The notes under the pieces were generated by a model. It had not been told where the DNA came from and did no database searches. It saw only the letters and a list, made by a program, of their open reading frames with translations. DNA of 44,526 nt. Origin: Coleofasciculus sp. B1-GNL1-01. Its GTDB lineage: Bacteria; Cyanobacteriota; Cyanobacteriia; Cyanobacteriales; Coleofasciculaceae. Below, in pieces: positions 1 to 44,526 of this stretch. Location: the NCBI GenBank assembly GCA_040220235.1, contig JAVJTO010000097.1. One strand, given 5' to 3'. The stretch's first letter is position 1. Every line of letters starts with the position of its first letter. The translations under genes were made by a program, and so were the position numbers.

Positions 1-127
1 GGTTAGTTCATTTAATTCCTAAAGAAAGCCCCTACACCTTTTGGGTGCGATCGCGCTTTGAAATCAAATAGGTTTTCCGGTCTGATTTCCGGTTAATCTA
101 TCTATCGGATATTGAGAGAAAAATCTA

Positions 128-193
128 ATGTAGGGGCGGGTTTAGGGACAAACTCAACCGACCCACTCATAACTTTTCTACAAAACCCGCCCT
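128..193. repeat. REP-like dispersed palindromic element (TGTAGGGGCGGGTTT...AAACCCGCCC family)
   Basis: Inverted arms GGGCGGGTTT/AAACCCGCCC. Related copies lie at about 6911-6974, 36689-36755, 38995-39121 and 44116-44183. Confidence 0.75.
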
Positions 194-266
194 GTCCCCA
201 CCTCTCGCTCAAACGCTCTCTATCATCCCAATTTTATCCTGAAATACCCTACACCTTATCTTTCTG

Positions 267-395
267 CTAGACACGCAGTTAATTATCGCCAAAGAGGTAA
301 AATTAGCTGCGCCTGAATTCTTTGATCCTGTTTTAGAAGAAGTGGATAGAATGCAGGGAATTTTAGTCTCTACTATTCAAAAGTTAAAGTCTTGA
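267..395 (+). pseudogene. C-terminal remnant of a four-helix-bundle (23S rRNA IVP / Avd-like) protein
   Basis: Manual translation gives LDTQLIIAKEVKLAAPEFFDPVLEEVDRMQGILVSTIQKLKS*, matching the (E)LDTQL-containing C-terminal half of this family. The start and N-terminal half are missing. Confidence 0.65.
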
Positions 396-440
396 TTTTC
401 CTTCCCACCCTCTACCTTCTGCCCTCTGCCCCCTGCCTTC

Positions 441-572
441 TCACAAAGTCCTGCCGGAAACGCACACTACCCGAAACCCGTTGAGGAGGTTGTGGAGGAT
501 GCCGGGGATGCCGTCGTTGCGGTACGCCACACGGCAGAGATTCGGGATGATGCCCCAGGAACCGCCGCGCAG
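441..572 (-). other. Putative DGR variable region (VR)
   Basis: GC-rich 3' end of a CLec gene. 20 of 25 codons between GGSW and GFRV end in C, including 15 consecutive NNC codons, which contrasts with the AT-rich codons just upstream. Confidence 0.7.
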
Positions 573-3533
573 AACCTTGTATAATTGATAATTATTATCA
601 TCAGTGTTTTCAAGGGTAAAATCACCTGAACCCCTTAATTTTTCATCTGCATTTACCTTGCTTGTCTCTTGTTGAGAATCTTTTTTATCTAGCCATGCGC
701 TGCCATTGGTTGGCGCACCTTCATAGTTGTCGTGCCAGTCATCTAAACACCATTCCCAGACATTCCCATGCATATCGTACAAACCAAAGGCGTTGGGAGG
801 AAAACTGCCCACAGGTGTGGTTTGTTCTCGGTATAGTCCTTTAGGTTCATCAGCATAGGTAGAACTGGCTCTGTAATTAGCTAATTGATCCGTTAGGGTT
901 TCGCCAAAGTGAAAGGCAGGATAGGTGGTATTTTGGCTTGATTCACGGATAGATGAAGAGTCAGGGAGAATGGCTCGACAAGCATATTCCCATTCGGCTT
1001 CAGAAGGCAGTCTATATTCCCGTCCAGTGAGTTGGGAGAGTCGGGCGCAAAATTCTACTGCATCATACCAGGAGACTGTCTCAACGGGTCTATCCCATCG
1101 GGTGGGAACTGTCTCACTAGACACGTAGTTGGGTAAGGTTTGGGGATCAGGATCATCCTTGAAACGAGCAGGCTCAGGGTCAAGGTCACGGTTTACCTTC
1201 AAATCTGTACGAGACGAGATTATACGCCATTGTGCCTGAGTAATCGGCGTTTTGCTCATAAAGAAGGATGGAACGGTGACTTCGTGTTGGGGGTGTTCCT
1301 CGTCACTTCCTTCTCCTGCTGGCGAACCCATCAGAAACGTGCCGCCAGGGATGGCGACCATATCTAGAGTAATTGTTTGATAGAGAACATACCCCTTTTT
1401 TAACCAATCTCTGACAATCTTAAATTTACCCTTTTTATCAGTATTAAGCTGAGGACAACTGGTGACTAAATGAGTGTACACTCCCTTTCCCAGTCGCCGT
1501 TGCAGCGTCACTTCACTAATATTCAAATCCTGCGCTACCTGACTATCAGAACGTGGCAAATTTCGCGCATTAAACCGAACCAGGAAAGCTTGTCGCTCAT
1601 CTTCTTCAAACAGATTATGAGCATCAGCGACTCGTTTTAGACATTCATCCCAATCATCAGCGAATAGTTTTAGACATTCATCCCATGTTAAAGGAAGTTT
1701 TTCCCTAAAATATCGCGCCGTGCGAGTTTCCCGTCTACTAATCTCACCCTTGCGGTTAACAAAAACTGTTTCAAAGGAGAATACTTCAAGTTCGCTAGTA
1801 TCCAGTGATGGAAACCCAGCAGAAGACGACTGTGACTGTTGTTGGGTGACTCTCGGCGTCGCCTCCACCGATTCACCTTGCCATCCCGCTTCAATTTCCT
1901 CGGCTAAACGCACATAAGCTCCCCCCAATTGTTTCAAAATATGGGTAGTAATCTCAGCAAAATGCTCTGGCTCAAACTCCTTAACCGTTTCCCTTTGCAC
2001 CTGTTTTAAAGCGTCTGGCTGCTTCAACAATCCATAAAACTGCTTGAGATTTTTACCCAGTCGTTGGGCAAAATAGCCAGAAATCACCGTAACAATCTGC
2101 ACAGACTTCGCTGTGGGAGAATCCTTCAGAAACAGACTGCGGATTGTCTCCGACTCATCCCTTGATGCATCCCCAATAAACCGATACTGAATCTCATCCG
2201 GGTTCGTCTCTGGCGTAATTAAACCTTGGGGGTGTAAGAGTCCCCCCAGAAACACTTCCGCAACATGAACCGGTTGAAGTTCCCGCAGTAGCGTGCGTCG
2301 AATTAAGCGCACAATCGGTAAATTCACCACAGGTGCAGCCGCCAGCAAACTCGCCAACTCTCGCGCCATGGGGGAGGAAGATAAGCGGAAGTCATAATAC
2401 CGTTCTGGGAAACCTCTCTCCTGCGGTTGAGAAGGCGTTGAATTCTGCTCAGATGCTAGCGGAAACACAAATCCAGTCGCCCCAACCGTTCCCTTCCCCA
2501 CCACCATTTCACTCCAGGTTTGAGCCAGGTCAGGTTCTAAACTCAATACAGGCACTTTAACGCCCTGTTCCCCCTCAAAATCCTCGCCAAATACAAGTTC
2601 CGTAATTGCCAGATTTCGATTCGCCACAGCCGCTTGACACCGACTATCGAGTTGTACCATTGTCCCCCCACTCAATCCCGTTCGCCACCACATCCGAGTG
2701 GGTAACATCTGGACAATAGCGACAACATTCTGTTTTCCCCAGGTGTCTAGAATTGAGACGGCTTTACCATTGCGCCACTTCTCGCCAACGCAATCACTAA
2801 CCACTAAAATTAACCGATGACCACTGGGATCAATGAGCATTTGGGGACGGTAGAGACGGTGAGACAACGCATATTTACCGATTCCTTTGTTCAGGCGAAT
2901 CTCTCCCTGTTCATCGGTTACCATTCCCCAGGTGCGGACATGACGAAAAATGCCATAGTGCTTACAGAGTTGTTGGAATTCCTGAGTTGTCTGTCGCCAG
3001 AAAATCATCGAGTCGCTTTGATCAATCACCAACTCTAAATCGAATCTCAGTTCTTGAAAGGGCTTGAGAACAGGACTTACAATACCATTTAATTCGGCAG
3101 TCGATTCCACCGTGGCGACTTCATCTAAAATCGTGGTTTCCCTAGAGGAAATACGCTGCATCAAAGGGCTAAATGCCCGTGCCAGTTTTAGGGGGTGAGG
3201 AATAGCCGCGACATCAGGAAGGGCAATCTCTAAGGAATCGTGACGAGAAGTGGTTTTGGCGTAGACTCCTACAGCAGGTTGGTTTCGGGAGGGGATAGTC
3301 GGAAGAGAGGATTCGGGTATTGTGGTGGATGATGGTGTAGAGGATACGGTTGAATCGACAATAGGCGGTTCGGCTGAGGTGGGTTCGTGGGTAGAAGCCG
3401 GAGTTGGAGGTTGAGTTGAAGCGGAATTCCGGCGTTGTGCCGCCAGCCAGAGAATTTCGGCAATTTCTGTCCCGGTGAGGTTTAAATCCTGTTCTAATAG
3501 GGCGATTAATCGGTCAAATTTCTGGGACATCAT
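441..3533 (-). CDS. vWA component of a vWA-MoxR-VMAP ternary system (SAV_2336-like N-terminus) with C-terminal FGE-sulfatase/CLec domain
   Basis: N-terminal [22 protein letters not shown]-like [16 protein letters not shown]-terminal [43 protein letters not shown] and RGGSW...GFRVVC. Lies downstream of moxR. Confidence 0.88.
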
Positions 3534-3600
3534 TCATTAGAAAGCAACAGGCAATAACAAAATTGTAGGGTGCGTTAGCGAAGCGTAACGCACCATTACA

Positions 3601-3778
3601 TATAGCGCTACGCGCTAGGCAATGGGCAATGGGCAATAGGCAATGGGCAATGGGCAATAGGCAATGGGCAATAGGTAATAGGCAATGGGCAATAGGCAAT
3701 GGGCAATAGGTAATAGGCAATAGGCAATGGGCAATAGGCAATGGGCAATAGTGAAGAAAAACACTGACTCATCAAGGG
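3601..3778 (-). mobile_element. Truncated MITE copy carrying an expanded GGCAAT(A/G) heptamer tract
   Basis: Begins with TIR TATAGCGCTACGCGCTAGG. Ends with TGAAGAAAAACACTGACTCATCAAGGG, the reverse complement of part of the 36966-37095 element. Heptamer tract spans about 3617-3750. Confidence 0.65.
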
Positions 3779-3881
3779 CTTGTAGTAAGGGAAATTTAGC
3801 CCTATATCCTGTTGGGTTTCCTGTCGTCAACCCAACCTACAATCTTGATCCAAATGACCAATGACCAATGACCAATGAGTA

Positions 3882-5036
3882 TCACAATTCATCAATCGCT
3901 GACAAACTATTCAACAACAATTCCTGTAACTCCTCCGTAAACGCTTCCGGACTCAAATTATTTCTAATATAAATCGTATTAAGCAATTGATCCGTCGCCC
4001 GATCCTGTTCATCCTTGTCCAAAAACGCTTTAATCAATGACTCAGTTGTCTGTTTCACCCTTTCCCAATTCGCCTCATCCGTTTCCTCTTGGAAATGAGC
4101 CGCAATAATCGTTTTTAAAGCGGCTGTATCCGGATCAGGCATTCTCACCCGCAGACAGCGACGCACAAAAGCCGGGGGAAACTCTCGTTCAGCGTTACTG
4201 GTCATAATAATAATCGGAAAGCTTGAACAATGGACTCTCCCCCGCCGAATCGAGGCTTTAATTCCCGCATCTTCAGTTCGCACTTGTACAGGTTTAGAGT
4301 TACTATTGTCCGTCTGAGTTGGCGACTTATCCGCCCAACGGACTAATTCCGGAATCTCATAGTTTCCTTCTTCAAATAGGTGCAACAGTTCGTTGGGTAA
4401 GTTAATGTCACTTTTATCAATTTCATCAATCAATAACACTCTGGGATACTGAGAGGGTAAAAAAGCGGTTCCCACCGGACCCAAGGTAATATACTGACCA
4501 ATATCCGGCGATTTACCTTTGTTAAGCTGGGAATCTTGGAGTCGTGCGATCGCGTCATACCGATAGAGTCCATCTTGTAAGGTAGAACGGGTGGTAATCA
4601 GCCAAGTTAAGACGGGTCCCAATTTAAGTTCATGGGCAATAGCATAAGCTAAAGAGGTTTTTCCCGAACCCGGATTTCCGGTTACCAAGAGGGGACGCCG
4701 TAAATACAACGCCGCATTCACCGCATCTGCTACATTCACCCTCGGCGGTTTACTTGTCTCATCTTCCCCTTCATTATCAATCGATTCATCCTCTGGTTTA
4801 GGGGAATGCAGCCTAAATTTTCTACCTTTTTCTTTCCCTTGTTTATTTTCCTCAGCATCTGCTAATTGTTGCACCGCTTGCCAACGTTGTTCGATATCTT
4901 TAAGTTCGGCTGAATCGTCAATTTCTCGAAATCGCCGCCAGGGAGGAGGCGGTGGCAAATTGGCAATTTTAAAGCCATGTTCTTGTCCATCGCCATAAAA
5001 AAAATACCAATCATTCGGATGCGTTGTTGATGTCAC
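3882..5036 (-). CDS. MoxR-family AAA+ ATPase of the ternary system
   Basis: LPPPPPWRRF, Walker A GNPGSGKT, YRYDAIARLQD, Walker B LLIDEIDK, SNAEREFPPAFVRRC. Start chosen at GTG 5036 after AGGAGG because the ATG at 5072 lies inside a MITE. Confidence 0.92.
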   Translation of the reverse strand: MTSTTHPNDWYFFYGDGQEHGFKIANLPPPPPWRRFREIDDSAELKDIEQRWQAVQQLADAEENKQGKEKGRKFRLHSPKPEDESIDNEGEDETSKPPRVNVADAVNAALYLRRPLLVTGNPGSGKTSLAYAIAHELKLGPVLTWLITTRSTLQDGLYRYDAIARLQDSQLNKGKSPDIGQYITLGPVGTAFLPSQYPRVLLIDEIDKSDINLPNELLHLFEEGNYEIPELVRWADKSPTQTDNSNSKPVQVRTEDAGIKASIRRGRVHCSSFPIIIMTSNAEREFPPAFVRRCLRVRMPDPDTAALKTIIAAHFQEETDEANWERVKQTTESLIKAFLDKDEQDRATDQLLNTIYIRNNLSPEAFTEELQELLLNSLSAIDEL

Positions 5037-5057
5037 ACTACCCTCCTGTGATCTATT

Positions 5058-5208
5058 TATAGCACTACGCATTAAGGTTAGGACATAAAAGAAAAACTAA
5101 AATCGCTTGACCCTGAGCGAAGTCGAAGGGTCAATCGCTTTTTAGGTAAGCTTTTGTCTTCACTATTGCCCATTCCCCATTCCCTATTCCCTAGCGCGTA
5201 GCGCTATA
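5058..5208. mobile_element. MITE with TATAGC(A/G)CTACGC terminal inverted repeats
   Basis: TATAGCACTACGC at the left end and GCGTAGCGCTATA at the right end. A homologous copy lies at 36966-37095. Confidence 0.8.
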
Positions 5209-6675
5209 GCTTGCCAATTGATTAAACTTGGGTAAATTAACTGGCTTGCGCTCAGTATTATCGCAGAGAACGGATAAATTATACCCCAAAAGTGTCTCTC
5301 GATTCGGTTGTGCCAAGTCTTGCTTACGAATGTCTAGGATTCTGTCCGATAACGTCTCTAAATCAGAGAAAGAGTCGGCTGTAGTTAATGTATTCAAGCG
5401 GTCTATAGCAGACTGACAAAGGTCTTGATTTTTCAACCAGAAACACAACGGAATTCCCTTTGCTAATAAAAGCTCAAAAAATACCTGAGTTTTACGAGGA
5501 GGTAAGTCACAACACAGTTTAACAATGATAAATCGTTCTAGTTCTAATGCCAATTGTTTCTTTTTTAAAGCACTGGATAATAAACTGGACAAGTTTCGAT
5601 CCTGAGCAAAATCACAGATATCCTTGGGGTTGAGTTGTGTCATTTTTTGCCATTTAATCAGACAAGCATTCTGCCAATCGGGTTTTAACAATCGATTTAA
5701 CGAGCGTAACATCACCGAATATTTCTCACAGAGGGCGATATCATCTTTCTTCCAAACTTGAGGAGGCTTGAATTCAAATCGCTTACTGAGGAGTTCGGTG
5801 GGCAGAAATAATTCAATCTTCAAATTGTATGGCTGATTCTGTAAAACTTTTGCGTGTAAGTAGTTGTCTTTAACTTGTTGAATAAACTTATAAATCACAT
5901 CAGGAATCTCTTTCTCGAAATATCCCTCAGTTTTCATGTCCTCTGGATTTAAATCAATGGGTTGATTTTGGGTGTTAGGGAAATCCTCGATAAACTCAGC
6001 TTGGATGTTAAAGGTTTTCTTCTTGGTTCGGGTTTTACCCAGCAGCGGATAAACCAAGATTAATAGATAGCTGTGGAGAATAGAATTGGATGGCTGTTCA
6101 GTTGGAGAATCAAGGGTTGGATAGTTATACTGAATCCACCGTTTTAACTTATCTTTTAGATCAGGCGGGATATTTGGGTAAGTTAACAGATTAATCACAG
6201 AGGATTCGACAAAATCGGTTAAGCTAGGACAGGTAGTAGATAAAGCCATATCTTCTGGATTATTAAGACAATTGAAAAATAGGCGATCGCCTTCAATTAT
6301 CCCTAACAAATTTCCCTCTAACTCTTCCACCGTATGAACGTCAAAAAATTGCTCAACTTTCTTCCCACGAGTCATGTCTTGAAGAATAAAAATGAGGGCT
6401 GACAGTTGCTCATAAATAGTGAAATTCGCTTTAACTATGGGATACTCTTGACCAACTTGTCTAACAAAATCTTGGAAAACCCCTCTGTTCTCTAATTCTT
6501 TAATGGCGTAAATCAGCCTAGTTCGGTAGTCATCACCTGGAAGTTGATTGTAAAAATTCTTGCCAAAAGTCCCTTCATTTTCCAGGAAAATACTTTTCAC
6601 CTGATCTTCACTCAGTACACCTTCAATATCTTGGCGAAGTTTTTGCTTTTGCTGATCAGTTAGACTCATATTCAA
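5191..6675 (-). CDS. VMAP (vWA-MoxR-associated protein) with N-terminal EAD-like domain and VMAP-C-like C-terminus
   Basis: Upstream of moxR. IELFLPTELLS, YSVMLRSLNRL, W..KWQ, GIPLCFW and LSVLCDN motifs are typical of VMAP-C. The N-terminal ~80 aa are paralogous to the C-terminus of the neighbouring CHAT protein. Confidence 0.8.
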   Translation of the reverse strand: MNMSLTDQQKQKLRQDIEGVLSEDQVKSIFLENEGTFGKNFYNQLPGDDYRTRLIYAIKELENRGVFQDFVRQVGQEYPIVKANFTIYEQLSALIFILQDMTRGKKVEQFFDVHTVEELEGNLLGIIEGDRLFFNCLNNPEDMALSTTCPSLTDFVESSVINLLTYPNIPPDLKDKLKRWIQYNYPTLDSPTEQPSNSILHSYLLILVYPLLGKTRTKKKTFNIQAEFIEDFPNTQNQPIDLNPEDMKTEGYFEKEIPDVIYKFIQQVKDNYLHAKVLQNQPYNLKIELFLPTELLSKRFEFKPPQVWKKDDIALCEKYSVMLRSLNRLLKPDWQNACLIKWQKMTQLNPKDICDFAQDRNLSSLLSSALKKKQLALELERFIIVKLCCDLPPRKTQVFFELLLAKGIPLCFWLKNQDLCQSAIDRLNTLTTADSFSDLETLSDRILDIRKQDLAQPNRETLLGYNLSVLCDNTERKPVNLPKFNQLASYSATR

Positions 6676-6820
6676 GATATCAACATCACTCTCAATCGAA
6701 ACTAGGCAGCATTACCTTATATATTAACAAAGAGCGCTCGTAGTAAGGGAACCTTATCCCTAGATCCCGTTGGGTTGAGCGAAGTCGAAACCCAACCTAC
6801 AACTTTAAGCAGCATTACCT

Positions 6821-7087
6821 CATATATTAACAAAGGTGCGTTACGCAGCGCTAACGCACCCTACATTATAGAGGCTTCTAACTTTTCATGAGAAATCAAA
6901 AAACCTGCGTATCGGGGCGAGTTTAGTCGCATCTGGGTGCAACCGAAGAGATAATAGTGAAACCCGCCCCTACACCTTTACATACCATACCTGACTAGCA
7001 AAGACGTTCGGTCAAAATCATTATATGCCGTGAAAAGTCAGATATATTAACAAAGGTGCGTTACGCGGCGCTAACGCACCCTACATT
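6821..7087. repeat. Duplicated ~46-bp unit ATATATTAACAAAGGTGCGTTACGC(A/G)GCGCTAACGCACCCTACATT with REP-like hairpin
   Basis: Copies at about 6821-6867 and 7042-7087. A partial GCAGCATTACC-ATATATTAACAAAG repeat also lies at about 6706-6732. Confidence 0.7.
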
Positions 7088-7101
7088 GTAGGGGCTTCTT
7101 T

Positions 7102-7189
7102 CTCCAATTATAGGGGATTATTCCTCCAATTATAGAATTTTATTCCTCCAATTATAGGGGCTTCTTGCTCCAATTATAGGAGTTTCTTT
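7102..7189. repeat. 22-bp tandem repeat x4 (core CTCCAATTATAG)
   Basis: Core starts at 7102, 7124, 7146 and 7168. Confidence 0.85.
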
Positions 7190-7275
7190 CTCCCCTCTCC
7201 CCTGGTGGGAGAGGGGTTGGGGGAGAGGGGGTTATTACTTAATTTAACACCCATGACAGCTTACCTGCACCCAAT

Positions 7276-8688
7276 TTAACCGAGAAAATCCCGTGAAAAA
7301 TCCTGATACTCTTCTCTAACAACAGCGATAAATGCTGACAGATAACCTCGATTCTCCAACTCTCGAATTAAGCGAATCACTCGCGTTCGATAATCACCGC
7401 CAGGAATCTGATTATAAAAATTCCTGCCAAACGTCCCTTCATTTTCCAGGAAAATACTTTTAACCTGATCTTCACTCAACACCGTTTCAATTTCATCCCG
7501 CAACCTCTTCCTCAGTTCATCCGTCAACTTAACTAAAACCACACTCTTTTGTTCACCCTCTCCTAACCCCTTGTTTTCCCACAAAAACCCAACCGCCGCA
7601 TTCATATAAATCACCGGAATCGCAAAATCTAGCTGTTCATAACCATTATCCAGAGCAATATTAAACCGCGCCTGCTGTACAGCAGCATTCACAGACTTCC
7701 CCTTGACAATTTCCCCATAAAAATCCTTGACAAAACTACTAACCGTCTGATTAGACACTTGATACTGCATCGCGATAACCACAGGAATCCCTTGCAGCAT
7801 CAGACGAGACGCCACGCTACTAAACCCATCCGTCTCTGATGATTTTCCCGTTTCACAAGCTTGTAAAATAACAATTTTAGGACGATGCTGAGTAAATAAT
7901 CGACTAAAAAAATCAGCCGTTTTCCAATCCGGTTCCCCCGAATCTCGCACCAATGCTACTTGCCCAACATCCTTGCCATGTTCTGAAATTAATTGACCAT
8001 GACCAATAAAGTGAAAGATATCCGGTTTGCCATTACTTAATTGTTCAGCAACTTTTCGCGATGTCGCTGGATTAATCGCGGGTAAAAGTTGAATCTTGTC
8101 CGGTTGATTAGCAAGCCCAGTTAAATAACCTTGAACCTCCTGATAGTCAACCTGACTCAACTGAGGATCGGCAGTCGGTCTAGCCACAACTAAAGCGATT
8201 TTTAGAGATTCATTTGCCCCTACCTGAATCACTGGTTTATCTTCTCTTATGACGTTATACCGACTCCGAACCAAACTCAAATTCGGATCAGTCGCCAATA
8301 GAATTTCTCCCAGTTGATACCGTTGGGGAAAACGCAACAACTCCCAGGGATACGCCATTAATTCCGGCATTGCCGTTTCATTAATCTCTAGACTAACCTG
8401 TAATTGTTTCTCCTTTTGTAGAACAATCTCTTGATAGATTTGCCAAAAATTATCCCGGAGTTGAGTATCAAATAACGCCTCAAATAACGCCTCACCAACT
8501 CGTTGAATTGACTCCCCCGTTAACCGAGACGAATCAGTAAGACAATCTTGAACACGCTGATTTATCCTATCCAGCCGCAACCTTCCCGTCGCTTCATTCA
8601 GAACTTGAAACTCTGGACTCCATAATTTCACCCTAACCGACGTTTCATTCGGGACACAAATCTGATAAATAGACTCAGCTTTATCCAT
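7276..8688 (-). CDS. CHAT (caspase-like) protease with C-terminal EAD-like domain
   Basis: YPWELL; HFIGHG and LQACET catalytic His/Cys; VVIAMQY; FAIPVIY. ATG at 8688 overlaps the end of the upstream gene. Confidence 0.87.
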   Translation of the reverse strand: MDKAESIYQICVPNETSVRVKLWSPEFQVLNEATGRLRLDRINQRVQDCLTDSSRLTGESIQRVGEALFEALFDTQLRDNFWQIYQEIVLQKEKQLQVSLEINETAMPELMAYPWELLRFPQRYQLGEILLATDPNLSLVRSRYNVIREDKPVIQVGANESLKIALVVARPTADPQLSQVDYQEVQGYLTGLANQPDKIQLLPAINPATSRKVAEQLSNGKPDIFHFIGHGQLISEHGKDVGQVALVRDSGEPDWKTADFFSRLFTQHRPKIVILQACETGKSSETDGFSSVASRLMLQGIPVVIAMQYQVSNQTVSSFVKDFYGEIVKGKSVNAAVQQARFNIALDNGYEQLDFAIPVIYMNAAVGFLWENKGLGEGEQKSVVLVKLTDELRKRLRDEIETVLSEDQVKSIFLENEGTFGRNFYNQIPGGDYRTRVIRLIRELENRGYLSAFIAVVREEYQDFSRDFLG

Positions 8689-9610
8689 GAGGCAGTATAA
8701 TCTTGTTCTCACCAATCCAGGCTTCTTTTTGACCCACCGCAAACTGTTTAGCCGCCCTCGCCTTACTGCCAAATACATCTTTTAAATGACCAGGAAGGGC
8801 TTTGATTACATGACTTAATTCCCCATTCAGCCAATCCATCTCCGGTTCAATCCAAACCTGCCCAGTTAACTCAATCGAGTCCCAACCTTTAGGAACCTTA
8901 AAAATAATCCCAAACTTTACCGTCGCCTGATCCTGAAGTTTCGGCTTCTCAATCCGCCAGTAACATTCCGAATTATCATCCCCTTGGGCAATAATATCAA
9001 ACTTCCCCAGTTGATAAGTCAACCCATCCAAAACCGTAAATAATTTCAGATTATCTTTACTCTCCACATTCGCTTTCAGCCGATTATAATCGGGAAGGCG
9101 TTCAACCTTAGCAAGTTCAGCCGCATTCACCCCAGCGCTGACATCCAGATTAGCATCTAAACCCAGATTCATCTCCACGCCAATATTGAGAATCGGCTGC
9201 CATTTTGCCCCAGGAATAATCCGATGCACAATCGGCGCTTGATTTCCTTGAGAACCAAAGCTAAGATGACATTCCAACCCAGAAATCTCCACACTAGGTT
9301 GGGGGCGAGGGTCAACGCTAATAACCATTGAATAGAAGTCAAACTGATGCATTAATTGCCGAACTTCGTAATCTAATTCAATCCCTTGGGCTGCAAACCC
9401 CTGTGCAGTCAGTGGGATTAAGCGACTGCGCGGATCACCAAAGGTTACACGGGTTTCTTTAAGGCGTTGAATCGCGGTTTTGCCTCGCGCCCCATCTTGC
9501 GCCTCTCCTCCGGCTAAGTTCGCCTCTTTTGAACTTACCTCCTCAAGTAAATCATTGAATAGTTGTTCCGCTTCCTCAAGATTCGGTGGTGTTAGGTTTC
9601 GATTCATCAT
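8681..9610 (-). CDS. Hypothetical protein, first gene of the ternary-system operon
   Basis: 309-aa ORF overlapping the CHAT start by 8 nt. No family recognised. Confidence 0.75.
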   Translation of the reverse strand: MMNRNLTPPNLEEAEQLFNDLLEEVSSKEANLAGGEAQDGARGKTAIQRLKETRVTFGDPRSRLIPLTAQGFAAQGIELDYEVRQLMHQFDFYSMVISVDPRPQPSVEISGLECHLSFGSQGNQAPIVHRIIPGAKWQPILNIGVEMNLGLDANLDVSAGVNAAELAKVERLPDYNRLKANVESKDNLKLFTVLDGLTYQLGKFDIIAQGDDNSECYWRIEKPKLQDQATVKFGIIFKVPKGWDSIELTGQVWIEPEMDWLNGELSHVIKALPGHLKDVFGSKARAAKQFAVGQKEAWIGENKIILPHG

Positions 9611-9619
9611 CAGTACTTC

Positions 9620-9850
9620 CTAAGAAACAACAGGTAACCCCGCTAACGCCATAGCAATTTCTGCTTCACTATACTCGCTATCCTGCAATCGTCCCGCGTG
9701 ATAATCAATATAGGATTGCATATCAAAATGACCATGACCACATAAATTAAATAAAATCGTGCGACTAATCCCTTCTTCCTTACAACGTAAGGCTTCATCA
9801 ATTGCCCCTTTAACCGCGTGATTGGCTTCCGGTGCAGGTAAAATCCCCTC
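9620..9850 (-). pseudogene. trpB2: 3' remnant of a TrpB2-type (TrpB-like PLP-dependent) enzyme gene
   Basis: Manual translation gives EGILPAPEANHAVKGAIDEALRCKEEGISRTILFNLCGHGHFDMQSYIDYHAGRLQDSEYSEAEIAMALAGLPVVS*. An in-frame TAA lies immediately upstream and there is no start. Confidence 0.85.
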
Positions 9851-9972
9851 TTAGTACCGCTATATCTGCTCGTTTCTAGCCATTCAAGGCAGGTAGAACT
9901 GGGGAAGGAGATTGATACGAGTGTCTCGGCTTCCCCATATCCCAGACGTGCGATTACACGTCTCACCCTGAA

Positions 9973-11655
9973 TTATTCGCCTCCAAATTGTTGGCGCAAT
10001 TCGGCTATTTCTGTATCCTCTAACTTGCGAAATAGAGGAGGCGGAACATCAAAAGAACGACCCGCTGCCAAGGCATTAAAATCCACCGCCTGAGTTAACC
10101 TTTGCTTTCTCTCTGTGTCTGATAACTGCAACGCATCGAAGATTTTCTCCGCCGTAAACGGAATAAATGGACTCGACGCGATCGCATACAACCGAATCAG
10201 ATTAATACAGGTGCGAATCACCAACGCCGCTTCTTCTTTATTTTGCTTAAACAGCGCCCAGGGTGCGCGTTCGTCGATATACTGATTCCCCACTGTCCAC
10301 AGCGCACATAAGGTTTCGGCGGCTTTGCGAAACTCCAAGTTTTGCAGGCAATTACTCAGTTTCGCTATCAAACTTTCACAACTTTCCTGCAACCGTTGTT
10401 CTGCTTCTCCCGGCGTTCCTCCTTCTGGAATCACTCCTTTAAATCGACTATTGGCAAATTTGAGTATTCGGTTGACAAAGTTACCCAAATTGTCTGCCAA
10501 ATCCTTATTTATCTTAATTTGAAATAACTCCCAGGTAAACGCTGAATCAGCCGATTCCGGTGCCATGGCAATTAACGCATAGCGCCAGTAATCAGCAGGT
10601 ACAATCTCTAAGGCTTGATCCGAAAAGATGCCACGTTTAGAACTGGTGGAGAATTTCCCACCATAATAGGTTAGCCAATTGAAGCCCTTAATATCATCCG
10701 CCATTGTCCAAGGTTCCCGCGTTCCCAGAATCATCGCGGGCCACATAATTGTATGGAAAGGCAAATTATCTTTTGCCATGAATTGAACATGGCGAATATC
10801 TTGGCTATCATACCACCACGGCTTCCAATCATCCGGTTCAGATTGTTGATTTGCCCACCCTTTCGTAGCAGAAATATAGCCAATGGGCGCATCAAACCAG
10901 ACATAAAAGACTTTACCCTCAAATCCCGGACGGGGTACAGGCACACCCCAATTTAAATCACGGGTAATACAACGGTCTTGTAATCCTTCATTTAACCATT
11001 TTAGGGCAATGGATTTAGTCAGAGTTGTCCATTCTTGCTGATTATCCACCCAGGCACGTACTTCGTCACTCAGGGTAGTCAGCTTCAAGAATAAATGTTT
11101 AGTGGTGCGGACTTCTAGATTTGTACTCCCGGAAACCGCCGAACGAGGTTCAATCAAATCCGTGGGATCTAATACTGAGGTACAATTTTCACACTGATCG
11201 CCTCTAGCGCGATCGTATCCGCAATGGGGACAAGTGCCAACAATATATCGGTCGGGTAAGAAACGATTATCTTCATGAGAGTAAACCTGACGAATTTCCC
11301 GTTCCTCCATGAAGCCATTTTCATCGAGGCGTTGATAGAAATACTGGGTTAACTCATGGTGATCTGGCGAGGATGTGCGACCAAAATAGTCGAAAGACAG
11401 TCCAAACCCGCGATAGATTTCGGCTTGCCGTTCGTGTTGTTTTTGACAATAGGTGGCGACATCTAATCCGGCTTCTAATGCGGCTAATTCCGCTGGTGTA
11501 CCATGTTCATCTGTGGCACATATAAACAGAACCGATTCGCCTTCCTGTCGCAGGAAACGGCTATAGACATCAGCCGGAAGCATGGAACCGACTAAATTTC
11601 CCAGGTGTTTAATCCCATTGATATAGGGCAACGCACTTGTAATCAGATACTGCAT
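9973..11655 (-). CDS. metG: Methionyl-tRNA synthetase (MetRS2-like, two zinc knuckles)
   Basis: YLITSALPYING, HLGN (HIGH), TDEHG, CPHC..CENC, YVWFDAPIGY, KFSTS (KMSKS). Start taken at ATG 11655. Confidence 0.95.
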   Translation of the reverse strand: MQYLITSALPYINGIKHLGNLVGSMLPADVYSRFLRQEGESVLFICATDEHGTPAELAALEAGLDVATYCQKQHERQAEIYRGFGLSFDYFGRTSSPDHHELTQYFYQRLDENGFMEEREIRQVYSHEDNRFLPDRYIVGTCPHCGYDRARGDQCENCTSVLDPTDLIEPRSAVSGSTNLEVRTTKHLFLKLTTLSDEVRAWVDNQQEWTTLTKSIALKWLNEGLQDRCITRDLNWGVPVPRPGFEGKVFYVWFDAPIGYISATKGWANQQSEPDDWKPWWYDSQDIRHVQFMAKDNLPFHTIMWPAMILGTREPWTMADDIKGFNWLTYYGGKFSTSSKRGIFSDQALEIVPADYWRYALIAMAPESADSAFTWELFQIKINKDLADNLGNFVNRILKFANSRFKGVIPEGGTPGEAEQRLQESCESLIAKLSNCLQNLEFRKAAETLCALWTVGNQYIDERAPWALFKQNKEEAALVIRTCINLIRLYAIASSPFIPFTAEKIFDALQLSDTERKQRLTQAVDFNALAAGRSFDVPPPLFRKLEDTEIAELRQQFGGE

Positions 11656-11892
11656 AAATTTTACGTAGGATGTGCCAAAGGGTACAGCGTTAGCATCAGC
11701 CAAGAAGTCAAGTTCTTGGCTAAACGCTTAAGTCCATTAAAATGGACTAACCTGTTTCAAGGGTTGTAGTCAGCGATGTGAGCGTTTAGGGCGAAGACAG
11801 CGCCACTACGAACTAGGAGTGATTTAATGTCACGCTCCTTAAGTGAAATGTCGCTAACATGGACGCTAGGAGATAAAATCGAGCTTACTCGG

Positions 11893-12086
11893 TCAGTCAT
11901 TGAACCCGTTTTAATGGGTTTAAGCTTTAAGCCCGTAGACGCATTCGCGAAGCGTTCTCGAAGAGTAGCGGCTTCTCTTCGAGTACTTTAGTTCAGGGCT
12001 GACTGGAGATTAACTCAATCAGTCATTGAACCCGTTTAAACGGGTTTAAGCTTTAAGCCAGAACTTTAGTTCAGGGCTAACTAGAG
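11893..12086. repeat. Two tandem ~68-bp palindromic elements, the first interrupted by a ~48-bp insertion
   Basis: TCAGTCATTGAACCCGTTT.AA.GGGTTTAAGCTTTAAGCC...ACTTTAGTTCAGGGCT.ACT.GAG at about 11893-12009 and 12018-12086. Confidence 0.75.
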
Positions 12087-12115
12087 CGTGCCATTCACCT
12101 TAAGACTATTGTGCG

Positions 12116-12865
12116 TCAAGTTATGCCAGATGTCTTCACAATCCCATCTTCGAGATAGGTTACTCGGTCAGCGACATCCAGGATACGAGGGTCATGAGTC
12201 ACCATCAGTACTGTACACCCTTCCTCCTTTGCCAACCGCCGCAATAATTCAATCACCCGATGTCCACTGGTTGAGTCGAGTGCTGCCGTGGGTTCATCTG
12301 CCATGATAATTTTAGGATGACCGGCTAAGGAACGTGCGATCGCGACTCGTTGCTTCTGTCCCCCCGACAAGTTAGCAGGGCGTTGGTTGGCGTGCATCTC
12401 TAATCCAACGTGTTCGAGCAACTCCTGGGCTTGATATCGCGCCTTCGTCCCGCGAATCCCTTTAATATTCAGCACAACTTCTATATTCTCGGCTGCCGTT
12501 AGCGCCGGAAACAGGTTAAAATGCTGGAAAATAAAGCCAATATTGTTTCGCCGAAAGCGGGCTAGCTTGGCGCTGGACATTTTGGTGATCTCTTCTCCCA
12601 GTAGGTAGACCTTGCCCAATGAAGGGGTCAGTAGTCCCGCCAGAATAGAGAGGAACGTCGTTTTCCCCGAACCTGATGGTCCCATGAGGATTTGAATATT
12701 ACCGCGCTGAATTTGCCAGTCAATCCCTTTGAGAACTTGATAGCGCTGATTGCCGGATTTATATTCCATCGTTACGCTTTCAGCAATGATGGTGTCCCAT
12801 TGCTTCGGTTTGCGATCGCTTGAGCGCCGATCAAGCTGGTTTCGGCTTTTTATAGACACAACCAC
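12116..12865 (-). CDS. ABC transporter ATP-binding protein (DevA/LolD family)
   Basis: GPSGSGKTT, LSGGQKQRVAIARSL, MADEPT, VTHD. Confidence 0.93.
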   Translation of the reverse strand: MVVSIKSRNQLDRRSSDRKPKQWDTIIAESVTMEYKSGNQRYQVLKGIDWQIQRGNIQILMGPSGSGKTTFLSILAGLLTPSLGKVYLLGEEITKMSSAKLARFRRNNIGFIFQHFNLFPALTAAENIEVVLNIKGIRGTKARYQAQELLEHVGLEMHANQRPANLSGGQKQRVAIARSLAGHPKIIMADEPTAALDSTSGHRVIELLRRLAKEEGCTVLMVTHDPRILDVADRVTYLEDGIVKTSGIT

Positions 12866-13506
12866 ATTGATATAAGCGACAGTCCGGGTCTATCTGTAAA
12901 GAAATATAACATAAATAGCCCAAGTTAAACTCTCTTCAGATAAAGAGCCATGATCTGGATGATAGCGAATCCTGACGGATCAAATTCGTTGGCGGGTGAT
13001 ACTTGTGAGACTGTCAGGGTGTGGCTTGAAAAGGGGGATTGATACCCAATCCGCTTTTGAAAGCCCCTTCAGAACGAACTCAATTAACGATTACTATTCA
13101 TTACTAAATATAAAGTTACATCACTGCTTGACTAATTTGAGAATTATTAATCTTTTTCAATTAGACTTGACGAGCGGGTTGAATCTGATTAAAGTCAGTG
13201 ATCATGCCATCAATGTGTATTGTGAGTATTGTGAGTTAGGTTGCCTAGCCAAGGGAATTGCCCCATGCCAGACTGTAGTGAGTGGTGTAACACCCAACGG
13301 GAAGACCTCGTGAGGGCACCATCCTTGCGTCCAGAGAACCCAATCTATTTTTGTGTCATGTCAGTAGGGTGGGATTATTAGCCTAAAAAGAGTGAGTGCG
13401 ATCGCAGCTTGGTAGATGTGTTAGATCCAATATATAGATCTGGAATGCTCAAGCATTATTAAACGTCCCTTTGAAACCCAACCTCTGCTGGGTTAATGAA
13501 TCAGCC

Positions 13507-16500
13507 ATGAACAGAGTACATCTTTTAACCGCCGCTGTTACCGGATTTTGGCTTTGGGTTTTCAGCCTTGGTACCTCCTCTGAAGTCCTAGTTCTGGCGC
13601 AACCGATTACCCCAGCAGCCGATGGTACAGGGACAATAGTCACACCAGATGGAAACCGCATCGACATTTCCGGTGGGAGTCTGTCTGCTGATGGCAAAAA
13701 CCTCTTCCACAGTTTCCAGCAGTTTGGCTTAAATCCCGAAGAAGTCGCCAACTTTTTAGCCAATCCAGATTTAAACAATATCCTCAGTCGCGTCGTGGGT
13801 GGTGACGCTTCTGTGATTAACGGGTTAATTCAGGTAACAGGCGGCAATCCTAACTTATATATAATGAATCCGGCTGGGATTATTTTGGGTCCTTCTTCTC
13901 AACTCAATGTCCCTGGTGACTTTGCCGTCACCACCGCCGACGCTATTGGTTTTGGCGATAACCTTTGGTTTAATGCCATTGGCGAGAATGATTATCAGAA
14001 CTTAGTCGGGACACCCAACCAATTTGCTTTTGATGTACCGGAAGCTGGAAGTATCGTTAATGCAGGGGATTTAGCGGTATCAGAGGGAAAAAATCTAACC
14101 CTACTGGCTGGGAATGTCGTTAACACCGGGAATCTAACCGCACCTGGGGGAAGCATTACCGTTGCAGCCGTTCCCGGTTCCAATTTAGTCAAAATTTCTC
14201 GACCTGGGGGGTTATTGTCTCTGGAAGTTGAACCACCTAGAACTCCAGAGGGGGACTTGTTGCCAGTTCAGCCTGGGGATTTAGCTGAATTATTAACCGG
14301 TTCAGGGGAAGAGGTTGATACAGGAGTCGAGGTTAACGAATCTGGCGATGTACAACTAGCAGATACTGGAGTAACCTTACCACAAGAGACAGGAGTTGCT
14401 ATTGTTTCGGGTGAAATTAATGTTTCTAACGTCGGTACACCCTCGCCCTCATCCTCAACCGGAGGTGAAATTAATGTCATTGGCAATAAAGTTGGTCTAA
14501 TTGCCGCCAATCTAGACGCATCAGGAAGTCATGGTGGGGGTACTGTACGAATTGGCGGCGGTGAAAAAGGACTTGAAGCGATTCCCAATGCTGATGTCAC
14601 TTTGATTAGTGAAGACACAAGGATTAACGCCGATGCTTTAGATGAAGGCAAAGGGGGGCGAATCATTGCTTGGTCAGATCAGACCACTCGTACCTATGGG
14701 GATATTAGCGCTCGGGGTGGGGCAAATTGGGGTAATGGCGGTTTTGTCGAAACCAGTAGTGCTGGCTTTTTAGATGTTCCTTTTGCTCCCGATATCACAG
14801 CACCTGCTGGGGATGGGGGAACCTGGTTAATTGACCCTTACAATATCACGATTAGTGATGGGACTAATACCATTCCCCTTGGTGGCACCGCACCTGATTT
14901 GAATTTTACGGCGGCGGCTAGTGACTCAGTAGTCAATATTGACACCCTCTTGGCTGGCTTAAGTAGCGGTAATGTCACTATATCTACAGGGACAGGAGGT
15001 GACCAAGAGGGAAATATCACTCTAGCTACAGATTTAAATTTTAACGGCAGGGGAAAGAGAACCTTAGTCTTGAATGCGGCAAACAATATCATCATCGATG
15101 GGAAGATATTTGATAGCGCCCCCGATGCGGCTAATTCTGATTTCCTTTCCCCGATTTTGAATGCAGGTGGCACTGTTGAATTGAATCAGAATGTTTCAAC
15201 CGGAATCGGTAACATCGAAATTAATGCTACGGGTGGGATTACGCAAGCTCCTGGCACAACGTTGAATATCGGAGGAGCCACCACGTTAAACGCCGGTGCA
15301 AGTGATATCAACTTGGATAATCCGGGCAATAACTTCTTGTTTGTATCAGTTGACAACGCTAATAATGTCTTTCTCTCTGATGCAGATAATATTGTGCTAA
15401 ACACTTCTACTATTACGGGCAACCTTGATGTAACTGCCCAAGGTAACATAAGCCAAGGAGCAGGGAGTGGACCGCTTCGTGTTGACGGTACAAGTAGCTT
15501 AACGACTAACCAAGCCAATAGCACGATTACCCTGAATAATTTAAATGCAACAGAGGCAATTAGTCTCAACACCAACGGCACGGGTGGTAACGCCACAATT
15601 ACTAATGCTCAAGGAGTAAACCTCAACACCTCAAACGTGGGTGGAAATCTGAATGTCACGGCGACGGCAGGTAACATTAATCAAAGTGGAACCGTCACCG
15701 TTGGCGGTACAAGTAGCTTGAGGACTAACCAAGCCAATAGCACGATTACCCTGAATAGTTTAAATGCAACAGAGGCAATTAGTCTCAACACCAACGGCAC
15801 GGGTGGTAACGCCAGTATCACCAGTAATCAACAGGTGAACCTGGGAACTTCTGATGTTGGCGGCACTCTCAATGTCACCGCTACTGATGTGAATATCAAC
15901 GATACAGTTGCTGCTGGGAATGCCACATTTGTGCCAACTGACTCCACCTCAACGATTGGTATTGGTGATAGTGCTTCTGGCAATTTTAACCTGACTTCTG
16001 CTGATTTAACCAACATAGAATCAAATGGTACAGTCACAATTGGTAGTAATAGTGTTACCGGAGATGTGACTATTAACGCTGTTGACCTTAACAATGAAAC
16101 GTTTAACCTGACAGTGCAAGGTGCTAATCCTGTTTTTGATGGAAATGTTAACCTACCTAATAATCTAAACGTTACGGCGACAACAGGAAACATTACCCAA
16201 AACACTGGCATAAAAGTTGATGGTACAGTGACTCTGCAAACAGGAAATAGCAATGATATTATCCTTAATAATGCCAGCAACCAATTTAATGAAGTCGCTA
16301 TCACCACAGCCAGAAATGTAGAGTTAAATAATGCCGATGATATTCAAATAAAAGCAGCTACAATTTTCGGCAACTTGAACCTAACTAGCAATGCTGCAAT
16401 TAATCAGTCGCCGTCAAGTGGTTCTTTAAGAGTTGATGGTACAGCTACCCTGACAGCAGGAAATAATCAGGATATTAATCTCAACAATACCAACAACGAC

Positions 16501-19500
16501 TTCAATGAAGTAGTTATCAACAACGCACGCGATGTGACGTTGAATGACACCAATGACATTAGTTTCAGTAATTCTAACTCTACGCTACAAAACTTGACTC
16601 TGAGTAGCAGCAATGGAAATATTGTTCTGGGAACTACCATTGTTAATGGAGATCTAAATGTAAATAGTCAAGGAGGTGGGATTAGTCAAAACTCCTCCAC
16701 TGATACACTAACCGTTAACGGCACAGCGACTCTGGCAACAGGAAATAGCAACAATATCACCCTTGACAATACCAATAACGACTTGAGTAATGTTGTTGTT
16801 AATCGGGGTAATAATGTAACTCTCAACGACATCAATACCCTTAATCTAAATTCGGCTTCAGTTTCTGGTGGACTGACAGTTACAGCAGCAAATCTATCGA
16901 CGACTGGAGTAATCAATGCTGGCTCTGTTAACTTAACTGGCAATAACGGGATTACTCTAAATGATACGATTGAAACGTCAGATGTAGATAACAACAACGT
17001 TACCCTAACAGGAACCGTGACTTTAGGGACAAACGCGACTATTAATACGGATAATGCCAATAATGACGGCAATATTACTATCAATCAATCGATTAATGGT
17101 GCCCGTAATCTGACATTGAATGCTGGAAGTGGTGCGATCACTGTAGGTCAAGCAATTGGTGGCACTACAGCCCTAAGCAACTTAAACTTAAATGCAAGGG
17201 ATATTACCTTATCTAATATTGGGGGTATAAGCGAAGGTGTTACCGACACAGCAACGCTCAATGCGACAGAAGCTATTAATTTTACAGGAACAACTTATAA
17301 CGCTCAGAACCAGAACTACACCGCAGGAACAGCATTTAATCTCAACAATACAACTAACTTTACCTCTAACGATGGTGCGATCGCGTTTAACACCGGTACG
17401 ATTCAGGGGACTAATCCAGCTACTGACTTAACTCTGGATGCAGGTACAGGTAGTGTTACAGTAGATGCGATCGGCAATGGCAACGACATCAACAATCTCG
17501 CTATCCAGGGTAATAGCGGAATCACACTCAATGGCGACATCACCACATCTGATGCCGATACTACGATAAACCTCAACAGTCCAGTCACTGTAGGTGAAGA
17601 TATTGTCATTACCAATAAAGAGGGTGAGATTAATTTCAACAGCCCTGTGGATGGGAAAACCGCAAACAGTCAATCGTTAACGGTAGAGGCAGAGAATAGC
17701 ACAGTAGTGTTTAACGGTGCTGTAGGTAATAGCACACCCTTAAAGGATTTGACGGTTAATAATGGGGCATCTGTAACCTTTAATAATCGGGTTACAGTAA
17801 CAAAAGATATTAACCTAACCGCAGATGAAATTGACTTTAATGGCGGATTAAACTCAGTTAGTACCCCGAATCAGGGAACCATTTCCCTGAAACCAACAAC
17901 CGATAATGCGTCGATTGATATAGGCTCACCCGCTAGTGGACAAGGGCTTTTAGATATCAGTGATACAGACTTGGCAGCGATAGCCGACGGCTTTAGCCAG
18001 ATCACAATTGGTAAGGATACTGGTAGTGGCACAATAGTTATGGACTCTGGGGGTGTCAGTTTCCGAGATCCGGTGACGATTCAATCTCCAGTTCAGGGCG
18101 GCATAATTAATGTGGATGGCAATCTAACCGGAACCGATGAGGCTTCCATCACAATTGATGGTGCAGATGTCTATCTAGGAAACCCAAATAATCCTCAAGT
18201 CGAAATCACCACAGATGGACAGAATATTATTATCGGTCAAAATGTACATCTACATTCTGATCTGGTGGAAGTTAAAACGGATGCGGGAGCCGGTGACATT
18301 ACCTTTACGGGTGATGTTGACGGAGAAACGGATGAGAAGCAAAGTCTTACCGTTGCACCGGGTACAGGTAATGTTTCTTTTGAAGGGGAAATCGGTCAGG
18401 ATGTTCCATTGAAACAGTTACGGATTGGTGACAATACCACAATCAATGCGGATATTGTCGGCACTTCGACGACTATTTTTAACAGTTTATTTGTTAATGC
18501 TAAACAGAGCCGAGTCGCGGGTATTATCAAAACCCGAGGGGGTCCGATTGAATTTACCGGTGATGTAATTCTGGTTACGGATACCACATTCGATACATTT
18601 CCAGAAGAATCACCAGGAGCTACAGGAGGTAATGTCATCTTCGGTGCTACTGTATCTAGCTCCACGGAAAATATACCCGATCAATCCTCTACGTCACCGT
18701 TTAACTTGAACATCAACACTGGCTCTGGAACAGTTACGTTTGGTGGTGCTGTCGGCGCTCAAAACTTTGACAATGGATTGCAAACAACAGATTTGGGTTC
18801 GCTGACGATTGAAAGTGCTGGAGAGGTGAAAGCCGTTTTAGACGGTGACGCCAGTTTACCGTTTGCAATTACCACTGTTGCACCAGAAACACTTCCAGAA
18901 GATGCTCCAAAAGGCATTAGTATCTTGGCGGATAGTATAGACTTTAGCAATGCTAACCTTGAGGCAGAAATAGTCAACCTAGAGGCAACCGAGAACATTA
19001 GTACCGCCAGTGTCACCGCCACAGAGGAAAATATTACCCTCAATAGCCAAACAGGTTCCATTGATACAAGTCTTGGCACACTTACCGCCACTCAGGGTGA
19101 TGTCAACCTCACCGCTAACCAGGGTGATATGACGACGGCGGATATTGAAGTAACCGAAGGAGAAGTGAATCTAACCGCCACCCAGGGAAGTGTGACGACA
19201 GCGAATGTAGAAGCGCCAACAGTTAACATTCAAGCGAATAATGATATCAACACGGCTAGTGTCACCGCCACAGAGGAAAATATTACCCTCAATAGCCAAA
19301 CAGGTTCCATTGATACAAGTCTTGGCACACTTACCGCCACTCAGGGTGATGTCAACCTCACCGCTAACCAGGGTGATATGACGACAGGGGATATTGAAGT
19401 AACCGAAGGGGTGGTGGATTTAACCGCTTTAGATGGCAGCGTGACGACAGCGAATGTGGAAGCGCCAACGGTGAACATTCTGGCAAATAATGATATCAAC

Positions 19501-21726
19501 ACGGCTAGTGTCACCGCTACGGAGGAAGACATCACACTCAATAGCCAAACAGGTTCAATTGATACGAGTCAAGGAACACTCACCGCCACTCAGGGTGATG
19601 TCAACCTCACCGTTAACTTGGGTAACATTACCACAGGAAACATAGAAGGAGAAAGCGTCAACCTCCAGGCAAATGACGGAATTACTACAGCCAATGTCTC
19701 TTCAACCAATGGCGCAATTACCTTTACCAGTCAATCAGGAGCTATACAAAGTGGTGATTTAACCGCCAAAGGAGAGACAGAAGAGGGAGAGACAGAAGAA
19801 AACACAGTAACTGTTACAACCTCAAATAATATTACAACGGGTAACATTGATACATCTTCAGAAACAGGTAAAGGGAAAGCGATCGCGCTCACCAGCGAAA
19901 CCGGAGATATTACAACACAGAATTTAAACTCATCGGGTCCATTGGGTGGAGGTTCTATCGATGCTTCCACCCTGGGTCAAATTACACTTGCAGAGGTTAA
20001 CTCCAGTTCTACTGGGGGTTTCGCGGGTTTAATCACGCTCAATAACGGTCAACCTGAATTCCTCAGAGACGCTCCGGGTATTGATCTGACGTTTATCAAT
20101 GCTCAAGGTTTGCCGAGAAATCCAGCAGCCATCTCATTGAGTCCAACAGAAACAGAAGGAACTGAAATTACTATTAACATCACCACGGATGGTTACTTTC
20201 GAGCAACAGGTACATTCGTTTCTCAAACTGGCTTACAAGCTAGTCTTGCCACAGGTGGTGATCCAATCGTGATTCGACATGGTGGTGGTACTGCCTTTGA
20301 TCCCTTTGAGGTTGGAAATGCGACCCAAAATGGCACAATAGGTGCCATTACAAACGGCAATGGATTTACCGGAACAATCTTACCCGTTCAATCTTTCACT
20401 CGTCCTGTTCGACAAGAAAACATTGAAATTATTTCTCGGATACCCTCTCAAAACAATCTGCCATTAACAAGTCTCTATCCTAACCTTTCAATGACTAGTC
20501 AAGTAGCTGATGCTGACCTGGAAATTTCTACGCTTGACAGCGTTCTCACTGATGCCTTTTCGGGATATTTAGGACCAAAACCCAGTGTTAACAATCCGGC
20601 TGATGCACCTAAAATACTGGCGCAAATTGAGAAACAAACGGGAGTAAAACCAGCATTTATGTATACCACATTTGTTGGCGGACGCCTGGAACTGAGAATG
20701 GTTTCGGCTGAGGATAAAAAGATTGTTAGTCTCCCTGATGTAACCCAAGAAACGATTGTGCAAACGGCGACAAAATTACGCCGTGAAATCACTAATCCCA
20801 TTAAACGGAGAACGACCAGTTATTTAGAACCCGCTCAACAACTGTATGAATGGTTAATCGCTCCCTTAGAAGCTGAGTTAGAGGCGCAAGGCATTCAGAA
20901 TCTGGTGTTCATTATGGATAGTGGTTTGCGTTCCTTACCTGTGGCAGCTCTCCATGATGGTCAAAACTTTTTAGTGGAAAAATACAGTGTGGGGTTAATG
21001 CCTAGTCTCAGTATTACCGACACCAGCTATAACAATATTCAAAATGCTCCCGTTTTAGCGATGGGAGTGGCTGAATCCAGTAGTCTGGCGAAAGAGCTGA
21101 ATCTGAGTCCTTTACCTGCTGTACCCCTAGAGCTTCAAACCATTGAAAGTATTCGCGATGGAGAAACTTTCCTGAATGAAAAAGTTACCCTAGAAACGCT
21201 CAAATCCCAAAGCCAAGATGCCACAATTGTACATTTAGCTACCCACGGTGAATTCAAACCGGGTCCTTTAGAAAATTCCTATATTCTCTTGTGGAATGAT
21301 TTACTGCGTTTAAACCAACTGCGAGAATTAGGCTGGAATGAGCGTCGCACCCCAATTGAATTGTTAATCCTGTCGGCTTGTCGTACAGCCGTGGGTGATG
21401 AAAACGCGGAGTTAGGGTTTGCTGGATTAGCGGTGCAAGCAGGTGCTAAGTCAGCGCTGTCAAGTTTGTGGTATGTCAGTGATGAAGGCACTTCTGGATT
21501 GATGACCGAGTTTTATCGGAAGTTACAAACCGCTCCAATTAAATCTGAAGCTTTACGACAAGCACAGTTAGCGATGCTGAATGGTGAGGTGCGCTTAGAA
21601 GGAGGACAATTACGGGGAAGTGGACAACCTGTTCCTTTACCGTCAACATTACAAGGTCAAGGGGATCAGTCTCTCTCACATCCCTATTATTGGGCAGCAT
21701 TTACTATGATTGGAAGTCCTTGGTAA
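13507..21726 (+). CDS. Giant filamentous-haemagglutinin-like protein (TPS N-terminal domain, beta-helical repeats) with C-terminal CHAT protease domain
   Basis: Signal-like N-terminus; NLFHSFQQF, NPAGI and GGFVETS; long N/T/G-rich repeats; CHAT motifs LATHGEF, LSACRT and HPYYWAAF. Start taken at ATG 13507. Confidence 0.92.
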   Translation: MNRVHLLTAAVTGFWLWVFSLGTSSEVLVLAQPITPAADGTGTIVTPDGNRIDISGGSLSADGKNLFHSFQQFGLNPEEVANFLANPDLNNILSRVVGGDASVINGLIQVTGGNPNLYIMNPAGIILGPSSQLNVPGDFAVTTADAIGFGDNLWFNAIGENDYQNLVGTPNQFAFDVPEAGSIVNAGDLAVSEGKNLTLLAGNVVNTGNLTAPGGSITVAAVPGSNLVKISRPGGLLSLEVEPPRTPEGDLLPVQPGDLAELLTGSGEEVDTGVEVNESGDVQLADTGVTLPQETGVAIVSGEINVSNVGTPSPSSSTGGEINVIGNKVGLIAANLDASGSHGGGTVRIGGGEKGLEAIPNADVTLISEDTRINADALDEGKGGRIIAWSDQTTRTYGDISARGGANWGNGGFVETSSAGFLDVPFAPDITAPAGDGGTWLIDPYNITISDGTNTIPLGGTAPDLNFTAAASDSVVNIDTLLAGLSSGNVTISTGTGGDQEGNITLATDLNFNGRGKRTLVLNAANNIIIDGKIFDSAPDAANSDFLSPILNAGGTVELNQNVSTGIGNIEINATGGITQAPGTTLNIGGATTLNAGASDINLDNPGNNFLFVSVDNANNVFLSDADNIVLNTSTITGNLDVTAQGNISQGAGSGPLRVDGTSSLTTNQANSTITLNNLNATEAISLNTNGTGGNATITNAQGVNLNTSNVGGNLNVTATAGNINQSGTVTVGGTSSLRTNQANSTITLNSLNATEAISLNTNGTGGNASITSNQQVNLGTSDVGGTLNVTATDVNINDTVAAGNATFVPTDSTSTIGIGDSASGNFNLTSADLTNIESNGTVTIGSNSVTGDVTINAVDLNNETFNLTVQGANPVFDGNVNLPNNLNVTATTGNITQNTGIKVDGTVTLQTGNSNDIILNNASNQFNEVAITTARNVELNNADDIQIKAATIFGNLNLTSNAAINQSPSSGSLRVDGTATLTAGNNQDINLNNTNNDFNEVVINNARDVTLNDTNDISFSNSNSTLQNLTLSSSNGNIVLGTTIVNGDLNVNSQGGGISQNSSTDTLTVNGTATLATGNSNNITLDNTNNDLSNVVVNRGNNVTLNDINTLNLNSASVSGGLTVTAANLSTTGVINAGSVNLTGNNGITLNDTIETSDVDNNNVTLTGTVTLGTNATINTDNANNDGNITINQSINGARNLTLNAGSGAITVGQAIGGTTALSNLNLNARDITLSNIGGISEGVTDTATLNATEAINFTGTTYNAQNQNYTAGTAFNLNNTTNFTSNDGAIAFNTGTIQGTNPATDLTLDAGTGSVTVDAIGNGNDINNLAIQGNSGITLNGDITTSDADTTINLNSPVTVGEDIVITNKEGEINFNSPVDGKTANSQSLTVEAENSTVVFNGAVGNSTPLKDLTVNNGASVTFNNRVTVTKDINLTADEIDFNGGLNSVSTPNQGTISLKPTTDNASIDIGSPASGQGLLDISDTDLAAIADGFSQITIGKDTGSGTIVMDSGGVSFRDPVTIQSPVQGGIINVDGNLTGTDEASITIDGADVYLGNPNNPQVEITTDGQNIIIGQNVHLHSDLVEVKTDAGAGDITFTGDVDGETDEKQSLTVAPGTGNVSFEGEIGQDVPLKQLRIGDNTTINADIVGTSTTIFNSLFVNAKQSRVAGIIKTRGGPIEFTGDVILVTDTTFDTFPEESPGATGGNVIFGATVSSSTENIPDQSSTSPFNLNINTGSGTVTFGGAVGAQNFDNGLQTTDLGSLTIESAGEVKAVLDGDASLPFAITTVAPETLPEDAPKGISILADSIDFSNANLEAEIVNLEATENISTASVTATEENITLNSQTGSIDTSLGTLTATQGDVNLTANQGDMTTADIEVTEGEVNLTATQGSVTTANVEAPTVNIQANNDINTASVTATEENITLNSQTGSIDTSLGTLTATQGDVNLTANQGDMTTGDIEVTEGVVDLTALDGSVTTANVEAPTVNILANNDINTASVTATEEDITLNSQTGSIDTSQGTLTATQGDVNLTVNLGNITTGNIEGESVNLQANDGITTANVSSTNGAITFTSQSGAIQSGDLTAKGETEEGETEENTVTVTTSNNITTGNIDTSSETGKGKAIALTSETGDITTQNLNSSGPLGGGSIDASTLGQITLAEVNSSSTGGFAGLITLNNGQPEFLRDAPGIDLTFINAQGLPRNPAAISLSPTETEGTEITINITTDGYFRATGTFVSQTGLQASLATGGDPIVIRHGGGTAFDPFEVGNATQNGTIGAITNGNGFTGTILPVQSFTRPVRQENIEIISRIPSQNNLPLTSLYPNLSMTSQVADADLEISTLDSVLTDAFSGYLGPKPSVNNPADAPKILAQIEKQTGVKPAFMYTTFVGGRLELRMVSAEDKKIVSLPDVTQETIVQTATKLRREITNPIKRRTTSYLEPAQQLYEWLIAPLEAELEAQGIQNLVFIMDSGLRSLPVAALHDGQNFLVEKYSVGLMPSLSITDTSYNNIQNAPVLAMGVAESSSLAKELNLSPLPAVPLELQTIESIRDGETFLNEKVTLETLKSQSQDATIVHLATHGEFKPGPLENSYILLWNDLLRLNQLRELGWNERRTPIELLILSACRTAVGDENAELGFAGLAVQAGAKSALSSLWYVSDEGTSGLMTEFYRKLQTAPIKSEALRQAQLAMLNGEVRLEGGQLRGSGQPVPLPSTLQGQGDQSLSHPYYWAAFTMIGSPW
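15481..15815 (+). repeat. Intragenic near-identical repeat, 219-bp period
   Basis: GTSSL.TNQANSTITLN.LNATEAISLNTNGTGGNA is encoded twice (about 15481-15596 and 15700-15815). Confidence 0.85.
19003..19620 (+). repeat. Intragenic tandem repeat, 249-bp (83-aa) period, ~2.5 copies
   Basis: TASVTATEE.ITLNSQTGSIDTS.GTLTATQGDVNLT starts at 19003, 19252 and 19501. Confidence 0.9.
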
Positions 21727-21819
21727 GGAGTAATTTGTAGTCAACACAAGTAGGTTGGGTTGAGGAACGTAGGCGAAGCCTTCTCGGAGAGTAACCCAAC
21801 TTATTTTAATGTTTTCCGG

Positions 21820-22839
21820 CTACGTATATGTTGCTAAAGTCTTGACATGAGCAACAGCCGCTGCAACGGTGACAGGTAATCTGTAGCCACCTCCATGAGA
21901 AGAAAGTACTGGACACCTATATTTCCTAGCAGCATCTAATACAATTTCAGTGAGTTTGCAGAAATCAGCATTCGTCCAACCTGTTGAACATTTACCACAA
22001 TCATCCCGATGTGAGTCATAACCCGAAAAAATAGTAATCAAGTCCGGTTTCCATGGAAGGCAATCTAGAGAGTGCTGGAAAATGTCGATGCTTTCATGTC
22101 CATTGTAAAACTTACCCGTTAGTCCCAATTCCTCTAAAACTTCAACGGGAAACGATGTATTTAGGATAGGAATATTACAGTGTCCAACAGCTTCAGCCGC
22201 CGTAGTTGTCCCATAGTTTAAGTCTGATGCTTTAGCCATATAAAGGTCTACAGCACTGTGAATGCTAATGCAATAAATGCTGGAATCATCGCTAAAAATT
22301 GACTGAGTACCATCCCCATGATGAATATCCCAATCAATCATCAAAACTTTCTCAAATCCTTGCACCTGAGCGTATCGTGCTGCCGCAGCCAGAGGATTTA
22401 AAAGGCAATAACCGTGTCCCAAATTACTGTAAGCATGATGTCCGACCATACTGAAACAATAGGTACGTTTCAGGTTTCCTTTTTTAATCTGATCAATTGC
22501 TTCCATCATGCCTCCTAAACCATAGAGATATCCGGGTAAACCATACTCCAAGCCTTCGCACTCAATACTCAATTTAGGTAGGGCAGCACTCACCTCATCG
22601 AGTGGCTTTTCAAGAGCTTTTAATCCAAGTTTTCGTAGATACTCAGGAGTATGAACGCTCTGGAAATTGCGCCGCTGGGCTTTTCTTAAGGGAAGTGTAG
22701 GATATTCAGCAAGAGCTTTGGCAAGAGCTTGTCGAACTTGGTTGTAGTAGGGAAAAGAATGCCCCATAAAGGAAATTGACTGAATTGGCTTAGACGTACA
22801 GAATGTTTGTGGGTGTAGATAGGTGGCAAAATCATTCAT
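21820..22839 (-). CDS. Histone deacetylase-family (zinc-dependent amidohydrolase) protein
   Basis: GHHA, GYCLLN, DWDIHHGDGTQ, SGYDSH, GGGY. Confidence 0.9.
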   Translation of the reverse strand: MNDFATYLHPQTFCTSKPIQSISFMGHSFPYYNQVRQALAKALAEYPTLPLRKAQRRNFQSVHTPEYLRKLGLKALEKPLDEVSAALPKLSIECEGLEYGLPGYLYGLGGMMEAIDQIKKGNLKRTYCFSMVGHHAYSNLGHGYCLLNPLAAAARYAQVQGFEKVLMIDWDIHHGDGTQSIFSDDSSIYCISIHSAVDLYMAKASDLNYGTTTAAEAVGHCNIPILNTSFPVEVLEELGLTGKFYNGHESIDIFQHSLDCLPWKPDLITIFSGYDSHRDDCGKCSTGWTNADFCKLTEIVLDAARKYRCPVLSSHGGGYRLPVTVAAAVAHVKTLATYT

Positions 22840-22866
22840 TTCCCTAAATCAAGGCTTATTCAAAAG

Positions 22867-25458
22867 TTATACTGCACTTTGGTCATGCAAGGGTATCATG
22901 ATTGTCATCGTTGTACCTACTCCTACTTCACTATTAACTGAAATCGTACCCCCTTGTATGTCTAGGCATTTCTTGACCACAGCTAATCCTAATCCGGTTC
23001 CGGGAATATTGCCAATATTCGTACCGCGATGAAATATACTAAACAATTTTTTCTGATCCTCTACAGGAATCCCAATCCCTTGGTCTTTGACTTGAAACGT
23101 CACTGTAGATTGACTACAGGTTACGATTAAATCTATTTGACCCCCTACCGGAGAATATTTAATGGCATTAGACAGTAAGTTGATTAAAATAGAACGTAAT
23201 AACTTCTCGTCTAAGCAAACAATAGTAGATTCATTTTGACTCAGTAAGTTAATCAAATAATCCGATCCAGCATTTAATTGCATCTCTTCAACTAACTGGC
23301 AGCAAAATTTTTCTAAATCGATGGGGTGAGGAGTAAACTCTAATTTGCCAGTTTCTGCTCGGCTAATTGTTAAAATGTCGCCCAAAAGCTGTGTCATTGT
23401 TTTAGCCGTTTTTTCGATGCGATCAATATTACGAATAATTTTATTATTTAATTCTTCTGAATAGTAATATTTCAGTAATTGAACACTAGCTAAAATGGTA
23501 CTCAATGGCGTGCGAAATTCATGAGATGCCATAGAAAAGAAATTAAGCTGGAGTTGTCTGAGTTCCTGCTCTTGTGCAAGTGCCAAACGGATTAATTCTG
23601 CTTGCTTGTGTTCGGTAATATCTTGGGCAGTACCGAGAATCTGTTGGGGTAAACCATCAGCCGTGCGAGTGAACACCATCTCGCGACTATACAGCCAACG
23701 CCATTCCCCGGATTTATGTTGAATGCGATACTCTGCCTCAATAATTTCTCCTTCTTTGGCTGTGGTCAATCGTTGAATAGTAGTAATCAGTTTGACTTGA
23801 TCATCGGGATGAACCAGATTTTGCGGAAATGTCGGTGCCATGGCTTGGATTTCTTCTGGGGAGTAGCCGATAAGTTGAGTGATTTGTTGATTGCTGTAAA
23901 TATTTCGCTTTTCAACTAGATCATACAGATATAAAGCAGTTGGCATCGCATGAGCAATGCGTTGAATAAACCGTTCACTTTCCCGCAGTTCTTGTTCCCG
24001 AATCCGAATTTCAGTAATATTGGTGGCGGCACAGGTAATGCCAATAACGTCTTTGGCGTGGTTTCGTAACGGTTCTACGGTTAAATCATAGTAGCGAACC
24101 TTGCCATCTACAATAATCGATACTTCTTTGCGCTCACCGACTCCTGTAGTCAAAACGCGATGTTTAATCGGAATGAGCTTTTTGGCATTTTCTGGAGTAA
24201 ACATTTCCGATTCTAGTTTACCGATGAGTAAGTCAGTATTAATCCGACTTGCCGGATTATAGACCCAGGTGTAGCGTAGATTTCTGTCTTGATTAAATAC
24301 TGTGATGGGTGAGTTATGCAAGGCTACGCGAAATCGTTCTTCGCTAATTCTTAAGGCGGCTTCTGCTTCCTGACGTTCATGAATTTGCGTCTGTAGATCT
24401 GCGTTCATCTGCATCAGTTCAGCCGTCCGTTCTTGAACTCTGATTTCTAGTTGATCACGGGCTTGACGCAGTTGGTCTTCAATGGATTGACGTTCAATTA
24501 ATTCCGTCTGAAGCTGTTGATAGAGTTGGGCTTGATGAATGGCGATGGTAACTTGGATGGCTAATTGATACAGTAAGTCAATTTCTAAGGATTGCCATTG
24601 TCTGGGTTGAGAACAGTGATGAGCAATCAGTAGTCCCCAAAGCTTTTCTTGTTGCAGAATGGGTACGACGAGTTTAGATTTGACACCTAACTGCTGGAGG
24701 AATTCCACTAAGCAGGGCGTTACTCCATCGGTTTCTGGATTGACTACGGTGCGAATCCGTCCTTGACAGTACAATTGATGCATCTGTTCGGGAAACACTT
24801 CCGCCGGAAACGTTTGTCCCAGAATTGGGGTGATACCCGGATTAACCGATTCCGCTACAGTACTTCCTGTACCATCAGACCAAATCCGATAGACTAAGAC
24901 TCGATCAACGCCAAGAAATTCTCGGACTTCGGTTACTGTGGTTTCGAGAATGGTGTCCAGATCTAGGGTTTGGCGGATACGTTGAGCGCTACTGAGGATG
25001 AGTTGCTCTCGTTGCGCCATTTGCTCTAAGGTTGTTTGGGACGTTGGGCGATCGCGACTTAACTCTAACTCGGCTTTGAATCTAGAATGCTGCTTCAGGA
25101 TCAACCCGCCCAACACCATAAGTATGGCGATGCTGAGACTATCCCCCAGAATTAGACTCAATTGGGTTCTCTGGATCTGAGTAACTATAGCCCTTAACTG
25201 TTCTTGTAACAACAGTTGTGCTTGCGCTGGGATCTGCTTCAAAAGCCACGGCTGGTGTTGAGCGATCGCAGAGGCGCTGTTGAGCTGAGACAATAAATCT
25301 TGCAGAGAATCCTGTAACTTGTCACTATAGTCCATCCATCGGGAAGCTTCCATCAGTTGAGTTAGGTGGCTATAGGACATGACACTAGCCCCTATAAAAA
25401 TAAGTAATGCCAGACAATAACCACCGATAATAACTTTGATACCGATAGATTTTGGCAT
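22867..25458 (-). CDS. Membrane-anchored cyanobacteriochrome sensor histidine kinase (green/red CcaS/RcaE-like GAF, PAS, PAS, HisKA, HATPase)
   Basis: Two TM segments; GAF with FPAEVFP and TPCLVEF..GVKSKLVVPI; SHEFRTPL; NLLSNAIKYS; DQGIGIP; GTGLGL. Confidence 0.85.
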   Translation of the reverse strand: MPKSIGIKVIIGGYCLALLIFIGASVMSYSHLTQLMEASRWMDYSDKLQDSLQDLLSQLNSASAIAQHQPWLLKQIPAQAQLLLQEQLRAIVTQIQRTQLSLILGDSLSIAILMVLGGLILKQHSRFKAELELSRDRPTSQTTLEQMAQREQLILSSAQRIRQTLDLDTILETTVTEVREFLGVDRVLVYRIWSDGTGSTVAESVNPGITPILGQTFPAEVFPEQMHQLYCQGRIRTVVNPETDGVTPCLVEFLQQLGVKSKLVVPILQQEKLWGLLIAHHCSQPRQWQSLEIDLLYQLAIQVTIAIHQAQLYQQLQTELIERQSIEDQLRQARDQLEIRVQERTAELMQMNADLQTQIHERQEAEAALRISEERFRVALHNSPITVFNQDRNLRYTWVYNPASRINTDLLIGKLESEMFTPENAKKLIPIKHRVLTTGVGERKEVSIIVDGKVRYYDLTVEPLRNHAKDVIGITCAATNITEIRIREQELRESERFIQRIAHAMPTALYLYDLVEKRNIYSNQQITQLIGYSPEEIQAMAPTFPQNLVHPDDQVKLITTIQRLTTAKEGEIIEAEYRIQHKSGEWRWLYSREMVFTRTADGLPQQILGTAQDITEHKQAELIRLALAQEQELRQLQLNFFSMASHEFRTPLSTILASVQLLKYYYSEELNNKIIRNIDRIEKTAKTMTQLLGDILTISRAETGKLEFTPHPIDLEKFCCQLVEEMQLNAGSDYLINLLSQNESTIVCLDEKLLRSILINLLSNAIKYSPVGGQIDLIVTCSQSTVTFQVKDQGIGIPVEDQKKLFSIFHRGTNIGNIPGTGLGLAVVKKCLDIQGGTISVNSEVGVGTTMTIMIPLHDQSAV

Positions 25459-25720
25459 TTGAGTTCTCCTCCGAAATAACAGCAGCTAGTGCATCACAGC
25501 TTCAAATAAGCGGTTCCCCATTTAGATTAGGATACCTAAAATCCTTCCAGGGAACAGGGAATCCTTTACATAGAACAGGGGCAAACGCTTGATATTTTTT
25601 ACAATTCTTAACTCCGTTAAGCCAATTGATGTCCAGGTCATTCCCTCTCTGTTCTCTTGAGCCAGTTTATTTTGAGGCGACCTCGTGATAAATTCATAAA
25701 AGAAAATAGTATTTCTATAG

Positions 25721-26401
25721 GTGAGAATTCTTCTAGTCGAAGATGATATTTATTTGGCTGAAGCTTTGGCTGAAGCCCTGGCGATACAACGGTATGCCGT
25801 TGATACGGTTTTCGATGGAGAGGCGGCTTGGGTGCAAGTGAATACCCTCGATTACGACCTAATTTTGCTCGATATGATGTTGCCAAAATTGGATGGGATT
25901 CATTTGTGCCAACGCTTACGTTCCCATGGTTATCAGATGCCAGTATTGATGATCACGGCTCGCGATACCAGTACGGATAAAGTTATCAGTTTGGACGCAG
26001 GCGCTGATGACTATATGGTTAAGCCTCTGGATATTCCAGAGTTACTGGCGAGAATTCGAGCGCTACTGCGACGAGGGCAAACGGTTTCTCCCCCTATTTT
26101 AGAGTGGGGACAATTGCGTTTAGATCCAGGGACTTATGAAGTCTGCTACGGCGATCAAACTTTACGCTTGACTCCCAAAGAATATAGTCTTTTAGAATTG
26201 CTGATTCGTAATGGGCGGCAAATTATGAGTCGGAGTGCCATTATTGAGCATGTTTGGTCTATCGATAATCCTCCCAAAGAAGATACGATTAAGGTGCATA
26301 TTAAAAGCCTGCGCTCCAAACTTCGAGCAGTAGGCGCTCCAGATGATTTAATTGAAACGGTACACGGTTTAGGTTATCGTCTCAAATCTGTTTCTGAATA
26401 A
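25721..26401 (+). CDS. OmpR-family response regulator, CcaR-like
   Basis: RILLVEDD, LLDMMLP, GADDYMVKP, EWGQLRLDPGTYEV, PPKEDTIKVHIKSLR, IETVHGLGYRL. Divergent from the CcaS-like kinase. Confidence 0.9.
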   Translation: MRILLVEDDIYLAEALAEALAIQRYAVDTVFDGEAAWVQVNTLDYDLILLDMMLPKLDGIHLCQRLRSHGYQMPVLMITARDTSTDKVISLDAGADDYMVKPLDIPELLARIRALLRRGQTVSPPILEWGQLRLDPGTYEVCYGDQTLRLTPKEYSLLELLIRNGRQIMSRSAIIEHVWSIDNPPKEDTIKVHIKSLRSKLRAVGAPDDLIETVHGLGYRLKSVSE

Positions 26402-26849
26402 CTGCAACTCAGGTGAATACACTTTACGCCCAGATGACCCAGTATCATAAATTTTAGCTGTACTCTACCCAGTCGCAAACCGCTATATCCAAACCGATTA
26501 GTTAGATCGCATAGTTAATTTACGCGATCGCGATAATTATTTCAACCCGTAGCCCTGTTGGAACTTGCCAGTAAACCGCAATCAGACGACGTTGAGAAAA
26601 AAGAGCGATCGCGGTCACTATCCGTTCTAGGAGTCTTTTTCACAAATGTACCCATTCGCCAGGGGTTTAAAAAATGGCTCTATACCTCACCAACTAAGCA
26701 TTTCGTTATTTTTTACAGGGGGAACTGCCTATTCATGCAAGCAGCGCATTGCGATTTCGCTGCCCAAATTTAACAAAAATATCTATGCAAATCTAGAAAT
26801 GCGGCTATAGTAGAGAAATCGAATTGAGGAAAAGCCCATTCCAGAGTTT

Positions 26850-28094
26850 GTGAGTCCAAAAGAAGCATCACAGCGCATAGGGGTTAGCGTGGATACCCTC
26901 AGGCGCTGGGAGGCGACGGGAAAGATTAAGGCAATGAGGACGCCAACAGGACACAGAAGGTACGACATGACGTCATTAGTTACGGGTAGCGAGGAAGTCA
27001 AAGAGCCTGATAGGGTGAATCTGATAGGAGAGGGTACGCTTCAACAGATAGCTAAGGGTCTATGTGAGTATGAACACCAAATCCCCAAAAGCCTCTCAGC
27101 CTATCCGGCTGTCTTGCAATTAGGGGTAAACAAGCTGGCACTTGCTTGTTTAATAGCCCGAGTGCGTCAACCGATACAAGGAGTTCCTGATTTTGTGTCC
27201 AGATGGGCGCAGCGCCCCTTAAAAGATTGGGATATAGAAATTGATTGTCCTGAAGAATGGCTCGATAAGCGACTGATAGAAGACCAAAAGCCGAGTGGGT
27301 TTTGTATTGAAACCGCAGGGGAATACTTCGATGAATGGGGTAATTTCCAAAAGAAAATAATTAATGAGGTAATGACTAAAGCCGCACAAAACCCGGAACT
27401 CTATACGAGGTTTAGGAAGTATCTTATAGAAAACCCTGTCGTAACAAGGGGTCAACTTTATGTTGACAGCGCTGTAGATTTTAAGCTCGTGCAAGACCTT
27501 CTGATACATAGCTATGAAAAAGCTCCAGAATCTTATAAGTTAAGTGAGAATTTTTACGGCTGCGGTCATTGTGGCGGTTTAATGTATGTAACAAAAGATA
27601 ATAATTTAAAATGTGAGAACAAACATTGTGCTAAAGAAAAAAAGAATCCTGTCCCTTTAGCCGAGCATCAGTCTGATGAAATCTTTTGGCTGAAGAAGGA
27701 TTTACGATATTTTATTCATCGTCCAGGGAAAGCCGAACTACGACTCGAAGGAAGATTGAAACAGTTAAACCGATTAGAAGTTAAGCTATATCCAGAACTC
27801 GACCAATATGACTTACATTTAGTTTTTTCAGATGGAACAGTCTGGGCGGTTGATGTCAAGTTTTGGGAATCAGCATATAACTTAGCCAAAAAAGTAAATC
27901 AGCCTATTCGCCAACTCAAGCATCAGCCTTACCATAAATCCTTTTTTGTCTTTCCTGATGAACTGAAAAGTTATGGTCAAGAGTACATCCAAGAATTTCG
28001 AGGTTACTGTCCCGTCTCGATCAAAAAATCTCAGGTAATGTTTGAAAGTGCCTTTGTCAAAAAAGTTATCAAAAAGCTAGGAAGTGAGAAATGA
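26850..28094 (+). CDS. pPIWI_RE-associated restriction-endonuclease-fold protein with N-terminal MerR/IS607-like HTH
   Basis: N-terminal GVSVDTLRRWE..GKI..RTPTGHRRY; YTRFRKYLIENPV; Zn ribbon CGHC...CENKHC; YPELDQYDL...WAVDVK (PD-(D/E)XK-like). ATGA overlap with the helicase gene. Confidence 0.85.
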   Translation: MSPKEASQRIGVSVDTLRRWEATGKIKAMRTPTGHRRYDMTSLVTGSEEVKEPDRVNLIGEGTLQQIAKGLCEYEHQIPKSLSAYPAVLQLGVNKLALACLIARVRQPIQGVPDFVSRWAQRPLKDWDIEIDCPEEWLDKRLIEDQKPSGFCIETAGEYFDEWGNFQKKIINEVMTKAAQNPELYTRFRKYLIENPVVTRGQLYVDSAVDFKLVQDLLIHSYEKAPESYKLSENFYGCGHCGGLMYVTKDNNLKCENKHCAKEKKNPVPLAEHQSDEIFWLKKDLRYFIHRPGKAELRLEGRLKQLNRLEVKLYPELDQYDLHLVFSDGTVWAVDVKFWESAYNLAKKVNQPIRQLKHQPYHKSFFVFPDELKSYGQEYIQEFRGYCPVSIKKSQVMFESAFVKKVIKKLGSEK

Positions 28095-31000
28095 GAAATA
28101 CGACGAAATGGTATGCACCTCTAAAGAACGATTTAGATAAAGAGTTATGTGAGATCGAGTTAGGACTTTACCTGTTGAGCGTCTTACTTCCTAGCGCCAC
28201 AGCGAACAGTCTTTGGGTGCTACTGACTGGTTATCCTATCTCACATCCAGAATGCCAAAATTGGACGGAAAATCAGTATCGAATGTTAGCGATCGCTCGT
28301 CATCTCTTACCACACTTCGATAGTCCATTTATCTGGAACGAAGCCCTACAGCGTTATCGAGATTTTCCGTCAGATAGTCGTGGGTATGAAGTAGGGGAAT
28401 CTTGGCAATATCTAAGGCGAACCAATATTACAGTTGCCAATCACCGATTCCAGATTTACAACGATACCTTAAATCAGTCAGTCGAGTTATCGCAAAGAAA
28501 GGCGATTGCCTGGGCTAAAGCTGGAAAGTATAAGTGTGAAGTAAAAGGGAAAAAGGAAACTGTTGCGATATCGCCTCTAATTGCGAATTTCCAACGTCCA
28601 CAAAATCACAATATAGCTGGTGTGCCGTTGAGAAATCCACTGCAACTATCTTGGGCTGAACTTAGGGAAACAGCCGCATGGATGGATGAGCAAAGAAGTA
28701 ATAGGGGACTAAACTCAAAGTGGGTAAGTCTTTTTAGTAAAATCCAACTACAAGTATTTAACGATACCCAAGAATTAGTTGATGCTGAGACTTTAACCAT
28801 CAATAAAATCCGGCATTTAGTCGGGATGGTGTCATCCGGCAAGTCCAACTTGATGAAAGTTTTGGCAGTCTGTGCGTGGCGTAAGAAATTGCACGTTACG
28901 CTAGTTGTAGCGGATGTGCTACAAATCTTTGAGTTGACTAAAATGTTTGCCGAAGTTGGAATTACTGATGTGGCTCCTATCTTGGGGAATTCCAATAAAG
29001 CCAGCCACTTAAATAGATTACACAAAGCCGTTTATAACTCTAATCCAAATGAAGCGTTTAACCAAAATCATCCGGCGTTCCAATGGCTGAGTAATACTTG
29101 CCTATTGACCCCTTCTGTTAAGCCGGAGATGGAAATACCATTTGAAATGGGTATGCAGCCATGTTTGAACTTAGAACCTATAGAGACAAGCAACGAAGAT
29201 GAATCAGAACTATCATCTAAGCACAAAGCTTGTCCAGCTTACGGTGTATGTCCCTCTCATAAAAAAAACTGCGATCTCGTTAACGCTTCTATCTGGATTG
29301 CCACACCAGGAAGCTTAGTTTATAGCAGGGTTCCACGATCAATAAACCGAGAGAGTATCCTGTATTTTGAATTGGTTTGTAGGCGCAGTGATTTGGTCAT
29401 TGTGGATGAAGTTGACCAACACCAAGCCTATCTGGATAAAGCATTTAGTCCTGATAAGACATTGTGCAGACCTGCAAGAGATGCTTGGTTGAACAAGCTC
29501 CACGATTATGTTGAAGACAAATTAAAGCAGAAAAAGTCAAGACTGCTTGAAAATGATATTGTCTCAGATTGGTGGGACGCTTGCCGTATAGCTAACGGCA
29601 CAGCCGATAAAATCTACCACCTATTGAGCAATGAAAATGACTTAGCTAAATGGCGAGACTCTAAGCATTATTTCACGGACTGGCTCTTGTTGCGAGAGGT
29701 GGCTACGTTACTAACAAGGACAGACCCGGATAATGTAGAACAACCTCAACAATGTGATGCCTTAATGAAGGGTACGTTTGAACTCTATATCAGAAACTTA
29801 GACAACGAGCATAATCCCTTATTTCCGTTGGCTAAAAAAGACAAAAAACGTGCAGCTATTCGGACATGGGTTGAGCAAACTGCAACGATTCCCTTGTCTT
29901 CGGAAAAAATCAATGAAATTTCCGTCAAATTAGAGTTTGCTTTGCTGGTCTGTGTTCTGCAAAGTAAGCTCTCCTTGATGATGATCAAATGGCGACAGGT
30001 GCAAGGAATCCTAAATCTGGATACATCAGATTCAATGTGGTTTGATGCTCCCCCACCAGACTTTAATGCCGTTATTCCAGCAATGCCAATGGGAAATCAA
30101 CTGGCATTTCAGTACCACAAATCCTACAAAGAGTCATTAGGTAGCTTACAGTTTTTTCGTTGCACGGGCGTTGGACGTTGGTTGTTACTGCATTTTGATG
30201 AATTATTCAAAGCAGATGCTATTGCCAGTCCCCACTTATTGCTGATGTCGGGAACAAGTTGGGCGGGAAAATCACCTGCCTATCATGTTGATGTACCTGT
30301 TTATGGAGTACTTGTACCAGATACATCAAAGGAAATGGTCATAAGTTCAACGTTTTTACCCTTCTTTGATAAGCATCAAAACGCTATCTCTGTGTCGGGA
30401 GCAGGAGATAATAAGCGTCGTAACCTAGAACAAATTGTTACTAAGTTAGTAGAAGAGGATTATCTAACTGACAAACTCAAAGCGTTGAATGGGAGAAAAA
30501 TCTCATTAATGGTTAACAGCTATGAACAAGTTGACTGGGTTTACCAGCGTCTGGTTGATTTAGGATGGAAGGATCAAGTTATCCCTCTATCTCCTGATGA
30601 TGAAATTCATAAGGAGTGGCATAATGAGCGGGATAATCGTCATGCATTGCAGCGGGGACGATCGCCGGATTTTGCGACAAGATCGGAAACAATTTTGATT
30701 AGTCCAATTAAAGCCTTTGAGCGAGGGCATAATATTGTTGATGAGAATGGAATAGCTGTAATTGGAGCAGCTTACTTTCTCGTTTTACCTCACCCTGTTC
30801 CTGATGATTTATCTTATGCCATTCACTCCATCAACCGTTGGGCAATCGATCATTATAAAACGGCTACAGGGGAAACCTTGAGGGAATTAGGCGAGGATTT
30901 TCGTGACACGGCATATCGTCAATGGCTTCACCTGCTGCACCTCTCAGTAAAATTAAGGACGCTACCTGTAGACGATCGCGAGGCTGTGCAGTGGGATATT

Positions 31001-31294
31001 CTTGTTTCTCTTTGGCAAGTAATAGGGCGTCTAATTCGTGGTAATGCCAATGCACAAGTTTTTTGGTGCGACGCTAAATTTGGGATAAATACTGCTAGAA
31101 ACCAAGATGGAAAAGAAGATATTGCTGCTACCAGTGTCCTGGTCGGGATTGTAAATTTACTGCGTCCTTATTTTGAAAATGATCCACAAATTCCTCGGCG
31201 CAATCGCTTGGTTGTACAATCTCTCTATCGCCCTTTTTATTGTGCGATCGCTAAAACTAGAAAGCTTTCTGGTTTACCCCAAGTCAATCTCTAA
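28091..31294 (+). CDS. DinG-like SF2 helicase of the pPIWI_RE island
   Basis: EIELGLYLL N-terminal domain, Walker A GMVSSGKS, Cys cluster, IWIATP, Walker B IVDEVD, MSGTSW, ERGHNI, QVIGRLIRG. Confidence 0.88.
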   Translation: MRNTTKWYAPLKNDLDKELCEIELGLYLLSVLLPSATANSLWVLLTGYPISHPECQNWTENQYRMLAIARHLLPHFDSPFIWNEALQRYRDFPSDSRGYEVGESWQYLRRTNITVANHRFQIYNDTLNQSVELSQRKAIAWAKAGKYKCEVKGKKETVAISPLIANFQRPQNHNIAGVPLRNPLQLSWAELRETAAWMDEQRSNRGLNSKWVSLFSKIQLQVFNDTQELVDAETLTINKIRHLVGMVSSGKSNLMKVLAVCAWRKKLHVTLVVADVLQIFELTKMFAEVGITDVAPILGNSNKASHLNRLHKAVYNSNPNEAFNQNHPAFQWLSNTCLLTPSVKPEMEIPFEMGMQPCLNLEPIETSNEDESELSSKHKACPAYGVCPSHKKNCDLVNASIWIATPGSLVYSRVPRSINRESILYFELVCRRSDLVIVDEVDQHQAYLDKAFSPDKTLCRPARDAWLNKLHDYVEDKLKQKKSRLLENDIVSDWWDACRIANGTADKIYHLLSNENDLAKWRDSKHYFTDWLLLREVATLLTRTDPDNVEQPQQCDALMKGTFELYIRNLDNEHNPLFPLAKKDKKRAAIRTWVEQTATIPLSSEKINEISVKLEFALLVCVLQSKLSLMMIKWRQVQGILNLDTSDSMWFDAPPPDFNAVIPAMPMGNQLAFQYHKSYKESLGSLQFFRCTGVGRWLLLHFDELFKADAIASPHLLLMSGTSWAGKSPAYHVDVPVYGVLVPDTSKEMVISSTFLPFFDKHQNAISVSGAGDNKRRNLEQIVTKLVEEDYLTDKLKALNGRKISLMVNSYEQVDWVYQRLVDLGWKDQVIPLSPDDEIHKEWHNERDNRHALQRGRSPDFATRSETILISPIKAFERGHNIVDENGIAVIGAAYFLVLPHPVPDDLSYAIHSINRWAIDHYKTATGETLRELGEDFRDTAYRQWLHLLHLSVKLRTLPVDDREAVQWDILVSLWQVIGRLIRGNANAQVFWCDAKFGINTARNQDGKEDIAATSVLVGIVNLLRPYFENDPQIPRRNRLVVQSLYRPFYCAIAKTRKLSGLPQVNL

Positions 31295-31314
31295 TTACTT
31301 ATAGGTTATTACTC

Positions 31315-34203
31315 ATGGTCTACCCAACAATCCGTTTATGCGCTTTCCACTTAAAATCTGACTTGCCACCTCAAGAGTTTTTTGGATTAAAGTTTCCCGA
31401 TGATGCCAAGCAACAAATAAGACGACTTACTGCCAAGCGGGATAATAAAGCGATTGAACAAGCCAGCCTTCCCGTGAAGTCTCTCAATAGAGCATTAACA
31501 CTAGCTCCTGGTTTAATTTACATTGGCAAACCGTCGCCGAAACCAGGGGAGTTTTGGTTATACAGCCCCCACCAACTCCCCCCAAAATATTTGGAGGCTA
31601 TTTTATCTTATTGGATAGATACAGAATTTCCCGAAAAACCAAGTAATAAAAGGAAAGTTGGCATCACTGCTCAGGAACGAGAATTGGCGATGAGTTATCT
31701 GTCTGCCGAAAAATTGGTTTGGGAAAGGAAAGAGGTATCCTATCCAAAGCAGTTTACAACGTATCCAAATGGAACCGCTAAACTCTCTGGCAATGATTTT
31801 ATTTTGTTGCCTCACATTCTAGCGAAAGAACTAACCCAACCAGGATTAAAGTTTGAAGTGGATGGCGAAAAACTTCAGTTTTACCGAACGATACCATCAA
31901 GTGGGCAAGGAGCCGAGTTAATATCTTGGCAGCCGTTAAATTATACAGAAGACGGACAAACTTACTATTATTCAATAGTTTTAACAGTGAGGATGGTACA
32001 GGAACCTGATTTGCATTATCCCCGATTAGATGTTAAGCCAAGCATTAGGCGCTGGCTCAGTGTAAACGATTCTAAATTGTCAAAAAATCACGGTAGTAAC
32101 GCCTGCATCCGCGCCCAACTGAATTGGGGACAAGCACTAAATCCTGATCAGTGGACAGACTATTTTCTTTCTTGCCGGATGGTATTAAAGAAAGGTGTAG
32201 CAGACTGGGATGAAAACCTAGCTATATTGTTGGAAAAATTAGACATTCTTTCAGTGACTCCGCAACAAATAGTAGCTAATCCCTCAGACGCTTTAAGCGG
32301 TAAACCTAACATTGGCATTGCCTATAAAGAAGGGATGAAACCCAACCATAAAGTAGCGAAAGGATTACCTACAGCTAATACTAACGAACTCTTAAGCCAA
32401 ATAGCTGATGTCTTAAAAGACTATTGGCAACCGATAGATTGTCAACGTGAGAAATATGATACAGACAAGCAGTCAAGTCAGTTCTTTGACTTGAAAAAGC
32501 CCAAAAAAAGTTTTGATGAGCCTATCCTTAGAAAAAAAGCAGAAACCGAAAAGCAATTTGCCGTCAGAGAAGAAAGATTGTTAAGCAAACAGGAAACTGA
32601 ACTAAAAAAATGTATCAAGAAAAAAAGAGAGTCTGAATCAGATTACCAATTGCGCCGCCAAGAACTCTTAAAAAAACAGGAGTCAGAACGTCTTAGCTGG
32701 AAACCAGAACCAGAAGAGAAGGACAATAAATTTCAGGAGAGGCTGGAGCAGTTTTATGAAGAGCGTAGTGGTGAACAAGCAACATTGCGGCGTGCAATTT
32801 GTTCATCCGTTGGCGAACATTTAACCATTTGGATTTGGTACATCAACGAAGAAAATCTGGTAGAACGTCTCAAAGCAATAAAGTACTGCTTAGGGTTGCC
32901 AGATGCAGAACCCGGAAGTTACTCGTTCCCGGAAGGTTTAACAGTGACTATCTGTGTGGAGGAAGTGGCTGGTTTAGCACAACGCTTAGATTTATCTCCT
33001 GAATTTAAACCGAAGAGTACAGAGCGAGAAAAAGCGATAAAGAAGCGAAGGCGTGAAGTCGCTGCTCTTGTGCAGCCTGTTCAATCAAAACTACGTGGTA
33101 AAGTGGGGGTTTGGTTTGAACTTTATGATAAAAAACATTGGAAGTTTGTAGAAAGAAAGGACGAGGGTAAAGGAAATGAAACTAAATATAAGTTAGCCCC
33201 TTGGGGAGACCCAAAACGTGCGATTCGTCTCGGTTTTGCGGATCAGGGACTTGTCAGCCAGTTTATTACTCCCAAACCAACAAGTTATTCTCAAAAAGCG
33301 ATCAGTAGCTTTATCGACCTATTGCGCTCTCTAGGAGTGCGGATGGCTCCATCTTACCTAACACTTCCCAATGTAGACCCAGATACTCCTATCAATGAAG
33401 TAGGGCTATGGTTGGTCAATCGTACTTCCGAAACTAGCGCTGATGCGAAACCCCAAACAATTCCCGTCATTGTCAAAATGTCTTCTCGGACGGCTGAAAT
33501 CACTGCTATTTTCCCCGGTTTAGAATCGTGGATACCATATCATGAAGCCTTGACTCGCATAAACAAGGAGGGAAAAGGCTTTACCAATGACGATAAAAGT
33601 AAAGCTAAAATTAGAACATTTATTCAGCAGACTCTCAACAAAAAAGAGTTAAGAGGTAAGCCGACATTACTTTACTGTTTAGCTCAGAATATCCGTCAGC
33701 AATGGACGTGGCTACAGGATAGACAAATTTCCGTCAAGGGATTATCGTTTGCCGAGCGAGACCAACCTGTTTTTGAGGAATTCCCTGGACTGCGGGTTAT
33801 CCGATTACGCTCTGGGGATGAAACATCAGAGTGGTTTGGCATGAAGGGAAAAAAAGTATCTGGATTTATTACTGGTCTATTCAGGAATTTAGACAATGAC
33901 CGTGTATTTTTTAGTCTTGGTAAGAAGTCTTCGACGATGAGTGACATTGCCAACAATTTATCGAGGATAGAGCAACCCGAAAAATCTTGGAGGCACCCTT
34001 CTCTGGTTGAGATTACCATAGGTTACTATCAAGACGATGACAAGGACAACTTACTCGACTTAGCCGCGATCGCTCACGAATCCCGTCATGGCGTTTTGCA
34101 ATACGAAGACTTCTTAGAAGTGCCTAGAGTCCTTCATTACGCTAAACAGATGGCTGATTATGTCCTCATGCTAGATGACGATTACGAGCAATTTGATGAC
34201 TAG
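31315..34203 (+). CDS. pPIWI_RE (prokaryotic PIWI/Argonaute-related protein; X, MID and RNase H-like domains)
   Basis: Third gene after REase and helicase. LPVKSLN, SWQP, SIRRW, DPKRAIRLGFA..G.VSQF (MID), VGLWLV, AQNIRQQWTWLQD, RVIRLR..E (R/E signature), P..LHYA. Confidence 0.9.
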   Translation: MVYPTIRLCAFHLKSDLPPQEFFGLKFPDDAKQQIRRLTAKRDNKAIEQASLPVKSLNRALTLAPGLIYIGKPSPKPGEFWLYSPHQLPPKYLEAILSYWIDTEFPEKPSNKRKVGITAQERELAMSYLSAEKLVWERKEVSYPKQFTTYPNGTAKLSGNDFILLPHILAKELTQPGLKFEVDGEKLQFYRTIPSSGQGAELISWQPLNYTEDGQTYYYSIVLTVRMVQEPDLHYPRLDVKPSIRRWLSVNDSKLSKNHGSNACIRAQLNWGQALNPDQWTDYFLSCRMVLKKGVADWDENLAILLEKLDILSVTPQQIVANPSDALSGKPNIGIAYKEGMKPNHKVAKGLPTANTNELLSQIADVLKDYWQPIDCQREKYDTDKQSSQFFDLKKPKKSFDEPILRKKAETEKQFAVREERLLSKQETELKKCIKKKRESESDYQLRRQELLKKQESERLSWKPEPEEKDNKFQERLEQFYEERSGEQATLRRAICSSVGEHLTIWIWYINEENLVERLKAIKYCLGLPDAEPGSYSFPEGLTVTICVEEVAGLAQRLDLSPEFKPKSTEREKAIKKRRREVAALVQPVQSKLRGKVGVWFELYDKKHWKFVERKDEGKGNETKYKLAPWGDPKRAIRLGFADQGLVSQFITPKPTSYSQKAISSFIDLLRSLGVRMAPSYLTLPNVDPDTPINEVGLWLVNRTSETSADAKPQTIPVIVKMSSRTAEITAIFPGLESWIPYHEALTRINKEGKGFTNDDKSKAKIRTFIQQTLNKKELRGKPTLLYCLAQNIRQQWTWLQDRQISVKGLSFAERDQPVFEEFPGLRVIRLRSGDETSEWFGMKGKKVSGFITGLFRNLDNDRVFFSLGKKSSTMSDIANNLSRIEQPEKSWRHPSLVEITIGYYQDDDKDNLLDLAAIAHESRHGVLQYEDFLEVPRVLHYAKQMADYVLMLDDDYEQFDD

Positions 34204-34391
34204 CGCTGTACTCTAGCACGTCCAGGGATAAAGCTTGAGTCTTGGCATAATACATTTGCACTGGGGAAACTATCAGATCGGTCAAGTATTCCGAGAAACC
34301 GGGTTTTTCATGAGGATAACAACGAAATATCAAGCTTTCACCCCAAGAAACCCGGTTTCTTGACCGATGTCCTAGAGAAACTTCCGATCAA

Positions 34392-34419
34392 AATACCCCA
34401 GCGTTAAAGCTGGGGTATT
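34392..34419. terminator. Probable bidirectional intrinsic terminator
   Basis: 11-bp perfect stem AATACCCCAGC/GCTGGGGTATT with a 6-nt loop, located between convergent genes. Confidence 0.6.
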
Positions 34420-34504
34420 CATTTATTAAATTTTTTCTGTTATAGATTGGGGGAATAGAATCCCTGGTCGAATGGTAGTCTGAAGTAGACCTTAACGTCA
34501 AAAA

Positions 34505-34765
34505 CTACCGTCTTTTGGTAGGAGAGAGAGTAACCAATTCAGCGGCTGTTTTCCGGAAGGGATATAACCGTTCGATCCCCAGAAGCGACAGAACAATCAA
34601 AACCTGAATAGCCCACGGTGCCATAGCAAACCCAAAAATTAAGCAAAATATAGCACTACCTATAGCTAAAACCCGGGAAACTTCGTGAGAGGCGCGTAAA
34701 GACAGCCAGAGACTTGCGATGGCGCTGATCAAGAGAATCAGGAAGATTGGAAGCATAGCAATCAC
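34505..34765 (-). CDS. Small hydrophobic membrane protein
   Basis: 86-aa ORF with 2-3 hydrophobic helices, an APW..Q motif and GAGG upstream. Confidence 0.7.
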   Translation of the reverse strand: MIAMLPIFLILLISAIASLWLSLRASHEVSRVLAIGSAIFCLIFGFAMAPWAIQVLIVLSLLGIERLYPFRKTAAELVTLSPTKRR

Positions 34766-34914
34766 CTCTTAAAAGTTCCTAGAGGGCTTCCATCCGATTC
34801 AACGACTGCGAAACCCTCAATGCTATCTACGCTAACATTGATTGATTAGAGAAAATTGTAATATTAATAACCAGTTCAGCTTTTTTCAGAAATCTTTGCA
34901 TAACTTCGCATTCT

Positions 34915-36537
34915 TCAGGCAAAGGTGGAAGCATTTGCCTGCAAAAATCCGCATAACCAGTCCTTCAAGTGATAAGTAGCACGGCAATCATCTTCATTGT
35001 AGCGTTGAATAATCTCCAGTACCGTGCGATCGCCTGTTGTCAGCCACTGTTCATAGAGACAGACGCATTGAGAACCCGTTACCGCCGCATCGCGCCACTC
35101 AAAGCCTAACCACCGCGCTAAATGTTTGAGTGAATAGCTTTCCACGGGTAAGGTTACGGTACTCATAACCTGCTGATGAACATCGACAAAGCGCGACAGT
35201 AAGGGCTGTAGGTGGGTGAAGGGGGTTTTGTAAAGTTTAGCTAAGCGCTTGACGGTTTCGACTTCATAATCCGAAAAATGAAAGATGGGAGCATCGGGGT
35301 AGAGCCACACCAACTCTAAAAATTGCTGCCAGATGAGGGCTTCATCGTCGGGATGTTCTGCCAAGAAGGGGTGAAATGTCTCAGTATTGGTGGAGCGATC
35401 AACTACCAAGATACCTAGTAAATAGTCCAGGTTTAAGTCGGGTTGAGCCTCGATATCAAAGAAGAGTTCGACAGAGGCTTGGGGTAATCGATCCGTATAT
35501 CCCATCGAAGGCTGAAACTCTGAGTAAGAATTAACTCCAGCACCATTTGCATTGTTCTCCGATTCCGTCAACCTGTCGAATGGTGGAGTCTCCGTCGCTG
35601 GCTCAAATCTCTGACGCAGAATCACCCGATTGTACTGAATCGATTGAGCCTGTTGCACTAAATTTAATGCCACTTCGTTGCCAAACTCGGATGCCAAGGT
35701 GCTAATTTCAGCTTGGGCAAGGGATTCCACCGTCGTTATCCCTAACTCCTGTAAACTTTGGTAGCGCTTTGGCGTAACACCGGGTATCAACGAAATATGC
35801 TTTTGAGATTGGGCGATCGCATAACAGCTACTATGCCAATGGCAAAGACCGCATTTTTGCCGTGAAATAAAGACTTCCGGTGCTTGAGCTTGTCCCAACG
35901 TTTGGATACAGTCTGCCAAATCCGCTTGCATCAGGGGTAGCCATTTATCCAGAGTCACCGAGTAGGCATTTTGACGACGTAAAATTAACCAAGCCTGACT
36001 GGGCAAACTCCCCTGTATTTCAGCCAAAAGATGGGCATGAAACGCCGCGATGATTTGATAATCTGCCTTAGCCCGCCTGCCGAATTTAATCGAGACTGGA
36101 ACATACATCCAATCCCCGAAAATCGAGTGTCCCGGCTGTTTGAGCAATAAATCAGGAGAACCCAGCAGCGTGACTCCCTCAACCGTTTGCCTGAGCAAAA
36201 GTCCCTTAGCGATACAATCGACGCCTTGCTGCATCAACTCCCACGTCGCCTGCGCTCCCGCTTGCCAATCATCTCGCCCATAGTTAGGGGTTTGTATCGG
36301 TGTCAGGTTTGCTCCAGTCGGTAACAAGGATAGGAGTGGACTTTCTCCCGCAGAACCATAGCTTCCCTCGTATTCTGCGCTTTTGAGGATAGCTTGCCGA
36401 TGCGCCGAACTATCTTGGCGCAGTTTCAGCAGAAAATCTTGGGGCGGATCTTTTTGACTCGGATCACCCGAATAATCGAGAAACGCTCGACGCCGACAGC
36501 GTTTGTAATAGAGGAGCAATTCATCCGTCAGCAGCAT
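34915..36537 (-). CDS. TM0106-family RecB-like putative nuclease with C-terminal RNase H-like domain
   Basis: YKRCRRRAFLD, PDLL, CGLCHW...C, HhH-like IPGVT, FFDIEA, SYSLK, YNEDDC. Start taken at ATG 36537. Confidence 0.88.
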   Translation of the reverse strand: MLLTDELLLYYKRCRRRAFLDYSGDPSQKDPPQDFLLKLRQDSSAHRQAILKSAEYEGSYGSAGESPLLSLLPTGANLTPIQTPNYGRDDWQAGAQATWELMQQGVDCIAKGLLLRQTVEGVTLLGSPDLLLKQPGHSIFGDWMYVPVSIKFGRRAKADYQIIAAFHAHLLAEIQGSLPSQAWLILRRQNAYSVTLDKWLPLMQADLADCIQTLGQAQAPEVFISRQKCGLCHWHSSCYAIAQSQKHISLIPGVTPKRYQSLQELGITTVESLAQAEISTLASEFGNEVALNLVQQAQSIQYNRVILRQRFEPATETPPFDRLTESENNANGAGVNSYSEFQPSMGYTDRLPQASVELFFDIEAQPDLNLDYLLGILVVDRSTNTETFHPFLAEHPDDEALIWQQFLELVWLYPDAPIFHFSDYEVETVKRLAKLYKTPFTHLQPLLSRFVDVHQQVMSTVTLPVESYSLKHLARWLGFEWRDAAVTGSQCVCLYEQWLTTGDRTVLEIIQRYNEDDCRATYHLKDWLCGFLQANASTFA

Positions 36538-36845
36538 AGCTTCATTGAGGATTGGGGATTGGGAATTTGTGATGGAGGATTGGTGATTGCTCATATTCGC
36601 GAAGCGCCAAGCACGCTCCGTCATTTTTCGTAGCACAGGGAACAAGGACTTTAAATTCATAATTCAAAACTCGTAGCTTAAAACTCGGTTAGGGCGGGTT
36701 TTGAATAAACGTTATCATTTATAGCTTGTGTGAAAGTTCATAAACCCGCCCCTACACACTCAAAACTCAACATGAATCGCGGGAATCCCCGTCCTCCACG
36801 CGCCATCAGGGGGAGGGATAGCGGGGCGACGTAGGTACGGAGTCG

Positions 36846-37115
36846 CTAGTGCAGTGCTGCGGAAATACTTGAGCAGCTTCGTAGATACGATGAAGCAGGG
36901 GAAGCAGGGGAAGCAGGGGAAGCAGGGGAAGCAGGGGAAGCAGGGGGAGATATTAGCTGTTCAGTTATAGCACTACGCACACAGGTTAGGACAAAAGAAG
37001 AAAAATTTAAATCGCTCAATCCCTTGATGAGTCAGTGTTTTTCTTCAAAGAAAGCCCATTGCCTATTGCAAGAAAGCCTAGCGCGTAGCGCTATATTTCT
37101 GCCGTCTTGCACTAG
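36846..37115. mobile_element. Putative MITE with CTAGTGCA...G(C/G)AAATA-type inverted ends, containing a GAAGCAGGG tract and a nested MITE
   Basis: Left end CTAGTGCAGTGCTGCGGAAATA, right end TATTTCTGCCGTCTTGCACTAG. A 9-mer tract lies at about 36892-36946. Confidence 0.55.
36966..37095. mobile_element. MITE with TATAGC(A/G)CTACGC TIRs
   Basis: Same TIRs and AGGTTAGGACA...AAATCGCT interior as 5058-5208. Confidence 0.78.
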
Positions 37116-37376
37116 TGCAGCGCGGCAGAAATACAAGAGCCGCTCATCTTAAGTTAAAATGGAACGATCAATCCAAAAAACTGGATGACCCAATCAACTT
37201 TTCCCTAAGTAGGTTGGTGGAAATAAGCCGAACTATGTTAAGTTCTGTGAATGTTCCTCAAACCCTTACATAATCGAATGACGAATGACGAATGACGAAT
37301 GACGATCAAAGCCGTTAAATTTAATTGTCCCCACCTACTTACTGTCCTCAAAACTTAAAACTTTTTTCCACACAGG

Positions 37377-37967
37377 ATGCAACTTTTCGCAGTTATTATT
37401 AATGGTCACTGGCAACCCGGAATCGGTGATCCTACGTTTATGGGCTGGTTTACAGTCGTAGCGTATTTTATCACAGCGTTATTGTGCCTGATCAGTGCCT
37501 TACCTCATCGGCTCGTCTTCCCTCTACAGCGAGTGAGTCAAATTCGTTGGCTATGGGGATTCTTCGCTATTCTTTTATTATTGCTAGGTATTAATAAGCA
37601 ATTAGATCTACAGTCTTTGGTGACTGTAGTAGGCAAGGAATTAGCGCTATCTCAGGGTTGGTATCAGCAGCGTCGGATGGTTCAGACGCAATTTATTCTA
37701 GGAATTGTGATTGCGGCGTTACTTTTAGTTTCGGTAATTGGACGCGCCATCTATGCTGAACGGCAAACCTATCGGTTAGCGCTTTTAGGTTTAATGTTCC
37801 TTTCTTGTTTTATTGTCATTCGTGCCTCATCCTTTCATCATATTGATGCCTTGATCGGTTGGCAAGTAGCCGGATTAAGGATGAACTGGATATTAGAAAT
37901 AGGGGGTATCGCTTGTATCGCTATTGCCGCAATCAGGACTATTTTCAAGCGAATGTTACTGACTTAA
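37377..37967 (+). CDS. Conserved-looking multi-pass membrane protein, function unknown
   Basis: About 5 TM helices; W.PGIGDPTFMGW, INKQLDLQS and RASSFHH.D motifs. Confidence 0.75.
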   Translation: MQLFAVIINGHWQPGIGDPTFMGWFTVVAYFITALLCLISALPHRLVFPLQRVSQIRWLWGFFAILLLLLGINKQLDLQSLVTVVGKELALSQGWYQQRRMVQTQFILGIVIAALLLVSVIGRAIYAERQTYRLALLGLMFLSCFIVIRASSFHHIDALIGWQVAGLRMNWILEIGGIACIAIAAIRTIFKRMLLT

Positions 37968-37990
37968 ACCCGCCCTTACACACTCAAAAC

Positions 37991-38698
37991 TCAGACTAAG
38001 GGAAATAGTTGATGAAGGTAAAACGCCAAAGCAGCACTGGCTACAGGTACGGTAAGATTATCCATACCCCACTTTGAGAACAGTTCTAAACCGGTAGCCC
38101 CTAACGCCACAGCGATAGGGAGTAACCACGTTTGCCAAACATGACCCTGAACCCCAAGTAGAATTAAACAACTGACCCCATAGCTGATTAGAGTCATTGT
38201 CAAAGAACCTTCCCAGCTTTTTGTCATCCCCCAGATTTGGTACTTATGCTGCCCAAATCGCTGACCAATTAATCCCGCTAGTCCATCTCCCCAGGTCATG
38301 ATTAAAATTCCAATTGCGGCATAGTGGAAGTGATGGGGTGACCAAAACCAAGCGATGAGGATACCTATACTCACTGCATAGAAGAATGTGCCAAAACTTC
38401 TACGTCCCACACTGTTGATACCGGGCAGCAATGGCACATAATACGACAAAAGTGCGATCGCGCTAGCGATGATGGATGCGGTTATACCAACCCAGGCGGG
38501 AATTTGTAACCACCAAGCCACCAAAATCACATTGCCAGTACCGATATGAACAACTTTGCGTGCTAATTCTGAATTCGTAGAAGTCCGGCGATGGAGTGTC
38601 TCAGCGGATAGCACAATCACGCCTAGCCCTAGTGCCACAATACTAATGTGGAGCCATAACACCGGAATTGATTCTAACAAAGGTATTGAGTCAAGCAA
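37991..38698 (-). CDS. Phytol kinase / polyprenol kinase-family membrane protein
   Basis: [31 protein letters not shown]. Confidence 0.85.
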
Positions 38699-38742
38699 GA
38701 GTTAACCCGAATAACAGAGGAGTGCCTATAACACTCTATTAC

Positions 38743-39000
38743 ATGATGAAAATTTTATTAATTTGGCTGATTCGAGCCTACAGAACTTTAATTTCCCCTA
38801 TCTTTCCGCCAACCTGTCGATTTCATCCAACCTGTTCAACCTATGCCCTACAAGCCATTGAACGCTTTGGACCGTGGCGTGGGAGTATCCTCGCACTGCG
38901 GCGCATCTTACGCTGTCATCCATTTCATCCAGGCGGTTATGATCCGATTCCGGACGCAACTCCCAAGGATGAGAGGGAAGCTGGGGGAGCCGATCTGTAG
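38743..39000 (+). CDS. yidD: Membrane protein insertion efficiency factor YidD
   Basis: [11 protein letters not shown]...[15 protein letters not shown]. Start at ATG 38743 or 38746. Confidence 0.92.
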
Positions 39001-39613
39001 GGGCGGGTTTTACAGATAACGTTTTGGCACACACTGATAACTTATAGCAGTAGACATATCGATTAGGACTTTCGGCACCATTGTAGAGACGTTGCATGCA
39101 ACGTCTCTACTCGCGCCCGCCCAGTTGTAGAGGTGAGTTTTACAGATTTCGCCAAGAGAGATAAATCCGCTAAATCGCGTATTAAGATTCATTACTATTG
39201 CTGAGGAAATTACGTAAGTAGAAATACACAATAGTAGTTAAGCACATACGACTTATCAAGGACTTACGCCATTGAGTTATCTAAGCAGTATCTCCGTGTC
39301 GAAACGTAAGTCCTTTTTCTTTATAGGTCTTACCCTGACAGTCTGTCTTCTTTGATTAATTTAACATTTATTTACAAAAGTACACAAATTTCTCCGTGAT
39401 TCTACGGTGATACAAATGAACTAGCTAGCAAAGTTCCGGAAATATACGGATTATTTCGCTCTTTGAGTTGGATATGTTCTAAGAGGAAACACTGTATTCT
39501 TTAGCCCCTGAGCGCTTGTTCTGACGGTCAGGGGATTTCTTGTACGTGTTTTGAGTCATTAGTCGGATGGCAATGCTAGAAAACAAAGGACTGATGACTA
39601 AAGACAAAGAACA

Positions 39614-40318
39614 ATGAAACCCTATTACCAGATTCCGATTCGAGACTGTGGAGAACCCCTCGTTCCCATACCCTTGGAGCGGTTCGCCGTGGAATCCCTT
39701 CATCCTTATGAAAAACTGGGCGCTCCTTACGGGAAGACATCGCCCTACCATTTGCGCCAGACGGTGTTAGAGGCATTAATCACAGCTCAAACTTACCTGC
39801 AACAGCGATGTCCGGGTTGGCGTATCCTGATTTTTGATGCCTATCGTCCTGTAGCGGTTCAGGAATTTATGGTCAACCATACCTTTGCAGAAGTGGTGCG
39901 ATCGCAAAACCTAAACCCAGCGACTCTATCGGAAACTGAACGCCAGATGATCTGGCAGCAAGTTTATCAAATCTGGGCGTTACCGAGTCCTGACCCCTTA
40001 ACCCCACCGCCTCATAGTACGGGTGCTGCCGTAGATATTACACTCGTCAATGAGAAGAATGAGACGATTGACATGGGTTCAGCGATTGACGAACTCTCCC
40101 CCCGATCTGAGCCAGATTACTACGCCCAGGAGTTACACCTCCCCTATCATGCCCATCGGCAATTGTTACGGGATATCATGCAAAAGGCAGGATTTCAGCG
40201 TCATCCAGGGGAGTGGTGGCATTTCTGCTGCGGCGATCAGATGTGGGCGTGGTTGTGCCATCAACAGAACCCAAGCCAGAGGTTTATCGCTCGTTATGGT
40301 CGAGTGGCTGATGATTAA
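39614..40318 (+). CDS. D-alanyl-D-alanine dipeptidase (M15D, VanX/DdpX family)
   Basis: DAYRP, PPHSTGAAVDITL, DMGS, EWWHF. Confidence 0.9.
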   Translation: MKPYYQIPIRDCGEPLVPIPLERFAVESLHPYEKLGAPYGKTSPYHLRQTVLEALITAQTYLQQRCPGWRILIFDAYRPVAVQEFMVNHTFAEVVRSQNLNPATLSETERQMIWQQVYQIWALPSPDPLTPPPHSTGAAVDITLVNEKNETIDMGSAIDELSPRSEPDYYAQELHLPYHAHRQLLRDIMQKAGFQRHPGEWWHFCCGDQMWAWLCHQQNPSQRFIARYGRVADD

Positions 40319-40450
40319 GAACAAGGCAGAGGGCAGAAGGTTCTAAGGAAAAAGTAACCCAACTATCAAGGGGGTAACAAAAGCGGATTTGGTATTAATC
40401 TGAGTAAAGACGATTTTTTTGTCTGTCGATCACTCCCATCTGAACAGGTT

Positions 40451-40825
40451 ATGGTTGCACCGAAACAAGTTTATGTTCTCTTATTCAATGCTCGTAGCGA
40501 AAACGAGGGGATTCACACCCTGCAAATCGGCGATCGCAATGTGGTGTTGATGTTTGAGTCAGAGGATGACGCCATCCGTTTTGGCGGGATGCTGGAAGCC
40601 CAGGATTTCCCCAATCCCTCTGTGGAAGCGCTGGAGATTGAGGAAATTGAAGAATTCTGCCAAAGTGCGGGCTATGAGTGCCAACTCGTTGAAACCGGGA
40701 TGTTGGCATTACCGCCAGAAACAAATGTGGAAAAAACAGACTGGCAACCTGATGCGACGCCAACTCAAGAACCAGAGATGTCTGATCTGGATCGAATTCG
40801 CCGTCAACTAGAGGGATTGTTGTAA
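40451..40825 (+). CDS. DUF3110-family protein
   Basis: VYVLLFNA..ENEGIHT, VLMFESEDDA.RF, LEAQDFP, IRRQLEGLL. Confidence 0.8.
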   Translation: MVAPKQVYVLLFNARSENEGIHTLQIGDRNVVLMFESEDDAIRFGGMLEAQDFPNPSVEALEIEEIEEFCQSAGYECQLVETGMLALPPETNVEKTDWQPDATPTQEPEMSDLDRIRRQLEGLL

Positions 40826-40854
40826 GGTGAGAAAATTCCAAGTTAACGGTGGCG

Positions 40855-40901
40855 ATTGTCATTTGTCATTTGTCATTTGTCATTTGTCATTCGTCATTCG
40901 T
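40855..40901. repeat. Heptamer STRR tract (T(T/C)GTCAT)n
   Basis: About 6 units. Related tracts lie at about 37276-37305 (GAATGAC) and 3851-3878 (CAATGAC). Confidence 0.8.
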
Positions 40902-40963
40902 AAGAGTTTGAGGAATATTGACAGAACTTAATGTAGTTCGGAAATACACTTACAATCAATCAG

Positions 40964-41887
40964 ATGAAAAAGTTGGAGGAACGAGGTTATCTGCTAACGG
41001 AACAGGTAAACCCTCAAAGTCAAAATCTCGATCAGCTTACCTCGCTAGAGTTAGTGGATTTGTTTAATCGCGAGGATGAGAAAACGATTCGGGCGATCGC
41101 CGCCGTTAGAACTCAACTGGCACAAGCGATTGATCGGACGGCGCAAGCCCTGAAACAAGGGGGGCGTCTCTTTTATATCGGTGCAGGGACTAGCGGACGC
41201 TTAGGGGTACTGGATGCGGCTGAATGTCCTCCCACCTTTTGTACACCCCCTGAACTGGTACAAGGCGTTATCGCTGGCGGTGCTGGGGCGTTAATCCGGA
41301 GTTCAGAAAACTTGGAAGATAGGGAAGAAGATGGCATCGAAGCGATCGCGCACCGCCAGGTGACGGAACTGGATGTCGTGGTTGGCATTACCGCAGGTGG
41401 GACAACACCCTATGTGCGTGGGGCATTGCAAGCGGCACGACAACGCGGCGCTACGACAATTTTGCTTGCCTGTGTCCCCGCTGAACAAGTCAGTTATGAG
41501 GTAGATTTAGATATTCGCTTACTCGTGGGTCCAGAAATTCTCGCGGGTTCAACACGCTTAAAAGCCGGAACTGTGACCAAAATGGTATTGAATATCCTGT
41601 CTACGGGTGTGATGGTGCAACTCGGCAAAGTCTACGGCAATCGCATGGTTGATGTCGCCGTCACCAATAAAAAACTCCATGACCGTGCTTTAAGAATTCT
41701 ACAAGACCTGACTGACCTGAGCCGAGACGAAGCCGGATTTTTACTCGAACGCAGCGGACGCCGGGTGAAACTGGCACTGCTGATGCATTGGACAGGAGAA
41801 GATGCCCCCGTCTGCGATCGCCTGTTGAGTCAACAGCAAGGCAATCTCAGACAAGCGTTACTCAGCTATCAAAAAAGTGGGGAGTGA
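40964..41887 (+). CDS. murQ: N-acetylmuramic acid 6-phosphate etherase
   Basis: LTEQVNP, GAGTSGRLGVLDAAECPPTF, GPEILAGSTRLKAGT. Confidence 0.96.
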   Translation: MKKLEERGYLLTEQVNPQSQNLDQLTSLELVDLFNREDEKTIRAIAAVRTQLAQAIDRTAQALKQGGRLFYIGAGTSGRLGVLDAAECPPTFCTPPELVQGVIAGGAGALIRSSENLEDREEDGIEAIAHRQVTELDVVVGITAGGTTPYVRGALQAARQRGATTILLACVPAEQVSYEVDLDIRLLVGPEILAGSTRLKAGTVTKMVLNILSTGVMVQLGKVYGNRMVDVAVTNKKLHDRALRILQDLTDLSRDEAGFLLERSGRRVKLALLMHWTGEDAPVCDRLLSQQQGNLRQALLSYQKSGE

Positions 41888-41969
41888 TTTGTCAACAGCG
41901 ACTTTCCGCAGCTTCCCTACTCAGCTACAGTAGAACTATTGGCTTTTGCTGCTACAAGTTTCATTAAAC

Positions 41970-43505
41970 ATGTTCAACGGATCAGAGACGACTGCAACAG
42001 TTTTACTTCTCCTTGTCGCCCTTGGTGTCATCGGTTGGGGATATAGGCGTGCCAGAACTTACGGTAGACTCGGCATACTCGCCTGGTTGCAGTCCCTGGT
42101 GTTGACGGTTCCCTGGCTGATATTTTTTGTCCTATTGGCTGGCGGAATTTATCTGAATATTGTTGGTATCTTATTTTTATTAGTGGTTTCAACCGGGATC
42201 TATATTTTCCTCGGCAAACGGTTGCGGGAAGAAGGTCAAGATGCCGTCTTGCAAAAGCGTGCCAACCAGTTACTCCATGAGAAATCTGATACCAACGACA
42301 GTCAAAATGTGTCACCGCCAGAAGACACCTCAGCAACCGCCCCATCACCAGAGAGTAGTGGTCCCGCCGGGACTGAAGTAATCCCCATTTCGCCAGAAGA
42401 TCTGAAGACTATCCAGGGAATTTTTGGTATCGATACATTTTTTGCCACAGAAACCATTCCCTATCAGGAAGGGGTGATATTTAAGGGGAATCTGCGTGGC
42501 GGTGAGCCTGAGGCGGTGCATTCCCGTTTATCTGCCAGTTTAGAACAACGGTTGGATGACCGCTACCGACTCTTTTTAGTTGAAGATCCCGAAGGAAAAC
42601 CCGTGGTGATTATTCTCCCCAGTAGTAATGATCCCCAACCGCTAACGATTCCCCAGAAAATTTTGGCAGGAGTCTTGCTGGTGGCTACCATTGTTACTAG
42701 CTTAGAAGCGGCTGGATTTTTGCTCAATTTTGATTTGTTTACCGCACCTGAACGGGTGAAGGAAACCTTGCCCTTAGGTTTGGGAATTTGCACAGTTTTG
42801 GCAGTTCACGAACTTGGTCATTGGTGGGCAGCACGGCGTCATCAGGTTCGCCTGAGTTTCCCATTTTTTATTCCCAGTTTACAAATTGGTTCCTTTGGGG
42901 CAATTACCCGCTTTGAATCATTGGTTCCTAATCGTAAAGCTTTGTTCGACATTTCCTTAGCTGGACCGGCGGCGGGTGGGATTGCGTCTGTTTTCCTACT
43001 GTTGTTGGGCTTAGTTTTGTCTCATCAAGGCAGTACCTTTCAGGTTCCGGCGCAATTTTTCCAAGGTTCGGTTTTGGTTGGTGGGTTAGCCCGGATTATT
43101 TTGGGGAATTCTCTGCAAGCACCCCTTGTTGACGTTCACCCCTTAACGATTATGGGTTGGCTGGGGTTAGTGATTAGTGCGTTGAATTTAATGCCAGCCG
43201 GACAGTTAGATGGGGGGCGGGTTGTTCAGGCTATCTATGGACGCAAAACGGCTCGCCGCACGACGATTGCAACGTTGGTTATCTTGGGAATTGTGGCATT
43301 AGCAAATCCCTCTAATCCATTGATTTTGTATTGGGCAATTATCATTTTGTTTTTGCAGCGTTCTTTGGAGCGTCCGAGTCTCAATGAAATTACCGAACCG
43401 GATGATACGAGAGCCATTTTAGGCTTAGTGGCGCTATTTTTAATGGTGGCAACATTGATTCCCTTCACGCCAGCGTTAGCGGTGCGTTTGGGTATTGGTA
43501 GTTAA
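41970..43505 (+). CDS. Site-2 protease (M50) family intramembrane metalloprotease
   Basis: HELGH, AGPAAG, NLMPAGQLDGG. Start taken at ATG 41970. Confidence 0.9.
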   Translation: MFNGSETTATVLLLLVALGVIGWGYRRARTYGRLGILAWLQSLVLTVPWLIFFVLLAGGIYLNIVGILFLLVVSTGIYIFLGKRLREEGQDAVLQKRANQLLHEKSDTNDSQNVSPPEDTSATAPSPESSGPAGTEVIPISPEDLKTIQGIFGIDTFFATETIPYQEGVIFKGNLRGGEPEAVHSRLSASLEQRLDDRYRLFLVEDPEGKPVVIILPSSNDPQPLTIPQKILAGVLLVATIVTSLEAAGFLLNFDLFTAPERVKETLPLGLGICTVLAVHELGHWWAARRHQVRLSFPFFIPSLQIGSFGAITRFESLVPNRKALFDISLAGPAAGGIASVFLLLLGLVLSHQGSTFQVPAQFFQGSVLVGGLARIILGNSLQAPLVDVHPLTIMGWLGLVISALNLMPAGQLDGGRVVQAIYGRKTARRTTIATLVILGIVALANPSNPLILYWAIIILFLQRSLERPSLNEITEPDDTRAILGLVALFLMVATLIPFTPALAVRLGIGS

Positions 43506-43647
43506 GGTAGGGGGAGTAGGGGGAGTAGGGGGAGCTGGGGGAGAAAAAATTAAATTAGTGTTCCCTGTTCCCTGTTCCTTAATTTCAACCATCAACTTTA
43601 ATGAAAGTCCGACTACTTATTATATTTTTTGTTCCAAAGTTGCAGCA

Positions 43648-44115
43648 ATGGCAATTGAAATTGAACGGAAATTTTTAGTTAAAGGCGATCAATGGCGCAC
43701 CCTGAGTCAAGGAATGCTCTATCGTCAAGGTTATATTGCTACCCAAAACCTAACGACGGTTCGAGTGCGTTTAGTTGGAGATCAAGGCTATCTGACGATT
43801 AAAGGGAAAACCGATAATTTTTCTAGAGTTGAGTACGAGTATCCTATTCCTGGATCAGATGCTCAAGAAATGCTAGAGACATTGTGCGATCGCCCTTTGA
43901 TTGAAAAAACGCGCTATAGGATTGAGGATAAGAAATTAGTTTGGGAAGTGGATGAGTTTATCGGTGAGAATGAAGGATTGATTATTGCCGAAGTCGAACT
44001 AACTGATGAAAATCAAGATGTAGAGTTACCCAATTGGATTGGTCAAGAAGTAACTGGAGATCCTAACTATTACAATGCTAATTTAGTCCGGCATCCATTT
44101 AGTCAGTGGTCATAA
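43648..44115 (+). CDS. CYTH domain protein
   Basis: EIERKFLV, VRVR, EKTRY, WEVDEF, AEVEL. Start taken at ATG 43648. Confidence 0.92.
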   Translation: MAIEIERKFLVKGDQWRTLSQGMLYRQGYIATQNLTTVRVRLVGDQGYLTIKGKTDNFSRVEYEYPIPGSDAQEMLETLCDRPLIEKTRYRIEDKKLVWEVDEFIGENEGLIIAEVELTDENQDVELPNWIGQEVTGDPNYYNANLVRHPFSQWS

Positions 44116-44273
44116 ATGTAGGGGCGGGTTTAGGGACTCAATTCACATATTCCCCCATAACTTAACAACAAAACCCGCCCTGCCTCACCCATAAATTTAT
44201 ATGATGTCCGGCTTTCTCACCCCTAATACAGCAGTTTGCTCTGCTATGCGGTACATTGTCGATCCCCCTAAAT

Positions 44274-44380
44274 CCCCGTGCAATAAAAGCGAAGCATCCT
44301 CTGGTTTCCCCATGCAATAAAAGCGAAGCATCCGCTGGCTTCCCCCTGCCAAAAAAGCGAAGCATCCTTTGGCTTCCCCC
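44274..44380. repeat. 34-bp tandem repeat x3 (TGC.A.AAAAGCGAAGCATCC..TGG.TTCCCC)
   Basis: Units in register at 44281, 44315 and 44349. Confidence 0.85.
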
Positions 44381-44526
44381 TTTTGAAGGCAGGGCTAATT
44401 CATTGTGATGAGAGAAAATTAGGGCAACCAGGACTATTCATACCAAATCCGATTGCGAGAACCACCTTATAAATTAGAACAGCAAAATGCCATCAACAAT
44501 GTTACATAAGGCTTTTACCGTTTTCA

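Follow-up and report, generated by a model that had tools for sequence, protein, structure and literature searches.

A diversity-generating retroelement repeat on a Coleofasciculus VMAP sensor gene, probably orphaned from its template

The VMAP-type operon and its vWA-CLec gene

The window analysed here, the whole stretch of 44,526 nucleotides, is contig C97 of the 8.66-Mb, 172-contig draft genome of Coleofasciculus sp. B1-GNL1-01 (labelled G000 below). Four of its genes lie on the minus strand in the order CHAT, VMAP, MoxR and vWA-CLec, with the MoxR gene directly upstream of the vWA gene and the VMAP gene upstream of MoxR. The vWA-CLec gene (441..3533, minus strand) encodes a protein of 1030 residues, the vWA component of the system. 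Its SAV_2336-type N-terminal (vWA-related) domain occupies residues 21–494 (2052..3473; NF041121, E 5e-124, above cut-off) and contains, at residues 171–175, a DxSxS motif, which we take to be a MIDAS motif. The FGE-sulfatase or CLec-fold domain extends over residues 724–1030 (444..1364), the Pfam match itself (PF03781, E 6e-54) covering residues 724–953; no Pfam vWA model matched the protein. Sequence relatives of the CLec domain in the PDB include PvdO (5hha, E 5e-30) and TvpA (2y3c, E 7e-12), the latter being a variable protein of a diversity-generating retroelement (DGR).

The MoxR-like AAA+ ATPase (396 residues; 3882..5072, minus strand; AAA_5, E 1e-9) is 46–49% identical to ATPases of other VMAP loci. 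The VMAP protein (5191..6675, minus strand), composed of VMAP-M12 and VMAP-C (PF20028, E 4.5e-17; PF20015, E 7e-9), begins with an adaptor-like segment of 76 residues, which recurs at the C-terminus of the CHAT caspase-like protease (7276..8778, minus strand; PF12770, E 6e-25) with 66% identity over 76 residues (VMAP 3–78 versus CHAT 416–491). The segment matched no Pfam EAD model; its placement at the N-terminus of one protein and the C-terminus of the other is, judged from the alignment, the pattern of a shared adaptor domain. The protease retains its His and Cys motifs (HFIGHG and QACETG). With a MoxR ATPase, a VMAP-C protein, a vWA protein carrying a C-terminal effector or sensor domain and a linked peptidase, the operon is, by predicted domain composition, a VMAP ternary system; the original prediction of such a system with MoxR and a caspase-like protease agrees with the Pfam matches of the three neighbours. 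By family inference, the operon may serve ligand sensing, relay and protease recruitment: binding of an invader ligand by the CLec tip would be signalled through the vWA domain and MoxR to VMAP, and the CHAT protease would be recruited by way of the adaptor segment common to VMAP and CHAT.

In the parts of Kaur, Burroughs, Iyer and Aravind 2020 (PMC7159879) drawn on here, FGS domains are the main effectors of cyanobacterial VMAP systems, and approximately 80% of the cyanobacterial and gammaproteobacterial systems are linked to a DGR; the template can adjoin the locus or lie at another site in the genome. The present operon resembles the systems described there in having a vWA protein with a C-terminal FGS/CLec domain, MoxR, VMAP, a caspase-type peptidase and the shared adaptor segment; it differs from them in that no template and no DGR reverse transcriptase (RT) were found in its genome, and in that a gene of its own encodes the CHAT peptidase, with the adaptor segment as the link.

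The vWA-CLec gene ends 440 bases from the contig end, which lies in a dispersed repeat of about 250 bp (1..253; seven BLAST matches in the genome). Between the two, at 254..440, is a flank of purine-rich heptamer repeats and a plus-strand ORF fragment of 42 codons (267–395), which was matched by no tool, finds only itself in the genome and presumably resembles the end of a four-helix-bundle protein. At the other side of the operon, a 309-residue gene (8681–9610, minus strand) without Pfam or NCBIfam match overlaps with its end the longest CHAT reading frame and is 94% conserved in the related genome G006. Farther along, the window contains a plus-strand gene for a 2751-residue protein with a TPS domain, DUF5649 repeats and CHAT (13471–21726), a complete three-gene pPIWI_RE island (26850–34203, plus strand; REase, helicase-type Z domain and the Argonaute-like pPIWI_RE) and, after the island, an RNase_H_2 gene (34915–36660).

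A variable repeat at the 3' end of the gene

Codon-for-codon alignment to DGR templates of the family delimits a repeat-homologous stretch at 447..572 (minus strand), with limits that match the tract swapped at a kinase-CLec locus described below. Within it lie a hypervariable core of codons 994–1018 (480..554), which includes 15 consecutive NNC codons (codons 1004–1018; 480..524), and a constant, class-defining 3' end (447..479) with 0–3 differences among alleles in 12 codons, presumed IMH-like from its position. The NNC run is the sole one of four or more codons in the gene. Third positions in the first 981 codons comprise 312 T, 248 A, 235 G and 186 C (57% AT3), and in the last 46 codons 26 C, 11 G, 7 T and 2 A. 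The original prediction had singled out this run in an AT3-rich gene, within a quoted list of 27 codons, and the counts bear it out. At a C3 of 0.19 the chance of such a run is of the order of 1e-8, a rough figure that assumes independence; in the whole genome, seven of the 4616 stop-to-stop frames of at least 200 residues contain an NNC run of at least 15, the other six being three short tandem repeats and three low-complexity stretches. The run by itself is therefore suggestive, and it is the comparative evidence that decides.

The comparison covered nine genomes of the genus (G000–G008, 96–100% complete), 52 of the family including these nine, and 401 of the order. The constant end of the window's repeat class occurs once each in six of the nine genus genomes and in none of the 43 other family genomes. 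Scans with the repeat-class pattern returned six of the 52 family genomes, four of the 401 order genomes and four genome_contigs records, all of them coding tails; the four records (L049–L052) are Coleofasciculus MAGs, the genome_contigs pattern having been exact and spanning the last repeat bases, so that it could miss a template. The orthologous operon is carried by G002, G006 and G007 (in pieces in the last), and was not found among the 40 candidates scored per genome in G001, G003, G005 and G008. Only the CLec part of the orthologue, behind a transposase, is present in G004, and in G008 a kinase-CLec paralogue bears the window's repeat class. In G004 (G004:C22; L066:7594-10365) the transposase cuts the target from its N-terminal part, and the remaining piece has no MoxR neighbourhood and keeps a downstream hairpin.

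Compared with the window's gene, the four orthologues differ over 23–25 repeat codons at 10–12 first, 10–12 second and 1–6 third codon positions, and over 245–274 codons of the CLec core at 22–31, 11–24 and 28–50 positions, respectively; for all five other alleles the repeat values are about 11, 11 and 1–6. Between the repeat start and the second proline, the alignment of six alleles has 69 columns free of gaps, and none of the 36 invariant ones among them is an A. Of the 15 columns with at least three states, 13 include A and 13 fall on codon position 1 or 2. Such A-free invariant columns, combined with variation at positions 1 and 2, are, on the evidence of the aligned alleles, the trace of adenine-specific copying from an AAC-rich template. 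The codon count of the two NNC blocks varies as well, from 4+6 to 5+9, among eight distinct tails.

A further comparison is provided by contig 17 of metagenome run X17, the flanks of which are 97–98% identical to the window on both sides of a different core. It shows 3 differences in 145 bases and one 7-base gap against 330–481, and 5 in 165 bases and one 3-base gap against 555–722; between these, exactly 73 core bases are swapped for 70 others, the joint running from 481 to 555 and thus replacing precisely the hypervariable core. In contig 24 of run X5, 12 of 12 core differences among those listed fall on codon positions 1 and 2 (23 differences in all).

The tail is thus, on the indirect evidence of the six alleles, a true DGR variable repeat on a vWA-CLec sensor: it is 3'-terminal in a CLec gene, its changes are confined to codon positions 1 and 2, and its variable sites trace to adenines. 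Of the original prediction of a remote DGR target, the DGR variable repeat stands, without RT or template beside it, while the diversification in trans within this genome is not supported. A DGR repeat can evidently be recognised from alleles alone when its template is gone.

Template, reverse transcriptase and cassette remnants

No template was revealed by BLASTN or by an ungapped scan, blind to adenines, that covered the 172 contigs on both strands (self score 140, next best -57), and a scan for the repeat shape returned only four coding tails. A template-like pattern was found in none of the nine genus genomes, and the tail pattern in the 52 family and 401 order genomes occurs in coding copies only. 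No JGI metagenome contained the tail pattern; one contained the 5' pattern, in an unrelated DGR (L096), the template of which is interrupted by an IS256-like transposase gene. In IMG/VR nothing was retrieved by the repeat pattern, and RT relatives did not exceed 38% identity.

Five templates of the family (G015, G017, G038, G052, G060) were tried and set aside as non-cognate, only 16–18 of 41–49 mismatches falling at template adenines; the share is low because these templates belong to other classes with differing constant ends. A retroelement-free origin of the variability, through positive selection of the ordinary kind and gene conversion between CLec paralogues, would be in line with the lack of a cognate template anywhere searched, with the low adenine share of the five templates and with the mosaic nature of CLec genes; it is nevertheless very improbable, since selection on the protein can neither hold third positions at C while positions 1 and 2 saturate nor keep each of the 36 invariant columns free of A, and DGR remnants are present in the genome.

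No DGR RT was detected in the assembly. Its eight RVT_1 matches are seven group II intron-like proteins, with best identities of 22–33% to DGR RTs, and one Drt2-like protein; none of the eight exceeds 33% to a reference set of four DGR RTs, which are 76–77% alike among themselves. The Drt2-like protein is a stand-alone RT of 667 residues (G000:C51:165433-167433; L007), whose best specific match, Drt2, remains below cut-off. A close DGR RT was found in none of the nine genus genomes and in three of the 52 family genomes, one of the three being the source of the query. G001 and G005 gave RT matches of 28%, which were discounted as distant RTs, and weak Avd-model matches (L010–L013, L055–L061) did not match DGR Avd proteins in follow-up searches. 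No intact Avd is encoded in this genome, in which only an avd stub of 45 codons is left. The original observation that neither RT nor template lies near the locus can accordingly be extended, as regards DGR RTs and templates, through the adenine-blind, repeat-shape and RVT_1 searches, to the whole draft assembly.

Several RT genes are present in the genome, as are two further CLec genes with repeats, and it could be imagined that another of its RTs still mutagenises the tail with a paralogous tail as template. This is extremely unlikely: the RTs are group II intron-like or Drt2-like, an intact Avd is missing, the paralogous tails belong to another class, code for protein and have already been mutated, and the lack of any adenine-rich template largely refutes it.

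The avd stub belongs to a second VMAP-type operon (C44:71700-79900; L009, L104), which consists of trypsin, VMAP-like, MoxR and vWA genes and a CLec target, together with a decayed DGR cassette. The CLec target is followed by a hairpin, the 45-codon stub (C44:78740-78874), a reverse-strand toxin-antitoxin-like pair and an RT scrap of about 30 codons near C44:79750-79840. The same avd break and insert are found at G001:C52 and G003:C51, which retain part of the 3' spacer of the template; this spacer remnant was not found in the present genome. The repeats beside the shared break in the three genomes differ at 8–12 first and 7–12 second codon positions. The opposite mode of decay is seen in two cassettes of G052 (contigs C9 and C89; L075, L079), in which the template is kept but half of avd and the greater part of the RT are gone.

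The C44 target and a kinase-CLec gene on contig C100 carry another repeat class, with a constant end unlike that of the window. The kinase-CLec gene, a target of the remote type adjoining leuS, is present both here (G000:C100:14529-16358) and in G008 (G008:C103; L069:6533-7840), with the C44 class in the former and the window's class in the latter, the swap extending over about 130 bases between flanks that are near 90% identical.

Full-length Avd proteins form a cluster of nine sequences, two of them from a Coleofasciculus MAG, that are 83–88% identical to the stubs, and an intact RT of 352 residues (P0248) is 82% identical to the RT scrap and lies on a contig equal in size to that of one Avd member. 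It follows that the machinery survives in some strains of the Coleofasciculus type. The lack of template and RT, which speaks against the predicted diversification in trans, thus holds for the assembly and the eight other genus genomes, but not for the genus as a whole, from which a full-length Avd and an intact RT protein to match are on record.

The 3' flank of the target gene has changed as well. A pyrimidine tract and a GC hairpin of 5–6 bp follow the stop codon in G004, in G008, at C44 and C100 and in one intact cassette; the hairpin is degenerate in G002 and G006, and in the window no GC hairpin is found in the 113 bases after the repeat, the flank at 254..440 standing in its place. This hairpin-less flank of about 190 bases is common to the window, G007 and contig 17 of X17. 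The requirement for a hairpin is known from DGRs other than cyanobacterial ones. In G004 and G006, where the DNA downstream of the orthologue is assembled, no avd or RT gene is found there.

Origin and movement of the tail alleles

Taken together, these results make it fairly probable that the tail is the work of a DGR whose class no longer has a template in this genome, and that it is now static. The lineage would once have held an avd-RT-template cassette of the window's repeat class; an AAC-rich template RNA would have been reverse-transcribed with errors at adenines, and the cDNA would have replaced the tail. The writing was probably done from a distance, because no allele adjoins cassette parts and because the class reached two different genes. 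The present genome may have inherited, or obtained by recombination, a single allele, which it could no longer rewrite.

Ongoing mutagenesis in trans in this genome is not supported: a template in the same genome, an intact RT with Avd, and a downstream hairpin are all absent from the draft assembly. The main rival to an orphaned tail is nevertheless an active remote target, the cognate avd-RT-template cassette of which would have escaped assembly, sit on a contig outside the bin or belong to a subpopulation, and would still rewrite the tail in trans. With a draft assembly and a gene so close to a contig end, such a cassette could be unassembled; contig 17 of X17 has a different core between near-identical flanks; the genus or its habitats have yielded intact Avd and RT proteins; and the repeat class on the kinase-CLec gene of G008 means that a second locus was reached. 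A precedent is given in the part of Dore et al. 2024 (PMC10907252) cited here, where a VMAP locus lacks RT and template in the reference and population variants have both intact. All the same, this alternative is rather unlikely, given the absence of a DGR RT from nine genomes of such completeness, the assembled downstream DNA of G004 and G006, a tail pattern that is only coding in family and order genomes and missing from JGI metagenomes and IMG/VR, the loss of the hairpin, and identical alleles across diverged flanks.

The last point is seen most clearly in P0013 and P0016, which have an identical tail of 36 residues and differ in 27 of 269 upstream CLec residues. One common tail is shared by P0036, P0123, P0125 and P0126, and two pairs of repeats show no difference between G001 and G004. 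In the public runs X1, X5 and X17, single contigs at a depth of 68–235 span the core, which speaks against massive variation within those samples, though not against rare variants, which contigs tend to drop. These runs offered contigs of related populations; no run contained half of the window's words, and runs with less than 0.3 of them are uninformative on habitat. Uncovered bins over the core in X1 and X17 were rejected as a sign of absence, being due to divergence.

A simple history, in which the tail was diversified and then froze once, does not account for the three different cores of the three copies on the hairpin-less flank (G000, G007 and contig 17 of X17), nor for the different repeats beside one avd break. 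It can be proposed tentatively, as a possibility with less than even prospects, that hypermutation operates at the level of the population: a minority of Coleofasciculus strains would carry an intact cassette, finished alleles (or brief visits of the cassette) would get to strains without the machinery through homologous recombination spanning about 130 bases, and the mat would form a library of sensor tips although most genomes in it could not mutate them. Such sharing fits the different cores on one flank, the different repeats beside one avd break in three genomes, the identical tail shared by CLec bodies that are 10% apart and the swap of repeat class at the kinase-CLec locus. Titles and abstract starts of the literature searched contained no mention of a transfer of DGR alleles to machinery-less strains.

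DGR-diversified VMAP sensors, remote and template-less ones included, are already on record in the parts of Kaur 2020 (PMC7159879) and Dore 2024 (PMC10907252) relevant here. The latter proposes the vWA-CLec target as a sensor, a role called untested in its abstract. In its account of Thiohalocapsa PB-PSB1, as far as used here, the repeats of DGR 7 have no matching template in the reference and intact variants in the population, DGR 1 has a static target, and DGR 4 and 5 are diversified in trans. The window shares with DGR 7, DGR 1 and the clade 5E cyanobacterial DGRs of that study a vWA-CLec sensor in a VMAP system; unlike Thiohalocapsa PB-PSB1 as portrayed there, with intact DGRs in the same genome, neither this nor the eight other genus genomes has any, and the lesion of the C44-type cassette is common to three genomes. 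Remote targets of cyanobacterial DGRs were described by Vallota-Eastman et al. 2020 (PMC7517822) and Wu et al. 2018 (PMC5758913); in the passages concerned, remote variable proteins resemble the present one in their dispersed CLec genes, 3'-terminal variable repeats and kinase-CLec and vWA architectures, and are defined by a template match in the same genome, which fails here. The name Coleofasciculus is absent from the main text of PMC7517822, and a full-text literature search combining it with 'diversity-generating retroelement' returned nothing; the supplements of the Kaur, Dore and Vallota-Eastman papers may list the genus or the locus.

The locus is therefore one more DGR-marked VMAP sensor, for which 'remote target' is to be corrected to 'orphan' in this genome. 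The residual interest lies in alleles that differ among strains with the same inactivating lesions. Should alleles indeed pass from strain to strain, much of the diversified repertoire of sensors in mat cyanobacteria would escape DGR surveys that demand RT and template in one genome, and anticipatory immunity would have the population, not the cell line, as its unit.

Two minor observations concern CLec genes elsewhere in the genus. In G003, a genome without RT, at least six CLec genes, differing in their repeat tails, stand in tandem behind a vWA-CLec gene (G003:C51; L064:3881-14018). In the present genome, a CLec fragment at G000:C44:82929-83330 has had its whole variable repeat deleted between two short identical stretches, and the constant end and flank remain.
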